Counted from the first letter of the stretch, positions 1-64,000 are shown. The stretch is 64,000 bases of DNA from a virus (IMGVR_UViG_3300044979_000007:6899-70898), one strand, 5' to 3'. Notes: generated from the letters alone by a model not told the origin. Made by a program: numbers and translations.

Positions 1-116
1 CGTTTTCCTTTGGGGTCAACCAATATCCCGACTTGCTTTCATCCTGCTCGTTTTGAGCCCAATAATCCCCGTTCTCGATGTCTGGTACAAATATTTCCTC
101 GTATCGCTTCATGGGT

Positions 117-290
117 TTACGATTTTCGATGATCTAATTTGTATTGAACAAAAAGTATGACGGCATATCCAATGGCACATTCTATAAACAGGAAATACTT
201 ATGAAACTGAATCCAATGCATGGTAGCCACCAAAAAAGCTGCAAATATCAGCAAATTGTATCGCCATCCTATTTTTTTTATCGTCTTCAT
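117..290 (-). CDS. small membrane protein (57 aa)
   Basis: Read manually: MKTIKKIGWRYNLLIFAAFLVATMHWIQFHKYFLFIECAIGYAVILFVQYKLDHRKS; two hydrophobic stretches; packs into the minus-strand operon. Confidence 0.55.
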   Translation of the reverse strand: MKTIKKIGWRYNLLIFAAFLVATMHWIQFHKYFLFIECAIGYAVILFVQYKLDHRKS

Positions 291-302
291 TTTTTACTGC
301 TT

Positions 303-704
303 CTATGGGTGGGTGGAATGGACTGGCTCACCGATCAGGTCTTCGACATAAACGGGAGGCTCTGATATTTCAGGATACTGGGCTTTTTTGATATCGTACA
401 GGGCGGCGAGGATGCGCTGCTTGGGGGTGGGTTGCTTGTAAGCGCTTTGCATGCCTTCGTGTTGCCACGAATTGTCATTAATAATGGTTACACACATAAT
501 TTCGCCACCAAATAATTTAATCAACGCTCTTGCTTCCTGCGTTAAATAAATACCGTCCGCCATTGTTCCTGGTCTCCCACCACAATGGCCGATAGCGCAA
601 TGCCTCCCATATTCGTCGCCCAATACTTCAATGCACCAGTCCTTCTCGTCTATTGCCGAAAATTTCGTGATAAAATAGTCTATATCATAAATTGTCTGTT
701 CCAT
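303..704 (-). CDS. hypothetical phage protein
   Basis: ORF 303..794; likely start at ATG 704 (MEQTIY) after an A-rich leader; contains RHCAIGHC motif. Confidence 0.65.
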   Translation of the reverse strand: MEQTIYDIDYFITKFSAIDEKDWCIEVLGDEYGRHCAIGHCGGRPGTMADGIYLTQEARALIKLFGGEIMCVTIINDNSWQHEGMQSAYKQPTPKQRILAALYDIKKAQYPEISEPPVYVEDLIGEPVHSTHP

Positions 705-732
705 GTTATTTATTTTTGAGTAGGTTAAGAAA

Positions 733-1023
733 TCAGTCAGCCGGTTCGTAAGTTTTTTTAAATATTTCATCTTTGCACGGGTAAAACTCACCATTGACGC
801 CCTTTATGATCCAATCGCCCGGCATGGCTTTCATGTTACCTTCGAGTGTTGGGATCGTTAGGCTAAAGATTGGCGGAGCCTTCCCGGCTTCATAGGCTGT
901 TTCAGATTCAAGCTGATAATAGAGATTCACGCCTTCGCCAATAAACGCTTCAATTGCAGCCCTGTTGAGATTATTGAATTGAATGGCATCAATAACAACT
1001 GGTTTTTTTCTGAACTTTGGCAT
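733..1023 (-). CDS. conserved phage protein (KFRKKPVV...PGDWIIKG..GEFYPCK family)
   Basis: Widespread phage motif TLEGxMxAxPGDWIIKGVxGEFYPCK; function not assigned. Confidence 0.8.
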   Translation of the reverse strand: MPKFRKKPVVIDAIQFNNLNRAAIEAFIGEGVNLYYQLESETAYEAGKAPPIFSLTIPTLEGNMKAMPGDWIIKGVNGEFYPCKDEIFKKTYEPAD

Positions 1024-1062
1024 TGCCTTTTATTTTAGATTTTATATCAAATGAGTCATCTA

Positions 1063-1560
1063 TCAGTTTAAAGACCACCTCCCCGGATAATCACTTATAT
1101 GGTATCTGTCGTAAAATCCGAAATACCGAACTGAGCAGGTATCGCAGTCCTTCTGCCAGCCAACGGTACCTGGTGGAACGGGGATAGCAAAATGGAGGGT
1201 GTCGTTCCAATTAATGCTGGCGTGTATTGTATGCACCGGCGGATCACATTGGCACCGTGGTTTTTCGCCAGTATCAGAAATCGCTTTTATTCTAGCTCTA
1301 GTACTGTCTGCTATAAGCAGATTGTATAAATCGAAGGCTTTGATTGTGAAATAATGTCGCTTATCGGAATAGTATAAAACACTGTCTTCGGGGCCGCATT
1401 TCATACGACAGGTGTAAAAATCTGAACTGTCCACATAATTACCGGCCATTTTAACGCTATCCAAGTATTTAACGTCTCTGATTATAGCAGCGTCCGATCT
1501 AATCGTCTGCCCCATCGCCCCGCTTCCTGCCAGAAGGAGTAATAGAAGTATAAGTTTCAT
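1063..1560 (-). CDS. exported protein with Sec signal peptide
   Basis: MKLILLLLLLAGSGAMG-Q signal; several Cys pairs. Confidence 0.65.
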   Translation of the reverse strand: MKLILLLLLLAGSGAMGQTIRSDAAIIRDVKYLDSVKMAGNYVDSSDFYTCRMKCGPEDSVLYYSDKRHYFTIKAFDLYNLLIADSTRARIKAISDTGEKPRCQCDPPVHTIHASINWNDTLHFAIPVPPGTVGWQKDCDTCSVRYFGFYDRYHISDYPGRWSLN

Positions 1561-2609
1561 GGTTGAGTGTTTAGATATTCTTTAAGGAATTCTTTCTTTT
1601 CTTCTGACGACCACTTGCAACTGTAGTCATTCAGAATTTTATTCACCTTGTCGAAGTCCTTATATTTAAGGTATCTCATTTGGTATTCGGTCGGAAATTT
1701 CTGCCAATCAAGCAATCGGAACTGGTTATCACTGGACATAAAATTGTACAGAAAATCCAGTGTTGCGTGATTGAATTTAAGGATAAACTTAGATATGAAC
1801 CCTTTTATCGAATCAAAGACCAACTGTCTGTTGTTTAATGTGATAAGGCATTCGCCAAGTCTTGAAACCTGTTCGTCCGAAATATTTTTGTTGTGCTCTG
1901 GAAGTGCGAACAGGTAATGAAATTCAGAAACCCTTTTGTTAATAGATTCCAGCAGCATCGAAAACACATCCTCGTCTAAAATGTAAGGGTTTTTCATAAT
2001 CAAGTCATGCGGCATGTTAGACAATCCGGCATCGGCCTCTATCCAGAAGTTTGAAACGCCAAAAATAGCCGAATTGGTATTATATTTTGGGGCCTTGACG
2101 TATCCTATTACGGCGTCCTTTGAATAATCGTAAGGCATTTTAAAGGCATTGAGAAAGGATATAGCTTTGGCCGAATCTTCTGGCTTCATCAGCAATTGCA
2201 GCAGGTCGCAAATCTCCTTTTTGTGGTCGTAGTAATTGACCGCCAGATGGACAACCAAGCTGCCGTCGCTCCGACTGCAACACCATCCGTTATAGGCTTT
2301 TTTGATGCCAAATAAAGAGCTAAGTATCTGTTCGATAAAAAGGAATTGATTCTTTTGCCGACTATCATACCAGTCGCTTTTGTCATGCTCTCCCTCTTTG
2401 ATGCCGGAAAATGTATCTCTTAACTTACCGAATAGATGGTGGGTGTTTTCAGCTTCCAATACCCGCTCCTTTAGCATCTTAATCTCCTTTCGCTGATCCG
2501 AAATAGTCTTGTTGCCGCTCTCTAATTGCTTCTCAAGTGAGGATATTTTTTGGCCAATTTCTTTTGAAACAATTTCATTAAGATCAACATTCAACAGTTC
2601 TGTGTTCAT
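1557..2609 (-). CDS. hypothetical protein with N-terminal coiled coil
   Basis: 350-aa ORF with ATGA overlap to the next gene. Confidence 0.7.
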   Translation of the reverse strand: MNTELLNVDLNEIVSKEIGQKISSLEKQLESGNKTISDQRKEIKMLKERVLEAENTHHLFGKLRDTFSGIKEGEHDKSDWYDSRQKNQFLFIEQILSSLFGIKKAYNGWCCSRSDGSLVVHLAVNYYDHKKEICDLLQLLMKPEDSAKAISFLNAFKMPYDYSKDAVIGYVKAPKYNTNSAIFGVSNFWIEADAGLSNMPHDLIMKNPYILDEDVFSMLLESINKRVSEFHYLFALPEHNKNISDEQVSRLGECLITLNNRQLVFDSIKGFISKFILKFNHATLDFLYNFMSSDNQFRLLDWQKFPTEYQMRYLKYKDFDKVNKILNDYSCKWSSEEKKEFLKEYLNTQP

Positions 2610-2692
2610 ATAATAGTTTTATTGTTACTAACGTTCGCCACAATACACATCCAATCAAAAGGGAGAGAAAGATGTATTTCATTTAATAATAT

Positions 2693-3250
2693 TTATAATT
2701 TAATTGGTTTAAGTTTCTTCATCCGGCGGACTTCTTTTGAGTAATGGGAGATAAGTTCTTTAATTTCTGACACGGAATAGTTATAAGTTACGCGGGCCTG
2801 ATCTTCTAAGGCTTCAACACTCCCCGGACGGTCTCTCTCCAAATGTTCGCCGTATGCCGTCAAATTACCCTTTTTAGTCTGGTTACAGGTAGTACATCCT
2901 CCATGACAATTATCTTCACTATATCGTGTATTTTGATGGCCACGCCGCATGAAGTGCATATTATCGCATTCTGTCCAGTAGTTAACAGCACCACAGCAAT
3001 AGCATGAGACATAACCGTTTTCGTCTGAATCTCGCAGCCGGATGAACTGGCTAAAAACATCATCTAAATCAGACATTGCAGTGCTAAGGCTTTCGTTTTC
3101 GGCAACTTCCTTTTCTTCAAATTTAGCCGCCGAAGCCAACCTGCGACCCAACCAATAGTGATTTTGACAAAGGCCGGCAGTCAACGCTCCATATACCGAA
3201 CATCCCGGATGCTTGCAATTACCTGTTTTTTGCCTGATTGTGCTATACAT
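2693..3250 (-). CDS. ninG: NinG/Rap-family recombination endonuclease
   Basis: LDDVFSQFIRLRD..GYVSCYCCG...HF..RG..NTRYSEDNCHGGCTTCN; ATG at 3250 lies just downstream of a -7 box (likely leaderless). Confidence 0.85.
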   Translation of the reverse strand: MYSTIRQKTGNCKHPGCSVYGALTAGLCQNHYWLGRRLASAAKFEEKEVAENESLSTAMSDLDDVFSQFIRLRDSDENGYVSCYCCGAVNYWTECDNMHFMRRGHQNTRYSEDNCHGGCTTCNQTKKGNLTAYGEHLERDRPGSVEALEDQARVTYNYSVSEIKELISHYSKEVRRMKKLKPIKL

Positions 3251-3255
3251 CAGCA

Positions 3256-3327
3256 CAAACCTAATACTATTTTCAACAATTCCAAAAAAATAATTATTGT
3301 TAATTCAAAAAAGTTTATTTAGGTTTG
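3256..3327. promoter_or_regulatory. divergent pair of Bacteroidota sigma-70 -7 promoters
   Basis: TAGGTTTG on minus (3256-3263) and on plus (3320-3327) flanking an AT-rich spacer. Confidence 0.75.
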
Positions 3328-3343
3328 CTGAAACATTTCCAAA

Positions 3344-3535
3344 ATGGCAGAAGTTAAAGAAAACTATCGGGCTAAAATTAAAGCGGCTCTTATTACCCAA
3401 AAGCGACTGGCGAAGATGACTAAAATACATGAGGTCCGTATCTCTTGTGTCTTGAACGGAACATTGGAATTTAGCGATGAGGAGATTGATAAAGTTTATA
3501 AGGCTTTAAAACTTAAAAGAGATGGCAAATCGTAA
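3344..3535 (+). CDS. Cro/XRE-like HTH regulator
   Basis: 63 aa, ITQKRLAKMTKIHEVRISCVLNG HTH pattern; first gene after the divergent promoter. Confidence 0.7.
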   Translation: MAEVKENYRAKIKAALITQKRLAKMTKIHEVRISCVLNGTLEFSDEEIDKVYKALKLKRDGKS

Positions 3536-3860
3536 AGAGACACGGGAAGTCCATAAGAAGGCGTTTCTAGCTTTACTGCAACGCGGCGAGGTTCTTACTC
3601 AAAAGAAACACGGCACCATATTCAAGTGTATGCGCCTAGCCGCCCGTATGTGGGATTTAAGAAAAGACGGACACCCCATCATAACCACCATGATTTACAA
3701 CGAAAAAACTGGCGAAAAGTACGCCGAATACTCTTACGAAGGAGTAACGCCGGAGCCATCCAAAAAACGTGAACGAGTAATGAAGGGAAAGACGGTAGCG
3801 GATCACGCTCGTGAAATTAAGAAGATTCAAAGTCAAGTAATTCAAACAACACTATTTTAA
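3522..3860 (+). CDS. winged-HTH phage protein
   Basis: LQRGEVLT...CMRLAARMWDLRKDGHPIIT...YAEY, a typical phage wHTH. Confidence 0.7.
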   Translation: MANRKETREVHKKAFLALLQRGEVLTQKKHGTIFKCMRLAARMWDLRKDGHPIITTMIYNEKTGEKYAEYSYEGVTPEPSKKRERVMKGKTVADHAREIKKIQSQVIQTTLF

Positions 3861-3861
3861 T

Positions 3862-4206
3862 ATGCCGCAAGTCCCATTTCCACATGTACTTACTTTCCCA
3901 CGCAATAACAGTTATCCTCCAAAGGGTGATATTGTCAGGGTGGTCACCGACGCGCCAATTTCAGATTTTGTTTTATAAACCACAGTCTCAGTTGGGCAAG
4001 ATATTCGATACGCCACTTTCGTAACCGACAAGGTTTTGGCTCAGCGGCCGGCGAAAGGCAATTGGTCTAATTGGGAAAAACATCCTACCTATTACGAAAT
4101 ATCCGTCAAAGAAACAGTGGACCGGCGTAGCGAAACTATGTCGAGCGACCCGAACTACCAGAAGAAACAAGAGACTTTGGCTGCTGCGAAGAAACTCTCC
4201 AACTAA
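3862..4206 (+). pseudogene. 115-codon gene interrupted by an in-frame TAA at 3976-3978
   Basis: Manual translation is open from ATG 3862 to TAA 4206 apart from one stop; fills the gap in the operon exactly. Confidence 0.6.
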
Positions 4207-4268
4207 GCCCCCCCCCTGTATAATAGATAGCCGGGAAAAATATTTTGAAAAAGTATAATCATTTTGTA

Positions 4269-4733
4269 ATGAGAGAAATAAAGTTTCGATATGTCTGGAA
4301 GCGAAAAGAGGACGGCCATATCTACATGGAGATATCTAGCGTTGAGCTATTGGAGCAGAAAGAAAGCGGTCGTTTTAAAGGCAATGAATTATGGGAGTTG
4401 ATCGGAAGGGATCAGCACACCGGGCTAAGAGATAAGAACGGAAACGATATTTACGAGAACGATATTATACAGGGCTATGTTTCTGATGAGGATGATGAAG
4501 GCGAAGTGCTGGAAAGGCGACTTGTTCGACGAGTGGTGAAATGGCGAGACGGTGCGCCAAACCACGAACCTCCAAAAGACGACAACCCGTCTACGTTCAA
4601 CCAAAATCCTGAATTTGTAGGTGATCTTATTGACGGCTACGAAGATGGATCAATGTACTGGTCTGAATTCCATGAGTGCGAAATTATCGGCAATATCCAC
4701 GAAGACAAAGACCTGCTCGTTAAAGCAGGCTAA
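4269..4733 (+). CDS. yopX: YopX-family protein
   Basis: MREIKFR...QHTGLRDKNGNDIYENDI...EIIGNIHE. Confidence 0.88.
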   Translation: MREIKFRYVWKRKEDGHIYMEISSVELLEQKESGRFKGNELWELIGRDQHTGLRDKNGNDIYENDIIQGYVSDEDDEGEVLERRLVRRVVKWRDGAPNHEPPKDDNPSTFNQNPEFVGDLIDGYEDGSMYWSEFHECEIIGNIHEDKDLLVKAG

Positions 4734-4773
4734 AGAACATGGATTATCAGTAAGAATTGTTAAATATTAAGTT

Positions 4774-5007
4774 ATGATAGTCAAAGTACAAATAAGCCAA
4801 TTCGATAGCGAAGGACGGAAACGGATGTTGATCTACGACCGTACAAGGACGTATATGTGCGAAGATGATGCTAGTCCGGCAGTACTGAAACTTATGGGCG
4901 ATGATCCTAAAAAGTTCTTTCACGCAGAAGCGGCCCCACCGCCAAACAACGACAGGCATTCGGCAAAGTTTGTAATAGGCGAACAAGCTCCTTGGCAAGA
5001 TTGGTAA
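4774..5007 (+). CDS. hypothetical phage protein
   Basis: 77-aa ORF with typical end APWQDW. Confidence 0.65.
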   Translation: MIVKVQISQFDSEGRKRMLIYDRTRTYMCEDDASPAVLKLMGDDPKKFFHAEAAPPPNNDRHSAKFVIGEQAPWQDW

Positions 5008-5040
5008 AAAATAAATTTTTTAATTCGAAAGAACTATTAG

Positions 5041-5196
5041 TAATTTCATAGTGCTTAGTCCGAATAATCTTATTTAATATGCAGGAAATACATTATTTTT
5101 GTAATCAAGCGTCCGTCTCCGGACAATTTCGCATTTTCATAGGATTATTTTATTAAGCAACTTCCGCCGGGTTCTCTCGGGGGATTTTTTTTGTAT
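5041..5196 (+). promoter_or_regulatory. structured leader with uORF and terminator-like hairpin
   Basis: 5052-5073 pairs with 5139-5159; uORF 5079..5156; GC hairpin plus T-tract 5161-5192. Confidence 0.5.
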
Positions 5197-5213
5197 CCTT
5201 TTAAGAGCTGGTT

Positions 5214-5615
5214 ATGACATGGAATGAACAACTGCTAACCAAAAAATGGCTTACTAAGCGTACCGAAATTCTGATCCGAGACCATTTTAAATGTCAGGTT
5301 CCTGGGTGTGATGTTGAATTCGAGGGCGTTGAGGTTCACCACTTAGATTATCTTGGTAATTTACTGGCGTGGGAGTACCCGAATGATATGCTTAAGACGT
5401 TGTGCCATAAGCATCATTCTAACCATCATCAGGGCATCCAGATGGCCGAAAAGGCGCTAATGTCTTCACTACGGGTAAAAGGGTTTCTCTTGGGCGACGT
5501 GATGGCTTTATCCTCTTTGGTCGATACAGACATAGAATTTACTCAATCCCTATTAAAAATCCTTTCGGACTTGCAAAATGGCAAAAAGGTTCACAGCTAC
5601 GGAAATATGGGGTGA
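5214..5615 (+). CDS. HNH-fold protein
   Basis: W..KR.EIL.RD.F.CQ..GC...EVHHLDY......WEYP...L.TLC..HH. Confidence 0.8.
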   Translation: MTWNEQLLTKKWLTKRTEILIRDHFKCQVPGCDVEFEGVEVHHLDYLGNLLAWEYPNDMLKTLCHKHHSNHHQGIQMAEKALMSSLRVKGFLLGDVMALSSLVDTDIEFTQSLLKILSDLQNGKKVHSYGNMG

Positions 5616-6165
5616 GGATTGGTTCCTCGAAATGCCCTCAGAATACAAGTTATTTTGGTACTACATGCTTGCTACCTGCGATCATGGAGGTCTGTTTAAG
5701 GTCAACTTGAGGTCTTTTAGAGGTCTAGTAGGGGTCGACATCACCTCTCATACAGCTCTCGAACACTTCAATAAAGGGAAGGAAAGAATAAGAATTATCA
5801 ATAGTTCTGTTTGGTTGATTGAGGATTTCTTTGTGTATCAATACGGTACGACATTTAATCCGAATAACAAGATGCACGCGAGTATCGAAAAGCTGTATTT
5901 AAAATTTGACCTCAAAATGACTTCTATTAGAGGTCTAACAGACCTCAAGGATAGGGTCAAGGATAAGGAAAAGGAAATAAATACAGAGAGTAGAATACAC
6001 GAAGCCACTAATGGCAAAATTCAAAGCGGAATAAAATTCGATGAAAAGGGGGAAACAGTTTTTTTCGACGACGGCACCTATCAGCAATTAGGCTACGAAC
6101 AACGGATCGCCTTCCGCCAAAAAACATTAAACCCAAGAGACGTTAAAAAAGGTCATCCTTATTGA
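5578..6165 (+). CDS. putative replication initiator/replisome organiser
   Basis: MAKRFTATEIWGEDWF..M..EYKLFWYY...CDHGG N-terminus; directly upstream of the primase-helicase. Confidence 0.6.
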   Translation: MAKRFTATEIWGEDWFLEMPSEYKLFWYYMLATCDHGGLFKVNLRSFRGLVGVDITSHTALEHFNKGKERIRIINSSVWLIEDFFVYQYGTTFNPNNKMHASIEKLYLKFDLKMTSIRGLTDLKDRVKDKEKEINTESRIHEATNGKIQSGIKFDEKGETVFFDDGTYQQLGYEQRIAFRQKTLNPRDVKKGHPY

Positions 6166-6171
6166 TTATCT

Positions 6172-8034
6172 ATGTATTACGATAGGCTTTCAGACTTAGG
6201 GATCAAACTCACCCGGCATTCCGGGAACGAAAAAACGCTATGCCCTCAGTGTAGCGACGGGCGCAAGAACAAGCGAGATAGATGCTTGTCAGTCAACGTC
6301 ACAACCGGGGAATACAACTGCCACAATTGCGGCTGGAAAGGGAATTGTCGGAGTTTTGAGCGCAAGCGGGAAGAAAAAACCTACGAACGACCGGCCCGCG
6401 ATTACATCGAATCCATCCAGCGAAAGGAGAAAACGGAATGGTATTTCGAAAAACGGGGTATCGGGACGGCGACGCTGGAAAAATTTCTGATCTTCAGCCG
6501 TGACGAATTCATGCCGCAAACCGGCCAAAAGGAGAACTGTATTTGCTTCCCATACTTCCGGGATGGAGAGTTAGTCAACATCAAATTCAGGGACGCCAGG
6601 AAGAATTTTCGCATGGTAGCCGGGGCCGAACTGATTTTTTACAACCTTTCCAGCCTTCGAGAAAAGAAAAAGGCAATCATTACCGAAGGAGAAATTGACT
6701 GCCTGAGTTGCTACGAAGCAGGGATCGGACAGGACACGGAGCCATTTTCGGAGTACGGGATCGTTAGCGTCCCGAATGGAGCCAGCAAAGGAAGTCAGCG
6801 GTTAGACTATCTTGACAACTGCGCGGATTGGTTCATGGGGTTGGAAGAAATCGTTATCGCTACTGATGGCGACGAAGCGGGCCAATCACTGAGGGATGAG
6901 CTAATGCGAAGATTGGGGGTCGAACGATGCCGGTTTGTGACGTATCCGGAAGAAAGTAGGATAGACGCTGGCGGCCAACTAAAACGGCCATGTAAGGACT
7001 TGAATGAGGTTTTGGTTCATTTCGGAAAGGAACGTGTGTTAGATTGCATCCAGAATGCTAAAGCTGTCCCTGTAGACGGGGTTTACTTTGTAGAGGACAT
7101 ATTCGGGTCAATGTTCGACAACTTCAAAAAAGGGGTACAGATTGCGCCTGAGACAAGGTTTAGAGATTTGGACAACTACTTCCGATGGAAAAAAGGAGCC
7201 ATCAACGTGTTTACCGGATATGCCAATGCAGGTAAGACTTTTTTCGTCCTGCAACTGATGCTCACAAAAAGCCTGTACGATGATTGGAAGTGGGCGGTAT
7301 TCTCCCCTGAAAATTATCCGGCCAATGACTTTTTCGATGATATGGTTGAAATGTTCTGCGGGAAATCGTTAGGCGACATGAAGGATGAGGAATATATTCA
7401 AGCCTGTGAATTTTTGAACGAGCATTTTTTCTACGTGTACCCCGACAACGACCATGACCTGCTTTCGATCCATGACAAGTTCCGATATTTGGTTCTCAAA
7501 AAAGGAGTTGACGGCGTTACCATAGACCCGTACAACCAACTTGACCACAACCAGAAAGCATACCAGCGAGAAGATCAATACCTTTCTGACGTACTCAAAG
7601 ACATTAAGCGATTTGCGTTGCTTAATAACGTAACTTATAACATCGTAGCTCACCCGAAAAACCCAAAATACGAACAGGACAAATCTCTCCCGGTTGTGGA
7701 TATGTACGATTTGCACGGAGGGTCCATGTGGGGAAATAAAGCGGATCATATACTTTCTTATCACCGACCAAATTGGCATATTGATAAAAATAGCCCTGAG
7801 GTAGAAATCCATATCCAGAAAGTCAAGCGCAAGCGGACAGGCGGAAAGCAGGGTATGGTAGAAATGAAACTCAATTGGCAGCAAAAAAGATATATTGAAA
7901 CTTCTGAAACCGAATCATTTTGCGATCCAAAACGGGCCACGAATTTTAAAACGTCAACAGAACCGCCTAAAATTATCGACACCTATAAGCCAGTCAAAAA
8001 CTGGTATGAACGCGAAGATATTGATCCATTCTAA
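6172..8034 (+). CDS. bifunctional DNA primase-helicase (T7 gp4/Twinkle-like)
   Basis: Zn finger CPQC..CHNC, TOPRIM ITEGEID and ATDGDEAG, Walker A GYANAGKT, IDPYNQL, VAHP. Confidence 0.95.
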   Translation: MYYDRLSDLGIKLTRHSGNEKTLCPQCSDGRKNKRDRCLSVNVTTGEYNCHNCGWKGNCRSFERKREEKTYERPARDYIESIQRKEKTEWYFEKRGIGTATLEKFLIFSRDEFMPQTGQKENCICFPYFRDGELVNIKFRDARKNFRMVAGAELIFYNLSSLREKKKAIITEGEIDCLSCYEAGIGQDTEPFSEYGIVSVPNGASKGSQRLDYLDNCADWFMGLEEIVIATDGDEAGQSLRDELMRRLGVERCRFVTYPEESRIDAGGQLKRPCKDLNEVLVHFGKERVLDCIQNAKAVPVDGVYFVEDIFGSMFDNFKKGVQIAPETRFRDLDNYFRWKKGAINVFTGYANAGKTFFVLQLMLTKSLYDDWKWAVFSPENYPANDFFDDMVEMFCGKSLGDMKDEEYIQACEFLNEHFFYVYPDNDHDLLSIHDKFRYLVLKKGVDGVTIDPYNQLDHNQKAYQREDQYLSDVLKDIKRFALLNNVTYNIVAHPKNPKYEQDKSLPVVDMYDLHGGSMWGNKADHILSYHRPNWHIDKNSPEVEIHIQKVKRKRTGGKQGMVEMKLNWQQKRYIETSETESFCDPKRATNFKTSTEPPKIIDTYKPVKNWYEREDIDPF

Positions 8035-8054
8035 AACTCTAAAGCGTACGAACC

Positions 8055-8372
8055 ATGGCACTCAACTTTAGACCAAGATACGAGCTACATACCGAATTTG
8101 GGATTATTGAAGGCTCTTATGAAGATTTAATTTCCTTGAGAGAAAAATCAGCAGGTGCTATTCTATACGAATTGATCCCATCATCCATGAACAAGGTGAG
8201 AATAAGCCGGGTGTCATATATCACTTTAGGCCAGTACCTGTACATTCATGTCATGCACAAGCGTGGAAAGGTGAGACAGGATTTTGCTAGACAGTTTAAT
8301 TTAGGATGGAGTACAATAGTCAGAATACTAAAAGATGAATTTAATATCTTACAGCATGGAAATATTGGATAA
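8055..8372 (+). CDS. hypothetical protein, possible C-terminal HTH
   Basis: FARQFNLGWSTIVRIL. Confidence 0.55.
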   Translation: MALNFRPRYELHTEFGIIEGSYEDLISLREKSAGAILYELIPSSMNKVRISRVSYITLGQYLYIHVMHKRGKVRQDFARQFNLGWSTIVRILKDEFNILQHGNIG

Positions 8373-8742
8373 AAACACACCGGGATTCACTGTGACGAAC
8401 AAGAGAGGGGGCAAAATAATGATTACCTTTTCTGATTCAGGTATATTTATTTCAAGTAGCGCATGCAGGGAATTTGACTTAAACCCACTCGATAAGATAC
8501 ACTTCATTCACGATTTGGATAGGCTATACTTTTTTATAAATGAAGAAAAATCGGGTTTCTCTTTGTTCGCATGCGGGGCTGGTAAAAATGGGCTGAGATC
8601 AAAATGTATTACGATGATAAATATTTTGAAAAAAAAAATGCCAACTGTAATATCGCCACCAGTATCCTTCCCGTTAAAGAAATCTGTAACAAAATTAAAC
8701 GGTCATAATCTTATCGAAATTCTTATCCATAAAAAACCATAA
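8356..8742 (+). CDS. hypothetical protein
   Basis: ORF; probable start ATG 8356. Confidence 0.6.
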   Translation: MEILDKNTPGFTVTNKRGGKIMITFSDSGIFISSSACREFDLNPLDKIHFIHDLDRLYFFINEEKSGFSLFACGAGKNGLRSKCITMINILKKKMPTVISPPVSFPLKKSVTKLNGHNLIEILIHKKP

Positions 8743-8806
8743 CACTCCCACCCCCTTAATAAATACTACAGCAATAATAAAAAACGGTAACTTTAATTTA
8801 AAATTA

Positions 8807-9052
8807 ATGACACCAAAACCTATTTGCATAATAAAAGTAGATTTTGAAAGGATTAAGCCCGGAGGCCACGATTTGCTTTCTGATCTGACGAATGCTTTTT
8901 CAGAAAAAATGCCAGACTATCATGTTTTTGTTATACCCAACGATGACCGAGAAGAACCGCATGATGTTTTAGAGTTTCAGGTATTTTACGAGAAGGATCA
9001 ACTACCTATCGACTATGAAGGACTTAAAAACATAATCAAACCATCAAACTAA
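8807..9052 (+). CDS. hypothetical protein
   Basis: ORF with A-rich start context. Confidence 0.6.
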   Translation: MTPKPICIIKVDFERIKPGGHDLLSDLTNAFSEKMPDYHVFVIPNDDREEPHDVLEFQVFYEKDQLPIDYEGLKNIIKPSN

Positions 9053-9059
9053 ACGGTAT

Positions 9060-9407
9060 ATGACAGTAGAACAATTTTTGGTTTCCGTTGGGAATGCTAA
9101 GTATAAGCGGGATACCGGGGAAGAAAAGCCAATCGGATATTGGGGGTACTCGCATAACGCTGCTATCGAGGCGATGGAACAATGGGCAAAGATAGAAAGC
9201 GAAAGATTCCTGAAATGGGTAGAGGATGGTCACTTTTGCCCAAATAGCAGCGGCTTTTGGTTTGACTACACTTTGTCCAGAGATGAAGTTCGTTTTTATA
9301 CCATTTCTCAACTTTACGGTTGGTTCCATACCGGAATAAAGTTCACGTTGCCGCCGCTAGAACTTCCTAAATCACTGCAACCTACAACCGAAAACAATAA
9401 ACCATGA
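9060..9407 (+). CDS. hypothetical protein
   Basis: ORF in a tightly packed operon. Confidence 0.6.
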   Translation: MTVEQFLVSVGNAKYKRDTGEEKPIGYWGYSHNAAIEAMEQWAKIESERFLKWVEDGHFCPNSSGFWFDYTLSRDEVRFYTISQLYGWFHTGIKFTLPPLELPKSLQPTTENNKP

Positions 9408-9625
9408 AAGAATACTCTCTAACCCAATCGTATAGAGGAATGCCGGCTAACACTTCTCTCTTTGGTCCATTTCCTGTTCGCGGAGGAACGGCTGGCGTCT
9501 ACGTTCAAAAAGCTGACATCCCAACCGATCCTTCTCAAGGAGTATCTTTTGGAATATATGAATCGGCGATACTATCCAATCCAGACATTTTTAAACCTGC
9601 GACGAATGGTACGGAAGGAAAATAA
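9404..9625 (+). CDS. hypothetical protein
   Basis: ATGA overlap with the upstream ORF. Confidence 0.55.
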   Translation: MKEYSLTQSYRGMPANTSLFGPFPVRGGTAGVYVQKADIPTDPSQGVSFGIYESAILSNPDIFKPATNGTEGK

Positions 9626-9896
9626 ATGCACGAAATCCGAGTGGTTTCCCGAGAACGATCCGCCAACATATAATCCCGGTGCGAGGGCTTTTCAGCGGGC
9701 AATCATTCAATCCGAGAATGGCCGTATTATTCCCGGATTTGCATTTGGCGAGACAGATGAGGAATGCGCGGCTAACTCATGGATGTTGTCGGCCAGCAAA
9801 GACCTATTCAAAGCAGTTCAGGCTTTCTTACTCAACGATCCGTCCGCTCCTGAAAAGGCAAACTATGCCTTACGGAAAGCGATGGACGATCTTTAA
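9606..9896 (+). CDS. hypothetical phage protein
   Basis: ECAANSWMLSASKDLFKA resembles the common phage ANAxLIAAAPDL motif. Confidence 0.6.
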   Translation: MVRKENKCTKSEWFPENDPPTYNPGARAFQRAIIQSENGRIIPGFAFGETDEECAANSWMLSASKDLFKAVQAFLLNDPSAPEKANYALRKAMDDL

Positions 9897-9908
9897 AACT
9901 CGTAACAA

Positions 9909-10052
9909 ATGAAAATAAGGCTTAGAAAAATCGGTGTCGATAATTGGGTAGGAACTATTGGCGTGTATGTACTTTTTTCGTGGGCCAATTGGATGTTCTG
10001 GTGCTTTTTGTATGACGGCGCTAAACTTATTTGGCACTGGATATTTTCATAA
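9909..10052 (+). CDS. small membrane peptide (47 aa)
   Basis: Manual: MKIRLRKIGVDNWVGTIGVYVLFSWANWMFWCFLYDGAKLIWHWIFS. Confidence 0.45.
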   Translation: MKIRLRKIGVDNWVGTIGVYVLFSWANWMFWCFLYDGAKLIWHWIFS

Positions 10053-10082
10053 AAAATCCCCCCGTAGAAACAGGAGGACATT
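10051..10082 (-). terminator. intrinsic terminator between convergent genes
   Basis: AAAAAA-TCCCCCCG TAGAAA CAGGAGGA imperfect stem; gives a U-tract on the minus strand. Confidence 0.5.
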
Positions 10083-10109
10083 TACTAATCAATAAGAATC
10101 AAAAAAATG

Positions 10110-10409
10110 TTACGTACGAAGCGCGTTAAGAGCGGCAACGGTGGAATCGCAAATGTACCGTTTAGACTTAGCCGGGATTTGGAGACCCATCGGGAATACT
10201 TCCACTAAGGAATTGGCGTAAACGGTGCCCCATTTCGTTTGAAAAATTTGGTAAGGTATCGTTGACACCCTGGTTGATTGCACGGGGAGAGATTGATAAT
10301 CAGGGCCAGAGTAACCATTCCCGTAGAGGAAGACGCCCCCGTTGACGTTGTCCACATACGCCACATCTCCATAAAGTGTGCATGCGAACGCATTTTGACC
10401 TGTAGCCAT
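10110..10409 (-). CDS. hypothetical beta-rich protein, solitary minus-strand gene
   Basis: 99-aa ORF, AT-rich leader, downstream terminator. Confidence 0.65.
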   Translation of the reverse strand: MATGQNAFACTLYGDVAYVDNVNGGVFLYGNGYSGPDYQSLPVQSTRVSTIPYQIFQTKWGTVYANSLVEVFPMGLQIPAKSKRYICDSTVAALNALRT

Positions 10410-10518
10410 AAAAATTAAGTTTTAAAGTATAGCAAAATATATTTCGACCTATTAAAAATAAATGAGTTTTGTCGGTTTGGCCCAAAACGGTACCTTTAAG
10501 GTGGCAACTATCTTAACG

Positions 10519-10650
10519 ATGGTAAAATTTACTGTAAGATTTAAGGAGGCTATGTACGAAAAGATAAAGTCGTACTCCAAGCACGAAGGCATCACCTTTA
10601 TGGCCGCACTTCGGCAAATCATTAATCAATTTTTCAAGGAAAGGAAATGA
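10519..10650 (+). CDS. Arc/ribbon-helix-helix regulator
   Basis: MVKFTVRFKEAMYEKIKSYSKHEGITFMAALRQII, beta-strand plus two helices. Confidence 0.65.
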   Translation: MVKFTVRFKEAMYEKIKSYSKHEGITFMAALRQIINQFFKERK

Positions 10651-12137
10651 AAGAACTGCCAAAAGTAACCCTTATAGTTTGCGATACCGTATCTCCTGGC
10701 CGTGCTTTAGCTTCATTGAGACGTAGTTTAACCCAGATCAAGCCTGCCAAAACAATTCTCTTTACCAGTGTAGGATTGGCTGTAAAAGACGATATAGAGG
10801 TGGTTAGAATAGCCAATTTGAAATCTAAGGCCGATTATAGCCGGTGGATCATGCGGGAGCTTTACAAGTACGTTGAGACAGACTTTGTGCTTGTGTCTCA
10901 ATGGGACGGCTATGTTTTAGATTCTGAATGCTGGACAGACGAATTTCTATCGGTAGACTATTTGGGCGCAAGTTGGCTAGAAACAGATGGATTTTCGGTT
11001 GGGAACGGCGGATTTTCAATCCGGTCCCGTAGGCTCATGGAGGCTGTCGCCACCGATCCCATGATTGTATCCACGCACCCGGAAGATAATCAAATTTGCA
11101 AGATATATCGCCCTTATCTTGAAGCCAAGCACGGATTCAAGTGGGCATCTCATGAATTAGCCGATAAGTTTTCGTTTGAATTGCGAGAACCAACGCAACC
11201 GACATTCGGGTTTCACTCGTTTTTCCACACCCCATTCAAAAAAACGGTAATTATAAATCGAAAGGCATCTCTCGGGGATGTGGTAATGACCGAACCAGTT
11301 CTCAGGTACTTTCACGAAAAAGGCTACCGGGTTGTACTGAAAACGTTGCCCCAGTTCTACAATCTTTTCTATAGCCACGAATTTAAGGTTCATCATCCAG
11401 ACGAAGTTGATCCGAAAATACTCGCTAACGCAACAGAAATAGACTTGGACATGAGTTATGAGAGTACGCCAGAGCAACTTCACTTATTGAGTTACTACCA
11501 AATGGCGGGAATTGAAGATGGAGAAATAAGAAACCCACAATTATTCACTGGATATGACTACAGGAATCATGACTTCAAGTTGTTTCGGAAATATTGTGTC
11601 CTTCATATCGACGAAAGACCGCAAGAAGGCAGGAATATTTACGGGGTTGATTGGGACGAAACGATTTCTTACCTTTCTGCAAAAGGATATACTGTTGTTC
11701 AGATAGGCCAAGGGAAACATATTGTTCCGAAAGGGGCCGTAGAAATGCGAAACATGAATGAGCCAATGTTAATGCGGTTAATCGGGGGTGCTGATCTGAT
11801 GATAGCAATTGATTCCGGGCCATCAAATATCGCATTAGCTATGGGCACGCCGCTCATTGTATTTTTTGGGAACGTCCACCCAGATTATATTATTCCCAAT
11901 AGGGAGAATGTAACAGTTATCCAAAACCACAATCCAGAAAAGCCTATCTGCCGATTACCTCACTGTTGGTCAAGCACTATTTCGACTGAAGGAGTTGAGT
12001 GCATTGAAACAATGGGGCAGATAAAACGCGTGGTAAAGATGTTTCAAGGAGCAGAATGCGTGGAGGATGCGGTTATCCCTCCTTGCGTTCGCTTCACTAC
12101 TCAACAGGTTATTAACGCTATAAATCAAAGATTATGA
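10647..12137 (+). CDS. two-domain glycosyltransferase (GT-A-like DUF5672 domain fused to GT9/heptosyltransferase-like domain)
   Basis: QWDGYVL..W.DEFL..DYLGA.W...VGNGGFSIRS...PED; then SLGDVVMTEPVL and ADLMIAIDSGPSNIALAMGTP. Confidence 0.88.
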   Translation: MKELPKVTLIVCDTVSPGRALASLRRSLTQIKPAKTILFTSVGLAVKDDIEVVRIANLKSKADYSRWIMRELYKYVETDFVLVSQWDGYVLDSECWTDEFLSVDYLGASWLETDGFSVGNGGFSIRSRRLMEAVATDPMIVSTHPEDNQICKIYRPYLEAKHGFKWASHELADKFSFELREPTQPTFGFHSFFHTPFKKTVIINRKASLGDVVMTEPVLRYFHEKGYRVVLKTLPQFYNLFYSHEFKVHHPDEVDPKILANATEIDLDMSYESTPEQLHLLSYYQMAGIEDGEIRNPQLFTGYDYRNHDFKLFRKYCVLHIDERPQEGRNIYGVDWDETISYLSAKGYTVVQIGQGKHIVPKGAVEMRNMNEPMLMRLIGGADLMIAIDSGPSNIALAMGTPLIVFFGNVHPDYIIPNRENVTVIQNHNPEKPICRLPHCWSSTISTEGVECIETMGQIKRVVKMFQGAECVEDAVIPPCVRFTTQQVINAINQRL

Positions 12138-12457
12138 ATTGGGGCAACCCATTCAAAAAGAAAAAGGCTCACCGGATACGTGGTTACAATCCTACGAAGA
12201 AAGAATTGCAAGAGGAATTCGATAGGCTGCTAAAGCATCGGGTTGCCACTCGTTTCAAGGCTGAATTAGGGGAAGGTAAAAGCCCAATGGAATTTATGGA
12301 TTTTAGAGAAAAGAACGGCGACCGGATACGAGATGAAGAAAACGCCAAGTTGATTGCCGAACTGAAAGAAAAAGGATATTCACACGTAACCGAATTAACC
12401 AGACAACCGGGACAAGATGTTCTATTCAAAAAGATCATTGGAGGTAAGCATGAATAG
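12134..12457 (+). CDS. hypothetical charged protein
   Basis: ORF overlapping both neighbours. Confidence 0.6.
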   Translation: MNWGNPFKKKKAHRIRGYNPTKKELQEEFDRLLKHRVATRFKAELGEGKSPMEFMDFREKNGDRIRDEENAKLIAELKEKGYSHVTELTRQPGQDVLFKKIIGGKHE

Positions 12458-13037
12458 TATAACACTTGAAGGATTGGTAGGGAGTGGCGAGTTATGGCTT
12501 GATATAATGCGAATCATTTGCGGCGATACAGGAGGCAAATCAATGCTAGACGCCTGTTGCCATAAAGCACCGTATACTTCTAAATTGGGATTTAGCGAAC
12601 GGACATACGTGGATATTCAGGACCGCCCTTTGGACGATCCGAACGAACAGAAATATTTTATCAAGGCTGACATAGTAGAGTACTTAGTGAAAACAGAACA
12701 TGTTTTTGACGTAGCAATCTGCTCTGACGCCGTGGAGCATTTTAGTTTTTCAGATGGTTATAACCTGATATGGCTAATGTCATTCAAGTCTTATAAGACA
12801 ATTTTCTTTACTCCATTAGGCGCGTGCATGATTCAAAATAAAGAAACAAACGATCCTGATGCGCACCGTACTGGATGGATTCCAGAAATGTTTGAAGGAT
12901 ATCTTTCAATAGTGTTGCCAAACTTTCATCCAACCATAAAGAGCGGCGCATTCTTTTCTGTACTATGCAATCCAATCGAAACAACAAGAATATATAACGA
13001 AATAAAATCTAAGTATGTCGAAAATAGAATTGATTAA
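12450..13037 (+). CDS. class I SAM-dependent methyltransferase-like protein
   Basis: SMLDACC motif I, YVDI, FDVAICSDAVEHF, IFFTPLG. Confidence 0.75.
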   Translation: MNSITLEGLVGSGELWLDIMRIICGDTGGKSMLDACCHKAPYTSKLGFSERTYVDIQDRPLDDPNEQKYFIKADIVEYLVKTEHVFDVAICSDAVEHFSFSDGYNLIWLMSFKSYKTIFFTPLGACMIQNKETNDPDAHRTGWIPEMFEGYLSIVLPNFHPTIKSGAFFSVLCNPIETTRIYNEIKSKYVENRID

Positions 13038-13650
13038 ACAAGCTATTGAGAAAGCTATTCGGAGAGAATCCAAAATAACTCCCTTGGCGCTTGCTATTCC
13101 ATTTCTAGGGTGTTTAAATACGCGCCACTTGCTTAATAATCTTGGTTCAATATCAACCAGATACGCCGAAATCGGCAGTCACCGTGGCGGAAGTCTATGC
13201 TCCGCCGTATTCAAAAACGATAATCTCATATCGGCCACGGCAATAGACAACTTTCTTTCAGATGAAACCAATAATGAGGGTGCAAAGCCGGATTTTCTTG
13301 GAAATGTCGAAATATGCCTACCAAAAGAGGTTAAATTCAATTTAATTCATAAAGATAGCTTTCAGGTTGATTTGTCAGAGGTGCCAACTGGAATAGATTT
13401 GTATCTCATGGATGGCAGTCATGACGAAGAATCCCAATGCCGAGCGTTAACTTACTATTTACCCGTAATGGCTGATGAATTCATATTTCTTGTTGACGAT
13501 AGTGACTGGCCAGACGTAATAGAAGGGACAAAGCGCGGTTTGCGAGAAACTGGAGCAGAAGTCATTTTTGAGCGAAAATTTCAGGGGAATGACCATGATA
13601 ACGACGGGTGGTATAATGGGTATTGGATTTTCCTTTTGAGAAAAAAATAG
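13015..13650 (+). CDS. class I SAM-dependent methyltransferase (Methyltransf_24-like)
   Basis: YAEIGSHRGGS, AIDNF, IDLYLMDGSH, FLVDD. Confidence 0.85.
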   Translation: MSKIELIKQAIEKAIRRESKITPLALAIPFLGCLNTRHLLNNLGSISTRYAEIGSHRGGSLCSAVFKNDNLISATAIDNFLSDETNNEGAKPDFLGNVEICLPKEVKFNLIHKDSFQVDLSEVPTGIDLYLMDGSHDEESQCRALTYYLPVMADEFIFLVDDSDWPDVIEGTKRGLRETGAEVIFERKFQGNDHDNDGWYNGYWIFLLRKK

Positions 13651-13782
13651 TATATTTGTCTTGCGTATTACTTTCGACAAATGAAATTTTTAACACAAAA
13701 TCCCGTAAATAGGTGCATTCCCTTCCTTTGGTTGAGAGTGATACGCCGCCTGTTTGCGGGACTTTGTTTTTTATGGAATTAA
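13651..13782 (+). promoter_or_regulatory. promoter plus structured leader/uORF of the HNH-AP2 gene
   Basis: TATATTTG 13651-13658; stems 13663-13678/13731-13746 and 13695-13713/13749-13767; uORF 13681..13782. Confidence 0.6.
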
Positions 13783-14525
13783 TTATTCACTCAAAAGTGT
13801 ACGGAACCCATACGGTTTATTACGACGCGCAGGATCATAATTTAGTAAGAAGAATTAAATGGTCAATCGCTAAAGGGAAAAATGGTATTTATTATGCTAG
13901 GGGCCGTGTACGTAATAAGGATTTGGAAGAAATTGGGCAAAGATCAGTTAGAATGCACAGATTACTATTAGGCGCAACAGAATTGCAAGAGGTTGACCAC
14001 GTTGACCATAACGGGCTTAACAACCGTAAAAATAATCTTAGAATTGTGACGAATAGTCAAAATTCATCAAACACGAGATTGCATGCTGACAGTAGCACTG
14101 GATTTAAGGGCGTCACTTTAAGGAAGAAAAAGGGGCTTTATTGTCCAAGGATTAGAGTTAATGGGAAATTGATTCATGGCAAGCTGACAAAAAATATCTA
14201 CGATGCGGCATTGCAGTATAACGAAATGGCCGTTAAATATTTTGGCGAATACGCCTATTTGAATGAATTATCGCCAGAACAATTGGAGCAGGCTAAAATA
14301 AAAATAGCCCCGAAAAGAGTACTTTCATCAAACGTAACTGGCTACCGAGGCGTTTGCATGAGTGGTAATAAAAGAAACCCGTATGCGGCTACTATTAGAG
14401 TAAACGGGAAGAATAACTATTTGGGTTGTTATCCAACTGCCGACATAGCTGCAAAAGTCTATAATCAAGCCGTTATTTCATTTAATAAACCAGTCGAATG
14501 GTTAAATATAATTCCAAATGAGTAA
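13773..14525 (+). CDS. HNH homing endonuclease with two AP2 domains
   Basis: RMHRLL..EVDHVDHNGLNNRKNNLR; STGFKGV...AA..YN..A..YFGEYAYLN; second TGYRGV...YLG repeat. Confidence 0.92.
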   Translation: MELIIHSKVYGTHTVYYDAQDHNLVRRIKWSIAKGKNGIYYARGRVRNKDLEEIGQRSVRMHRLLLGATELQEVDHVDHNGLNNRKNNLRIVTNSQNSSNTRLHADSSTGFKGVTLRKKKGLYCPRIRVNGKLIHGKLTKNIYDAALQYNEMAVKYFGEYAYLNELSPEQLEQAKIKIAPKRVLSSNVTGYRGVCMSGNKRNPYAATIRVNGKNNYLGCYPTADIAAKVYNQAVISFNKPVEWLNIIPNE

Positions 14526-15267
14526 AAGGCTAGGCGGCACTCAATTTGTTATCGACGGGCTAAAGTGGGATTACCCGTTTGCTGAATCTATACGGTCATT
14601 GCAGGAATTCTGTGATGAGGTAGTTGTTATCGACGCTGGTAGCATAGACGGGACAGTAGAGGTGCTAAAAACACTGGAAAACGAAAAGACAAAAGTAATT
14701 TACTTAGATCGTGAAGAATGGGATAGCTTGCACGGGTGGGCAAAACTTAACCACTTTTCCAATAAAGCCATTTCTGAACTTACGGCAGAATGGAATTTTT
14801 ACCAGCAAAGCGATGAGGTTGTCCATGAAAAATGCTATAAGTCGATACGGGAAGCTGTAGATTATGGAACAGCCGAAGCCTATCTAGTGAGCCGTATTAA
14901 CCTATGGAATACTCCGTATGAAATGCTGAATGTAAAAGGGAATAGAAATCCTTGCAGTACACAGGTAATCCGCTTGGCAAAATCACAGTACATGACAGGC
15001 GGCGATGCGGAAAGTATTTATGCTCCCGCAAGTAGTGCCTACTTGGATCGGATACGGATTTACCATTTCGGTTTTGTAAGAAATAAAGAGGTCCACGCCG
15101 ATAAGATACGGAACATGCAAGCCAATATTTTCGAAGTAGGCGTAGATAAAAAATTGGATGGAATGACCACGTTTGATCCCAGTAAGTGGTTCGGTCCAGA
15201 AGACCTTTTGCCAGTACCGGAAATTCTTCCTGCCATCATGGACCAATGGTGTTTGGAAAGAATGTAA
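14518..15267 (+). CDS. GT2-family glycosyltransferase
   Basis: CDEVVVIDAGSIDGT, QSDEV (DxD-like), IYHFGFV. Confidence 0.87.
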   Translation: MSKRLGGTQFVIDGLKWDYPFAESIRSLQEFCDEVVVIDAGSIDGTVEVLKTLENEKTKVIYLDREEWDSLHGWAKLNHFSNKAISELTAEWNFYQQSDEVVHEKCYKSIREAVDYGTAEAYLVSRINLWNTPYEMLNVKGNRNPCSTQVIRLAKSQYMTGGDAESIYAPASSAYLDRIRIYHFGFVRNKEVHADKIRNMQANIFEVGVDKKLDGMTTFDPSKWFGPEDLLPVPEILPAIMDQWCLERM

Positions 15268-15288
15268 AATAATCATTAACTTAGCCTT

Positions 15289-15507
15289 ATGGCTAAAATA
15301 AAACGTTCCGTTAAGAAGTTGCCAGAATATCCAGCCGACCACAAGCTGGGTATGGTTGTTCCAGAAGGGGGCAGCATGTGTGGCCGTTGCTCTTTTTGGG
15401 ACGGTAAGGATTGCGAAAACAAATATTATCGAGAATGGAATGGATCAGGAGAAATACCAGTTGCGCCAGAAAGATATTGCTGCGACTTTTTTCAAACTTC
15501 AAAATAA
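15289..15507 (+). CDS. small Cys-rich protein
   Basis: CxxC..C...CC pattern (GGSMCGRC...RYCCDFF). Confidence 0.65.
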   Translation: MAKIKRSVKKLPEYPADHKLGMVVPEGGSMCGRCSFWDGKDCENKYYREWNGSGEIPVAPERYCCDFFQTSK

Positions 15508-15511
15508 ATAT

Positions 15512-15715
15512 ATGGGTAAGAAAATTCGTGTAATCAAAGCTAAGAAGGATGGCCAAAAAGATATTCATTTCAAAGAAGGGGGGCTTCATGCCAGTACCGG
15601 GACATCCGCCGACAAGCCGATTAGCGCAGCCAAACACGCAGAAGCAAAGAGTGGTGAATTAGGGCCGAAGGCAAAGAAGCAGGAGCAGTTTTATGAAAAC
15701 GTACTGAAGAAATAG
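15512..15715 (+). CDS. small basic protein
   Basis: MGKKIRVIKAKK...FKEGGLHAS...; Lys-rich; start ATG 15512. Confidence 0.65.
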   Translation: MGKKIRVIKAKKDGQKDIHFKEGGLHASTGTSADKPISAAKHAEAKSGELGPKAKKQEQFYENVLKK

Positions 15716-15716
15716 T

Positions 15717-16403
15717 ATGAAGCATACTCAAGGTCGCATAGTCGTTAAAGTTCCACTCCTTCACAAGAACGAGCATATGATGGAGAACGGCCAAGTACTT
15801 TCCATAGAGCGGCAGTACAATAATTTGAATAGGCGCGAAACCGAGCCGGTCAATGCATGGGTTATTAGCGCCGAAAATATTCCAGAAGGGGCAGAAGTTC
15901 TCATTGGGCACAACGCTACCCACGACACGTTTAAGATCACAAATCACGACCAATTGAGTGGCGGAATAATTGCCGGGAAGATTGAGTATTTTGCCATACC
16001 AGAAGATCAGGCTTTTTTGTGGCGCATAGGTAAAGCTCAATGGCAACCGATAAAAGGATATGCTACCGGCTTGCGTGTTTTTAAACCCTATGAGGGTGTC
16101 CTAGCTGGAATTGAACCAAAGCAAATAAAAAATGTGCTTTACGTCACATCCGGAGAGTTAACTGGAAAGATATGCCAAACCGTTAGAGCAGCGGATTATG
16201 AATTGGTCTTTAACGATTTTGATCGACGTGAACACCGGATAATCCGATTTCGACACTACGAAGACGGCATTGAATTAAACGGGCGAGAAGATGAACTAAC
16301 TTGTATCCGAAACGACTTAACCAAAGAATTGAAAGCAGGAAGGCTACTCATCGGCCTTACCACTTCTGACGCTAAACCTTTAAAAGAACTTGCTCATGCC
16401 TGA
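15717..16403 (+). CDS. hypothetical protein, possibly extended GroES-like fold
   Basis: N-terminal RIVVKV...AWVIS...IPEGAEVLIGHN pattern; sits upstream of terminase. Confidence 0.5.
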   Translation: MKHTQGRIVVKVPLLHKNEHMMENGQVLSIERQYNNLNRRETEPVNAWVISAENIPEGAEVLIGHNATHDTFKITNHDQLSGGIIAGKIEYFAIPEDQAFLWRIGKAQWQPIKGYATGLRVFKPYEGVLAGIEPKQIKNVLYVTSGELTGKICQTVRAADYELVFNDFDRREHRIIRFRHYEDGIELNGREDELTCIRNDLTKELKAGRLLIGLTTSDAKPLKELAHA

Positions 16404-16776
16404 AGAACCAGACTATAAAAAAATGTATGAGCAGGAACAGAAAAAAACCGCCATGCTTACCAAAAGAGTAGAATCGTATGAGGGTAACGGTCCGGCTAAA
16501 CTATACTATAGTCTGAATAGGAAGCAATGGGAGATGGCCGATTTGTTAAATAGGGAGAATCTTACTGACATGGACATAGACGATCCAAAAAGCAAAACAT
16601 TTGACAGATTAAAAATAATCTTAAAAGAAGGGTCTGAAATGGGAGTGGCGGTCAACTCATTGGGAATGGCGCTCGGGATAACCGGTGATGAGGCCAAAGA
16701 CATAACTAGGCGTAGAACCACAACGCCAGAAAGCATATCCGATGTACTTGGAAATACCGCAGGGAAGCAGGATTGA
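16396..16776 (+). CDS. putative terminase small subunit
   Basis: Helical ~126-aa protein directly upstream of and overlapping TerL (assigned by position only). Confidence 0.45.
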   Translation: MPEEPDYKKMYEQEQKKTAMLTKRVESYEGNGPAKLYYSLNRKQWEMADLLNRENLTDMDIDDPKSKTFDRLKIILKEGSEMGVAVNSLGMALGITGDEAKDITRRRTTTPESISDVLGNTAGKQD

Positions 16777-18805
16777 AATACAAGGGCTAGAATGTTCAAT
16801 TCCGCCAGAGGGGTACGTGTGGAATATCCTTACAAAACAATTGGAGTTTAGGGGGGTTTATAAAAGATCGGACAATCCAGAGGAGCAATATTGGGAAAGA
16901 TTTCCATTGCCTTCGTGGTACAAGCGCGTAGTTAAGGCGGAAGATGATTACGATAAGAGAAAAAAATCAGAAGACCCATTATTTTACGATGAGCGATACG
17001 AAAATTTCAAACAACAAGAATGGGATAGGCGTCTGAATGGTTTTTGGCTGATGATAAAAGGGAGGGCGGTGTTTTTAGTTGGTCCGCACTATCTCTACAT
17101 GCAGTGGTTCTCTATAGATATTGGGTATCCAAAATTTCGCGTTCCAGACCTTGAATATTTTTACTCTCTTCAATATTGTATAGAAGACCCTGAATGTATG
17201 GGAATGATTGAAATTACCAAGCGCCGTTTTGGTAAAACATTCAGGGCTGGTCTGTTCCTTATAGAATACGTTACGCGCACAAAGATGACGAACGCTGGTA
17301 TTCAATCTAAAACGGGCGGCGACGCCAAAAAAGTATTCAGCAAAGCGGTAGTAGCTCCTTTTAAAAAACTCCCGAAGTTTTTCAGACCAGAATACGATAT
17401 GTCTTTGGGGATTACACCTAAGACTGAAATGCGTTTTCAGCAAACGAACATTCGGGGCAAGAAAGCGGAGGAAGGTTTGGACAAAGACGAATTGGGGTCG
17501 ATGATAGATCACCAAAGCGCGGATGTTGTTGCATACGACGGCCAAAAGCTACATCGCTATGTGGCAGACGAAAGTGGCAAAACGACCGAAGTAAATATCT
17601 ATGACCGGCACGACGTTATACGGTATTGCCTACTAGATGATGAAGGACGAATAATCGGGAAAGCTCTTTATACTACTACCGTTGAAAAATTGGATACTGA
17701 AAAAGAAGGAGTACAAGAAGCATTCAAGAACCTTTGGAATGACAGTAACCAATTTGATAGGAAAGAGAACGGAAGAACTGCAAGTGGACTATATCGGTTC
17801 TTTATGACCGCAGATAGGGGAAGGAATTTCGATATTTACGGGGAACCTGACATACAAAAAACAGTTAAGGAGATTTTAGCGGATAGAGCATCCGTATCTC
17901 ATAACCTTCGGGCATTATCAGCCCGTATTCGTAAAGAAGCGAGAACTATTGAGGAGGCATTTAGCACCGACGGCGACAAGTGTATTTTCAATATAATTTA
18001 CGTTGACAAGAGGGTAAGGGAATTAACCGAACATCCAATTACAAAACGGTGCATTATCTTTTATAGGGATTTAGATCAGGTAATAAGATGGAGAGACATT
18101 GATCCCAAAAATAATAGCTTTCACTGGAAGATAACTGCATTCCCGCCGCCGGGTCAGGAAAATAAATTTGTAACGGTAGATAAATTAAAAAAACCAGGGC
18201 GCACAAAAGACGGGGCCATCGCTATAGATGGCTATTCCAATTCTCAGGGGGGCGCAAAATACGGATCAAAGGCATCGGCATGGATCGGCCGAAAGTTCGA
18301 TATATTGGACCCATTGAATACCGGGAAGGCTATTGGTTGGCTTTACGGTCGCCCATCTGTAAAAGATACTCTATACGAGCAGGTGATGATGGCCGCAGAA
18401 TATTATGGGTATGTAGCATGGTTTGAACACAACAGCGATTCGTATTTGGAGTATTTCCGTGATCGCGGGAAGTTACTTTATCTCGGGACTTATCCGCTCA
18501 GTACGATTGACCCAATTAAAAGACAAGAGGCGGACAGGTACAGGGGATTCCCGACAACCCCATTTAGCCTAACTAGGCAAACAGATGTCGGAATTGCCTA
18601 TGTAGAAAATTATTATTATCTGATTGATTTTATCGAATTATTGGAAGATATGAAAGTGTTTGATCCGAACGACCGGACAGAATTTGATATTACGGTGTCC
18701 TTCTTGATGTTGCTGGTTTGTCTTATGGAGCCGGAGTATACGCCGCCGCCTAGAAAATCTCCATTGGTGAAAATATATGATAATGTCAACTACAGGGAGA
18801 ACTGA
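16742..18805 (+). CDS. terL: terminase large subunit
   Basis: Walker A KRRFGKT, Walker B YVADESGK, C-terminal RNase H-like acidic residues (AIDGY, FEHN, FDITVS). Confidence 0.93.
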   Translation: MYLEIPQGSRIEIQGLECSIPPEGYVWNILTKQLEFRGVYKRSDNPEEQYWERFPLPSWYKRVVKAEDDYDKRKKSEDPLFYDERYENFKQQEWDRRLNGFWLMIKGRAVFLVGPHYLYMQWFSIDIGYPKFRVPDLEYFYSLQYCIEDPECMGMIEITKRRFGKTFRAGLFLIEYVTRTKMTNAGIQSKTGGDAKKVFSKAVVAPFKKLPKFFRPEYDMSLGITPKTEMRFQQTNIRGKKAEEGLDKDELGSMIDHQSADVVAYDGQKLHRYVADESGKTTEVNIYDRHDVIRYCLLDDEGRIIGKALYTTTVEKLDTEKEGVQEAFKNLWNDSNQFDRKENGRTASGLYRFFMTADRGRNFDIYGEPDIQKTVKEILADRASVSHNLRALSARIRKEARTIEEAFSTDGDKCIFNIIYVDKRVRELTEHPITKRCIIFYRDLDQVIRWRDIDPKNNSFHWKITAFPPPGQENKFVTVDKLKKPGRTKDGAIAIDGYSNSQGGAKYGSKASAWIGRKFDILDPLNTGKAIGWLYGRPSVKDTLYEQVMMAAEYYGYVAWFEHNSDSYLEYFRDRGKLLYLGTYPLSTIDPIKRQEADRYRGFPTTPFSLTRQTDVGIAYVENYYYLIDFIELLEDMKVFDPNDRTEFDITVSFLMLLVCLMEPEYTPPPRKSPLVKIYDNVNYREN

Positions 18806-18944
18806 TTTTGCGGCTGTTCTTCACATAGTCTGCGTGGCATTTCTTGCAATAGCCATATCGCCCGCGCCTGTTTTCTTCAACAGGCTTGCCGCATTTTGAG
18901 CAAGTCGGTTTCCTGCCTTTGCCTTTTACATTCCGTAATCGCAT
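18786..18944 (-). CDS. leaderless 52-aa CxxC-CxxC zinc-finger protein
   Basis: Manual: MRLRNVKGKGRKPTCSKCGKPVEENRRGRYGYCKKCHADYVKNSRKISSPCS; TATATTTG -7 box at 18948-18955 (minus). Confidence 0.65.
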   Translation of the reverse strand: MRLRNVKGKGRKPTCSKCGKPVEENRRGRYGYCKKCHADYVKNSRKISSPCS

Positions 18945-18960
18945 ACCCAAATATACAAAA

Positions 18961-19002
18961 GTGAAACGCTATTGTGATTCGTGAAACGATAGTGTTTCAC
19001 GA
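18961..19002. promoter_or_regulatory. operator-like direct/inverted repeat
   Basis: GTGAAACGcTAtTGT / GTGAAACGaTAgTGT at 20-bp period; palindrome TCGTGAAAC-N6-GTTTCACGA 18979-19002. Confidence 0.55.
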
Positions 19003-19040
19003 TTTCTTTTCAGATGTTAACTCTATCTTACCTAAAGCAT

Positions 19041-19048
19041 TAAATTTG
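19041..19048 (+). promoter_or_regulatory. -7 promoter of the portal/capsid operon
   Basis: TAAATTTG matches TAnnTTTG, about 20 nt before the portal start. Confidence 0.65.
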
Positions 19049-19069
19049 ACCAACTAATCCTTCTTTTAG

Positions 19070-21556
19070 TTGGCAGATTCGCAAAATATCCCCGGTTCAG
19101 GCGGTACAGAAACGCTAAAAATCTTCAATCTCCTAACGGACACAAAGTCCAAAAGCGATTGGGCATGGGGCAAGAATATCGCTCAATACATCTGCTCGAC
19201 TGTTTTTGCCGGAATAGGCAGTGGATACTTTTGGATCAGGAATAGCCGATTTAAAGCCAATCGGGACTTAGCCGCTGGAAAGGTTGACCCCGTTAAATGG
19301 CAGGATAGGCTTGACTTCAACGGGAAGGTTAACTACATCAATCTAAACTGGGCGGCGATAAAAGTAGTCAGTACGACCATTTCCAAAATAGTCGGTCGAT
19401 GGATGGGGCGGAATGAAAAGATTGTGGTTAGGGCGACGGATTCGCTATCCGAAAAAGACCGGATAGAAGGGTATCAACAGGCGGAATTTTACATGATGCA
19501 CCGGGATATGGTCGCCCAATTGGAACAGGCGTCCGGCACCCAAATTACTCCGAAAGATCAGTTTATACCCGAAGACCCCGACGAACTTCTTTTATGGTCG
19601 AATGAATTGCAACGGCTCCCCGAAGAAATTTTATACGAAAAAGGCGTGAACGATATTCTTGACGCCAATGGATTTTTTGACCAGAACAAGGAAAAACTAC
19701 TCCACGACAGCGCCGAAGTAGGATTGCCGGTCACTCACACTGAAATGGACACGAACGGGGTGATTGACGTGTCTTGGATCAAATCGGAAAACTTTTTCTA
19801 TTCGTGGTCGGAGTATAATGATTTGCACGATTGCTCTTGGCAAGGGGACGCCATAGGGATGAAGATTACCGAAATCCGTGGCAAGTTTGGGGTTGAATTT
19901 GGTGGGCACTTGACCGAAGAGCAACTTTGGGAGATTGCTCAAAGCTCTCAGGAGTACCAATTGTACGATAAACTCCGGTGGCTGGTTGAATGGAATGTGG
20001 CTGTCCTTCGCCCTTATGACGAATGGAACGTACCCGTTGTCCGGTTCTATGTGAAGACCTTGGATAAAGACCCGTACACGTTAGTCCAAACCAAAAAGAA
20101 CAAAAGCACTTTCCTAAAAAAAGGGGGCACTCCGGCGAAGTTGGCCGAAAACGAAGAATACGTAGAGGATAAGAACATCAAAATCTACAAGGGGCTTTAT
20201 ATCCGCAGTACCGAAACGATCCTTTCTTGGGGGTTGTGGGAAAATATGATCCGACCGCAAGACCCAAAAGAATACGGTGAATGCTTGTTTCCATACGCGC
20301 CGTACATGTACCAGAATCAGGACATGAAAAACGTGGCCATTCCTGAAAAGGTCGAAGAACCGGCAGATCAAATGATATTGGCGAGGTACAAAATCCAACA
20401 GTGCGTCATGTCTATGATCCCGCACGGAGCCGCTGTTAATACAGATGCTATTCAAGAACTGGATTATGGACTAGGCGATAAAAATAGACTGATTGACCCA
20501 GTTAAATTTTATCAACAAACTGGAATGCTTTATTACCGTGGAAAAGATGGCGAAGGGAATCCTATCCCGGTGCCGATTGAAGAACTAGCCAATTCCGGCT
20601 TCATGTCCCAAATGCAGGGGCTTATACAGACCTACGAATTTCACTACAAGGTATATAAGGATGAACTTGGCGAAGACCCGAGCATATCCACGCAGGCTGC
20701 TAAACCGCGTGTAACTAGCGACAATGTTCAATCAGCCATGCAAGCCGCAGATGAAGCGACCGATTACATGTATGATGCCTACTTGTACTGCATGGAAGGG
20801 ACGGCAAAAAGAATCTCCTGCCTACTGCATGATAGCGTAACCTACGGGGCGGACGCCTACAGAAAAATACTGAAAGAAGATAATATAAAGGGGAGGGCTT
20901 TTTCTACGATAGCTAGGATGTTGCCTACCGACACGCAGATGCAGGCGCTAGACATGTTCATGCAACAGGCTTTACAGGCTAACCCGGAATTGATTACATT
21001 CCTTGACCCATTCAAACTGAGACGGTTGGCGATGGATGACGTTAAGTTGGCCGAATTGTACATGCGCCGGTGCCAAAAGAAAATGTGGCAGGCGCAACAA
21101 CAGGCCGCGCAACAACAGTCGCAGCAAAACGCCCAAGCTCAACAGCAGTCCTTGCAAATGAAGGCTCAATTAGACATGGAGCATGAGCAAGCAAAAGCAC
21201 AGTTCGAGGCCCAAAAGAATGCCGACCTTAGTCGGGCTAAAAAGGAGGAATTATTCATTCAAATGATTTCGTCCGTTGTAACCGCAGGGGTGCCAATGCC
21301 GCCAGCTTTGCAACAAGTGGCAGACGAACTATATCAGAATGTCGGTCTACCATTATTCGCAGCTAATCAAAAAAATCAGCAGGCATTACAGCAGGGGGTT
21401 CAGCAGGGTATGCAGATGGCCGCCGGTCAACCCGGAGCCCCACCACAACCAGGAGGACTTCAACAGCCGTCGGATCAGCAGGATCAAGGGCAGCCACAAG
21501 GCCAACCGGACCAATCACAACCACAAGATCAATCACTTCAAACACAACCACAATGA
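19070..21556 (+). CDS. portal protein
   Basis: 828 aa after TerL; helical; Q-rich C-terminal barrel typical of podovirus portals. Confidence 0.85.
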   Translation: MADSQNIPGSGGTETLKIFNLLTDTKSKSDWAWGKNIAQYICSTVFAGIGSGYFWIRNSRFKANRDLAAGKVDPVKWQDRLDFNGKVNYINLNWAAIKVVSTTISKIVGRWMGRNEKIVVRATDSLSEKDRIEGYQQAEFYMMHRDMVAQLEQASGTQITPKDQFIPEDPDELLLWSNELQRLPEEILYEKGVNDILDANGFFDQNKEKLLHDSAEVGLPVTHTEMDTNGVIDVSWIKSENFFYSWSEYNDLHDCSWQGDAIGMKITEIRGKFGVEFGGHLTEEQLWEIAQSSQEYQLYDKLRWLVEWNVAVLRPYDEWNVPVVRFYVKTLDKDPYTLVQTKKNKSTFLKKGGTPAKLAENEEYVEDKNIKIYKGLYIRSTETILSWGLWENMIRPQDPKEYGECLFPYAPYMYQNQDMKNVAIPEKVEEPADQMILARYKIQQCVMSMIPHGAAVNTDAIQELDYGLGDKNRLIDPVKFYQQTGMLYYRGKDGEGNPIPVPIEELANSGFMSQMQGLIQTYEFHYKVYKDELGEDPSISTQAAKPRVTSDNVQSAMQAADEATDYMYDAYLYCMEGTAKRISCLLHDSVTYGADAYRKILKEDNIKGRAFSTIARMLPTDTQMQALDMFMQQALQANPELITFLDPFKLRRLAMDDVKLAELYMRRCQKKMWQAQQQAAQQQSQQNAQAQQQSLQMKAQLDMEHEQAKAQFEAQKNADLSRAKKEELFIQMISSVVTAGVPMPPALQQVADELYQNVGLPLFAANQKNQQALQQGVQQGMQMAAGQPGAPPQPGGLQQPSDQQDQGQPQGQPDQSQPQDQSLQTQPQ

Positions 21557-21828
21557 GCCTAAACATTACCAACCAGACCGCTAGTCCTGCGTTAGACGGA
21601 CAGGATGCATTGGTTACCATGACGTGGGCAGTATCTAACGCCAATATCGCTAACCTTTACGTTGGGCAGAAATGCGGAGTAGTGAGCAACGGGAAGTTAG
21701 GTGCGGTTAGCGAAATAGATACAGCTGGTATAACTGTAAAGTGCAAACCGGCCCAACCTAATGCCAGATTCGATAGCGCTTCAACACCTGGGCAGTTGGC
21801 TGTTAATGAGACTGTGACGTTCTTTTAA
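21553..21828 (+). CDS. small virion structural protein
   Basis: T/S/A/V-rich beta protein in the head module. Confidence 0.55.
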   Translation: MSLNITNQTASPALDGQDALVTMTWAVSNANIANLYVGQKCGVVSNGKLGAVSEIDTAGITVKCKPAQPNARFDSASTPGQLAVNETVTFF

Positions 21829-21838
21829 AAAAAATATT

Positions 21839-22213
21839 ATGATAGCATCACACAAGGATTTTACAAATCAATTTAACCTTGGGATAGGCAGTACTACCGG
21901 GCTTCTGCAAATTGACACCAGTGGGTTTGACTATGTGATTGTCCATTTTGTGAATCTCGGTGGGACGGTTACGTTTGCGGGGTCTAATGATGGTGGAGGT
22001 ATAACTGGTGAGGCAGACGGGAACGCAACAAGCGCAATCAACTGGGTTTCGGTTCAGGGAATCAATCAAACTACTGGTTCGGCTGGGACTACAGCCGCGA
22101 CCAATACCATTTATAAATTTTCATCTGTAGCGAGGTATTTACAATTTACTGGGACGGCTTCGACCTCTTGTAAAATTCTGGTGTACTTCGCTAAGATTTC
22201 ACAAACAATGTAA
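21839..22213 (+). CDS. putative capsid decoration/structural protein
   Basis: jelly-roll-like pattern TVTFAGSNDG...W...ARYLQF. Confidence 0.55.
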   Translation: MIASHKDFTNQFNLGIGSTTGLLQIDTSGFDYVIVHFVNLGGTVTFAGSNDGGGITGEADGNATSAINWVSVQGINQTTGSAGTTAATNTIYKFSSVARYLQFTGTASTSCKILVYFAKISQTM

Positions 22214-22219
22214 TTTTTT

Positions 22220-23392
22220 ATGGCAGAAGAAACAGCAGTAGCAGAACCGATACGTGGTCTCGAAGAAATGCAGGTGATAGTCCCTGAAACTATTTCATGG
22301 GATGATGTTCCGCCCGTGGTCAAACCGGGCCAATCTGGTGAAGAAAATGGAATTAAGCCGGAAACCAAAGAAGTAAAGACTGACCAGGAGGAAGAAATTG
22401 TAGACGAACTGGAATACCTGGAAAAGCAAACGGGGTATAAGTCATGGGATGACATTAAGGCATTGAAGACGGAGGCCGAACAACTACGGGCTAAAGCTCA
22501 AACGCCAGCGGAGATAAAATTCGCTAACGAGACAAGCCAGAAACTTTTTGAGGCTTGGAAAGAAGGCAAAGAAGACGAAGTTTATAACCTACTGCACACC
22601 CAACGGGAGTTAAAAAGGGCAGCCGATTTGCCATCGGCAGATGCTATCCGGATGCACATCAAGATGACAAACGAAGGCAACCCTAATTTTAAGGCTGCCG
22701 ATGTCGAAGATATTTTTGAGGATCGATATGGGCTTCCTAAAGAGCCAAAGCAACGAGCCGATGAAGACCCGGAAGATTTTCAGGACCGGATGACAGAATA
22801 CAAAACGCGCGTGGAAAAAGTAAATAGGGCTATTGAGCGAGACGCGTTTACAGCGAAGCAAGAATTGGCGAAAAGAATGACGGAGCTAAAACCACCAGAA
22901 ATACCGAAGCAACAAGTGCAGCAAGGGCCAACCCAAGAAGTATTGGACGCCCGGAAGGCTTTTGTTGAAAATTATCGCAAAGAACTTCCGAAGGAATTGG
23001 AAGGTGTAAAAGGGTTTACCACGAACTTCAAAGACGAAGTGACGGAATTCCAAGTTGCTTATGGCATTACGCCAGAAGAACTAGAACCTTACAAAGCAGA
23101 ATTGGAAGAATTTGCGAACAATGGGCTAGATGTAAATACTTTATTTTCTAAGCGTTGGATCAAAAAAGACGGTTCCGTAGACATTCAGCGAGCAGCGGAA
23201 GATCTCTACTTGCGGGATAACCGGGACAAAGTTTTCAAAAAGATTGCAACCGAAACCGGGACGCAACGGATGGAAGCGCAAAGGAAGATAAATAACAACA
23301 TCAAAGTTGACGGTGAAACCAAAGTTGTTCAAATGGACAAAACGCAAAAAGGATCACAAGCGGAAGCCATCGACAAACTATGGAATAGCTAA
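22220..23392 (+). CDS. putative scaffolding protein
   Basis: E/K-rich helical protein immediately upstream of the major capsid gene. Confidence 0.7.
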   Translation: MAEETAVAEPIRGLEEMQVIVPETISWDDVPPVVKPGQSGEENGIKPETKEVKTDQEEEIVDELEYLEKQTGYKSWDDIKALKTEAEQLRAKAQTPAEIKFANETSQKLFEAWKEGKEDEVYNLLHTQRELKRAADLPSADAIRMHIKMTNEGNPNFKAADVEDIFEDRYGLPKEPKQRADEDPEDFQDRMTEYKTRVEKVNRAIERDAFTAKQELAKRMTELKPPEIPKQQVQQGPTQEVLDARKAFVENYRKELPKELEGVKGFTTNFKDEVTEFQVAYGITPEELEPYKAELEEFANNGLDVNTLFSKRWIKKDGSVDIQRAAEDLYLRDNRDKVFKKIATETGTQRMEAQRKINNNIKVDGETKVVQMDKTQKGSQAEAIDKLWNS

Positions 23393-23418
23393 TCTGTTAA
23401 CAATTTAAATTTAAAAAC

Positions 23419-24864
23419 ATGCCTACAGGAATCCCTACGGGGAATATATTGCAACCAGGCCAAATAGCATTGGCCAATGGTGCAACACAGGGGCTAGTCA
23501 GCTATTTACAGCTACTGACCCCTCAGTACTATAAACAGTACGTTGAAAAATACGGAAACGAAGACCTTACGTGGTGGTTGTCTGCCTACGGCGGGATGGA
23601 GGAAGTAGAAAACCAGAACTACTTTTGGTTTGAAAACCGTGGCAAATTAATGCCTGGCATTCAGATCGCCAATAACGTGTCGGCTGCTGTCGGCGCTACG
23701 ATCACTCCAACCTTGGCCGCACCTTTCCATTTCAATGGAGGTACGCAAGCTCCCTTAAGAGGCGGTGAAACAGTACGGGTAGCCTCCACGAATGTGGAAG
23801 GTGTGATCTTGACCGGAAGCATTGTTACGACTACTCCGGGAGCATTTACGTTTCAAGTAGCTCCAAAACAAACCGGCCAATCTCTCGCATCCGCCGGAGC
23901 AACGTCCTTGCTCACGAGCGATGTTCTGTTGTTCGGTGGTCAGATGGACGTCGGCGAAGCGTCCGGTAGCGCATCTGCACTCGTTCATTTGGACCAGAAG
24001 TACAGCAACAATATCACCGAAATGAGGGATACGCATGCTGGAACCGATCTGGCCGAAATGACACAGGTGTACTACACGGGTGGCGTAACCGGATCGGCGG
24101 CAGTTCAACAGGCCGGTACGTCGTTATTCACATACAAGTCCTTGGTCAAAACAGAGACCAGATTCAAAAACAACGTGGAATTTAAGCTACTCCGTGGCGA
24201 CATTCAGAACAATACGTCTATCGTAAATGCTAGTGGGTACAGTTCCAAGGGTTCTCAGGGCGTTTTCCCGAAGATTGCTACAGATGGTGAAACAGTCGGC
24301 ATCACTCCTGGAAACTTGGATATAGCCAAAATCCATGAAATCACAAGGATTATGGACGTCAATGGTTGTGCTAAACAAGTTCTTTGGATGCAGGATATTT
24401 TCCTCCGCCAAGACTTCAGCGATGGGTTGTTCTCTACATACCCGGCTGGCGCATTTGTTTGGGGCAAGAATGAGGCATCTGAAGAAGCCCTAATCAATTA
24501 CGGTGTTAAGCATATCAACATCGACGACTATATGATGGGAGTGAAAAAGTACCGGCAATATAACACTGAATTCACTACAGGTGTCACTCCCGGAGTGGAC
24601 TTCTTCCGTAATTCTGGCCATATCATTCCATTCGGAACGGCTCAGGACTACAAAGACGCAACGAAGGTTTACAAGAACCTTACCGTTATGGTACAGAAGG
24701 CTCCGAAAGGTGGAACCCAAGGCAACGGAATTCGTGTCTGGCCCCATGGAGGTGGTAGCTTGAACCCGGCCGACGGAACGATGATCGATTTCGTCGAATT
24801 TATCTGCTACCGAGGTACAAGAGTTGTCGCCGCAAATCAGTTCATTTACACAGAAGCAGCTTAA
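23419..24864 (+). CDS. major capsid protein
   Basis: 481 aa; YVEKYGN...WFENRGKL N-arm motif of Bacteroidota podovirus MCPs; followed by a terminator. Confidence 0.88.
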   Translation: MPTGIPTGNILQPGQIALANGATQGLVSYLQLLTPQYYKQYVEKYGNEDLTWWLSAYGGMEEVENQNYFWFENRGKLMPGIQIANNVSAAVGATITPTLAAPFHFNGGTQAPLRGGETVRVASTNVEGVILTGSIVTTTPGAFTFQVAPKQTGQSLASAGATSLLTSDVLLFGGQMDVGEASGSASALVHLDQKYSNNITEMRDTHAGTDLAEMTQVYYTGGVTGSAAVQQAGTSLFTYKSLVKTETRFKNNVEFKLLRGDIQNNTSIVNASGYSSKGSQGVFPKIATDGETVGITPGNLDIAKIHEITRIMDVNGCAKQVLWMQDIFLRQDFSDGLFSTYPAGAFVWGKNEASEEALINYGVKHINIDDYMMGVKKYRQYNTEFTTGVTPGVDFFRNSGHIIPFGTAQDYKDATKVYKNLTVMVQKAPKGGTQGNGIRVWPHGGGSLNPADGTMIDFVEFICYRGTRVVAANQFIYTEAA

Positions 24865-24872
24865 TTTTTAAC

Positions 24873-24900
24873 GGGGCGGTATATTGCCGCCCCTTTCATT
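24873..24900 (+). terminator. intrinsic terminator after MCP
   Basis: GGGGCGGTA-TAT-TGCCGCCCC then TTTCATT. Confidence 0.75.
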
Positions 24901-24913
24901 CTTAATATTTTTT

Positions 24914-25789
24914 ATGGCAAAAGCAATTTCATCGTCAGACGCTCTTTTAGCAACGCAGGACGAAAAAAAGGTAGACCCGGTGTTTAAGGAAATCATGGCA
25001 AAAATGTCACCGACGCCAGCCAACCGGCCTATGATTATTTTTAAACTCAGGAACGCACCTAATGGAAAGGTTCATTTAGACGGCATAGACGACGTATTTG
25101 ACCCGGATACAAAACGGATGCGCCGGATCAGGCTTATTCGCGGTGCTACCACTATTTGGATGGATGAGCAGGAAAAGATGGACAAAGAATTCCTTCAAAA
25201 GAATAGAATAAGCATAACCTTTGTCGCAGGAAATCTCATCTGCGATGAGCTAAAAGACGAAATGATCGTAAAGGCTGCGAGATTAATGAACGCCAACGAA
25301 GGGAATCCCAACCGGATACCAGGGAAAAAACGTTCATTTTACGAGTGGGACGCATCGGCAGAAGAAAGAGAAGCATTCGAAAAAGAACTGCTCGAAGCAA
25401 AGGTTGTACAATTAGCTATGGAACAGCCGTTCGAGAAGATGAAAAAACACGCTTTGTATCTCAATCTACCGATCACCAATGAAATGGGTCAGATTCGAGG
25501 AGAGGACGGTATCCGCGCTCTTTATCTCAGGGCTGCTAAAGCCGATCCAAAGAAATTCAAAGAATCTTTAGATTCAAAGGAAGTAGAGTACAAATACCTC
25601 ATCCGTAGAGCTATTGTAGACGCAAAGATTTCAGTTTCAACCACTGAAATCAAATATCCTACAGGTCAACTCATTTGCCGACTGCCGCATGGGAGGGAAT
25701 CTGTAGACTACTTGGTAGAGTTTGCTATGTTGCCAACAGATGAATCAAAATCTTTTGTTGAACGACTTGAAAAAATGGCGTTTAATTGA
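24914..25789 (+). CDS. conserved post-capsid protein
   Basis: Position after MCP as in crAss-like head modules; probable start ATG 24914. Confidence 0.65.
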   Translation: MAKAISSSDALLATQDEKKVDPVFKEIMAKMSPTPANRPMIIFKLRNAPNGKVHLDGIDDVFDPDTKRMRRIRLIRGATTIWMDEQEKMDKEFLQKNRISITFVAGNLICDELKDEMIVKAARLMNANEGNPNRIPGKKRSFYEWDASAEEREAFEKELLEAKVVQLAMEQPFEKMKKHALYLNLPITNEMGQIRGEDGIRALYLRAAKADPKKFKESLDSKEVEYKYLIRRAIVDAKISVSTTEIKYPTGQLICRLPHGRESVDYLVEFAMLPTDESKSFVERLEKMAFN

Positions 25790-26472
25790 CGGCGGATACC
25801 GCATATCAGTTAGTTAATTATCTGGCTAATCAATTCCAGCGCGGAAACGTCAGCCCTACTAGGTTTAACCTTATCATCAATCAGGCGAGTACCAGTTTTT
25901 TGAATTATTTGTTAGGACAATTCCAGACGTACAATTACGGGAAACCTGAATCTAGGGTACAGTTCGGAGTGAACGAGACTGCAAGGCAAAGGCTATCTCC
26001 GATAATCAATCCGTTGTCTACTTTGACTATTGATGTTACCGGGTTAGCGCCGTATCCAACAGGGTTTGAACAGGTAGACGCGATGTTTAGTACGACAATG
26101 GACAGGATACGGTTCTTTCCGCAGCATAGGCTTTATTCGTACCTGAATGATCCGATTGACCCTATCAATACCAATCCGGGGTATGTGTTGGAAAGTGGCG
26201 GTTTTAGGTTCTATCCAAACACAACATGTAACGGGACACAATTGCCCGGCGCTTTGATAAGCTATGTACAGACGCCAACGCCTATTTTCTGGAATTCGGC
26301 ACCGGACGCCAACGGGAGGCCAGTGTACGTGTCAGCAGGTAGTACCGGATTGCCTTGGTATGACGTTGACAATTTCGAGGTCGTAGTTCGTGCTTTGAAA
26401 ATGGTGGGAGTAAATTTGAGTGTAAATGAATTATTGCAATACGGTGACGACATTATAAAACAAGGTCAGTAA
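25786..26472 (+). CDS. head-tail adaptor/ring protein
   Basis: GNVSPTRFNLIINQA N-terminus, ISYVQTP..I.W motif; about 230 aa. Confidence 0.65.
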   Translation: MTADTAYQLVNYLANQFQRGNVSPTRFNLIINQASTSFLNYLLGQFQTYNYGKPESRVQFGVNETARQRLSPIINPLSTLTIDVTGLAPYPTGFEQVDAMFSTTMDRIRFFPQHRLYSYLNDPIDPINTNPGYVLESGGFRFYPNTTCNGTQLPGALISYVQTPTPIFWNSAPDANGRPVYVSAGSTGLPWYDVDNFEVVVRALKMVGVNLSVNELLQYGDDIIKQGQ

Positions 26473-27101
26473 TGGAAACAAGATTTTCGTTCATAAAAAG
26501 ATTGTTGCGGCAGATTTATAACGATCAGCCTAGCGACGATTCAAACATAACGACCAATCTTGTTAACAGATGGCTTAACGATGCCATTGGAGCGGCGGCA
26601 AAAAAGAACTATACTGACAATTTACAAATGGATGGTGTTGCTTATGTGAATAATAGTTTTTACACCACCTTTAGCGGACTAGCGATTACTCAGGGGCCGG
26701 ATCAATTTACCTATCAAATGTCGCTACCACAAATCCCGATCGGGTTGGGCAATAACGAAGGTGTTGGTATATTGCAGTTTGTTGATTCAAGTGGCAATAT
26801 TTCCGATCCGGCCATTCCACTGAGCGAAAACCAAGTTGGATATTTCAGGAATATGCGACCAATTCCGAACAAAATCCTATACTTTCCTGAAGGCTCATTT
26901 TTGTTTGCTATATCCACCTTGCAGCTTAATAATTTCACTGGGAAGGTTAGAATGGTAAGCGGCGGGGATAGCACAAACCTAAACAGCACATTGAACGTAC
27001 CGGATGACTACATGCCAGTAATGGTTGAGTATATTAAAAACCAACTGGCTTGGGAACGGGCCCAAGCTAGGATAAATACAAATGACGGATCAGATGCTTA
27101 A
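26472..27101 (+). CDS. tail ring/tubular protein
   Basis: WLNDAI N-helix and LNVPDDYMPVMVEY C-terminal motif. Confidence 0.65.
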   Translation: METRFSFIKRLLRQIYNDQPSDDSNITTNLVNRWLNDAIGAAAKKNYTDNLQMDGVAYVNNSFYTTFSGLAITQGPDQFTYQMSLPQIPIGLGNNEGVGILQFVDSSGNISDPAIPLSENQVGYFRNMRPIPNKILYFPEGSFLFAISTLQLNNFTGKVRMVSGGDSTNLNSTLNVPDDYMPVMVEYIKNQLAWERAQARINTNDGSDA

Positions 27102-27360
27102 ACCGATAAAAAACCAAGTTCTTGTCAAGTTATTCAAAGGGGATGACTTGTCGGCAGGCGGAATTATCGTACCTGAATCATTTCGTGCCGAATCGAATAA
27201 AGGGGAAGTAGTGGCTTGTGGGGATGGGTCTAAAGATAGACCTATGCAATTCAAGGAAGGAGATATTGTCTACCGAGTACAAGGACATGGGGAGCCGTTT
27301 GATATTGGTGGTGAACGATTTTATATGATGGATCAAAATACAATTTTGGCAAAAGAATAA
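27082..27360 (+). CDS. groES: co-chaperonin GroES (Cpn10)
   Basis: LKPIKNQVLVK...SAGGIIVPE...GEVVACGDG...KEGDIV...ILAK. Confidence 0.92.
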   Translation: MTDQMLKPIKNQVLVKLFKGDDLSAGGIIVPESFRAESNKGEVVACGDGSKDRPMQFKEGDIVYRVQGHGEPFDIGGERFYMMDQNTILAKE

Positions 27361-27364
27361 AATT

Positions 27365-28135
27365 ATGGCTATTCAAAAACAGGGGTGGGTTACGGTTGAA
27401 GTATGCGTAAATGAATACTTGGATCGTAGCGAACAGAGCAACCACAAATATTTCAAGTTGTGGAACATAGCCTTTGCCGGGATGCAAAAAATGGGTATTA
27501 ACTTCTTTTACCAAATACAAACCTTTAAACTTCCAATTAACTCAAACTTCACCGTCAATAGGCCAGATAATTATCTAAAATGGTGCAAGGTGGGGGTGGG
27601 TAACGCCATAGGAGAAATTATCCCGTTGGACTACAATAATAAGCTAAATCTTTTTGCTGATCTACAAACAAACAGATTATCTCAAACTCAAGACAATTCG
27701 CTGTTTAATTTTTACTTCGGGAATTCTGGGATTTTCTATAACTACTGGAACGGCGACACGTTTGAAACATTATATGGACTTCCAAGCGGAGGGCCTTTTG
27801 TGGGTAGCTTTAAGATGGATGAAACAAACAATCTAATCGTACTGAATGATTTTTTTCAATACCCATATTGTTTTTTAGAGTGCTTAACCTCGCCAAAAGA
27901 AGGATCTGAATACAGAGTGCCAGTTGATTTTGAGGAAGCAATGATTGCCTTTATGGGGTGGCAAGATAACTATTACAAGCCGTCAAGCAGTCACATGCAA
28001 CGCGGAGATAAAGAAAGTTTGAAACAAAACTTTTACAATGAACTTAGGCTAGCTAAGGCGAATTACAAACCCTTCCAATTAGAGGAGGCGTATGAATGGA
28101 ATTTGAAAAACATGAGATTAACAGTAAAATCTTGA
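27365..28135 (+). CDS. tail ring/tubular protein
   Basis: VNRPDNYLKWCKVG and VPVDFEEAMIAF motifs; tail module position. Confidence 0.65.
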   Translation: MAIQKQGWVTVEVCVNEYLDRSEQSNHKYFKLWNIAFAGMQKMGINFFYQIQTFKLPINSNFTVNRPDNYLKWCKVGVGNAIGEIIPLDYNNKLNLFADLQTNRLSQTQDNSLFNFYFGNSGIFYNYWNGDTFETLYGLPSGGPFVGSFKMDETNNLIVLNDFFQYPYCFLECLTSPKEGSEYRVPVDFEEAMIAFMGWQDNYYKPSSSHMQRGDKESLKQNFYNELRLAKANYKPFQLEEAYEWNLKNMRLTVKS

Positions 28136-28140
28136 TTATC

Positions 28141-28716
28141 ATGAGTATATACAATAGAGAGATTTTAGATTACAATGATGGGGAAATGTGGAATGGAATT
28201 CCAGGATGGGAAGACCTTTACGAAGTTAGTTCCGCTGGAAGGGTTCGTTCCCTAGATAGAGTTGTAAAAAACTACAGAAGTGGGACTTGTGTATTTAAGG
28301 GGAAAATAATGAAATATAATTTAGCCAGAGGATATCATACCGTTTTGCTTTATAGATCCGCTACAGATAAAAAAAGACATGGCGTTCATCTTTTAATGGG
28401 GAAAGCATTTTTGGGTAATCCTGAAAACAAAAAAACTATAAACCATAAAAATACCATCAAAACAGATAATTATTTGTCTAATCTTGAATGGGCTACTTAT
28501 TCAGAACAGCAAATTCATGCAGTTAAAAATAATCTCCGGGATAATTCATTGGGAGAATCAAGCAATTTCTCTAAATTAATAAAAGAGGAAGTGCTTGAGA
28601 TAAGGGAATTGTTTGATTCTAAATCTTTAACAATAAAAGAGTTAGCGGTTAAATTTAAGACGGCTAAGTCCAATATTCAGTATATCGTCAACAGAGAAAC
28701 TTGGAAACATATCTAA
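28141..28716 (+). CDS. NUMOD4-HNH homing endonuclease with C-terminal HTH
   Basis: EMWNGIPGWEDLYEVSSAGRVRS, VHLL...INHKN..KTDN.L.NLEW. Confidence 0.92.
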   Translation: MSIYNREILDYNDGEMWNGIPGWEDLYEVSSAGRVRSLDRVVKNYRSGTCVFKGKIMKYNLARGYHTVLLYRSATDKKRHGVHLLMGKAFLGNPENKKTINHKNTIKTDNYLSNLEWATYSEQQIHAVKNNLRDNSLGESSNFSKLIKEEVLEIRELFDSKSLTIKELAVKFKTAKSNIQYIVNRETWKHI

Positions 28717-28717
28717 T

Positions 28718-31700
28718 ATGTTAGCAACGTATCCATTTCGAGGTAGGTTAAATATGGACGATCCCTCCTTGGTAATTCCCCAAGGCGACCATATTATGGC
28801 TCGTAATGGAATATTTAGGGGTACAGAAGGACGGATGCGTTTCGAATCGTGTCTCGGGACTACACTCATGCCAAATGCTAACTTACCGGCAGGAACGAAC
28901 GCTACAGTGGGGGTTAAATACGATCCGGTAAATGAAAACTCAAACGGAACTTTAAATCCACGGGTCTTTTTCTTCAATCTTAACTCAAACGGTTATTCTG
29001 GTATTTATATTTATTATACGCTCACGGGAACCTTTCAAACACTCGTTCAAGATAACACGAATACGGTTGGAGCGGTAACGGGTATCACAAATGCCAACCG
29101 AATTACCAGCATAGATTTACTTTACGGTGACGGTGTACAAGGGACACTTCTTTTCTATGTGGATTCGACTTTGAATTGCAGAAAGCTAAACATAAATCGT
29201 ATTCTGGCAGGCGGGTATCCGACGATCAAAAGCACTTACTTAAACGTCATTAAAGCGCCTCCGATACCGCCTATTCAATGTTGTTACGAGAACGATACAA
29301 CCGTGGCGGCAAATAATCTGGTTAACTCGCTTTTTAACTTTACTTGTACGCACATCTATGATGATTTCGAGCAATCCGTGTTAGCCAGTGCAAGCAAGCA
29401 GCCGTTACCAACCGATCCGTTAAACCCACCAAATACAGCCACAAGTTCTGTAGCTAGTCCTTTCAGAAATTCACGTATCGTTCTATACATTCCTACAGGA
29501 GATATTAACGTAACCAAACTTAGGATATATGCGAAGCAAACCCAGTATGGATCAACGACGGATTGGTTCATTGTGGACACCTTAGACAAAACGCTTTTGA
29601 ATATTCCTAGCAATACGGTCTGGCAATATTACTTTCATAACAATGGAAATTACACGTTTGCCGATCCGACATTCACGGTCTTAGACTACGACCAAGTACC
29701 TATAGGCGCTAATTGTCAATCGTTGCTTGACGGTAATGTGATTTCTTATTCAGGAATAACAGAAGGGTACAATTGGCTCAACCCGACTTTTAGCGTAGCG
29801 ACCTCCAACGTAAACTTTCCGCAATATTCGGTCAACGGACTTTTATTTTTTGCAGCCACCAACGGCCTTTTTACATCGGGCCAACCACAGATAACCGTGT
29901 ATTTGCGTGGAGTGGGGTCTAATGATGGTTACAACAATCCTATCTTGCTCGAAAAAGCGCCGAAGACATTAACGGTAAGGGCTAAATCAGGATCAACGGA
30001 TATTAGCTTTACCTTCAACAATACAACGGGAGTTATCAATAGTATCTTAGTTGGGTTATTGGCGGCGGCGAATGCGGCAGGTTGGGTAACAGTAGGAGCC
30101 ATAACAACCAACTCGTTCACGGTCTACTATCCAACCGGGAATGTGGTATTGCAATCCTCTTACACGAATCAATTAGTTATTGATAACTCACCGTATCCAA
30201 GTCCGATATGTTGTCATTTCCCGCAATCAGCTTATTCGTACGGCGTTCTTTACCGGGATGCTGGCGGCCGCACAAATGGAACAATTAGCAATGTAACCGG
30301 AAACGTACTAACCCAAGCGGTATCGAATGGTCAGATACCCCAAGTGTCAATTAACTTGGCCGCGTTTCAACCGCCGCCGTGGGCCGTCTATTGGGAACTC
30401 GTTCGCACCGATACGCTGACTTACAACAAGTACTTAAACTGGGTAACCAATGCGGCCTGTCAAGGAACAGGGGCAGGTGTGAGTACACAATACGCCTATT
30501 TTGGGATCAACAATATTGCCACCTATAACCAATCCATTAACGCGACGGAAGGGCCAGTTTCGTATTCCTTCACGCAGGGGGATCGGATTCGGATTTTAGG
30601 CAGATACGACCACAACATGAATTTTTACCCGCTCAACCTTGACTATGCGATTTTAGGTGAAGCGGTTGACCCCATTGCTAACGGTATCTTTCAAAAAGGA
30701 ACGTTCATTCAGATTTACTATCCAACCTATGATGTCGGAGCTAACCCAAATTTTGGATTCCCAATTTCCAGCATTGACGACGACTATCAAAATTACCTTG
30801 TTCTCATCTACTCTTATAAACCTTATTCAACCACGAATCAGAACGTCTATTTTCAGATTGGGCAACAGTACGGTGTTGGCAATCCGGGGACGGGAACGGC
30901 CTATCACATTGGCAACGTGGCAGACAACCAAGTGATTTTGACAGATGGAGATGTATTCAACCGGCAACGGCCAGTACCATTAATCAATAGCTATTTTATC
31001 AATACTGGTAGTTTCGATCAAACAAGCCCTTACGGAACCGATTGGGTGAATCCCGGGGGTGGAGCGGTCCCGATTATAGATAACGGCATTTGGAAGATTG
31101 TGGGCGGCGCTCAAATGGTAGCCGGTCTTTTGCCTACCCAATATCCGACTTATGCGAACAATGATTTTACGATCTTCAATGAATCCACAACTTTAACGCT
31201 TGCCGTTCGGTTAAGGGGAACGCAAACGATCATCGACAAAACCGATCCCAATGGGCAGTTTTCAAAGTATGTGAAAGTCGTTTTGCCGGGCAATGTGGTG
31301 ACCACTACACAAATCGTACCTACGCAGTCAGGGATCAATCCGCAATCCAGCTCGAACAGCAGCGCAGTAACCGTCACCTTTGACGCGACTATTCAATTGC
31401 CGCCACAAGGAAAACTATGGCTGATCAACTATTGCGTCAATGAAATGCTGATTGGCGGGTACTTGTTACAACTCGATGTACTAAGAACGATTACGATAAA
31501 TTGTTTCGACAAATCTTTCAGCGATATTTACGACCTTCAAACCAATTCGGATAATAAACCGAATGTGGTCGACGTCGAAGCCGCGCAAACCTATTACAGT
31601 ACCTTATTCCGTTTTAGTCAACCAGATATTTTAGGAACCGATATCAACAACTCCAATCGGTTCTATCCTGATAACTTCGACGAATGGGATAAATCCTTTG

Positions 31701-32686
31701 GAGATGCTATGCGAATGCGGGTCAGACAACGGGAACTTCGCGTATTTCAGAAAAGAAGGTGCGGGCGTGTGGGGGTATATCAAAAGTTTATCACCAACCA
31801 AAGTGCAGCCGTTTCGCTTATCGTGTCCGATACGATCATCACCCAAAACAACATCCAATATTTTGAAGGAGAATACGGGATAGGTGACGCTGTAGATAGT
31901 CTTTCAAGTTCTGGCTATCAGGATTATTTCGCGGACCCAATAAAAGGCGTATGGTGCCGACTTTCACTAAACGGCGTGGACAATATAAGTGAAGATGAGA
32001 AGGTGCAGACATTTGCTGGAAGTCTCACTACTTATTTAAACAATTATGTTTATCCGTTCGGAGGGGTATCTTCAATATTGTCAGCTTTCAATGTGTTGCC
32101 GGATAGGGATGCGGAGGTGTTGTTCTTCATGCAGCCCGGAACAAGTGGAGCAAATACATTACCGGGTCAAACCATTGCTTTCAACGAACGTCAAAAGGTA
32201 GCCTACGGATTCTTTGACTACGCTCCTGACGCGGCTGTTTGCGCAGAAAACCAGTTGATTCTATTCTATAATGGGCAACTTTACGTCCAAAACAATAGTA
32301 CAAATCCGGCCATGTTTTTTGGGACGCAACAGACGCCTAGCATAACTTTGGTATTTAAAGACCCTAATATCGAAAAAAAGACCTTTTTGGCAGTTACGGA
32401 AGTTGCCAACCAACCGTGGGTTTGTCCGACAATCCAGACTGATACCTATTCGTATCCGGGTACGCTACAATTGAGTAATCTTGTGGCGGAAGATTTTGAG
32501 CTTTTGGGAACGGATTACAACGCCGCTCTGCTAATGGATTCCAACTCAATTGGAGGGATTATCAACGGAGACGTACTTCAAGGGAGCCAATTAGTTATAC
32601 AATTTTCGTCTAGCAATCCTTCTGTTTTTTCGTATCTTGCTACTATTGGGGTAAGATATATTGACAGTCCTCTAACAGCTAAATAA
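28718..32686 (+). CDS. tail nozzle/stabilisation (muzzle-like) protein
   Basis: 1322 aa; LNMDD...A.N N-terminus and C-terminal YFAD...KKTFLAV module typical of podovirus nozzles. Confidence 0.75.
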   Translation: MLATYPFRGRLNMDDPSLVIPQGDHIMARNGIFRGTEGRMRFESCLGTTLMPNANLPAGTNATVGVKYDPVNENSNGTLNPRVFFFNLNSNGYSGIYIYYTLTGTFQTLVQDNTNTVGAVTGITNANRITSIDLLYGDGVQGTLLFYVDSTLNCRKLNINRILAGGYPTIKSTYLNVIKAPPIPPIQCCYENDTTVAANNLVNSLFNFTCTHIYDDFEQSVLASASKQPLPTDPLNPPNTATSSVASPFRNSRIVLYIPTGDINVTKLRIYAKQTQYGSTTDWFIVDTLDKTLLNIPSNTVWQYYFHNNGNYTFADPTFTVLDYDQVPIGANCQSLLDGNVISYSGITEGYNWLNPTFSVATSNVNFPQYSVNGLLFFAATNGLFTSGQPQITVYLRGVGSNDGYNNPILLEKAPKTLTVRAKSGSTDISFTFNNTTGVINSILVGLLAAANAAGWVTVGAITTNSFTVYYPTGNVVLQSSYTNQLVIDNSPYPSPICCHFPQSAYSYGVLYRDAGGRTNGTISNVTGNVLTQAVSNGQIPQVSINLAAFQPPPWAVYWELVRTDTLTYNKYLNWVTNAACQGTGAGVSTQYAYFGINNIATYNQSINATEGPVSYSFTQGDRIRILGRYDHNMNFYPLNLDYAILGEAVDPIANGIFQKGTFIQIYYPTYDVGANPNFGFPISSIDDDYQNYLVLIYSYKPYSTTNQNVYFQIGQQYGVGNPGTGTAYHIGNVADNQVILTDGDVFNRQRPVPLINSYFINTGSFDQTSPYGTDWVNPGGGAVPIIDNGIWKIVGGAQMVAGLLPTQYPTYANNDFTIFNESTTLTLAVRLRGTQTIIDKTDPNGQFSKYVKVVLPGNVVTTTQIVPTQSGINPQSSSNSSAVTVTFDATIQLPPQGKLWLINYCVNEMLIGGYLLQLDVLRTITINCFDKSFSDIYDLQTNSDNKPNVVDVEAAQTYYSTLFRFSQPDILGTDINNSNRFYPDNFDEWDKSFGDAMRMRVRQRELRVFQKRRCGRVGVYQKFITNQSAAVSLIVSDTIITQNNIQYFEGEYGIGDAVDSLSSSGYQDYFADPIKGVWCRLSLNGVDNISEDEKVQTFAGSLTTYLNNYVYPFGGVSSILSAFNVLPDRDAEVLFFMQPGTSGANTLPGQTIAFNERQKVAYGFFDYAPDAAVCAENQLILFYNGQLYVQNNSTNPAMFFGTQQTPSITLVFKDPNIEKKTFLAVTEVANQPWVCPTIQTDTYSYPGTLQLSNLVAEDFELLGTDYNAALLMDSNSIGGIINGDVLQGSQLVIQFSSSNPSVFSYLATIGVRYIDSPLTAK

Positions 32687-33241
32687 ATGAATATAAACGT
32701 TTACAATTCAGATGAAAAATGGCTTCCAATTAAGGGGTTTGGAGGAAACTATGAAGTTAGTAATCTAGGAAGGATAAGGTCGTATTGCTGGAATAGGGAG
32801 GTTATTAGAAAGGTACACATTGGCACTACCGGATACTTTGAAATTACCTTACATGACAAGATGAAGCAAAAACGATGCAAAGTTCACCGATTGGTGGCAT
32901 TGGCTTTTATTCCGAAGGTCAAAGGGAAAACAATGGTTAATCATAAAAACGGTTTAAAAACAGATAATCGTGTGGAAAATCTAGAGTGGTGCACGATGAG
33001 CGAAAATAGCATGCATGCATACGCCACCTGCTTAAGCAAGCCAGCATGGACCGGAAAATTTGGTCAAAAAAATAAAACAGCAAAATTAGTGGGACAATTT
33101 ACAAAAGACGGAAAAAAAATAATGGAATTTTACGGGGCGAGAGAGGCACAAAGAAAAACCGGAGTCGCATTTAGAAACATTTCTCAGGTATGCGTTGGGG
33201 AAAGGCCGTCTGCCGGGGGATATATTTGGAAATTTATATAA
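32687..33241 (+). CDS. NUMOD4-HNH-NUMOD1 homing endonuclease
   Basis: EKWLPIKG..YEVSNLGRIRS, VHRLVA.AF, VNHKNG.KTDNRV.NLEW, AGGYIWKF. Confidence 0.93.
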   Translation: MNINVYNSDEKWLPIKGFGGNYEVSNLGRIRSYCWNREVIRKVHIGTTGYFEITLHDKMKQKRCKVHRLVALAFIPKVKGKTMVNHKNGLKTDNRVENLEWCTMSENSMHAYATCLSKPAWTGKFGQKNKTAKLVGQFTKDGKKIMEFYGAREAQRKTGVAFRNISQVCVGERPSAGGYIWKFI

Positions 33242-33242
33242 A

Positions 33243-33464
33243 ATGGAACACAAAAATAAGATAGACAATTGGGCGCATTATTGGGGAATAGCAGCCTCCC
33301 GAAAAGACATGAAGGAGTTTAAGAATCTATTACAGATCAACGCTAACTCGCCGCAGATAGATTTAGGAAAGCAGCAAATTCCTACAAAGGACGGCATCAA
33401 AACTTTTAATGAATTGGTAAAAGAATTGGCTCCGAAAGAAAACGAACATGGAGAACTCAATTGA
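33243..33464 (+). CDS. hypothetical protein
   Basis: ORF; start ATG 33243. Confidence 0.45.
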   Translation: MEHKNKIDNWAHYWGIAASRKDMKEFKNLLQINANSPQIDLGKQQIPTKDGIKTFNELVKELAPKENEHGELN

Positions 33465-33915
33465 CGATAAGATAGATGAACTTGAATTAGCTATGCAGGA
33501 TTATGAACCTGTGGACTGTCCGTTGACCCATACGTTCACCCCAAAGGTCTACACTCGAACCATATTCATGAAAGCGGGTAGCCTTATAACCAGCAGGGTC
33601 CACAGAACTAGGCACCAATTCGTTATTATGGCCGGAGTAGTAATGGTTAAGGTGAAGGATGGCGAATGGAAACAATTGGCTGCCCCCTATAATGGAATCA
33701 CTGAACCAGGAACAAGGCGCATCCTCTATATACTCGAAGACTGCGTTTGGATGACGATACATTACACGGAAATACAGCCGGAAGACGAAAGAGAAGAATC
33801 GGTATTAGAAGCAGTACGGCAGATCGAAGATTTGATTATAGAACCGTATGTCAATAAATTATTGGGCGGCATTGTTAAAAATAACATTATTTCACCATTA
33901 ATTGAAACAGAATGA
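33448..33915 (+). CDS. cupin-like phage protein
   Basis: THTFTPKVYTRTIFMKAG..ITSRVH.T.H...PGTRR...ED.VW.TIH. Confidence 0.75.
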   Translation: MENSIDDKIDELELAMQDYEPVDCPLTHTFTPKVYTRTIFMKAGSLITSRVHRTRHQFVIMAGVVMVKVKDGEWKQLAAPYNGITEPGTRRILYILEDCVWMTIHYTEIQPEDEREESVLEAVRQIEDLIIEPYVNKLLGGIVKNNIISPLIETE

Positions 33916-34607
33916 GTTTCGTTGGCGTTGGGGTAACTGCCGGAATTGGGATTACGCAAGCTGTCATCGGCGGAATTAAGGCCGGGAAGGCTCACCGTGA
34001 GATGGAGAACCTGAAGACCCCCACATATTCAGGCAGTCAGCCTCTTTCTCAATACTATCAGGAGGCATTGAATAGGTATAACCAAAGCCCGTACCAATCT
34101 AATTTTTACGAACAAGCGCAGAAAGCGGCCGGGCGAAATCAAGCAACGGCAATTGGCGCAACGATGGATCGGCATTCCGCTGGAAACATAGGAGCTATTG
34201 TACAAGGGAGTGATGACCAAATGCAGAAAGCAGGTGTACAGGCGGAAAGTTTGCAACGTCAGGCATTTGGTCAGTTAGGGGGAGCGGCTAATATGGAAAC
34301 AGGAGATTTACGTCAACAATTCCAGTACAATCAGGAAGCCCCATATGAAAAGGCATTTGGCATAGCACAAGGGAAAGCAATAGCAGGTAGTCAGATGGAG
34401 AATGCTGGATTCCAGAATATTTCAGGAGGATTAGGAAGTTATTCTCAAATTGGTCAACTGAAACAGCTATATGGAGGCGGAGGTACCGGTTCGACAAGAA
34501 CAGCAGGTGCCGCGCCGACAACAGGGACAACGAACGCTTTTGGAAGCGGATCAATGTATAATTCTCAACCAGGATTAGACGCATCAGGTAATGTAGTATT
34601 TCAATGA
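33912..34607 (+). CDS. internal virion/ejection protein
   Basis: Hydrophobic Gly/Ala N-terminus; Q/A/G-rich helices. Confidence 0.65.
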   Translation: MSFVGVGVTAGIGITQAVIGGIKAGKAHREMENLKTPTYSGSQPLSQYYQEALNRYNQSPYQSNFYEQAQKAAGRNQATAIGATMDRHSAGNIGAIVQGSDDQMQKAGVQAESLQRQAFGQLGGAANMETGDLRQQFQYNQEAPYEKAFGIAQGKAIAGSQMENAGFQNISGGLGSYSQIGQLKQLYGGGGTGSTRTAGAAPTTGTTNAFGSGSMYNSQPGLDASGNVVFQ

Positions 34608-36046
34608 GAGGATCATCAACAGCAGTAAACCCAGCCGCTTATTCAGGCGGAACTTTCGCGATAAGACCGCCGAATTACACCGCGTATTACATGCGGGCGA
34701 TGATGCACCAACAAGCCAAGCAACAAGCCCTATCCCAATACTATGACAAACTCCAAAACTCTATAAATCCGGCAGGTGTTCGAGATATTGATTTGGACGG
34801 ATGGAATCAGAAGGCAGACGCTTGGCAGAAATTTGGTATTGAAAATAGGGACGCGCTCGTTAATCCAAGGTTGGACGGCGGTAGGGCAATGGCAAGATTT
34901 CAGTCTATGCACCGTGATTTACTAGGTGATGCTCAAAAATCAAAGCAGGCAGCTCAGAAAGAAATGTCTTTGCAAAAAATATATTCTAATCCTAACGAAG
35001 CTGCAAGAGCTACAGATAGCGATATGCGGTTAGCGCATTCTATCAGTTCGTCTATCTATGACCCGCAGCATTACCAAGATGACGGAGTTACGCCGCACAA
35101 CCTCACAGAATTTTCGTTCAACGCGCCACCATACGATTATAAAATGCAAAAAGCGGTTGCGTCACAAGTTACCGCAGGACTGAAACCAAGCAAAACTTTT
35201 GGCAAAGCTACACAGCGGGACTACGCAGCAGGTACGGAGATTGTTCCATTTACCTCAAAACATTCAACGGATAACCTGAAGGAAATGGCTAACAGGATGG
35301 GTGACCTATACGATAAAAACCCGTCTATGCAGCGGTCTTACGAAAGCGAAAAATTAGACTCGGATAAACTGACTTCCTTAAGTCAAGCCTATAAGTCAGT
35401 ATTCCCTAACGATGATATAGTAGGGCCAGATGGTACACCAAGTCCTAAAAAAATAGCACAAGCCGAAGCTATTCGGGATAATTCAGCGGTAAATTCCAGT
35501 TCAGAATTGCATAGTGTACCACGCATTCCAGTTGGCAAAGGGCTCACTCAAGCCCAGCAAAATCAACAGCTAATGCTCAACCTAACGAATCAAATGGGGT
35601 CAGCCATGAAAGCGGGTAATTTGGATGAGGTAAACCGATTAGCAGGCACTTGGTATTCTGGAAATGGGAAAAGCCAATTCCAGGGTATAGAAAAAGGCCC
35701 CATAGCAGACCCATGGAATGCAGGAGTTCCAAACGCTACTCCAAAACAAGGGTATTTAATTAGGCACGTAGACAAACAATGGGTGCCCGACGATCCTAAA
35801 AATCCAGCCGTTGGTGCTTACAAGGACGTACTGAATACGACGGAAATTGACCCGAACGACCCTAATTTAATCAGCAAGTTGGCCAATCAGCATCAAGCAT
35901 ACATGGGTAGTACTCCGGCACTCGAACAAGGGGTGGCTCACCAGATATTGAACGCGCCACAGGCAGGAACACCGGCACCAGCACCGAAACCGGCAGCGGT
36001 TGATCCTGACGCTTTATTAAAAAAATATGCACCGACACCGCAATAA
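34604..36046 (+). CDS. internal virion/ejection protein
   Basis: 480-aa helical protein between ejection genes. Confidence 0.6.
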   Translation: MRGSSTAVNPAAYSGGTFAIRPPNYTAYYMRAMMHQQAKQQALSQYYDKLQNSINPAGVRDIDLDGWNQKADAWQKFGIENRDALVNPRLDGGRAMARFQSMHRDLLGDAQKSKQAAQKEMSLQKIYSNPNEAARATDSDMRLAHSISSSIYDPQHYQDDGVTPHNLTEFSFNAPPYDYKMQKAVASQVTAGLKPSKTFGKATQRDYAAGTEIVPFTSKHSTDNLKEMANRMGDLYDKNPSMQRSYESEKLDSDKLTSLSQAYKSVFPNDDIVGPDGTPSPKKIAQAEAIRDNSAVNSSSELHSVPRIPVGKGLTQAQQNQQLMLNLTNQMGSAMKAGNLDEVNRLAGTWYSGNGKSQFQGIEKGPIADPWNAGVPNATPKQGYLIRHVDKQWVPDDPKNPAVGAYKDVLNTTEIDPNDPNLISKLANQHQAYMGSTPALEQGVAHQILNAPQAGTPAPAPKPAAVDPDALLKKYAPTPQ

Positions 36047-39000
36047 ATGGCCGGAACTACAGACATATTAGAGCCAGACGTAGACGAGCAGGAACCGCAA
36101 CCAGCTCCCCCACCAATTGGTGGGCCGGGCCAGCAACCGCCTGTCAAAACACCAACACCTAACTATGGACTGAAAGACGAAGACAAGCAGAAGATTGCCC
36201 AGATCATAACGAAAATGCAGCAGGCTGGGGAACCGGACACCAATATCAAATCAGTCGTTAAACGGTTCATCGAAATCAATACCGCTCCGCCGCCTTCGCC
36301 AGTTGATAAAGGAATCAGGCAGACTACACAGAATCTTAATCAACCGTTGCAATTCAATGGAACTTTCCAACCGGATTTAGAAGGAGAAAAGAACGGACTT
36401 TACTTGAACGATCCCGATTATCAAGCACAGAAAAAAGACTTTGTTAGCCGAATTGCCACTGATCAGAATGGTGTTTTACTATACCCTGAACAAGATTCGA
36501 AAGGAAACTGGTCGAACTATTACACCAAGCAGCCGATACCGAATTTCGATCCGCATTCGATGCAAGGAAAGATTCTGCAAGTACCGCGCCCATACCAAGC
36601 GGCGACAGGGGGCAAACAGTTTATTACGCCTACCTACAATTGGGATACAAACTCATACGACTTCCCGGGTGTGCAGACGCCGGACGTTCCGACGCAAACT
36701 ACACTACCAACGGCTACCGTTTACTGGAATAAAAATGCGCCAACCGGAGAAAGTCCAGAATTACAGGGGTTATCACCTTCAGTGAATAAGATAGTAGTTG
36801 AATCCAATAAACAGGGCGGTCAATTTGGGAGTATTCTAAAAGAGAATCCTTCTTTGGCTGGAGATATTGATAACACGCTGAATAAATACGGCCCTCAGTA
36901 TGCCGAATCGTTGGACGCTGGCAGTCAAGGAATGACCAATGTACTTCAAAAAACAGTCGAAGACAAGTATAACCTCAGCCAGCCGTTGCCTAAAAATGTC
37001 GATCCTGATATTTTAAGCGGGCATTTGAGCGTATTAAACAACTTCGAGAAGAACAAGAATGAGTTTGAGGGACAGCAACAGGAATTACAGCATCAGGCAG
37101 ACTTGTTAACAGACAGAGCTAAAAGAACAGGACAGCCCATAAGTCAAGAAGATGCCGACCGTCTAGCACAGAAAGCAGCGCAGAACCTGCAACGGTGGAA
37201 CGCCTATACAAAAACGGTTAACTTCTCACAAAATTATCTAAACCAGCCGGAGGTTAAAAACTATCTCACAGAATTTCAGAAGCGGCAACAAGGCATAGGA
37301 TTAATGGATGAGATTAGGCAACGTTCTTTCCCGGATGACACCAACGCCCAATTAAAACAGGACGAATACGACCGTAAGGCCGTCGAAGGGAATACAGGAG
37401 TACTCGACTATTTAAAGACGGCGGCTGGGTCAGCAGCTAAAGGGGTGACAAATATAGGAGAGGGAGCCATGCAATTATGGAGTTACACCCAACCTGGTAT
37501 CGATCCTTCGCTCATGTCATCTGTTCAGAAGTTGAATAACAATGCGCAACAGTTTTTAAGCTCTAATCTACCTTCTATTTCGCCAGATGCGATGGAGCAA
37601 ATCAGCAAAGGAAAAGGAGGGTTGTCTTTGTTGGCCAATGACGTTGCTTCAACCGTTGGTGGCTTTGCGCCGTATATCGTTCCTGGTTTAGCAGAAGAAG
37701 CGGGAGTTGCAAAGGCGGGAACATTTGCCACAGCACTGGCTGAAAGCCTCCCTACGGTTCGAAAGGAGGCCGAAAAAGCCGGGTTGACCGGATCGGCTTA
37801 CAATACCTATCTAGCGGCAAAACCACTCATAGGAGCGGCCTTTATGACCCTCCTTCCAAATATAAAGTTTGCTAAAGGTTTTGAAAACGACGTGGCGGAA
37901 GCTGTTGTTAACGGAGAGGCCAATAACCCCAAAAGAATGCTCCTTAATTTGGCTGCTAAGGCCGTCAAAGAACCTGGGGATATCGCACACCTTCAGGCGA
38001 TGCTAACGGGGACTAATTTAGGGAATGCCTTGGTTAATCAGGTGACGAACGGCTTGCAAGCTAAAGAGGATTTACAACGTGGAATCAGCCGTAAGAATGG
38101 ATTATCAACTGATATATCAGGAGCTTTCGATCCAAGGCAAACGGCGGTAATGGCACTCGCTGGTAAAGCACTCGAAGCCGTTCCAACCTTAAAGAATGCC
38201 GTCGGAGATTATCAGGCCGGTAAAGACGTAGCCGAAACGTACGACCATATCCAAAACAACCTCGTCGAACTGGCGGCCCAAAATACGCCAGCCGTCAGTG
38301 CCCAAGTAGACGCGATGCTAAAGAAAGACCCCGGAAACATCTACGCTCAACACTTAAAGAATACGCTTGAAGATTTTACAGACGCACAACTTAGGATGCC
38401 GCAAGGATTGGAACCAGAACAAAAGGCGGCACTATTCAGTGTACAAAATCAGATTAGCCAGATTAACCGACAGATGGCCTATGCCGATCCGGTTTATAAA
38501 CCGCATCTTCAAAAAAACATCGACGAACTAAATAAGCAAATTCCTGAATTACTCAAAGACCCCAAAAAAGCCAACGACTACTTAAAAGATAGTCATAACG
38601 ATTTGATTGATACGATTAACTCACCAAAAACGGAAGCCAATGGCAAAGAAACCGAAAATGCCCCCGATGCCCAAGCCGAAGGGGAAATAGGGAAACCAAC
38701 GGAAGGAGTGCAGGGGATTGCGGCCCCGTCGGGCGCTCCTTCTTTCCTAGAATCCCGCCATGCTGATACCAAAGATGATGAGAAAGGACTAGTCAGCGGC
38801 CCGAATGACAATCCAATTTCACCAGAAGGGAGAAAAGACGCTAACAATTTAGCTACCGAAGTAAAAGAGCATTCGGAGAAAACGGGCGTCCCTGTAACAA
38901 AAGTTATCACATCTGGGCTAGAGCGATCAAAAAATACCGGCCAAGCGGTAGCGGATAAGGTGGGAGCAAAAGTTGTTTCCGATCCCGAGTTGAATACATG

Positions 39001-41962
39001 GGATATTGGAGATTTCGATAAGGCTAAAGATGCCGAATTTAAGAGAGCACAGGAATATTTTGTTAAGAATCCGGATGCCACCGAATTCGAAGGCAAACGC
39101 ATCAACGAATCTTTCAATCAATACAAGGATCGTATTATAAAAGCCCGTACTGCACTAGAAAACGAACCATCCAGCACCTTAGTCGTCAACCATAGCAACA
39201 ATATGATGCTATGGGATGCTTATGAAAAAAATGGCCGTCAGTGGAACGAACAGACTGCCGAAGACTACCTACATTCCAAAACACCGGAACCAGCAACGTT
39301 AACAGATAAATCTAAACAAAATGCCATTCCAGAGCAAGCAACAGGAGAAATGGGCGTTCGCAACGGCCCAACCGTTCGCCAAGGAGTGGGCGGACAAAAC
39401 GGACCAGAGCAGCCTCCCGGACAAGGTGAGCCAACCGAAGAAAAAGAAAATTCGGGTCAAAAAGGCCCCGGCGAACCCGGCAAGACAGACGACTGGCCCT
39501 TCATAGAGGAAGACAGCGATAATGAATTTACCAGCACCAAAACCGAAATTACCAAAAAGAAGATAGAGGAAGCTGGATTAGTGCAGCCAATGAAAGAAGC
39601 TGCCCGTGAATTTGGAGAGGTTTGGAAAAAGGCACAAGAGAAAATAGCGAAAGGGGAGAATATAGAGAAACTTATTAAGTCATTAGATAATAAGCCTCGG
39701 GCCGTCACTGATTTGGAAAACGCCATGATTCTATTCCATCAGAATGTGAAGGAATCGCAATTGGATGCCGCTAATAAGGATATAGCCGAAGCCATCGACA
39801 AGAAAAAACCAGAAGATTTGGCAGATGCCATTCAAAGGCGTGCCGCCCTATTAGATGACCTACAGAAAATCTACAATGTAGATAAGAAGATAGGCAGAGA
39901 AACAGCAAGGGGATTAAATGCCCGTAAAATGATGGCGGATCGTCGTTTCTCGTTAGTGAATATGCAAATGGAAAAACGTGCGGCGAAAGGAGGCGATCCA
40001 TTGTCTGATGACGAAATGAAGGAACTCCAAAAGCAACACGACGATATTAAAGCGGCAAAAGAAGCCGTAGATGCCCGTGTCGCTGAACTTGAAAAAGAGA
40101 ACGCTGCCTTACGTGCCAAACAAGCCATATCAGGCGGCAAAGGCGGTAGGGCGCGCAAAACGAAAGAACAGTTTAAGGAGGAAAGGAAAGATATTGTCCA
40201 AAAGATGCGCGCCGACTTATTGAAAGCAGCGAAAGGCGGCGAAGGGCTTACTTCATCCATTCCTGGTGCCGCGCAGTTAAAAGCAGTCGCGCCACACATT
40301 AGAGACTTGGTTAAGAGTTTTATTGAGGAAGGGGTAGACAAGTTGGAGGATATTACCAAAAACATCATGGATATTCTGAAACCGGATATTCCAGATTTGG
40401 AAGAAAGGCACGTTCACGATTTGATTGCAGGCGTGTACAATGAGCCGCCAGCCGCAAAAGAGCCGTCTACCTATCAAAATGTCAAGGAACAGGCCAAGGC
40501 GCAAAAATACCGTGCAACCCATCCTAAATTAATGAAAGCGCAGGCCGACTACGAACGCGCAAAGGATAGATTCGCTCAAAGCATAAAAGTTGATGAGCGA
40601 AAATCCCGCACTTCGCTTGAAAAGGGGTTAGATGTATTCCAGAAATACAACCGGATGGCTAAACTATCTAATCCGGTTACGCTCGGTAAATTAACTGCCG
40701 CAGCTTTGACCAGGGTGGCGACTACGCCAGTTGAAAGTGCCGTTGGTGCAGGTTGGTCATGGCTATTGCCAGCATTGGCCAAAAAAGCGCCCGGTGAAGC
40801 CGGGGCAAATGTAGCCGCACTAGCCAAAGGGTATAAGGCTGCTTTCATGCGCGGGCTAGATGACGCGGCAACGATTGCCAAAGGCGGTAAAACAGATATA
40901 GAGGCCATATACGGCAAGAAAGGCCAATTACCTCCTAAAGCCTTAGACTTCTTTGGTCAGTTACACAGCGCGATCAAGGCCCCCGTGAAGCGGTTTGCTT
41001 TTGAGCGGTCATTCCAAAAAAGACTAGCCAATAACATCAAAAACGGCGCAACCATTGATGGCATGACAGAAGCCCGTATTGCAATGGAAGCCTACAAGGA
41101 TGCGGAACGTTCAATCTTCATGCAGGACAACCCAATCTCAAAAGGGTGGACAAATGCTATGGCGGCAATGGAACGGTCTGGGCCTAGAGGTGAATTAGTG
41201 GCTACGATTAGTCGGTGGTTACTTCCTTTCGTAAAAGTCCCAACGAATATCTTAGGAGAAACTATCTCGCATGTCGCCGGTCCGGAAATAGCTTTGACAC
41301 AAATTATCTCAAAGAGTTTGGGTAAAGGGCTTAAAAACTTGTCACAGGATGAGGCGGAAAGTATCATGCGGAACCTGAAAAAAGGAACGATTGGCCATGT
41401 AGCTTTGATGGCCGGATATCTCAATCCTAGCGTTTTTGGCGGCTATTACCAGAAAGGAGAGAAGCGAGATGAGAAAGACGTTAAAGTGGGAGACATGAAG
41501 ATAGACGGCGTAAATATCCCCGCATGGGCTTTAGAAGCCCCTATATTCCAGACGATGCAACTTGGCGCAACCGTTCGCCGGATCAAAGACACCATGGTTA
41601 AAGGGCAAGCCAAAGGCATTGGGGAGGGTATTTGGGGCGGCGCACTCGGGTTGATGTCCCACGAGCCGCTGATCGATGAGCCATCTCGCCTTACCGGGAT
41701 GATGGCCAGTCCGACGGAACGGCAGTATTTCTTGGGTGAACTGGCAAAAAGTACCCTTGTCCCTGCTGTCTCCGAATACGCCGCTAAAGTAACCGATCCG
41801 GCCGATACGAGATCAACGGGTGAAAAAATGCTCGAACCGGAGAACAAACGGGCACCGACAACCATAGGCGAACACGTTGAAAGCGCCATTCCTGGACTTC
41901 GGGAGAACACGCCGATTAAGCAACCCAAACCAACCGGTCACCGGCAAAGGCAACACAGATAA
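36047..41962 (+). CDS. giant virion/ejection (large polyvalent-type) protein with internal histidine-phosphatase domain
   Basis: 1971 aa; RHA (38756), SGLERS, LNTWDIGDFD, NESF, LVVNHS (39191); helical C-terminal PFVKVPTNI region. Confidence 0.8.
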   Translation: MAGTTDILEPDVDEQEPQPAPPPIGGPGQQPPVKTPTPNYGLKDEDKQKIAQIITKMQQAGEPDTNIKSVVKRFIEINTAPPPSPVDKGIRQTTQNLNQPLQFNGTFQPDLEGEKNGLYLNDPDYQAQKKDFVSRIATDQNGVLLYPEQDSKGNWSNYYTKQPIPNFDPHSMQGKILQVPRPYQAATGGKQFITPTYNWDTNSYDFPGVQTPDVPTQTTLPTATVYWNKNAPTGESPELQGLSPSVNKIVVESNKQGGQFGSILKENPSLAGDIDNTLNKYGPQYAESLDAGSQGMTNVLQKTVEDKYNLSQPLPKNVDPDILSGHLSVLNNFEKNKNEFEGQQQELQHQADLLTDRAKRTGQPISQEDADRLAQKAAQNLQRWNAYTKTVNFSQNYLNQPEVKNYLTEFQKRQQGIGLMDEIRQRSFPDDTNAQLKQDEYDRKAVEGNTGVLDYLKTAAGSAAKGVTNIGEGAMQLWSYTQPGIDPSLMSSVQKLNNNAQQFLSSNLPSISPDAMEQISKGKGGLSLLANDVASTVGGFAPYIVPGLAEEAGVAKAGTFATALAESLPTVRKEAEKAGLTGSAYNTYLAAKPLIGAAFMTLLPNIKFAKGFENDVAEAVVNGEANNPKRMLLNLAAKAVKEPGDIAHLQAMLTGTNLGNALVNQVTNGLQAKEDLQRGISRKNGLSTDISGAFDPRQTAVMALAGKALEAVPTLKNAVGDYQAGKDVAETYDHIQNNLVELAAQNTPAVSAQVDAMLKKDPGNIYAQHLKNTLEDFTDAQLRMPQGLEPEQKAALFSVQNQISQINRQMAYADPVYKPHLQKNIDELNKQIPELLKDPKKANDYLKDSHNDLIDTINSPKTEANGKETENAPDAQAEGEIGKPTEGVQGIAAPSGAPSFLESRHADTKDDEKGLVSGPNDNPISPEGRKDANNLATEVKEHSEKTGVPVTKVITSGLERSKNTGQAVADKVGAKVVSDPELNTWDIGDFDKAKDAEFKRAQEYFVKNPDATEFEGKRINESFNQYKDRIIKARTALENEPSSTLVVNHSNNMMLWDAYEKNGRQWNEQTAEDYLHSKTPEPATLTDKSKQNAIPEQATGEMGVRNGPTVRQGVGGQNGPEQPPGQGEPTEEKENSGQKGPGEPGKTDDWPFIEEDSDNEFTSTKTEITKKKIEEAGLVQPMKEAAREFGEVWKKAQEKIAKGENIEKLIKSLDNKPRAVTDLENAMILFHQNVKESQLDAANKDIAEAIDKKKPEDLADAIQRRAALLDDLQKIYNVDKKIGRETARGLNARKMMADRRFSLVNMQMEKRAAKGGDPLSDDEMKELQKQHDDIKAAKEAVDARVAELEKENAALRAKQAISGGKGGRARKTKEQFKEERKDIVQKMRADLLKAAKGGEGLTSSIPGAAQLKAVAPHIRDLVKSFIEEGVDKLEDITKNIMDILKPDIPDLEERHVHDLIAGVYNEPPAAKEPSTYQNVKEQAKAQKYRATHPKLMKAQADYERAKDRFAQSIKVDERKSRTSLEKGLDVFQKYNRMAKLSNPVTLGKLTAAALTRVATTPVESAVGAGWSWLLPALAKKAPGEAGANVAALAKGYKAAFMRGLDDAATIAKGGKTDIEAIYGKKGQLPPKALDFFGQLHSAIKAPVKRFAFERSFQKRLANNIKNGATIDGMTEARIAMEAYKDAERSIFMQDNPISKGWTNAMAAMERSGPRGELVATISRWLLPFVKVPTNILGETISHVAGPEIALTQIISKSLGKGLKNLSQDEAESIMRNLKKGTIGHVALMAGYLNPSVFGGYYQKGEKRDEKDVKVGDMKIDGVNIPAWALEAPIFQTMQLGATVRRIKDTMVKGQAKGIGEGIWGGALGLMSHEPLIDEPSRLTGMMASPTERQYFLGELAKSTLVPAVSEYAAKVTDPADTRSTGEKMLEPENKRAPTTIGEHVESAIPGLRENTPIKQPKPTGHRQRQHR
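38640..38690 (+). CDS. overprinted 16-aa basic micropeptide MAKKPKMPPMPKPKGK
   Basis: +1 frame inside the giant ORF; followed by a hairpin at 38702-38742. Confidence 0.35.
   Translation: MAKKPKMPPMPKPKGK
39321..39506 (+). CDS. overprinted small basic protein (MPFxSKxQ family)
   Basis: +1 frame; A-rich start context TAAATCTAAACAAAATG; MPFQSKQQEKWAFA...LPDKV...KKKK. Confidence 0.6.
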   Translation: MPFQSKQQEKWAFATAQPFAKEWADKTDQSSLPDKVSQPKKKKIRVKKAPANPARQTTGPS

Positions 41963-42064
41963 TCAACTATTTACAGTATTATTTGGATAATTAGATGAGA
42001 GTAAGTAATTTGGCACCTATATACTATAAGGGACTAAGACCTTTTATACTAAAACGTTAATTAA

Positions 42065-42232
42065 ATGCAAAAAAACTATTTAGAAGATGTAAGCGAAGCT
42101 GCTCGAAAGGTGGCCCCAGATATTGAAAAGTTATTGCAAGGTTTATCCGTTAGCGATGCAAAGAGGCTTTTGTTTCGCTTGACAAAGAAGATTGAAGCGG
42201 ATACTAACGTAGCTGCGCCTATTCCTTGTTAG
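42065..42232 (+). CDS. hypothetical 55-aa protein
   Basis: Manual: MQKNYLEDVSEAARKVAPDIEKLLQGLSVSDAKRLLFRLTKKIEADTNVAAPIPC. Confidence 0.5.
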   Translation: MQKNYLEDVSEAARKVAPDIEKLLQGLSVSDAKRLLFRLTKKIEADTNVAAPIPC

Positions 42233-42401
42233 TGATTGCAAATTCGACGTCCTTAATTGACGAATCGATCACGTCTAGCTTTTCTACAATGCTTCGCAAC
42301 TTAGAACTTTCTGAATCCGGAATTGAGCTTTTAATGTCATCTAAGCTACTGTCAATCGAACGCAGGACTTTCATTAAGTCCGAAAACTGTTGATCTGTCA
42401 T
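42219..42401 (-). CDS. small coiled-coil protein (moron-like)
   Basis: MTDQQFSDLMKVLRSIDSSLDDIK heptads. Confidence 0.55.
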   Translation of the reverse strand: MTDQQFSDLMKVLRSIDSSLDDIKSSIPDSESSKLRSIVEKLDVIDSSIKDVEFAITNKE

Positions 42402-42477
42402 AAAAAACTTGTTTAGACCGCTAGTTATGCGGCAATTATTGTAAATAATGCCTTCCTTTCTAGGAGGGCATTCAAAT

Positions 42478-42840
42478 TTAGCTATTTTCAACATAATACA
42501 TATAGGTTTTATCCGGGTATTCCAGCCAAAAAGAGGCTAAATGCGGCGCTTTCTCCGATTCGTAGATCTCATGGGTGACGATACATTTTATACCCTTAGA
42601 ATCAACCCCATTGAATTTAAATGTGGCGATACTATCTTTCTCGAAGACAGAAAACGGTTTGGAATCCAAATGGAAGATTTGAACGATTGGGGAATGGATA
42701 TACAATATCGAACTATCGGAGTTCAGTTCTATGGGCATATCCTTTAAATCATGCATTTCTGGCGGCTCCATCCGGTGTGAATATCTCGCTACACGGCGGC
42801 ATAATGTAACTATCACACCGTTTGCATTATTTGTGGACAC
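42478..42840 (-). CDS. hypothetical protein (moron-like)
   Basis: 120-aa ORF antisense to the structural operon. Confidence 0.5.
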   Translation of the reverse strand: MSTNNANGVIVTLCRRVARYSHRMEPPEMHDLKDMPIELNSDSSILYIHSPIVQIFHLDSKPFSVFEKDSIATFKFNGVDSKGIKCIVTHEIYESEKAPHLASFWLEYPDKTYMYYVENS

Positions 42841-43131
42841 AATTCAAAAAAACGGGTCAAGATTCTATATAAAACCCCCTGACCAAATACTGATCTGGCT
42901 TCAATAATCACTTGGCGAATATGAGAATGACTACCACTACCCACCCCACAAGAGCGGCTATTTCAAGAATCCTAATATAATTTCTGTCTTGTTGTGTCAG
43001 ACCGCTAAATCTACCCTACGGGTTTATCCTACTTGCCATCCCTTCTTGTCCCTCACCATATATAGATGCCATAGAGAAAGATTTGGTCTAAAATACCGCT
43101 TTTTTCGTATTTTAGCGAAACTTTCTCTAAA

Positions 43132-44031
43132 ATGCCTGACCTCCCATCTATTTCCCCACCTCCAACCATTGAGGATGATGGCACGCCAACAGGGGGGGGC
43201 AATACACCACCGACGAAGACGACCACCGCCCCAGCTTTACCAACCCTCATCCCTAAGCCAAACTATGCCGATCCAGTATCTAGGCTACAATATGCTAAAA
43301 GTTTTTATAAACAGTATCCAGGAATAGGACATGGTAACGGGGACACACCACTTCGCATTAACGAAGTACCAAATACCGATTTTGACAAACAGACGCCAAA
43401 ACAAATGTCTACAGAGATAGGGTCAAAATTAGGCATCGACCCGGCACTTCTTTATTCATCCGCGATGAACGAGGGCATGAGTGGACTTTGGAATGACAAA
43501 GAAGGTAATATAGTCGGTACCAGTGATAAGAAATTTCCGGTGAGCGGGTACAATAGTTTTGGATTGGATAACTTTTCAGACGCGTATCCCGCACTCGTCA
43601 AGAAAGGATATTTGCCACCAGACTTTCAAAATAATTTCGTAAAGCACGTCATCCCGCCACAGGAAGGAGACAATAAAACAACCGTCAATTCAGCTGATTT
43701 CGTAGATGCAAAATCAGCACTCACCGCTAAAGCAGCTATGATGAAAATGGAATATGACGACATAGATTCCTACACTAAGCAACGGAAGATAACCCTATCG
43801 CCAAAGGCAAGAGACTTTTTCGCGTTGGCGGATTACAACGGCGGTGAAGGAACGGGGCATCAAATGATAAACGATTACAACAAAAACGGGCTATTAGAGG
43901 GGGATAAATTTTTAGAATCAAGACCAACTTCCGGCACCGGGTTGAAAGCGGGTAGTTACAAGAAAGTATACCAAAACGTTAGCCAGCGTTTGGCGATGAG
44001 GGACGCATTAAAGGAACAGCAACTATTTTGA
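43132..44031 (+). CDS. lytic transglycosylase-like (lysozyme fold) virion hydrolase
   Basis: GIDPALLYSSAMNEG (catalytic Glu) and ALADYNGGEG. Confidence 0.7.
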   Translation: MPDLPSISPPPTIEDDGTPTGGGNTPPTKTTTAPALPTLIPKPNYADPVSRLQYAKSFYKQYPGIGHGNGDTPLRINEVPNTDFDKQTPKQMSTEIGSKLGIDPALLYSSAMNEGMSGLWNDKEGNIVGTSDKKFPVSGYNSFGLDNFSDAYPALVKKGYLPPDFQNNFVKHVIPPQEGDNKTTVNSADFVDAKSALTAKAAMMKMEYDDIDSYTKQRKITLSPKARDFFALADYNGGEGTGHQMINDYNKNGLLEGDKFLESRPTSGTGLKAGSYKKVYQNVSQRLAMRDALKEQQLF

Positions 44032-44073
44032 GATAATATAACAATTTTTTAGTAATTTCACAAAACAATCGAA

Positions 44074-44574
44074 ATGCCTCTAGTGCCTTCGTTTTCGGTG
44101 ACCCCTTTAGGAAATGGATCATCTTTCGTAATAACTGACACATCTACAGGGTCAGACGGGGCTATTACCGACAGACAAATTTTGATTTATACAGCTTCGA
44201 ATGCTTTACTGGTTCCGGCCATAGATTTCCAGCTTTCTGCCGGAAATTCCATAACAATATCGCCGTTAACTACAGATATCGCCGTAGCTATTGTATTGAA
44301 TTGGAATAATAGTTCTGGCGCTGCTATTTATACGTACAACCTTATTTTCGCTTTTGTTCAATTCGGGCTTCTTTTCCTGCAATCCCTTACGCAAACTCAA
44401 ATCTCTAATCCAAATATAGTCAACGATCAAAACTGGATCAGTCAAAAACTAGGGATTTTCTTGGAGATTCAAAGCGCATTGAATGCAATAAACGTAGGTC
44501 AAAGTGTGGCCGCAGCCCAATCCTGTATTTTGAGATATAACCAGACTATTGCGAACCAAAACACTATATTCTAA
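44074..44574 (+). CDS. tail structural protein
   Basis: FVITDTSTGSD N-terminal beta domain; tail module position. Confidence 0.6.
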   Translation: MPLVPSFSVTPLGNGSSFVITDTSTGSDGAITDRQILIYTASNALLVPAIDFQLSAGNSITISPLTTDIAVAIVLNWNNSSGAAIYTYNLIFAFVQFGLLFLQSLTQTQISNPNIVNDQNWISQKLGIFLEIQSALNAINVGQSVAAAQSCILRYNQTIANQNTIF

Positions 44575-45446
44575 TGGCATCGCAATTCACTATCAGCCAG
44601 ATAATCGAATACCAGGAGGTCAGTCAATATCTCGCAGCAAATGACAAGTCTTCATTAATGCAATTGCAAAGCGGATCATACATTGGCATACTGCCACAAC
44701 TTTTGTATATGGAGGGGGTTCTTTTACAGAACCTAAATAGTCTCAATCCTGGCAGCCCAACACTAAGGGGGGCGGCCGAATATGTCTTATCGCTTTGCGG
44801 TAAATACTTATCACAAGCTATCCAGACGATCAACAATCTAGCAGGCTCAAAGCCAGTTATTACAGGGCCCAGCAATGAAGCTACCACGGTTGGTGGATCG
44901 GCCACTTTCACTGTCAGCGTTACGTCTTCAACTCCAGTTGTAATTCAATGGCTTTTGAATGGTGTACCGACAGGAACATTTGGAAGTACACTTATTGTTT
45001 CAAATGCTCAATTATCTCAAAACGGAAATCTTTATTCAGTGCAAGCAACTAATCTCGCTGGTGTAGTTACCAGCAATCAAGCAACTTTGACAGTAACAGC
45101 CGGACTGACCGGCCAATTTTATCAAGGCAGCACAGATTATTCGGCAGCATTGGAAGGCGGTACGGACAACGTGTCCTACTTGGGAACCTTCCCTATAACG
45201 ACAGGCCAACCGTTTACGGTTACATTCCCCGATCTTGTATCAACCGAATACCTAGTAGTAAAATATCCGGCGACTGAGCCAACGAAAACAAGTTATCTGA
45301 ACCCGCCGCCAAGTGGACCAGACACGGGGCCGGTACCAAATTTGGCATTGAATACGACAACTATTGGAGCTTATAAATATATATTCAGTAGGACAGGAGT
45401 ACCATTTGGTGTTAACGCAGTAAACGGTAAAATTCAATTCAGCTAG
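44574..45446 (+). CDS. tail protein with Ig-like domain
   Basis: P.ITGP......GGSATFTV......IQWLLNG...TL.VSNA....G..Y.V.ATN..G.VTS..ATLTV I-set pattern. Confidence 0.75.
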   Translation: MASQFTISQIIEYQEVSQYLAANDKSSLMQLQSGSYIGILPQLLYMEGVLLQNLNSLNPGSPTLRGAAEYVLSLCGKYLSQAIQTINNLAGSKPVITGPSNEATTVGGSATFTVSVTSSTPVVIQWLLNGVPTGTFGSTLIVSNAQLSQNGNLYSVQATNLAGVVTSNQATLTVTAGLTGQFYQGSTDYSAALEGGTDNVSYLGTFPITTGQPFTVTFPDLVSTEYLVVKYPATEPTKTSYLNPPPSGPDTGPVPNLALNTTTIGAYKYIFSRTGVPFGVNAVNGKIQFS

Positions 45447-45460
45447 AAAAAACAAACGAT

Positions 45461-48400
45461 ATGAACAAAGGTCAGCGGGTGGCCCTACCAAATAGATATT
45501 GGTCAGCCATCCTGTTAATCCTAATATTATTCTCTTTAAGGGGGTACGGTCAGACGTATAACCCGTCTATTCATGTCGTTGTTAACGATGCGATTTCCCC
45601 GGCACAGGCAACGCCAACCGATAGTCGTAGTATGTTCTATGACGCCACCAATTTCGTTTATAGGCCGTACCAATCAACCAGCGAGGTTTTAAGCTACCTG
45701 AATCTTTCAAAGTATAGAACCGGAAATTTTCTTATTGTCATTGACAGCGGCGGAACGTTGCAGAGCAACGGGACGTTTCTGAATGGTACGAATACCATTT
45801 GGATGTTCCGGGATAGTACAACCAATTCTGCGTTAATAAAATTGAATATATTTAATACTGGTGCATGTTCGGGTTGTTTGTTGGCTTCGAATAACTTGTC
45901 TGATTTGGCAAATGCCGGTACCGCCCGATCCAACCTAGGATTAGGATCAATGGCTACGCAAACCACTACTGCTATAGGGTCTGATGTGGTAGGTACATGG
46001 CCGGGAGCGTTGACAGTAGCTAAATTCAACGGACAATTACCATCTTATTACCTTAACTATGCCAATCTTACCAACCCCCCTCCCGGATTAAGTCTTACCA
46101 CCACCGGAACTTCCGGGGCGGCTACTTACAATTCAACAACAGGCGTTTTAAACATTCCAAACTATACCGGAGGCGGCGGAAGTTGCTTAAACTGTAATGC
46201 GGATACAATCGGAAACATACCATTAAACTTTGTTAGCTTCTGTAACAACTGCGTATTAACGTTAGATAGTACGGCTGGGTATGCGTATTGGGCACCGTCT
46301 ACTGGCGGGACAGCTTCTTTGCCTCCAAATGGAGGAAGTGGTTTTAGAATTTATTCTCCCCAAATTCCAGCCATTCGCTCACTAGTTTGCGCATCTGGAT
46401 GTACGATTGATTCAACGAGCAATACAGGATCGTTAACGTTTACTGTTACCACCAGCGGGGTCGGGACGGTTACCAATTTTTCGGCGGTCAATATCACCGG
46501 GTTTGCAACTCAGGGCGTAACGAATGCAACTACCACCCCACAGCTTACTTACACTCTTATTAACGCACCTGCCTACAATGTTTGGGGAAACAATACATCC
46601 TCTCCGGGGGCACCTGCCTATTTTGCCCCCAACTTGACGATATTAAACCAATGGGCCAGCGGGTCAATAGCTCTTTTGGGAGCTACGCAAACCTTTACAG
46701 GGTCAAACACATTTAATGGGGGGATATTCTTAGGATCATCAGTTGGGTTCTCGGCGGATAACACGTATAATATAGGGTCTACCTTAGATGGAGCAGCCAA
46801 TATATATTCCAGAAATTTACTGTCAACGTCTAATTTACTATTGGGCGCAGGGGCCTCAAGTTCCATAGCTTTTGATATCAATGGCGTCACTAACGCGCAA
46901 TTACTCAGTACCGGCCAATTGAATCTTACGAAGTATACTACACCTACTTCATTTACGGGTACGGCTACCTCAGTCTTAGAAGTTGACGCTTCCGGAAACA
47001 TCATACAAGGGCCTATAACGTATAACCTGTATGCGGTGGAAGGTACATCTCCGATAGGAACACATGGAGATTCGGTACAATTGGGAGGATCGTTGGGGAC
47101 ATTGTTTCAGCCGGATACTATTTTCACGGCAGGTCAACCTTTTTATATTACCGGACTACCCAGCAAAGCAACGGCCCTTACTACTGACAGCGTTTTGATT
47201 GAAACAATAGCAGGACAGTTGTATAAATTGCCTGTTCCTTCTGGCGGGGGCGGTGGATTGACCTCCTTCACTTCTCCGAACAGCACTATAACCATAGGTG
47301 GAACCCTGACAGCGCCAACCGTAGATATCAACTTGGCACATGCGAATACATGGAGTGCCCTTCAAACACTTACCGGTGGGTTGGCCATGACCAGCAACAT
47401 CACCTTCACCGCTACCAACACTTATAGCATAGGAACCCTATCAGATGAAGCATCACAAGTCTATACCCAAAATATATCAGCCAATGGAGGATTAGCACTA
47501 AGCGCAGGGTCTACCAATAATATTACATTAGCGTTTAATGGAACACCAGAAGCAGTTTTAAGTCATACTGGTCAGCTTCAATTGAATAGTTATGGGGTCG
47601 GAACGTTTACGGGAACGACGGCCTATTATCTGGCAGTAACATCAGCAGGTCAACTTATCGAAAGTAGCGGAAGCGGCGGCGGTTCGCCTGGTGGTAGTAA
47701 TACAGACGTTCAGTTTAACAACTCAGGAGCTTTTGGCGGGGCTGCTGGAATGACTTGGAACGGCTCTGTCTTCACAGCCACGGCCATTACTTCAACGGGA
47801 GATGCAACGATTAACGGAGTGGATGCCGGTTTGGGTAAAGGCGCTCTTGCCCACAATACCGTATTCGGTGTAGGAGTATTTAACGCTACCCCCACCGGAG
47901 ATTATAATACGTTCTTTGGGTATGACGCCGGATATGGTAACACTTCTGGAACTGGAAATATTGGAATAGGACCGCTCGTATTAAGCAGCAATGCAACTGG
48001 AACATACAATGTTGGTATAGGGTATCAGGCTGCCAGGAATGTAACCGGAAGTTTCATTGTGGCCATAGGAGATCAGGCATTGAGTGCATATGTCAGCGGC
48101 AACGACGCAACCGCTGTAGGCGCATTGTCACAAGTTAACGCTACCGGATATGGAAATACTTCACTCGGTAAATGGTCGTTGTCTCTTTTGACAACTGGAA
48201 CATGGAATACAGGAGTAGGACTTGGGGCTGGATCGGGGGATAGCACTGGTGTTGACAACTGGTGGGGAGCATATTTGGCAGGCGATCTCGCCTCAACTGG
48301 ATCATGGAATACCGTCACCGGTGCGTATGCTGTCCAACAACAGGCACATCCATTCTATAATACTGATTACGGTTTTGAAGCAGGTGGGCAAAATTCATCA

Positions 48401-50593
48401 ATCAGCGACACTGCCGCGATATTGATAGGTTGGCAACCATTCGGGGCCAGCGGACAAACGATGAACCGAAAGGCTACGATAGCTATTGGTAATAATATCG
48501 GGTATGCCCAGAACGCTCATTGGTATGAAGATATTTTACTTTCAGATAGCCTTAATGCCCCATCATCAGATACATTTGTTTATAATGTAATAGCCATAGG
48601 TCATAATATCACCCTCCCCTCCGCTGCTTCGAATCTAGCTATTTTCGGGACACAGACACAGCAAATTTTACTTGGGAATGGCGGTGTGACGACTACGGTC
48701 ATGAATGCCTTTCCGAATATAGCCGGAGGAATTGTTTATAATACGACCACCGGTGGTTACTACTTTAATAATGGGTCAGGCTGGATAGCTTTTTCTTCTG
48801 GCGGAGGTGGGGGAGTAACAACAGTAGGGGCATACAACGGCGGAACGGCAAATTCAAATGGCCTTTATATCAGCGGGACCAACATATATGCCCAACCAGC
48901 ATCTACGACCAACCCTGGGATGGTCAATGCCTCCGGTGCGCAGACGCTTGGTATTACTATGACCCTGAACACCGATGCGACCATCCACGGCGTAAAAATT
49001 GGTACTGGGGTTGGGAGTGGCTCCGGAAATACTGCCACAGGAAACGGAGCGATGAGCACTGCAAGCACCGGAACTGGCAATACCGCAGATGGATTTGATG
49101 TTCTTTATAATTACAACGGGAGCGGCATTGGAGCCAATACAGGAGTAGGATATGAGGCGGCGATAAATGTTACTTCTGGTCAATACAACACCTTCCTAGG
49201 GTATCAGGCTGGGGACATAGTTTATACCGGCATCGGCAACACGGTGGTAGGAGCATCAGCCCAGTTCGGCAATAATACCAATCAAGCCGTCAGTTATGTA
49301 ACAGCAGTCGGTTACAACGCTCTTAATGCCAATTATGCAAATTATAATACCGCATTCGGATATGATGTTTTGGAACTGAACACAACTGGCACTTATAACG
49401 TAGGGTTCGCTCCAGGCGCTTTGGCCAACAACACAACCGGAAGCTACAATTATGGTGGTGGCGTCAATGCGGGCAATTCTCTTGTTTCCGGTAGTTATGA
49501 ATTTTTAATGGGTCCGTGGGTGAATTCGGCCACAACGACCGAAAGCGACACGGGCAGAATCCTGAATGGGATACTGATGACAGGATTGTTTTCTCCAACT
49601 GCTTTATACAGCACACCGGTGACTGGTTTTGAAGTAGGCATTGCGATGTATCCTACATCAACGCTGACGGTCGGCATTTCGCCGTACATGGGTACTTTAG
49701 GAACTCAATTGGTCGCCGCCGCCAAGACATCAAACGATGCGGTTACTTCAGGAAGTGGAACCGTCCCCGACATGGCGGCGGATGTGTTTAATGCCCCAAC
49801 ATTCAGTGCCACTAATACAGGCATCACCTATACAAATGGGTCTACTGTCTACATTTCAGGGGCACCATCGAACGGCACTAATGTAACCATCACAAACCCA
49901 TTTGCACTTAAAGTAGCGTCAGGAGCCAGCGATTTTGCAGGTCAGGTATTTGTGGCTAATCCGTCTTCCGGGAGTATGACGTGGAATCCCAATAGCGGTA
50001 CGGGGTTATCTCAAGGAGCGTTTAGCATTAAAAATATAACCTACAATGATGCCACTACTGCCGCCAGCGGGACAGTGACAAACGCTTTTGCGAATAGTGT
50101 AGCTACTCCTACTTTTTCAGCTACCAATACCGGCGTTGTGTACACTAACGCCTTCACTTTCTATATAAATGGTGCCCCGAGTGTAGGCACCAATATAATT
50201 ACAACAAACGGGTATGCTCTAGGCGTAAATGGCCCGGCTATTTTCCAAACTCAATTATCTACCAAAAGCGAAGCCATTTATAACTGGCAAACAGTAACAA
50301 CTGGCACCACATCTACAGTTGGTAACAATCAAACAAACTGGCTCCTTAATTTAAGCACTCTAGCTACCACGTTTACGGTTACCCTCCCTTCCGCACCTGT
50401 TGATGGGCAGTTAGTAAAATTATTCTTTGGCGGGACAATCTCAGGCGGGTCTACCGTAGTAACAGCCCTAACCGTTTCAGCCAACAGTGGTCAAACAATT
50501 ACTCAGTCAGCAGTCCCCACAACAGCTTTAAGCGGTAATTGCTATATCTATCAATACAATCTGGCATTAGCAAGCTGGTATCGTCAACAGTGA
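45461..50593 (+). CDS. tail-fibre/adhesin-like protein with N-terminal Sec signal peptide
   Basis: WSAILLILILFSLRGYG-Q; LLASNNLSDL..AR.NLGLG fibre motif; NTxxG beta-roll repeats; internal duplications. Confidence 0.75.
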   Translation: MNKGQRVALPNRYWSAILLILILFSLRGYGQTYNPSIHVVVNDAISPAQATPTDSRSMFYDATNFVYRPYQSTSEVLSYLNLSKYRTGNFLIVIDSGGTLQSNGTFLNGTNTIWMFRDSTTNSALIKLNIFNTGACSGCLLASNNLSDLANAGTARSNLGLGSMATQTTTAIGSDVVGTWPGALTVAKFNGQLPSYYLNYANLTNPPPGLSLTTTGTSGAATYNSTTGVLNIPNYTGGGGSCLNCNADTIGNIPLNFVSFCNNCVLTLDSTAGYAYWAPSTGGTASLPPNGGSGFRIYSPQIPAIRSLVCASGCTIDSTSNTGSLTFTVTTSGVGTVTNFSAVNITGFATQGVTNATTTPQLTYTLINAPAYNVWGNNTSSPGAPAYFAPNLTILNQWASGSIALLGATQTFTGSNTFNGGIFLGSSVGFSADNTYNIGSTLDGAANIYSRNLLSTSNLLLGAGASSSIAFDINGVTNAQLLSTGQLNLTKYTTPTSFTGTATSVLEVDASGNIIQGPITYNLYAVEGTSPIGTHGDSVQLGGSLGTLFQPDTIFTAGQPFYITGLPSKATALTTDSVLIETIAGQLYKLPVPSGGGGGLTSFTSPNSTITIGGTLTAPTVDINLAHANTWSALQTLTGGLAMTSNITFTATNTYSIGTLSDEASQVYTQNISANGGLALSAGSTNNITLAFNGTPEAVLSHTGQLQLNSYGVGTFTGTTAYYLAVTSAGQLIESSGSGGGSPGGSNTDVQFNNSGAFGGAAGMTWNGSVFTATAITSTGDATINGVDAGLGKGALAHNTVFGVGVFNATPTGDYNTFFGYDAGYGNTSGTGNIGIGPLVLSSNATGTYNVGIGYQAARNVTGSFIVAIGDQALSAYVSGNDATAVGALSQVNATGYGNTSLGKWSLSLLTTGTWNTGVGLGAGSGDSTGVDNWWGAYLAGDLASTGSWNTVTGAYAVQQQAHPFYNTDYGFEAGGQNSSISDTAAILIGWQPFGASGQTMNRKATIAIGNNIGYAQNAHWYEDILLSDSLNAPSSDTFVYNVIAIGHNITLPSAASNLAIFGTQTQQILLGNGGVTTTVMNAFPNIAGGIVYNTTTGGYYFNNGSGWIAFSSGGGGGVTTVGAYNGGTANSNGLYISGTNIYAQPASTTNPGMVNASGAQTLGITMTLNTDATIHGVKIGTGVGSGSGNTATGNGAMSTASTGTGNTADGFDVLYNYNGSGIGANTGVGYEAAINVTSGQYNTFLGYQAGDIVYTGIGNTVVGASAQFGNNTNQAVSYVTAVGYNALNANYANYNTAFGYDVLELNTTGTYNVGFAPGALANNTTGSYNYGGGVNAGNSLVSGSYEFLMGPWVNSATTTESDTGRILNGILMTGLFSPTALYSTPVTGFEVGIAMYPTSTLTVGISPYMGTLGTQLVAAAKTSNDAVTSGSGTVPDMAADVFNAPTFSATNTGITYTNGSTVYISGAPSNGTNVTITNPFALKVASGASDFAGQVFVANPSSGSMTWNPNSGTGLSQGAFSIKNITYNDATTAASGTVTNAFANSVATPTFSATNTGVVYTNAFTFYINGAPSVGTNIITTNGYALGVNGPAIFQTQLSTKSEAIYNWQTVTTGTTSTVGNNQTNWLLNLSTLATTFTVTLPSAPVDGQLVKLFFGGTISGGSTVVTALTVSANSGQTITQSAVPTTALSGNCYIYQYNLALASWYRQQ

Positions 50594-53500
50594 AGAAACT
50601 TTTAGTCATATTATTTTTTATCCTCCCCTTCCTTGTACATGGGCAGCAGCTAAACAGGGATCAGTGGGGTAATCAATTATATATTGTTCCTGTATGGGAA
50701 GGGTGGTGTGAATACTTGAATACCTACATCCGGTCGTCAGATTCGACCTGGTGGGCGGGTGGTAATGATATTGCTCTGCGTGGTTTGGGGTCGGCTACCG
50801 CTCCACAAGCGGTTCCTACAGCCGTGCCGGTTGCCGGTATAAAATTCATTCAGATTAGCAACGGATTGCATGACAATTTTGCGATTTCTTCTATAGCGGA
50901 CACCTCTTTTGGGTATGAGATAGGGGCCAACAATTACGGACAGCGAGGAGACGGGACAACCAACACACAAACCACGGCCTATAAGCTCCGTTACGATAGT
51001 TCCGGCAATCTGTTTGATAGTCTGAAGATCATTGCCGGAGGTTGGCAGGCGGCAAATAACGCCCCCTTTTATGCCGCCGTCAAAAACAACGGAAGCGTTT
51101 GGATGTGGGGTTATTTGGCCAGTGGTGGGGCTGGTAATCAATCGGCAGGGGGCACCTTAAAAAAGCCTATATCCGTTACTTTGGCCGGGGGTAAAATAGC
51201 AGAGTTTATTCAATGTAACGACGACTGCGCGGTTCTATGTTCCGACAGCACAGTACAGACATGGGGGAATGACAATAGCTATGCCTCAAATCTTGGTAGA
51301 ACTTATTCAGGAACCGGAAACCGATCCCCCACTGATATAGGTCTATCTCACATCGTTTCCATTGCCGTAGGATACGGGTTTAATTATGCGATTGATGTTA
51401 GTGGTCATGTACACTTCTGGGGGCAATTCGAGGCTTATGGTGGGTATGGCGCAACAAGTGGAACGGCAACCACTCCTATCGATATTACAACGGCCCTTGC
51501 ATTGTCTGCAACCCCTAAGAAGATTGTCTGCAACCACAACGCAACGATGGGATTACTCTCGAATGGCGAAGTGGTTAGCTGGGGTGGTATCCCAACGGGC
51601 TCAACCGCTCAGGGAGTTGATTTTAACTGGCCAGCTTATACCACACCTGCCAGCGGAACCAACCCTTATAATGGAACAGTTCCGAGCCCTTGGAATTGGT
51701 ACCTCGAATATTTCAATAACAGCAGTGCAGACTTTACCGATTACACCGTTCAAGTCAAACAGGTAGCTCCGGGTAAGAGCAATTTCGTTCAGATATTCGG
51801 CGGTCAATTATACGATTTTGATTTTGCTTGCGAAGATTCCACTGGGCAATTCTACCAAGCAGGCCGAAATAAAGGAGCGGTCATTGCCAACGGAACCTAT
51901 GCGGCTGACACCCTAAGTTCTACGATTGAAGCCGATTTTCCAGTTAGCTGGGATCAAATATATTTAGTGCTAACCAATCCATTCAACGTCACAGTGGTTC
52001 AGGAAGTAACAAGTCCATATTGCGTCCTCAATCCTTCGACAGCGCCTTGTCCAAATTACACGATTCCAACGCGGACACACCCACATGCGTCAGTTACTTC
52101 ATTCACAACAGCACCTGGCAGAGTTGTTCTTAATGGAAGCGCCTCTACTGCTTATTACTTCAACAATAGGCTATGGACGCAATTGACAGGCCCGGCAACA
52201 ACGCAAATGGCCATTCAAACCTCACCAACCGATACGGTAATACTCATAACACCCGGTACATACACATATAAATATAAAATAACCGATGACGTTTGGCAAT
52301 CTGATTCAGCCGTCTCAACCATAATCGTATCTGCCGTAGCACAAACAGGGTTTTATTTCGCAGATACGGCTACCGGGACAGGATGCACTTTAGCATGGCC
52401 GTGCCCACCTTCTCTATTTAATTCAGTATACGCCACAGAAAGTGGTGGTGATACCAATTACCTAAAGCGGGGTGATGTCTTCCCGATTGAAATGGTTGCC
52501 AATTCATCCGGATCATCTGGTAATCCCATTGTAACAAGACCCTACGGAACAGGACCGGAACCCATCATAGGAGGGATGACTACCCAAACAGGGTGGACCA
52601 ATATCGGGAGTAACGTTTGGCAGGTAGCTTACACGAGCGGAGTAATTCCTAATTTACTCGCCGCAAATGACACGCTATGGAATGTAGCCAGAACACCCAA
52701 TTTCTTATCCGGATATCACATCGCTACCTCAACAACGAGTAATACAATTACCGACGCGGCGAATGCGGGAACGGTCTCTACCGGGGATAGTATTGTATAT
52801 CGACCAAATCCGTATACCTTCAATCATAGAAAAGTCAGCGGGGTAGCCGGGTCAGTCATCACCGTTAGTTCAAACTTCGGAACCATAGCAGGCGGGTTAG
52901 GGTGGTTCAAGTACAACACCTTACCAGATACGGCCTACGAATACAGAATGAACAGCGGAAATTTACAGGTGTATAGCGTCAACACGCCAACGAATATCAC
53001 CACGCCAACCGTTGACACCTGTTTACTCAGTGAAGGAACCTATCAGGAATGGGATAGTCTGCATTTCTCAGGCGGCAACAACGCTGGTATTATCTTAGCC
53101 TTCCAAGCCAATTCAGGAAATGTTTTCAAATGGGATACGGTAGATTATTGTTTCGATGCTTTTCAAATGCGGACACAAGGCGGCTGGTCACTCATCAACT
53201 GCCACATCCTTCACTGTGTTGATGGAGGCGTACAGAAACAAGGAAACAGCAACTACAACAACACCTATCTAAGCGATACTCTAATTGATATAGGTATGCG
53301 TCCGGGAATGGGTGGGGAAAATGGAGATCAAAACTATTCAGCTCTCGTGGCCGGTGACAGCGGATCGATTGTCAAGTACTGTGAGGTTTACCAAGCCGGA
53401 TACATTGGGATAGCCAATTATGGAAGCAGGTATAAATCAGATAGCAATTGGGTGAACTTCTTTTGTCAGGTGGCGGAAGATGGAGGCGGATTATACACGT

Positions 53501-54234
53501 ATCAAGCATCCGGAAGTGTGCCTTCTTACCGTCCTGAAAATGTCGGAGACGTTATATCCAATGGAGGAAGCTATTTAGCGCATAACGGCATGAACCCAAC
53601 GCTAACGCCGGCAGCTTACGGCGTTTACAATGACAATTACAGCAGCAATATTTATAGTAACGGCGTGTCTGTGTATAACGTAAGTGCATCATCGTTCTTT
53701 TGTCACGGGCCTAACGACACTTTCATAAACTGCACAGCTTATGCATCAGGACTATCAGATCTTTACTTGTATGAGATATCCACCGGTCCTGTCATAACAG
53801 GTACTTACGTGAAGCATAATGTTTTTGGATCAGGGACATGGAGTGTAGCTGCCGTTCGGTTTGCCACTGTTAACAACGACATCCCAACGATGGCCACATC
53901 CGATAGTAACCAGGTGGCTGGATTCAATGGAGCGCCCAATCCATATTGGACATTTGCAACGTCCGGTGGTGATCCTGGAACTTTTAGAACGTTGGCAGGA
54001 TGGACAGGATTAACAGGATATGACGCGCATACTACATATCAGACAGGAGTTTTAGGATTTAATTACAACGGGACATCATCTAATTCAACACAAAACCTGA
54101 ATAATCTATACAAAACTTTGAATGGCGCATTTAAATGGGGAAGTATTACCTTATCACCGTACACCTCTCAGGTATTGATAAATGTGGGGGTTGGTATTCA
54201 AATACAAATTGGTAGTAAACTAAATGTTTTATAA
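50590..54234 (+). CDS. signal-peptide protein with RCC1-like repeats, PKD-like domain and right-handed beta-helix
   Basis: GTGA overlap start; MKKLLVILFFILPFLVHG-Q; G.NNYGQRGDG, V..WG repeats; WTQLTGP..PGTYTY; YLKRGD, EDGGGLYT. Confidence 0.75.
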   Translation: MKKLLVILFFILPFLVHGQQLNRDQWGNQLYIVPVWEGWCEYLNTYIRSSDSTWWAGGNDIALRGLGSATAPQAVPTAVPVAGIKFIQISNGLHDNFAISSIADTSFGYEIGANNYGQRGDGTTNTQTTAYKLRYDSSGNLFDSLKIIAGGWQAANNAPFYAAVKNNGSVWMWGYLASGGAGNQSAGGTLKKPISVTLAGGKIAEFIQCNDDCAVLCSDSTVQTWGNDNSYASNLGRTYSGTGNRSPTDIGLSHIVSIAVGYGFNYAIDVSGHVHFWGQFEAYGGYGATSGTATTPIDITTALALSATPKKIVCNHNATMGLLSNGEVVSWGGIPTGSTAQGVDFNWPAYTTPASGTNPYNGTVPSPWNWYLEYFNNSSADFTDYTVQVKQVAPGKSNFVQIFGGQLYDFDFACEDSTGQFYQAGRNKGAVIANGTYAADTLSSTIEADFPVSWDQIYLVLTNPFNVTVVQEVTSPYCVLNPSTAPCPNYTIPTRTHPHASVTSFTTAPGRVVLNGSASTAYYFNNRLWTQLTGPATTQMAIQTSPTDTVILITPGTYTYKYKITDDVWQSDSAVSTIIVSAVAQTGFYFADTATGTGCTLAWPCPPSLFNSVYATESGGDTNYLKRGDVFPIEMVANSSGSSGNPIVTRPYGTGPEPIIGGMTTQTGWTNIGSNVWQVAYTSGVIPNLLAANDTLWNVARTPNFLSGYHIATSTTSNTITDAANAGTVSTGDSIVYRPNPYTFNHRKVSGVAGSVITVSSNFGTIAGGLGWFKYNTLPDTAYEYRMNSGNLQVYSVNTPTNITTPTVDTCLLSEGTYQEWDSLHFSGGNNAGIILAFQANSGNVFKWDTVDYCFDAFQMRTQGGWSLINCHILHCVDGGVQKQGNSNYNNTYLSDTLIDIGMRPGMGGENGDQNYSALVAGDSGSIVKYCEVYQAGYIGIANYGSRYKSDSNWVNFFCQVAEDGGGLYTYQASGSVPSYRPENVGDVISNGGSYLAHNGMNPTLTPAAYGVYNDNYSSNIYSNGVSVYNVSASSFFCHGPNDTFINCTAYASGLSDLYLYEISTGPVITGTYVKHNVFGSGTWSVAAVRFATVNNDIPTMATSDSNQVAGFNGAPNPYWTFATSGGDPGTFRTLAGWTGLTGYDAHTTYQTGVLGFNYNGTSSNSTQNLNNLYKTLNGAFKWGSITLSPYTSQVLINVGVGIQIQIGSKLNVL

Positions 54235-55157
54235 TGAGAAAATTATTCAGTCTTTTGGCATTTCTTCTGCCGTTGTCGATCTTCGCTCAGACAACGCCAG
54301 GCATCACTGAGGTTACCCTTGGTGGGTATCAATTTTTGGAGCATATCCCACAAGCCTATAAAGCAGGACAGTTGGTTAATGTGTTGATTCAGGCACCTGG
54401 TAGTGGCGAAGTGGGTGGACCGATAGCTAAAGACACCATTAACGGACCATTCGCCTCGTGGGATGGACATCCGGGCGTAAAGGATACAACAGTCATGGAC
54501 CCAAATCTGGTAGTACTGGCATGGAACCCCGGAACGTCTTATGTGGCCAATAGTCAGGTGGCCGGGGTTATCGCAGCGGTCAAATCCACGTTCAATGTTA
54601 ACAAAATTGCCGTGTCAGGACTTTCTGAAGGTTGTGGCGATTTTACCAATTGGGCGTATAGTTCCTATGCTAATTTTTCACAGATTGCAGCCTTTTTCTT
54701 ATTCAGTCCACAGCCAACACAAGCGGTAGCCTATGCCGGTCCTGGAACGCAGTGCCAATGGTTCTTGAAAGATTCCGCGTATTTTTATGCAGCTTGCGCC
54801 ACACAAGACCCTGATGGATTTTATGGACCGGCACTATTGGAGTTTGACAGCATACAGGCAGAACATCCCTACCGGACCCCTGAATTTACCGCTATGTCCT
54901 GTTCGTGCCATTCATCCGCCGCATGGGGACAATTCTTCTCACCTTATTGGATCGATCCTGTTACTGGAAGGAATATTTATAACCAATTCATGTATGAATA
55001 CCCTGTTGCTTCAGTTGGGCCGCCAGTTACTCCGCCTGTGACCAAATGCCCTGTGCAGCGCACCGCTATTGGATTTACCCTGACCTATGTAAACGGAGTT
55101 TTAACCACATTGGTAACCTATTCTGATTCGACTAGCGCACCTATCGTAGTGCCATAA
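54234..55157 (+). CDS. signal-peptide alpha/beta-hydrolase (esterase-like)
   Basis: MRKLFSLLAFLLPLSIFA-Q; PGSGE oxyanion region, GLSEG nucleophile elbow, candidate Asp (TQDP) and His (CHSSAAW). Confidence 0.72.
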   Translation: MRKLFSLLAFLLPLSIFAQTTPGITEVTLGGYQFLEHIPQAYKAGQLVNVLIQAPGSGEVGGPIAKDTINGPFASWDGHPGVKDTTVMDPNLVVLAWNPGTSYVANSQVAGVIAAVKSTFNVNKIAVSGLSEGCGDFTNWAYSSYANFSQIAAFFLFSPQPTQAVAYAGPGTQCQWFLKDSAYFYAACATQDPDGFYGPALLEFDSIQAEHPYRTPEFTAMSCSCHSSAAWGQFFSPYWIDPVTGRNIYNQFMYEYPVASVGPPVTPPVTKCPVQRTAIGFTLTYVNGVLTTLVTYSDSTSAPIVVP

Positions 55158-55159
55158 AA

Positions 55160-55501
55160 ATGAAAGACAATGTTAACCAATATGATCTTTTAGAGGAAAT
55201 GCTCAATACCGTCAGACAGGACGTGCAGGGCGTAAAGGATAACATCGTCCATCAGGAAAAGGAAAACGAGCGACGACTGGATGCGCTCAACGGAGAGGGC
55301 GACAGAATAAAGGAGATACTTAAAGAATCAATTCCTCGGGAAGTATTTGATCGTACCGTAGAGAGTATTAGAACAAGGGTAGCTGCCGTGGAAGCAGCAA
55401 TGATAAAGGCAGAAGGGAGACATCAACTATTGCAATATATTCCGTGGGTGCTGACGGTGATTTCTCTTATTTTCATGTATTTGATGTACAAGAAGCCATG
55501 A
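55160..55501 (+). CDS. coiled-coil protein with C-terminal TM (holin/haemolysin-like)
   Basis: Heptads then IPWVLTVISLIFMYLMY. Confidence 0.6.
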   Translation: MKDNVNQYDLLEEMLNTVRQDVQGVKDNIVHQEKENERRLDALNGEGDRIKEILKESIPREVFDRTVESIRTRVAAVEAAMIKAEGRHQLLQYIPWVLTVISLIFMYLMYKKP

Positions 55502-55644
55502 AGGAGAAAAAAGACCCCCGAAAGGACGTAATGGACCGCATCCTAAACACACTGGCCTACTTTTCTAATGAGGAGCTATGGGAAATATTGGTTGCGCTGG
55601 CTAAGAAGAAGAAAAACGGGAAGAATGGAGGGGCAAAACAATGA
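55498..55644 (+). CDS. small basic protein
   Basis: ATGA overlap; MKEKKDPRKD... Confidence 0.45.
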   Translation: MKEKKDPRKDVMDRILNTLAYFSNEELWEILVALAKKKKNGKNGGAKQ

Positions 55645-55803
55645 ATTATGGAATATTTACTTAATATTGTATAAGGGTCTAACGGTACGGGATTTGTATG
55701 TTTGATTTAAATCAATTTTATGACCGATGCAATTATACACCCCCCTTTACCGGAAGTCCGCTTACCGGCGAAATTGGTAAACATGACCTTTAATCCAATT
55801 AGT

Positions 55804-56169
55804 ATGAACACGCAGGAACAGTCTGAAAAAAATGAGCGAGAGGAGCGGTACAGAGTGTCCCAGGATGATGTGTCGGTCATACGAAAAGAGGTCAACAAGT
55901 TGACAGAAGCGGTAGGGGATCTGAAGCAGGAGACGCAAAAAATGGTCGAAGCCCTTCAAGGAAACAAATACGGTAATAAGGGGATTTTGGAAAGATTGGT
56001 AGCTGTTGAACAAACCGCAAAGGCCCTAGAAGATAAAGTAGAGGATGTTATCTTAAAAGCCAAAAGCCGAGAAACGTATGTGAGGATCATTTGGGGTTTA
56101 ATTTGTGCATTGGGCAGTATGGCCGTTACGGTGATTATTGAGCGAATATGGTCGCCGAAAGGTAAGTAA
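55804..56169 (+). CDS. coiled-coil protein with C-terminal TM (holin-like)
   Basis: GNKYGNKGILERL..VE then TM IIWGLICALGSMAVTVII. Confidence 0.6.
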   Translation: MNTQEQSEKNEREERYRVSQDDVSVIRKEVNKLTEAVGDLKQETQKMVEALQGNKYGNKGILERLVAVEQTAKALEDKVEDVILKAKSRETYVRIIWGLICALGSMAVTVIIERIWSPKGK

Positions 56170-56186
56170 TTAATAACTTAAAATAT

Positions 56187-56651
56187 ATGGCATCTACAAC
56201 GACAACTCCCACACCTCCAACGCCGCCGACAACCGGAATAGCGGCATGGATAGCGGCAAATAAGGTCATTCTTTTTGGAATTTTGTCCGCTGGTATTTTA
56301 GCCGTTCAGCAATTGGCAAGTCAATATCCAAAGGACTATAAAGTTTTGGGCCTCGCTGCTTTTATCGCCGTCCTATCGTTTCTTGCCAACAATCTACGCG
56401 GTCAGTGGGCGTCTATCTTAGGATCGCTATTGCCTTCCCTTGGAATTGTGTTGACGAATATCGAAGCTGTTCCGCCTGTTCCCATTAGTTGGTGGCAGTT
56501 CGCCGGGGGCGCCGCATTGGCCATAGGAGGGGTATTGGCACCTCCCGCAAAGAGCCTATCTTACGAAACATCTCCGACAATTGTAGCAGCAAAAGCACAA
56601 GCTGCCACTACGGATGCCGCAAAAAGTACTTCACCCCCCGTTTCAAAATAA
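56187..56651 (+). CDS. multi-pass membrane protein, holin candidate
   Basis: Four hydrophobic segments; upstream of the endolysin. Confidence 0.6.
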   Translation: MASTTTTPTPPTPPTTGIAAWIAANKVILFGILSAGILAVQQLASQYPKDYKVLGLAAFIAVLSFLANNLRGQWASILGSLLPSLGIVLTNIEAVPPVPISWWQFAGGAALAIGGVLAPPAKSLSYETSPTIVAAKAQAATTDAAKSTSPPVSK

Positions 56652-56657
56652 CTACTT

Positions 56658-57170
56658 ATGAAATATATATTGATAATCTCTTTACTCTTTATCGGGATCG
56701 TTGGGAATGCTCAGTCTCCTTTTAAATCTCAGCCTGTTTTGCAATTACGCGGGGCATCGGCAGTACGTGCGATGGCGGTTACAACTGTTCCGGCAGCTAT
56801 TTCCCCACTACCAACGGTTACAGAAGCGGATAGCATTGTAAATGCTTGGCGGTTTACGGCCAATATTTCGCCAGGCGGATACACATTCAATGGAACCTAT
56901 CAGGTAATGGCCGGAGCCGAATTTGGCTGGCAGCATCAATCATACTCCTATGCCACCCAAACCTACACAGTACTCTATTCCATCAATGCCGCATGGTTTC
57001 CTATTAATTCTGCGAATGGCTTTACCTCATTGGCGGGTATTTCTTCCGTGGCGGCCTTATTCGGCTTCGATAACAATTTGATCCAGCTAGGGCCGATGTA
57101 TAATCCGAACGCACCTGCAAATCAAAAATGGGGAGTTTGCGCAGTAATTGGTATCAACCTAAACAATTGA
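56658..57170 (+). CDS. exported beta-strand protein (small outer-membrane barrel candidate)
   Basis: MKYILIISLLFIGIVGNA-Q; alternating aromatic strands; C-terminal VIGINL. Confidence 0.6.
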   Translation: MKYILIISLLFIGIVGNAQSPFKSQPVLQLRGASAVRAMAVTTVPAAISPLPTVTEADSIVNAWRFTANISPGGYTFNGTYQVMAGAEFGWQHQSYSYATQTYTVLYSINAAWFPINSANGFTSLAGISSVAALFGFDNNLIQLGPMYNPNAPANQKWGVCAVIGINLNN

Positions 57171-57174
57171 CGAG

Positions 57175-57282
57175 ATGAAAAGACGGCCACCGATGGATGT
57201 CCTTGCGGCTATGCTTTGGTGGTTCTATTTGGCTTTTCTAATTTTTGTTATCTTTGGTATCTGTTCCCATAAACTTAAATAA
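57175..57282 (+). CDS. single-TM micropeptide (35 aa)
   Basis: Manual: MKRRPPMDVLAAMLWWFYLAFLIFVIFGICSHKLK. Confidence 0.5.
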   Translation: MKRRPPMDVLAAMLWWFYLAFLIFVIFGICSHKLK

Positions 57283-57283
57283 T

Positions 57284-57409
57284 ATGTACATCAAAACATG
57301 GAAGATCATCGTAGGATGTGTACTGGCTTTGATTTTAGCTGGTATTGCTTTTACATCCATCCGTAATTATGCTGCCACTCATTACGATCACCAATATACG
57401 CAACGATGA
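57284..57409 (+). CDS. single-TM micropeptide (41 aa)
   Basis: Manual: MYIKTWKIIVGCVLALILAGIAFTSIRNYAATHYDHQYTQR. Confidence 0.5.
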   Translation: MYIKTWKIIVGCVLALILAGIAFTSIRNYAATHYDHQYTQR

Positions 57410-57501
57410 CTAAATCAGATATAGCCAAACTAATGTACATAGCTGTGCTAATCTCTTGCGCTATTGTTATTTGGTTGGATAAACCCGAACTGATATGGTA
57501 G
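57406..57501 (+). CDS. single-TM micropeptide (31 aa)
   Basis: Manual: MTKSDIAKLMYIAVLISCAIVIWLDKPELIW; ATGA overlap. Confidence 0.5.
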   Translation: MTKSDIAKLMYIAVLISCAIVIWLDKPELIW

Positions 57502-58133
57502 TAAAGTCGGCGATAGCAGGTAAGTATTTTGACGTTGACAGTGAGTTATCTGGTGCTGAGGCTGCTGCATTCGTTGCGGCTGGATTTGCTGGGTGTATTC
57601 GCTATCTCCCTTTAAATTCATTAGATGTACCCGGATGTCTCACCTCGTTGGAATTGCAGATTCTCCTTTCCGCTGGTCTCTCCGTCGCCGCTGTTCAGCA
57701 CGTTGATTCTTTCCCGTGGACGCCAACGGCAGCATTAGGAACTTCACACGGCAACTATGCGGCTGCATATGCTAAGGCTATTGGTTACTCGTCCGGCGCG
57801 GCCATCTATTGTGACATGGAATCTCCGGCGACGACAGCCACAGCAGAAGACTGTATTGCTTATTTGAATGCATGGGTGAGTGAAGTGCAGGCTGCTGGTT
57901 ATGTCCCCTCTTTATACATCGGATGGGGCGTTCCGATGACACCGAAGCAGATTTATGATTTGCCGGTTATAGAAAGCTATTGGGCCGCATACAACTATAC
58001 AGATGGAGTTGCCACGAGAGGGGTACAAATTCAGCAGCATACCGCTAAAGTGCTTAACGGAATAAACTACGATCCGAACACGGTTGCCCCTGATTTGCTA
58101 GGCGATTTGCCGATATTTGTATTTTCGTCATAA
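57495..58133 (+). CDS. endolysin, DUF1906/Rv2525c-like GH25-related glycoside hydrolase
   Basis: FDVD...GCIRYL...LTS.E...L.AGL....Q, IYCDME, GYVPSLY. Confidence 0.85.
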   Translation: MVVKSAIAGKYFDVDSELSGAEAAAFVAAGFAGCIRYLPLNSLDVPGCLTSLELQILLSAGLSVAAVQHVDSFPWTPTAALGTSHGNYAAAYAKAIGYSSGAAIYCDMESPATTATAEDCIAYLNAWVSEVQAAGYVPSLYIGWGVPMTPKQIYDLPVIESYWAAYNYTDGVATRGVQIQQHTAKVLNGINYDPNTVAPDLLGDLPIFVFSS

Positions 58134-58157
58134 CTTTGTGATACTTATAGGCTTTCA

Positions 58158-58202
58158 GCCGATCTTTTGGAGTGGGTTCAAAGGGTCGGCATTTTTATTT
58201 TC
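58158..58202 (+). terminator. intrinsic terminator after the endolysin
   Basis: GCCGATCTTTTG...CAAAGGGTCGGC followed by ATTTTTATTTT. Confidence 0.7.
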
Positions 58203-58248
58203 AAAAAAAGATTTGGAAATTCGTTCAATCTTGTTTAATATTGTTCTC

Positions 58249-58419
58249 ATGAAAGCTAAAGAGGAAAGAAAGGTTACCAGGGTACATAAAGGTATGAGAT
58301 TGGACACGGTGGTGGTTGAAGGTGTAATGATGGTAGCTGATAAAGAAGGCCGTACCTTCTCTAATGTAGTCGAAAGGGCTTTAAAAAAGTATCTTGCAAA
58401 TTGGAAAATTCCGAAATAA
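58249..58419 (+). CDS. ribbon-helix-helix DNA-binding protein
   Basis: HKGMRLD..V...V...ADKEGRTFSNVVERALKKYL. Confidence 0.7.
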   Translation: MKAKEERKVTRVHKGMRLDTVVVEGVMMVADKEGRTFSNVVERALKKYLANWKIPK

Positions 58420-58437
58420 AACACCCAAAAAAATAAA

Positions 58438-59319
58438 ATGGACAAAGCAACATTAAAAAGAGCGTTTTCGGCGGTTGATAAGTCCGACGCCATAGCCGCC
58501 GGGTATTCCCTGTCCGCCGCCAGAGCCGCCGGGTATTCCCTGTCCGCCGCCAGAGCCGCCGGGTATTCCCTGTCCGCCGCCAGAGCCGCCGGGTATTCCC
58601 TGTCCGCCGCCATAGCCGCCGGGTATTCCCTGTCCGCCGCCAGAGCCGCCGGGTATTCCCTGTCCGCCGCCATAGCCGCCGGGTATTCCCTGTCCGCCGC
58701 CATAGCCGCCGGGTATTCCCTGTCCGCCGCCAGAGCCGCCGGGTATTCCCTGTCCGCCGCCATAGCCGCCGGGTATTCCCTGTCCGCCGCCATAGCCGCC
58801 GGGTATTCCCTGTCCGCCGCCATAGCCGCCGGGTATTCCCTGCCCGCCGCCAGAGCCGCCGGGTATTCCCTGTCCGACGCCAGAGCCGCCGGGTATTCCC
58901 TGCCCGCCGCCAGAGCCGCCGGGTATTCCGATAAAGACATTCAGGAATGGGAAGACATCCCTGTCTTAGATAAGCCATACACGCACTTGCTGGCCGATAT
59001 TAAAGAAAAGAAACGCATTCACAGGCAATCAACATGGGGGCCAGAAGATAAGCCAACCGACAAAAAACACATCTGCGATACGCCAATGTGTACAGCGGGG
59101 CATTTAGTCAACATGGTGGGTAAAATTGGATGGGGATTGAAGAATAAATATGGATGGAGAGATGCCGCCGCGCTGATCCATACAAAAGCCCATCCGAATT
59201 TCCCGCAACAAGATTTCGGAGCAATTGGAGATGAAAGAGCTATGGCCTATATTGAAGCGGCCGCAGAATTTGAAGAAACAGGAGTAAACCCTTTTGCAGA
59301 TATTTTTAAAGAAAAGTAG
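58438..59319 (+). CDS. decapeptide-repeat protein with C-terminal Cys/His domain
   Basis: 15 x A[R/I]AAGYSL[S/P][A/D], then TWG..HICDTPMCTAGH...AAALIH. Confidence 0.8.
   Translation: MDKATLKRAFSAVDKSDAIAAGYSLSAARAAGYSLSAARAAGYSLSAARAAGYSLSAAIAAGYSLSAARAAGYSLSAAIAAGYSLSAAIAAGYSLSAARAAGYSLSAAIAAGYSLSAAIAAGYSLSAAIAAGYSLPAARAAGYSLSDARAAGYSLPAARAAGYSDKDIQEWEDIPVLDKPYTHLLADIKEKKRIHRQSTWGPEDKPTDKKHICDTPMCTAGHLVNMVGKIGWGLKNKYGWRDAAALIHTKAHPNFPQQDFGAIGDERAMAYIEAAAEFEETGVNPFADIFKEK
58481..58929 (+). repeat. 30-bp coding tandem repeat, about 15 copies
   Basis: Unit GCCA[T/G]AGCCGCCGGGTATTCCCTG[T/C]CCG[C/A]C, head-to-tail with no spacers. Confidence 0.97.
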
Positions 59320-59376
59320 CGACCCGTTTTTTGATCGTACCTATCCTATTTAATTCAAAGCTAAAATCTATCGACA

Positions 59377-59549
59377 TGCACCTATTAATGTCGAGTACGG
59401 CTAACACCATTTTATCTTTCATCATTGGCTTTGTAGTAGGTGCTTTGGCTATAGCCTTTTGGTATGGGAGAGCGGTTGTAAAAGAGGGTGAGGAATATTG
59501 GGATGAAAGAGATATCTACAGCAAACCGCCACTTAGAAAAGTAAAATAG
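59377..59549 (+). CDS. single-TM protein
   Basis: ILSFIIGFVVGALAIAFW. Confidence 0.5.
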
Positions 59550-59574
59550 TTTTCAAAGGCAAGAATCGTTGGAC

Positions 59575-59685
59575 AGTCGGCTTGATTCGCTCAGGCTGAC
59601 TATATTTTAAAAAAAAGTTTTTTCAAGGATAGGATTTAATGGTTTTTGGAAAGGGGCGGTATTTCTATACTGCTCCTTATTTTTC
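59575..59685 (+). terminator. two tandem hairpins
   Basis: AGTCGGCTTGA-TTCGC-TCAGGCTGACT (59575-59601) and AAGGGGCGGTA..TACTGCTCCTT plus T-tract (59651-59685). Confidence 0.55.
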
Positions 59686-59705
59686 CCTTACTTTAAAATA
59701 ACAAA

Positions 59706-59939
59706 ATGAGCATTTCCGAAGTTGTTGTCTATAGTCGCGGCCTGTTTAATTGCTCTGTATGCGCTCCAAAAGAAATGGATGTAAATGACGTTACGAATGC
59801 CGTTAATGTCCAGTATCCGGCCGGAACAACTAACGGATGGGTATTAAGTGAAGATAAGACATTCAAGCAAGGAGGGCCAATGCCGGGTCCATGCGATCAG
59901 AATCCAGAAACAAGAATACATTATCTATTCAATTGTTAA
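59706..59939 (+). CDS. small Cys-containing phage protein
   Basis: CSVCAP...PAGTTNGW...PC...THYLFNC-like end. Confidence 0.65.
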   Translation: MSISEVVVYSRGLFNCSVCAPKEMDVNDVTNAVNVQYPAGTTNGWVLSEDKTFKQGGPMPGPCDQNPETRIHYLFNC

Positions 59940-59943
59940 CTAT

Positions 59944-60477
59944 ATGAGTGAATTTAAATGGACGGATGGATTAGTAATGCAATTCGCTAGGCAGATGGTC
60001 TTCGAATTTGATTACACTCAAGTTCTCACTGATTATACCATGCAGCCAAGGCTTGACAAGTTCAAAGCCTCTAAGCAGCCAAAGCCTGAATGGGAGATAC
60101 TTTCCTATGTTTATGAAAATGGCTTTTCGGATATGCCAAATCCAATTATTAAGCCAAACAGCGGACATTGGAATTATGCGGCAGTCGCCAATTATCCAAT
60201 CCACTCCGTCAAACGTCTATCAGATAATCAGACATTTACGGTCGGTGAGACGGTTAACTTTGAAGGGCAATGGCGTACAATCGCAAAATTTGCAGTTACC
60301 GAAACTTTTATGCAAGTAATGTTGAGCGGTAACCTAAGAGCGGGTTTTGCATCGATTGAAAAAGTCCAAGTTAATATGTCGCCTAAAGTTCCAAAAGAAT
60401 TTGGCGACTACATCCCGGTATATCTAACCCCCACACAGTTGTGGAAATTGCTTACACTCTTAAATACTACAGAATGA
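59944..60477 (+). CDS. hypothetical phage protein
   Basis: IHSVKRLSD...FTVGE motif; start ATG 59944. Confidence 0.65.
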   Translation: MSEFKWTDGLVMQFARQMVFEFDYTQVLTDYTMQPRLDKFKASKQPKPEWEILSYVYENGFSDMPNPIIKPNSGHWNYAAVANYPIHSVKRLSDNQTFTVGETVNFEGQWRTIAKFAVTETFMQVMLSGNLRAGFASIEKVQVNMSPKVPKEFGDYIPVYLTPTQLWKLLTLLNTTE

Positions 60478-60677
60478 AAGAAGACAAAGAATGGATTGCC
60501 AGGATCATCGAAAGTTCCACGAATGCCTTCCACTTAGAAGCCTGCCATATCCTGATAAATCTATTTTGCTGCAAATATGGTGCTCCATTTGAAGCGGTAG
60601 AAGGATTGGAGGACGCGGCCACAGAATTGAAAATAGCTTTAGATTGCAAAGATACTGAGTTGGAGCTCGCCAAATAG
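60474..60677 (+). CDS. hypothetical protein
   Basis: ATGA overlap. Confidence 0.55.
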   Translation: MKEDKEWIARIIESSTNAFHLEACHILINLFCCKYGAPFEAVEGLEDAATELKIALDCKDTELELAK

Positions 60678-60715
60678 CTTACTAATCCAATCTCTAAATA
60701 CTCTACACCAAAAAC

Positions 60716-60748
60716 AAGAAAGGCCCCGTAAATGGAGCCTTTTCTTTT
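60716..60748. terminator. bidirectional terminator between convergent operons
   Basis: AAGAAAGGCCCC-GTAAAT-GGAGCCTTTTCTTT. Confidence 0.7.
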
Positions 60749-60772
60749 ATAGAGCCCGTAACCTGTCCAGTT

Positions 60773-60985
60773 TTACCATTTGGCGGGTCGTTTGTCTTTG
60801 TCAGCTAAATCACTCAATGTGATCATTAACAATGCAAATGCAAGCGGCCAGCTGATAACGGACGCAACTAGCGTCACCATCCTATCCCCTTTTGTCCATT
60901 CTTTGCACACCACTAAGCAATTCCATCTTGACATGAAATAGGCGAATATGTAGCCGATACCCCAAACGATAAGGAATATTGTCAT
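60773..60985 (-). CDS. small two-TM membrane protein
   Basis: Two hydrophobic segments; SWP motif. Confidence 0.6.
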   Translation of the reverse strand: MTIFLIVWGIGYIFAYFMSRWNCLVVCKEWTKGDRMVTLVASVISWPLAFALLMITLSDLADKDKRPAKW

Positions 60986-61122
60986 TTCAATAGTATTTTA
61001 TGAATAGATAATCCAATCCATATTACATCCGCCAGTAGCAAGCCGACCAAAATACACAACGCACAGGCTACTATCAGGGCTTCAGCGCGCATTTTCTTTT
61101 CTAGTTCTTGGGTTTGTGTCAT
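60982..61122 (-). CDS. single-TM micropeptide (46 aa)
   Basis: Manual: MTQTQELEKKMRAEALIVACALCILVGLLLADVIWIGLSIHKILLK; ATGA overlaps on both sides. Confidence 0.55.
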   Translation of the reverse strand: MTQTQELEKKMRAEALIVACALCILVGLLLADVIWIGLSIHKILLK

Positions 61123-61331
61123 TTTTCGTTGTGGTTTTTAAGTGTTTCCTGAAGGATTTTGACTATCTGCTCCTTTGTGACATTGCCGTTATCTACAAGC
61201 AGGGAGAGGATTTCGTTATAGCCATCGAGTAGTATCTGATTCTTTCGGATCAGGTCTTTGGAGGCTTTCAAAGCGTTGTCGTTAAGTTCGACTAACTGAG
61301 CATTTGCAGACGGTTCTTTAAGCTGGTTCAT
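61119..61331 (-). CDS. hypothetical protein
   Basis: 70-aa helical ORF. Confidence 0.55.
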   Translation of the reverse strand: MNQLKEPSANAQLVELNDNALKASKDLIRKNQILLDGYNEILSLLVDNGNVTKEQIVKILQETLKNHNEK

Positions 61332-61344
61332 TGTTAACGTTTTT

Positions 61345-61421
61345 TGCCGCCAAAGCCCCGCCTCATTTACGAGAGCAGGGCAATTGACGCTGGCTTAGTC
61401 CGGGTACCAGTTCGCCGCTAG
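61345..61421 (-). ncRNA. candidate structured intergenic RNA
   Basis: GC-rich 77 nt with two stems (CUGGU/GCCAG; CGUCAA..GCCCUGC/GCGGGGC..UUGGCG); no family recognised. Confidence 0.35.
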
Positions 61422-61706
61422 CTATTTTTCAATCGTTACTTGTGATCCCCACGACCAATGGTTATTATCAAAATCGAATACGCACCTGTCTTTATCACAT
61501 GACCAAATTTCTTGCATTGGTATATTATCCTTGTCATCAGGAAAAGAAGTTTCCGGAGAGAACATTTCGATACCTGTTATCCGGCACCTGCCATGTTTCG
61601 AGGACGCGAAATCTCCGATCTTGATCTTATAAACCTTATTGTCGCCGGGTGAATAGATTGAATCCAAAATAGGTTTAAAGGCTGGATGGACATTTTCGTT
61701 TGACAT
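61422..61706 (-). CDS. hypothetical protein
   Basis: ORF in the minus-strand early operon. Confidence 0.6.
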   Translation of the reverse strand: MSNENVHPAFKPILDSIYSPGDNKVYKIKIGDFASSKHGRCRITGIEMFSPETSFPDDKDNIPMQEIWSCDKDRCVFDFDNNHWSWGSQVTIEK

Positions 61707-61709
61707 GGT

Positions 61710-61949
61710 TTATTTTATTGTTTTAATTGCTTCTTTCAATAACCTTATTTCATTACGCATGTAGGCTTTGGCCTCTTTTACGGCCGCTGACCGCTTGGTG
61801 AAGTAACTGAATCCATCCAACCGGCTAAGTCCAAATTCAAATGATTCCATAAGGTCGTCTGCATTTCCTTCGTCACCCTCCTTTAGTTCCATGATATATG
61901 TCTCATCATTATCTCTGACCAAATAGAAAATCACTTTTATTTTGCGCAT
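61710..61949 (-). CDS. hypothetical protein
   Basis: ORF in the minus-strand early operon. Confidence 0.6.
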   Translation of the reverse strand: MRKIKVIFYLVRDNDETYIMELKEGDEGNADDLMESFEFGLSRLDGFSYFTKRSAAVKEAKAYMRNEIRLLKEAIKTIK

Positions 61950-61974
61950 GTTATTAAAGTATAAGGAGGGTTAT

Positions 61975-62247
61975 TTATTTGGTTGTCAGTATTAATTCCC
62001 AATCGTTTTCGCAGATGCTTAGACGGATAGAGTGAAAGGACAAGTCTACGCTGTGGTATCTGAACCACGCCATAATATAAATGCTGTTGTCTGTCCAAAC
62101 TCCCATCAAATGAGCGCCATTCTCTACTTCATTCTTAGTGAAGCGAGGATATCTAACGCGCGTACATTTCAACCCTTTCGGAAGCTGGTTATCCACAACA
62201 GCCATTAATTCTTTCTTAGTCATTGGTTTACTTATTGGCTTCTTCAA
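61975..62247 (-). CDS. hypothetical protein
   Basis: ORF in the minus-strand early operon. Confidence 0.55.
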   Translation of the reverse strand: MKKPISKPMTKKELMAVVDNQLPKGLKCTRVRYPRFTKNEVENGAHLMGVWTDNSIYIMAWFRYHSVDLSFHSIRLSICENDWELILTTK

Positions 62248-62476
62248 TAACGGCTTTAGCCATCAGTACGGCGGTTTTGGCGGTTCTACTAGCGAGATCA
62301 TCCGCCTTATCATTTTTAGCCATGTCCCAATCCGCAGAATCCATCAGCCCTTGCATCATTAATAGAGAAGCATACTCAAGTTTGGTGAAGCCCCCATTTG
62401 CCGGATCGGTGTAGGAGGCTTCGGCGTAATCGCTAATAAGTAAGCGTGGGAATGCGCTTGATTTTAAATTTTCCAT
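62228..62476 (-). CDS. conserved small phage protein
   Basis: SAFP...GFTKLEYA....MQGL, a common phage AFP/GxTxRxYxA..AMQG motif. Confidence 0.7.
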   Translation of the reverse strand: MENLKSSAFPRLLISDYAEASYTDPANGGFTKLEYASLLMMQGLMDSADWDMAKNDKADDLASRTAKTAVLMAKAVIEEANK

Positions 62477-62497
62477 AAATTTATGTGGTTAAATTGT

Positions 62498-62713
62498 TTA
62501 CTTACTGAATCTTCTAGCGTTAGACAAAATATGGTACACCCCACAGGCGCTCATTTTATACTTTTTGGCTAATTCTTTTACGCTCAACAAGGCACGATCT
62601 TTTCTAAGATTAGATACTTGAGTGTCCGATAACTTAGCCCTGAAATGACCCTCCCCGCTTTTCCTTCTAATAGGCACTCTAGCGTTTTTAGCTTGCTCTT
62701 TTCTGGTTGCCCA
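62498..62713 (-). pseudogene. HNH endonuclease C-terminal remnant
   Basis: WATRKEQAKN...GEGHFRAKLSDTQV...VKELAKKYKMS; preceded by an in-frame TGA; upstream ATG 62760 is out of frame. Confidence 0.65.
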
Positions 62714-62763
62714 TCATGGGGGCCTCTACCCGACTTATGCCGTCTACCTTTGTTTTTCATAAA

Positions 62764-62979
62764 TCAATATTCAATGCGTTTAACAAATAAGCCATGCGGA
62801 TACTTAGGTTGATAGCCTTCGCCAGCGTCCTCCAATTGAGTAATATCTAAACAGCTATCATCATTATGATGCGCCCAAGATTCCGCATCCTCTTTATGGT
62901 TCCCGAAATTACCTTTGACCATATAATCCTTCCCCGAATCCGTCAAAGTAAATACTGCGTATGCTATTTTCTGGTTCAT
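62764..62979 (-). CDS. hypothetical protein
   Basis: 71-aa ORF with A-rich start. Confidence 0.6.
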   Translation of the reverse strand: MNQKIAYAVFTLTDSGKDYMVKGNFGNHKEDAESWAHHNDDSCLDITQLEDAGEGYQPKYPHGLFVKRIEY

Positions 62980-63035
62980 AAATTTTATTTTTTAAGGGGG
63001 TTCTGTTCTTTGTATTTCCTTTTGATGAAGGGAGG

Positions 63036-63206
63036 TTAATTCAGACGGATATTGCATTGCCTGCAAATAGCGATTAGTTCTTTTCGGGTTCTGAAGGCTA
63101 AGCAAAGGAATAAATCCCCATCGCTGTACCCGTAACGAGTTCCGGCTTTAACCGCCAGCAATATCTCCCGGATCATGTCTGCGTTTGTTATTTTAAGAGC
63201 TTTCAT
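63036..63206 (-). CDS. hypothetical 56-aa protein
   Basis: Manual: MKALKITNADMIREILLAVKAGTRYGYSDGDLFLCLAFRTRKELIAICRQCNIRLN; first gene after a promoter. Confidence 0.55.
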   Translation of the reverse strand: MKALKITNADMIREILLAVKAGTRYGYSDGDLFLCLAFRTRKELIAICRQCNIRLN

Positions 63207-63243
63207 AACTTAGTTTTTTATTTGTTTATCTGATTGCTTGGTA

Positions 63244-63269
63244 CAAATATAGGGTGATAATTGACAACC
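63244..63269 (-). promoter_or_regulatory. -7 promoter with adjacent imperfect palindrome
   Basis: TATATTTG (minus, 63244-63251); GGTGATAATTGACAACC imperfect inverted repeat. Confidence 0.55.
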
Positions 63270-63288
63270 TCCAAATGTTTTTGGATAT

Positions 63289-63477
63289 TTATTTTTGAGG
63301 TTTCGCGCATTTAGCCGTAATGTGCTGATTACTATATAATGTATGCAAAAAATAAGTTTCACCGATTTTCTCGTATTCGGTCACATAAGGGAGCGCGCGG
63401 CCATGTTTGATCTGTTTTAGGACAGCTTGCCGGGAAATTCCCCTTGCTCTGGCGTATTGAGTTACAGATAATTTCAT
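63289..63477 (-). CDS. HTH DNA-binding protein
   Basis: SVTQYARARGISRQAVLKQIKHG. Confidence 0.75.
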   Translation of the reverse strand: MKLSVTQYARARGISRQAVLKQIKHGRALPYVTEYEKIGETYFLHTLYSNQHITAKCAKPQK

Positions 63478-63941
63478 AATTTATTTATTCGGTCAAATAA
63501 TACAATTGATCCAGCGACAGCAACATTCAGGCTGCGTTCGCCCGGAAGATAAATAACGTGCTGACATTTCTTCATAATAGTTGGTGGCAATCCGTGGTCT
63601 TCTGCACCTAATAAATAACATGCCTGTTTCGGATGGACGAAATTATTAATAGGGTGAGCAGTCGCATCTAATTCGATGCCTATTAACCTGCAATCGTATG
63701 GTCGATGAGCATTAAAATCATCGAAATCGGCATATTGAAAAGTAGGTACATGCCTCCAAGATTTCATTGTGTCGCTTGCCTGCTGTTTGAATCTGCAACC
63801 AATAAGATAGACGAAATCAGCGCCAAATACCTGCGCAGATCGAAACAGTGTCCCATAATTGACGCTATTTTTCATTGAATAGACACCAATGCCAAAATAT
63901 CCGCTATCTTTCATCATGCGCCAAATATAATAAATATCCAA
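63474..63941 (-). CDS. minimal SPOUT (SpoU/TrmH/TrmL-like) RNA methyltransferase
   Basis: NYGTLFRSAQVFG (motif 1), LLGAEDHGL (motif 2), SLNVAVAGSIVLFDR (motif 3). Confidence 0.92.
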   Translation of the reverse strand: MDIYYIWRMMKDSGYFGIGVYSMKNSVNYGTLFRSAQVFGADFVYLIGCRFKQQASDTMKSWRHVPTFQYADFDDFNAHRPYDCRLIGIELDATAHPINNFVHPKQACYLLGAEDHGLPPTIMKKCQHVIYLPGERSLNVAVAGSIVLFDRINKL

Positions 63942-64000
63942 TTAGCAACCTAGCTAATTAGCAACTTTAATTATTTCTTCCTATCTTAGCTTTATTTAAC

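Follow-up and report, generated by a model that had tools for sequence, protein, structure and literature searches.

Tailed-phage virions assemble in the cytoplasm. What, then, are three large proteins doing at the place in a phage genome where a tail fibre is expected, each beginning with what looks like a signal for export by the Sec pathway? The question is raised by a window of 64,000 nucleotides from an uncultured podovirus-like phage, whose complete genome is 70.9 kb. A preliminary description of the window pointed to three consecutive, tightly coupled genes, read them as a tail-fibre module, and proposed that all three products carry a Sec-type signal with glutamine at the first mature position. 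The open reading frames are recovered as described, all on the same strand (Table 1).

Table 1. Features of the locus and its surroundings, numbered from the first nucleotide of the window
Feature	Position	Strand	Remarks
290-aa protein, leaderless	44574..45446	+	Ig domain aa 93-174 (Pfam Ig_3/I-set)
Gene 1 (P0001)	45461-50593	+	1710 aa; fibre/tailspike-like
Gene 1 leader	45461..45550	+	aa 1-30; basic n-region and hydrophobic core, ending G-Y-G before Gln31
Mature fibre N-domain	45551..45949	+	aa 31-~138, then CSGC and NNLSDL...NLGLG motif to aa 163; alignments A3, A4
Gene 2 (P0115)	50590-54234	+	1214 aa; RCC1-like/PKD-like/beta-helix
Gene 2 leader	50590..50643	+	aa 1-18; V-H-G then Gln
Gene 2 RCC1-like propeller	about 51073-51615	+	PF25390 at E 1e-22 (below gathering score); RCC1_2 above its own
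Gene 2 PKD-like domain	52120-52329	+	25 bits, cut-off 27
Gene 2 beta-helix region	about 52435-54180	+	residues 616-1197 align to P0149
Gene 3 (P0003)	54234-55157	+	307 aa; alpha/beta-hydrolase esterase
Gene 3 leader	within 54234..55157	+	aa 1-18; I-F-A then Gln
Lysis cluster, downstream of genes 1-3	56187..58133	+	membrane proteins, leader+Gln protein, endolysin
Strongest terminator-like hairpin	58158..58190	+	14-bp stem plus T-run; closes the late unit holding genes 1-3

The genes are packed closely. A gap of 14 nt separates the upstream stop codon from the start of gene 1, the GTG start of gene 2 overlaps the stop of gene 1 (GTGA), and the ATG of gene 3 overlaps the stop of gene 2 (TAATG). 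A TTG at 50539 would give gene 2 its longest reading frame, and it was judged a less likely start than the GTG. The lysis cluster beyond them encodes a 154-aa membrane protein, a 170-aa protein with leader and Gln (56658-57170), a 54-aa membrane protein, and an endolysin (57495-58133) that has an Rv2525c-like glycoside-hydrolase domain, matches endolysin PHROGs, and bears no leader. Terminator-like hairpins are in total no more frequent than chance would have them (16 found, 17.5 expected), and between 43000 and 58133 none is comparable to the strongest one. Judged by this arrangement, genes 1-3 belong together with the tail genes to one predicted late transcription unit, and they are not moron-like.

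Consider the N-termini. Gene 1 begins with MNKGQRVALPNRYWSAILLILILFSLRGYG, after which the mature protein would start QTYNP; gene 2 begins with (V/M)KKLLVILFFILPFLVHG, then QQLNR; gene 3 begins with MRKLFSLLAFLLPLSIFA, then QTTPG. According to a heuristic devised for this analysis (not SignalP), taken together with comparative evidence, all three have the attributes of substrates of Sec and signal peptidase I: a basic n-region, a hydrophobic core without charged residues, and small side chains at -1 and -3. The same heuristic flags a leader followed by Gln in 6 of the 101 ORFs predicted in the genome, and among the 14 ORFs of at least 300 aa it flags exactly genes 1, 2, and 3. In Bacteroidota, according to the accounts in PMC5837995 and PMC10653852, a Gln so placed follows the Q-rule: it is exposed by signal peptidase I and cyclised to pyroglutamate. 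I infer that the host belongs to Bacteroidota, from this pattern, from a homolog of gene 2 in Puia sp., and from relatives of the terminase. These last come from Flavobacterium, Cellulophaga, Tenacibaculum, and Maribacter phages, with one unclassified Caudoviricetes record besides; the search gave 87 records at <60% identity, and identity is 26-29% among the 20 listed.

What do the relatives of these proteins have at their N-termini? In a survey for conserved signal peptides, the fibre N-domain proved to have 92 distinct homologs, and 88 of these carry leader and Gln, a count, like the other family counts below, of sequences and not of independent events. The -1 residue is G, A, S, or T in 86 of the 88, the -3 residue is small or aliphatic in 87, and Gln31 is invariant in alignment A3 of the N-domain. 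Two of the four exceptions keep an 'AQ' remnant and are apparently truncated gene calls, and the other two are truly leaderless. Leaderless homologs of the N-domain (L008/L009 and L011), few as controls and amounting to two independent phage types, sit in tail modules and begin M-SYNPS and M-PYNPS at the predicted +1/+2, without the Gln. Among 25 phage-like homologs of gene 2, leader and Gln are found in 15 and another leader in 2, while truncated remnants of a leader persist in 3 of the remaining 8. The long fibre leaders have an extended, conserved basic n-region, with a consensus common to 41 of them. If the true start of gene 1 lay downstream of the hydrophobic segment, a possibility raised at the outset, one would look for a conserved in-frame start near the cleavage site. 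There is none, and a leaderless isoform made from an internal start is thereby ruled out. The leaders are present, the starts are right, and the homologs agree, much as the preliminary description had it; from the alignments, the combination of leader and Gln is conserved across the fibre family and is not a product of chance.

A separate line of evidence comes from glycosylation. The sequon for general O-glycosylation in Bacteroidota is given in PMC8550257 as D-(S/T)-(A/I/L/V/M/T). In leader-bearing proteins it is enriched about 2.5-3x, whereas leaderless homologs and cytoplasmic virion proteins are overall at or below chance. Gene 1 has 10 sequons against 4.8 expected (45 of 2000 shuffles reach 10); gene 2 has 14 against 3.9 and gene 3 has 5 against 0.7, values reached in each case by 0 of 2000 shuffles. 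Elsewhere in the window, the giant protein has 2 against 4.6 expected, the capsid-like protein 0, and the portal 3 against 1.9. The fibre family has 1189 against 467, with 87 of 87 proteins above expectation, and the family of gene 2 has 318 against 103, with 25 of 25 at no less than twice expectation. Leaderless fibres are different: L009 has 1 sequon against 4.8 expected and L008 has 0 against 2.9, and the leaderless N-domain gene of L011 has 1 against 1.3. In the esterase family the two classes can be set side by side, the leader-bearing proteins having 41 against 14.4 and the leaderless ones 7 against 10.6 (Fisher p 3e-6). In three families, then, the enrichment goes with the leader, and this is independent support for export.

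By what route, and to what destination? A T9SS sorting domain, whether type A (TIGR04183/PF18962) or type B, finds 0 Pfam or NCBIfam matches at E<=1, in the whole proteins or in their last 100-150 aa, by a search that scores its positive control, the bacterial homolog P0143, for TIGR04183 at 4.5e-12. Nor is there a lipobox, because position +1 is occupied by Gln and not by Cys. Both absences had been remarked on before, and they hold for all three proteins. Export by Tat is ruled out: RR occurs in none of the three window leaders, and where the fibre family does have it, in 12 of the 41 long leaders, it lies several residues ahead of a strongly hydrophobic core.

The suggestion that fibres oxidise in the periplasm fares less well. 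Gene 1 does have paired cysteines (136/139, 242/245, 261/264, 310/314, and a single Cys at 1694), but Cys is absent from the core of the shared N-domain, and CxxC pairs are confined to close relatives. The Cys content of the esterase family is similar with a leader (1.34%) and without one (1.13%). As a reason for export, disulfide formation has no support here. The stronger mark of maturation in the periplasm is the O-glycosylation sequon, on which the preliminary description is silent.

Is gene 1 a fibre at all? The motif typical of phage fibres, LLASNNLSDL...ARSNLGLG, is present as claimed, and the beta-roll repeats claimed along with it find no Pfam match at E<=1. Residues 765-926 match phrog_6002 and phrog_4636, and residues 421-1710 match by tblastn annotated tail-fibre proteins of marine phages. 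(The sole match to a solved structure by sequence, a designed repeat protein, was treated as spurious.) Downstream of the conserved N-domain, members of the family differ in their middles, which may be GDSL_2, SASA, BNR_2, or pectate-lyase-like, and have several types of tip. The gene keeps its position in L002-L007, after a giant internal protein and before lysis genes. There is no other large fibre candidate in the genome, and the fibre proteins of the elemo phage have no homolog here. A conserved N-terminus, swappable enzymatic middles and tips, and a location in the tail module argue that gene 1 is of the phage tail fibre/tailspike type. The tail-fibre module of the preliminary description therefore shrinks to one fibre-like protein; genes 2 and 3, without the fibre N-domain, are of enzyme or binding type. 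A fold search in BFVD with the model of the N-domain gave no match at E<=0.001, and the domain is not structurally linked to a known virion-attachment domain because the model is poor (mean pLDDT about 45).

To what might such a fibre attach? The leaderless 290-aa protein adjoins the fibre upstream in L003-L007 and is also present in the record of L002. An HMM built from it matches L008_2508_3185 (62 bits), whose N-terminal part is head-closure Hc1 (phrog_25), and, more modestly, L011_9352_10005 (26 bits; the E-value refers to a search of just 68 proteins), in both cases through a C-terminal module of ~100 aa. Across the five records behind the loci, which the search covered, all three architectures that bear the N-domain also have the module. 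In one of them it forms a fusion with the neck connector Hc1, and in the remaining two it lies immediately ahead of the gene for the N-domain. Alignments of the 290-aa family contain no stretch that is conserved. Two further upstream proteins, of 299 aa and 166 aa, gave profiles that find no match in L008-L011 (best E 0.03). The C-terminal module is thus a candidate docking site on the virion for the fibre N-domain. A prediction of the complex between the two (score 0.02, mark 0.32) counts neither for nor against binding.

The partners of the fibre are of a different character. The composition proposed for gene 2 survives in graded form: the RCC1-like domain stands, the PKD-like domain falls just under its cut-off, and the right-handed beta-helix is assigned by transitive homology only, because the Pfam Beta_helix of P0149 lies inside the aligned span. 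Bacterial homologs of gene 2 bear a T9SS CTD, and gene 2 does not. Gene 3 is the GxSxG hydrolase that it was said to be, with GLSEG and an alpha/beta-hydrolase fold. Its predicted triad is Ser131 (in GLSEG), Asp192, and His226, followed by a Pro-rich linker and a small C-terminal beta domain; S131, G133, and H226 do not vary over the 25 sequences compared, and D192 is present in at least 90% of them. The structure model (pLDDT 83) retrieves 4q82, 1gkl, 7b6b, and 6ne9 by Foldseek at E about 1e-7 to 1e-8. No curated esterase family in Pfam, PHROG, or NCBIfam is matched, and among 1.84 billion proteins the gene 3 family has 30 representatives only. The protein is probably a CE1-like esterase, by modelled fold and triad and not by membership in a curated family. 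Having no fibre N-domain, genes 2 and 3 fit a secreted enzyme cassette as well as they fit helpers of a fibre.

The 9.7-kb locus has no GenBank phage match by megablast. Residues 31-420 of the fibre, containing the N-domain, match nothing in 50,697 GenBank phage records; mature gene 2 matches nothing in GenBank phages; and single-protein scans of viral contigs gave no close relatives of genes 2 and 3. The alignment of the fibre family finds no relative in 185,579 species-representative bacterial genomes, and the family is absent from the cultured relatives examined. Of two cultured phages related through the terminase, neither Flavobacterium phage elemoA_7-9A (whole genome) nor Maribacter phage Panino (first 50,000 of 77,160 bases) has leader-bearing structural proteins or a sequon bias.

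I propose that the products of genes 1-3 begin as Sec preproteins in a Bacteroidota host, which exports them to the periplasm. They would be cut before Gln by signal peptidase I, the host would cyclise the Gln to pyroglutamate in accord with the Q-rule, and general O-glycosylation would decorate the sequons. The fibre and its two neighbours have both leaders and sequons, and therefore their maturation very probably takes place outside the cytoplasm; export, cleavage, pyroglutamate formation, and glycosylation of the three are steps that I would expect to be borne out. Gene 1 would then encode the receptor-binding fibre of the phage. Once the holin opens the inner membrane, the leaderless endolysin would leave, and cytoplasm and periplasm would mix inside an outer membrane that is still closed. 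The mature fibre could now dock through its conserved N-domain on the finished virion, perhaps at the C-terminal module of the leaderless Ig protein. The products of genes 2 and 3 would be exported helpers, acting on envelope glycans or riding along with the fibre.

The chain as a whole, from export through docking at lysis, could well be true, though I stop just short of expecting it. Its central idea is an assembly in two compartments, capsid and tail in the cytoplasm and the fibre by way of Sec, pyroglutamate, and host O-glycan, the two brought together after the holin merges the compartments; this I put forward tentatively, with somewhat more doubt than belief. Cleavage, glycosylation, docking, and the timing of docking are all things that I infer. 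No precedent for exported tail fibres, or for attachment of fibres after export, was found in the literature. The interpretation that started the inquiry offered two readings: fibres that mature in the periplasm and join virions at or after lysis, or an adhesin/enzyme apparatus secreted onto the infected cell. What the two have in common, export, is well supported by the 88 leader-bearing homologs, the leaderless controls, and the sequons that track the leader; beyond that, either may hold.

Suppose, then, that the three proteins are exported and never enter a virion. Working in the infected cell's periplasm or envelope, they would destroy receptors or modify glycans. Nascent surface polysaccharide would be stripped or altered, so that progeny are no longer trapped by the cell and its debris and superinfecting phages no longer get in, and the proteins would help release at lysis. 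This is rather doubtful but a real possibility. The periplasm is the default location, because there is no T9SS domain and no lipobox. Three leader-bearing genes succeed one another, two of them for plain enzyme or binding proteins, and the middles found in the fibre family are esterases and sialidase-like or pectate-lyase-like domains. In related loci the fibre is followed by between one and three more variable genes with leader and Gln, and L010 has four in succession. Q-rule proteins of P. gingivalis prophages, moreover, are read as host-surface modifiers in the account of Matrishin et al. (PMC10367356). However, a fibre of 1700 aa with a conserved N-domain and swappable tips would be superfluous if the role were purely enzymatic. 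Other phages have the N-domain at the head of leaderless fibres in their tail modules, and it accompanies a module that is found fused to a neck connector; translational coupling ties the genes to tail genes, they are not moron-like, and the genome would be left with no other large fibre gene.

The exported fibre might instead serve as an adhesin or decoy, displayed by the infected cell on its surface or by outer-membrane vesicles, having crossed the outer membrane by a route with no recognisable signal. Two bacterial proteins, P0083 and P0098 (their contigs measure 229 kb and 773 kb), do have leaders together with the NNLSDL...NLGLG motif, and the diversity of tips is compatible with an adhesin. 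The idea is nonetheless unlikely, given a T9SS search with a working positive control that came back empty, the want of a lipobox, an N-domain not found in the species-representative bacterial genomes, and no evident gain for a lytic phage. Very improbable is the notion that the N-termini are not export signals but uncleaved membrane tethers or assembly aids, the fibre joining the virion at the cytoplasmic face: it accords with the default biology of tailed phages and with the long, conserved basic n-region of the fibre leaders, needless in ordinary signal peptides, but the positive charges precede the hydrophobic core and therefore most of the protein would be carried across the membrane, the statistics at -3/-1 and of Gln at +1 fit signal peptidase I sites, loss of the Gln coincides exactly with loss of the leader, and a sequon bias suited to periplasmic modification follows the leader in three families.

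If export of the fibre family is real, then at least 88 distinct fibres are routed through Sec and biased towards a periplasmic glycosylation motif of the host, against the textbook view of wholly cytoplasmic assembly. Some phages would then complete their virions beyond the cytoplasm, with receptor-binding proteins glycosylated by the host, or else phages would be turning exported proteins of fibre shape on the envelope of their host cell. Assembly in two compartments would mean host-type glycosylation on the very organ by which the virion recognizes its host. Whichever is so, the annotation, expression, and engineering of tail-fibre genes from Bacteroidota phages would change, and recombinant fibres taken from the cytoplasm of E. 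coli would be without the cleavage, the pyroglutamate, and the glycan. Host-range prediction from fibre sequences would be affected as well. The leaderless homologs provide a ready experimental comparison.

How does the locus compare with systems already known? Late phage proteins that use the host Sec pathway have a precedent in exported and SAR endolysins and in spanins, described in PMC6116005 as waiting in the envelope until the holin fires. Genes 1-3 are likewise late and have Sec leaders; unlike those lysis proteins, they bear the leaders at the fibre position, and here it is the endolysin that is leaderless. Closer in one respect are the temperate prophages of P. gingivalis, for which Matrishin et al. 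2023 (PMC10367356) describe five Q-rule genes of unknown function, none of those described there being a fibre. In both cases a phage-encoded protein is predicted to be cut by signal peptidase I so as to expose Gln, an adaptation to Bacteroidota secretion, but the gene considered here is at the fibre position of a lytic-type podophage lineage, and its leader is family-wide and accompanied by a sequon bias. Gene 2 resembles P0143 of Puia sp., a T9SS cargo protein of Bacteroidota, in its RCC1-like and PKD-like parts (~30% identity over 39% of its length) and in having leader and Gln, and differs from it in having no type A sorting domain.

The fibres and tailspikes of podophages, of the T7 gp17 and P22 gp9 types, join a conserved N-terminal part for virion attachment to variable distal parts with enzymatic or receptor-binding functions. 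Searches of solved structures by sequence and of the N-domain by fold gave no link of gene 1 to gp17 or gp9. The organization is nevertheless similar: gene 1 follows internal proteins of ejection type and precedes lysis genes, which is the position of T7 gp17, its family has a conserved N-domain with variable middle and tip, and its repeat region resembles annotated tail fibres. Where gene 1 departs from these types is in its cleavable-type Sec leader, the Gln at +1, and the sequon bias.

The preliminary description of this DNA had three consecutive, coupled genes whose products each begin with a signal peptide followed by glutamine, and the coordinates, overlaps and N-termini all agree with it. 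In the products of genes 1, 2 and 3 alike, a basic N-terminal stretch precedes a hydrophobic core free of charges; positions -3 and -1 are occupied by small residues and Gln comes next, an arrangement called here leader+Gln, the leader being a predicted N-terminus of the Sec/signal-peptidase-I type. By a custom heuristic devised for this analysis and run on predicted ORFs, leader+Gln is flagged in 6 of the 101 ORFs of the genome: genes 1-3, plus one early ORF of 165 aa and a pair in the lysis cluster. Three of the 14 ORFs of at least 300 aa are flagged, and these are exactly genes 1-3. No leader was found on the portal, the capsid-like protein, the 1322-aa structural protein or the 1971-aa giant protein, nor on the 299-, 166- and 290-aa proteins encoded just upstream of gene 1.

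Features of the window and of comparison loci (a slash marks the predicted cut)
Feature	Location	Strand	Remarks
Gene 1, 1710 aa	45461-50593	+	leader ...RGYG/Q
Basic n-region of gene 1 leader	45461-45502		homologs in other fibres
Gene 2, 1214 aa	50590-54234	+	GTG start overlaps gene 1 stop as GTGA; leader ...VHG/Q
Gene 3, 307 aa	54234-55157	+	ATG overlaps gene 2 stop as TAATG; leader ...IFA/Q
165-aa early-region protein	1063-1560	-	leader ends AMG/Q; 6 Cys
1971-aa giant protein	36047-41962		histidine-phosphatase domain, aa 904-1051, E 5e-18; zero Cys; sequons below chance
HNH endonuclease genes (4)	5214-5615, 13713-14525, 28096-28716, 32687-33241		two flank the 1322-aa structural gene
293-aa protein	58438-59319		decapeptide repeat region PF25296, E 1e-34; directly past the late terminator-like hairpin
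120-aa protein	G000:C1, ~5-367, outside window	-	N-terminus MKYLALFLLATVVNYS/C, lipoprotein-like
89-aa ORF	L002, 15119-15388		between fibre and gene 2 homolog
Four leader+Gln genes in a row	L010, 102-3964		391, 361, 259 and 282 aa
Lysis-region protein	L003, 20243-20695		6 sequons, 0.7 expected
Lysis-region protein	L004, 19583-20260		9 sequons, 0.8 expected
Lysis-region protein	L005, 14713-15366		8 sequons, 0.8 expected
Annotated DNA polymerase, Maribacter phage Panino	L013 (PP540027.1), 19341-21899		starts MKFIKILILFVSLNCFS/QTYLHI

The viral source record (70,898 bases, of which the window is bases 6899-70898) is rated 100% complete. Genes in the window code for a primase-helicase, large terminase, portal and capsid-like protein, along with several HNH endonucleases; its late region finishes with lysis genes, and no tRNA genes were found in the window. 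The terminase matches 87 records, all below 60% identity and Cellulophaga and Tenacibaculum phages among them, with 26-29% identity to podophages of Flavobacterium and Maribacter and to an unclassified Caudoviricetes record among the matches listed. Gene content, completeness and terminase relatives together indicate that the phage is podovirus-like, has a Bacteroidota host and is free rather than a prophage. The late unit holding all three genes closes at a strong terminator-like hairpin 3' of the endolysin, and the giant protein, with its enzymatic domain, is probably an internal protein that the particle ejects.

The preliminary description suggested looking for conserved signal peptides in related phages, and leaders are there. 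A word-indexed search with gene 1 residues 1-420 matched 109 proteins, mostly from contigs between 10 and 77 kb long, and removal of duplicates left 92 distinct fibre N-domains (proteins of the comparison loci included), 88 of them with a leader ending just before Gln. These leaders range from 18 to 33 residues, with G, A, S or T at -1 in 86 of 88 and a small or aliphatic residue at -3 in 87, and the mature domain opens with a conserved Q-T-Y-N-P-S...D-x-R-S-x-F-Y-D; Gln31 is invariant in an alignment of 20 sequences. Two of the four exceptions, P0027 and P0050, still have a vestigial 'AQ', as if their genes had been called too short. A fixed boundary behind a freely varying leader is the pattern expected of a cleaved signal. 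Phage-like relatives of gene 2 have leader+Gln in 15 of 25 cases and another leader in 2, with leader remnants in 3 of the remaining 8, and the closest homolog of gene 3 (66% identity) has a different leader, ending VRG/Q. The first of the four leader+Gln genes of L010 encodes a short protein bearing the fibre N-domain.

Some leaders have peculiarities of their own. In about half of the fibre leaders (41) the n-region is long, conserved and strongly basic, ...R-[KR]-x-[LF]-[PG]-[DGN]-[KN]-[YF]-R, with a mean net charge of +3.4. Such an n-region exceeds the needs of ordinary signal peptides and is not Tat-like; genes 2 and 3 do not have it. The leader of the 89-aa ORF of L002 shares its core and cleavage site, ...FFILPFLVHG/Q, with gene 2 of the window, and the ORF looks like a recombination scar from a leader swap. 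The leader+Gln-like start of the Panino protein is odd for a DNA polymerase, suggesting that either its name or its start is in error.

Nature has provided controls. The fibre N-domain is encoded in ten viral loci, six of which (L002-L007) share the gene order seen here, with the giant protein followed by homologs of the 299-, 166- and 290-aa proteins, the leader-bearing fibre, one to three variable leader+Gln proteins and finally small membrane proteins. In two other phage types the domain is leaderless: L011 and L008/L009, the latter a temperate, siphophage-like genome of 36.5 kb that has terminal repeats and encodes an integrase. Both encode it within tail modules; in L009 it is preceded by a tape-measure-like protein, a virion structural protein and a major-tail-like protein, and in L011 it adjoins proteins matching tail-fibre families. 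The leaderless ORFs begin M-SYNPS... or M-PYNPS... at the predicted +1/+2, with no upstream extension possible and with Gln missing. Such starts place the predicted cut at a true domain boundary and make Gln a part of the export signal rather than of the fold.

O-glycosylation in Bacteroidota occurs at its sequon only after export. The sequon is D-(S/T)-(A/I/L/V/M/T) (PMC8550257), and the number expected from composition was obtained by shuffling, 2000 times for proteins of the window. Gene 1 has 10 sequons against 4.8 expected (reached by 45 of 2000 shuffles), gene 2 has 14 against 3.9 and gene 3 has 5 against 0.7 (neither reached by any). The giant protein has 2 (4.6 expected), the portal 3 (1.9) and the 1322-aa protein 6 (4.6); the capsid-like protein and the 299-, 166- and 290-aa proteins have none. 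Counts across families come from related sequences and are not independent events: 1189 sequons against 467 in 87 leader-bearing fibres, every one of which exceeds expectation; 318 against 103 in 25 relatives of gene 2; 1 against 4.8 and 0 against 2.9 in the leaderless fibres of L009 and L008; 1 against 1.3 in the leaderless N-domain gene of L011; 0-5 against 3.2-6.6 in the giant proteins of six loci; and, in the esterase family of gene 3, 41 against 14.4 in 13 members with a leader, 7 against 10.6 in 13 without, or 41 of 201 Asp residues within sequons versus 7 of 165 (Fisher p 3e-6). The bias is not a by-product of fibre composition, because it tracks the leader inside homologous families, and it is independent evidence for export. 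The 165-aa early protein matches no family. Its 4 sequons exceed the 0.7 expected (a count reached in 9 of 2000 shuffles), and it may be exported early on, perhaps to exclude superinfecting phages. The very sequon-rich lysis-region proteins of L003, L004 and L005 are membrane-anchored or lipobox-like and may be glycosylated spanin-like proteins.

What are the three proteins? Gene 1 has no Pfam match. Its residues 765-926 match virion-structural and tail-spike PHROGs, and a search with residues 421-1710 finds annotated marine-phage tail fibres, the matches extending over 7-19% of their length. Within its family the middles interchange (GDSL/SGNH esterase, SASA esterase, BNR sialidase-like and pectate-lyase-like domains), as do several tips: the last 130 residues of the window's fibre are common to only 16 members, and the tip motif of the leaderless L009 fibre recurs in leader-bearing ones. 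The architecture is that of a receptor-binding fibre or tailspike. The earlier reading of gene 2 as RCC1-like, PKD-like and beta-helix domains agrees with the domain matches, the first to an RCC1-like propeller and the last by way of the homolog P0149, and that of gene 3 as a hydrolase is borne out by an alpha/beta-hydrolase model (pLDDT 83) closest to carboxylesterases, feruloyl esterases and CE1 acetyl-xylan esterases, with Ser131, Asp192 and His226 conserved in a family of only 30 representatives among 1.84 billion proteins. Likewise, neither a T9SS domain nor a lipobox was found in genes 1-3, as first claimed, nor a Tat motif, while a bacterial homolog, P0143, serving as control, scored 4.5e-12 with TIGR04183; the periplasm is thus the resting place one would expect.

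The main rival view, somewhat less likely, is that the exported proteins never join virions and act instead on the envelope glycans of the infected cell. PHROG matches revealed no other large fibre-like gene in the genome, and the annotated fibre proteins of elemo phage have no homolog in it. A link to the virion comes from the 290-aa protein, a leaderless Ig-domain protein. A profile built from it (E-values computed over a set of only 68 proteins) matches, through a C-terminal module of about 100 residues, two proteins of leaderless-fibre phages: in L011 the product of the gene immediately before the N-domain gene (26 bits), and in L008 a 225-aa protein (62 bits). The N-terminal half of the latter is Hc1, the head-closure neck connector, and its gene is surrounded by those for adaptor, Neck1, terminator and major tail proteins. 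The family is present in 4 of 5 records searched, the fifth being that of L010, 52% complete. Each of the three architectures pairs the module with the fibre N-domain, in one case inside a virion neck protein, and I read it as a candidate docking site for the fibre.

I propose that the products of genes 1-3 would be exported by Sec and cut before Gln, the exposed Gln then being cyclised under the Q-rule (PMC5837995, PMC10653852) and the proteins O-glycosylated. Since its endolysin is leaderless, the phage must rely on a holin to open the inner membrane, which would let the endolysin out. Canonical holins form very large, non-specific holes, spanin-defective cells become round with the outer membrane intact, and T4 particles without fibres take them up in vitro. 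Given such behaviour, fibres from the periplasm and particles from the cytoplasm could encounter one another at high concentration while the outer membrane is still unbroken, and the mature fibre would dock onto the finished particle, perhaps at the C-terminal module of the 290-aa protein. Export of the three products is highly probable; the whole chain, including docking on the virion, falls a little short of an even chance.

No description of an exported tail fibre was found in the literature on Bacteroidota phage fibres, Cellulophaga phage structural proteins, O-glycosylation, or receptor-binding proteins and the periplasm, subscription journals being outside the scope. In published accounts, signal peptides of two Bacteroides phages are merely counted (PMC5723332), five Q-rule genes of P. 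gingivalis prophages are given as of unknown function (PMC10367356), Sec and SAR endolysins are reviewed (PMC6116005), and SignalP appears in methods only (PMC12633290). The present analysis contributes the leaderless controls, the esterase control within a single family and a candidate for docking.
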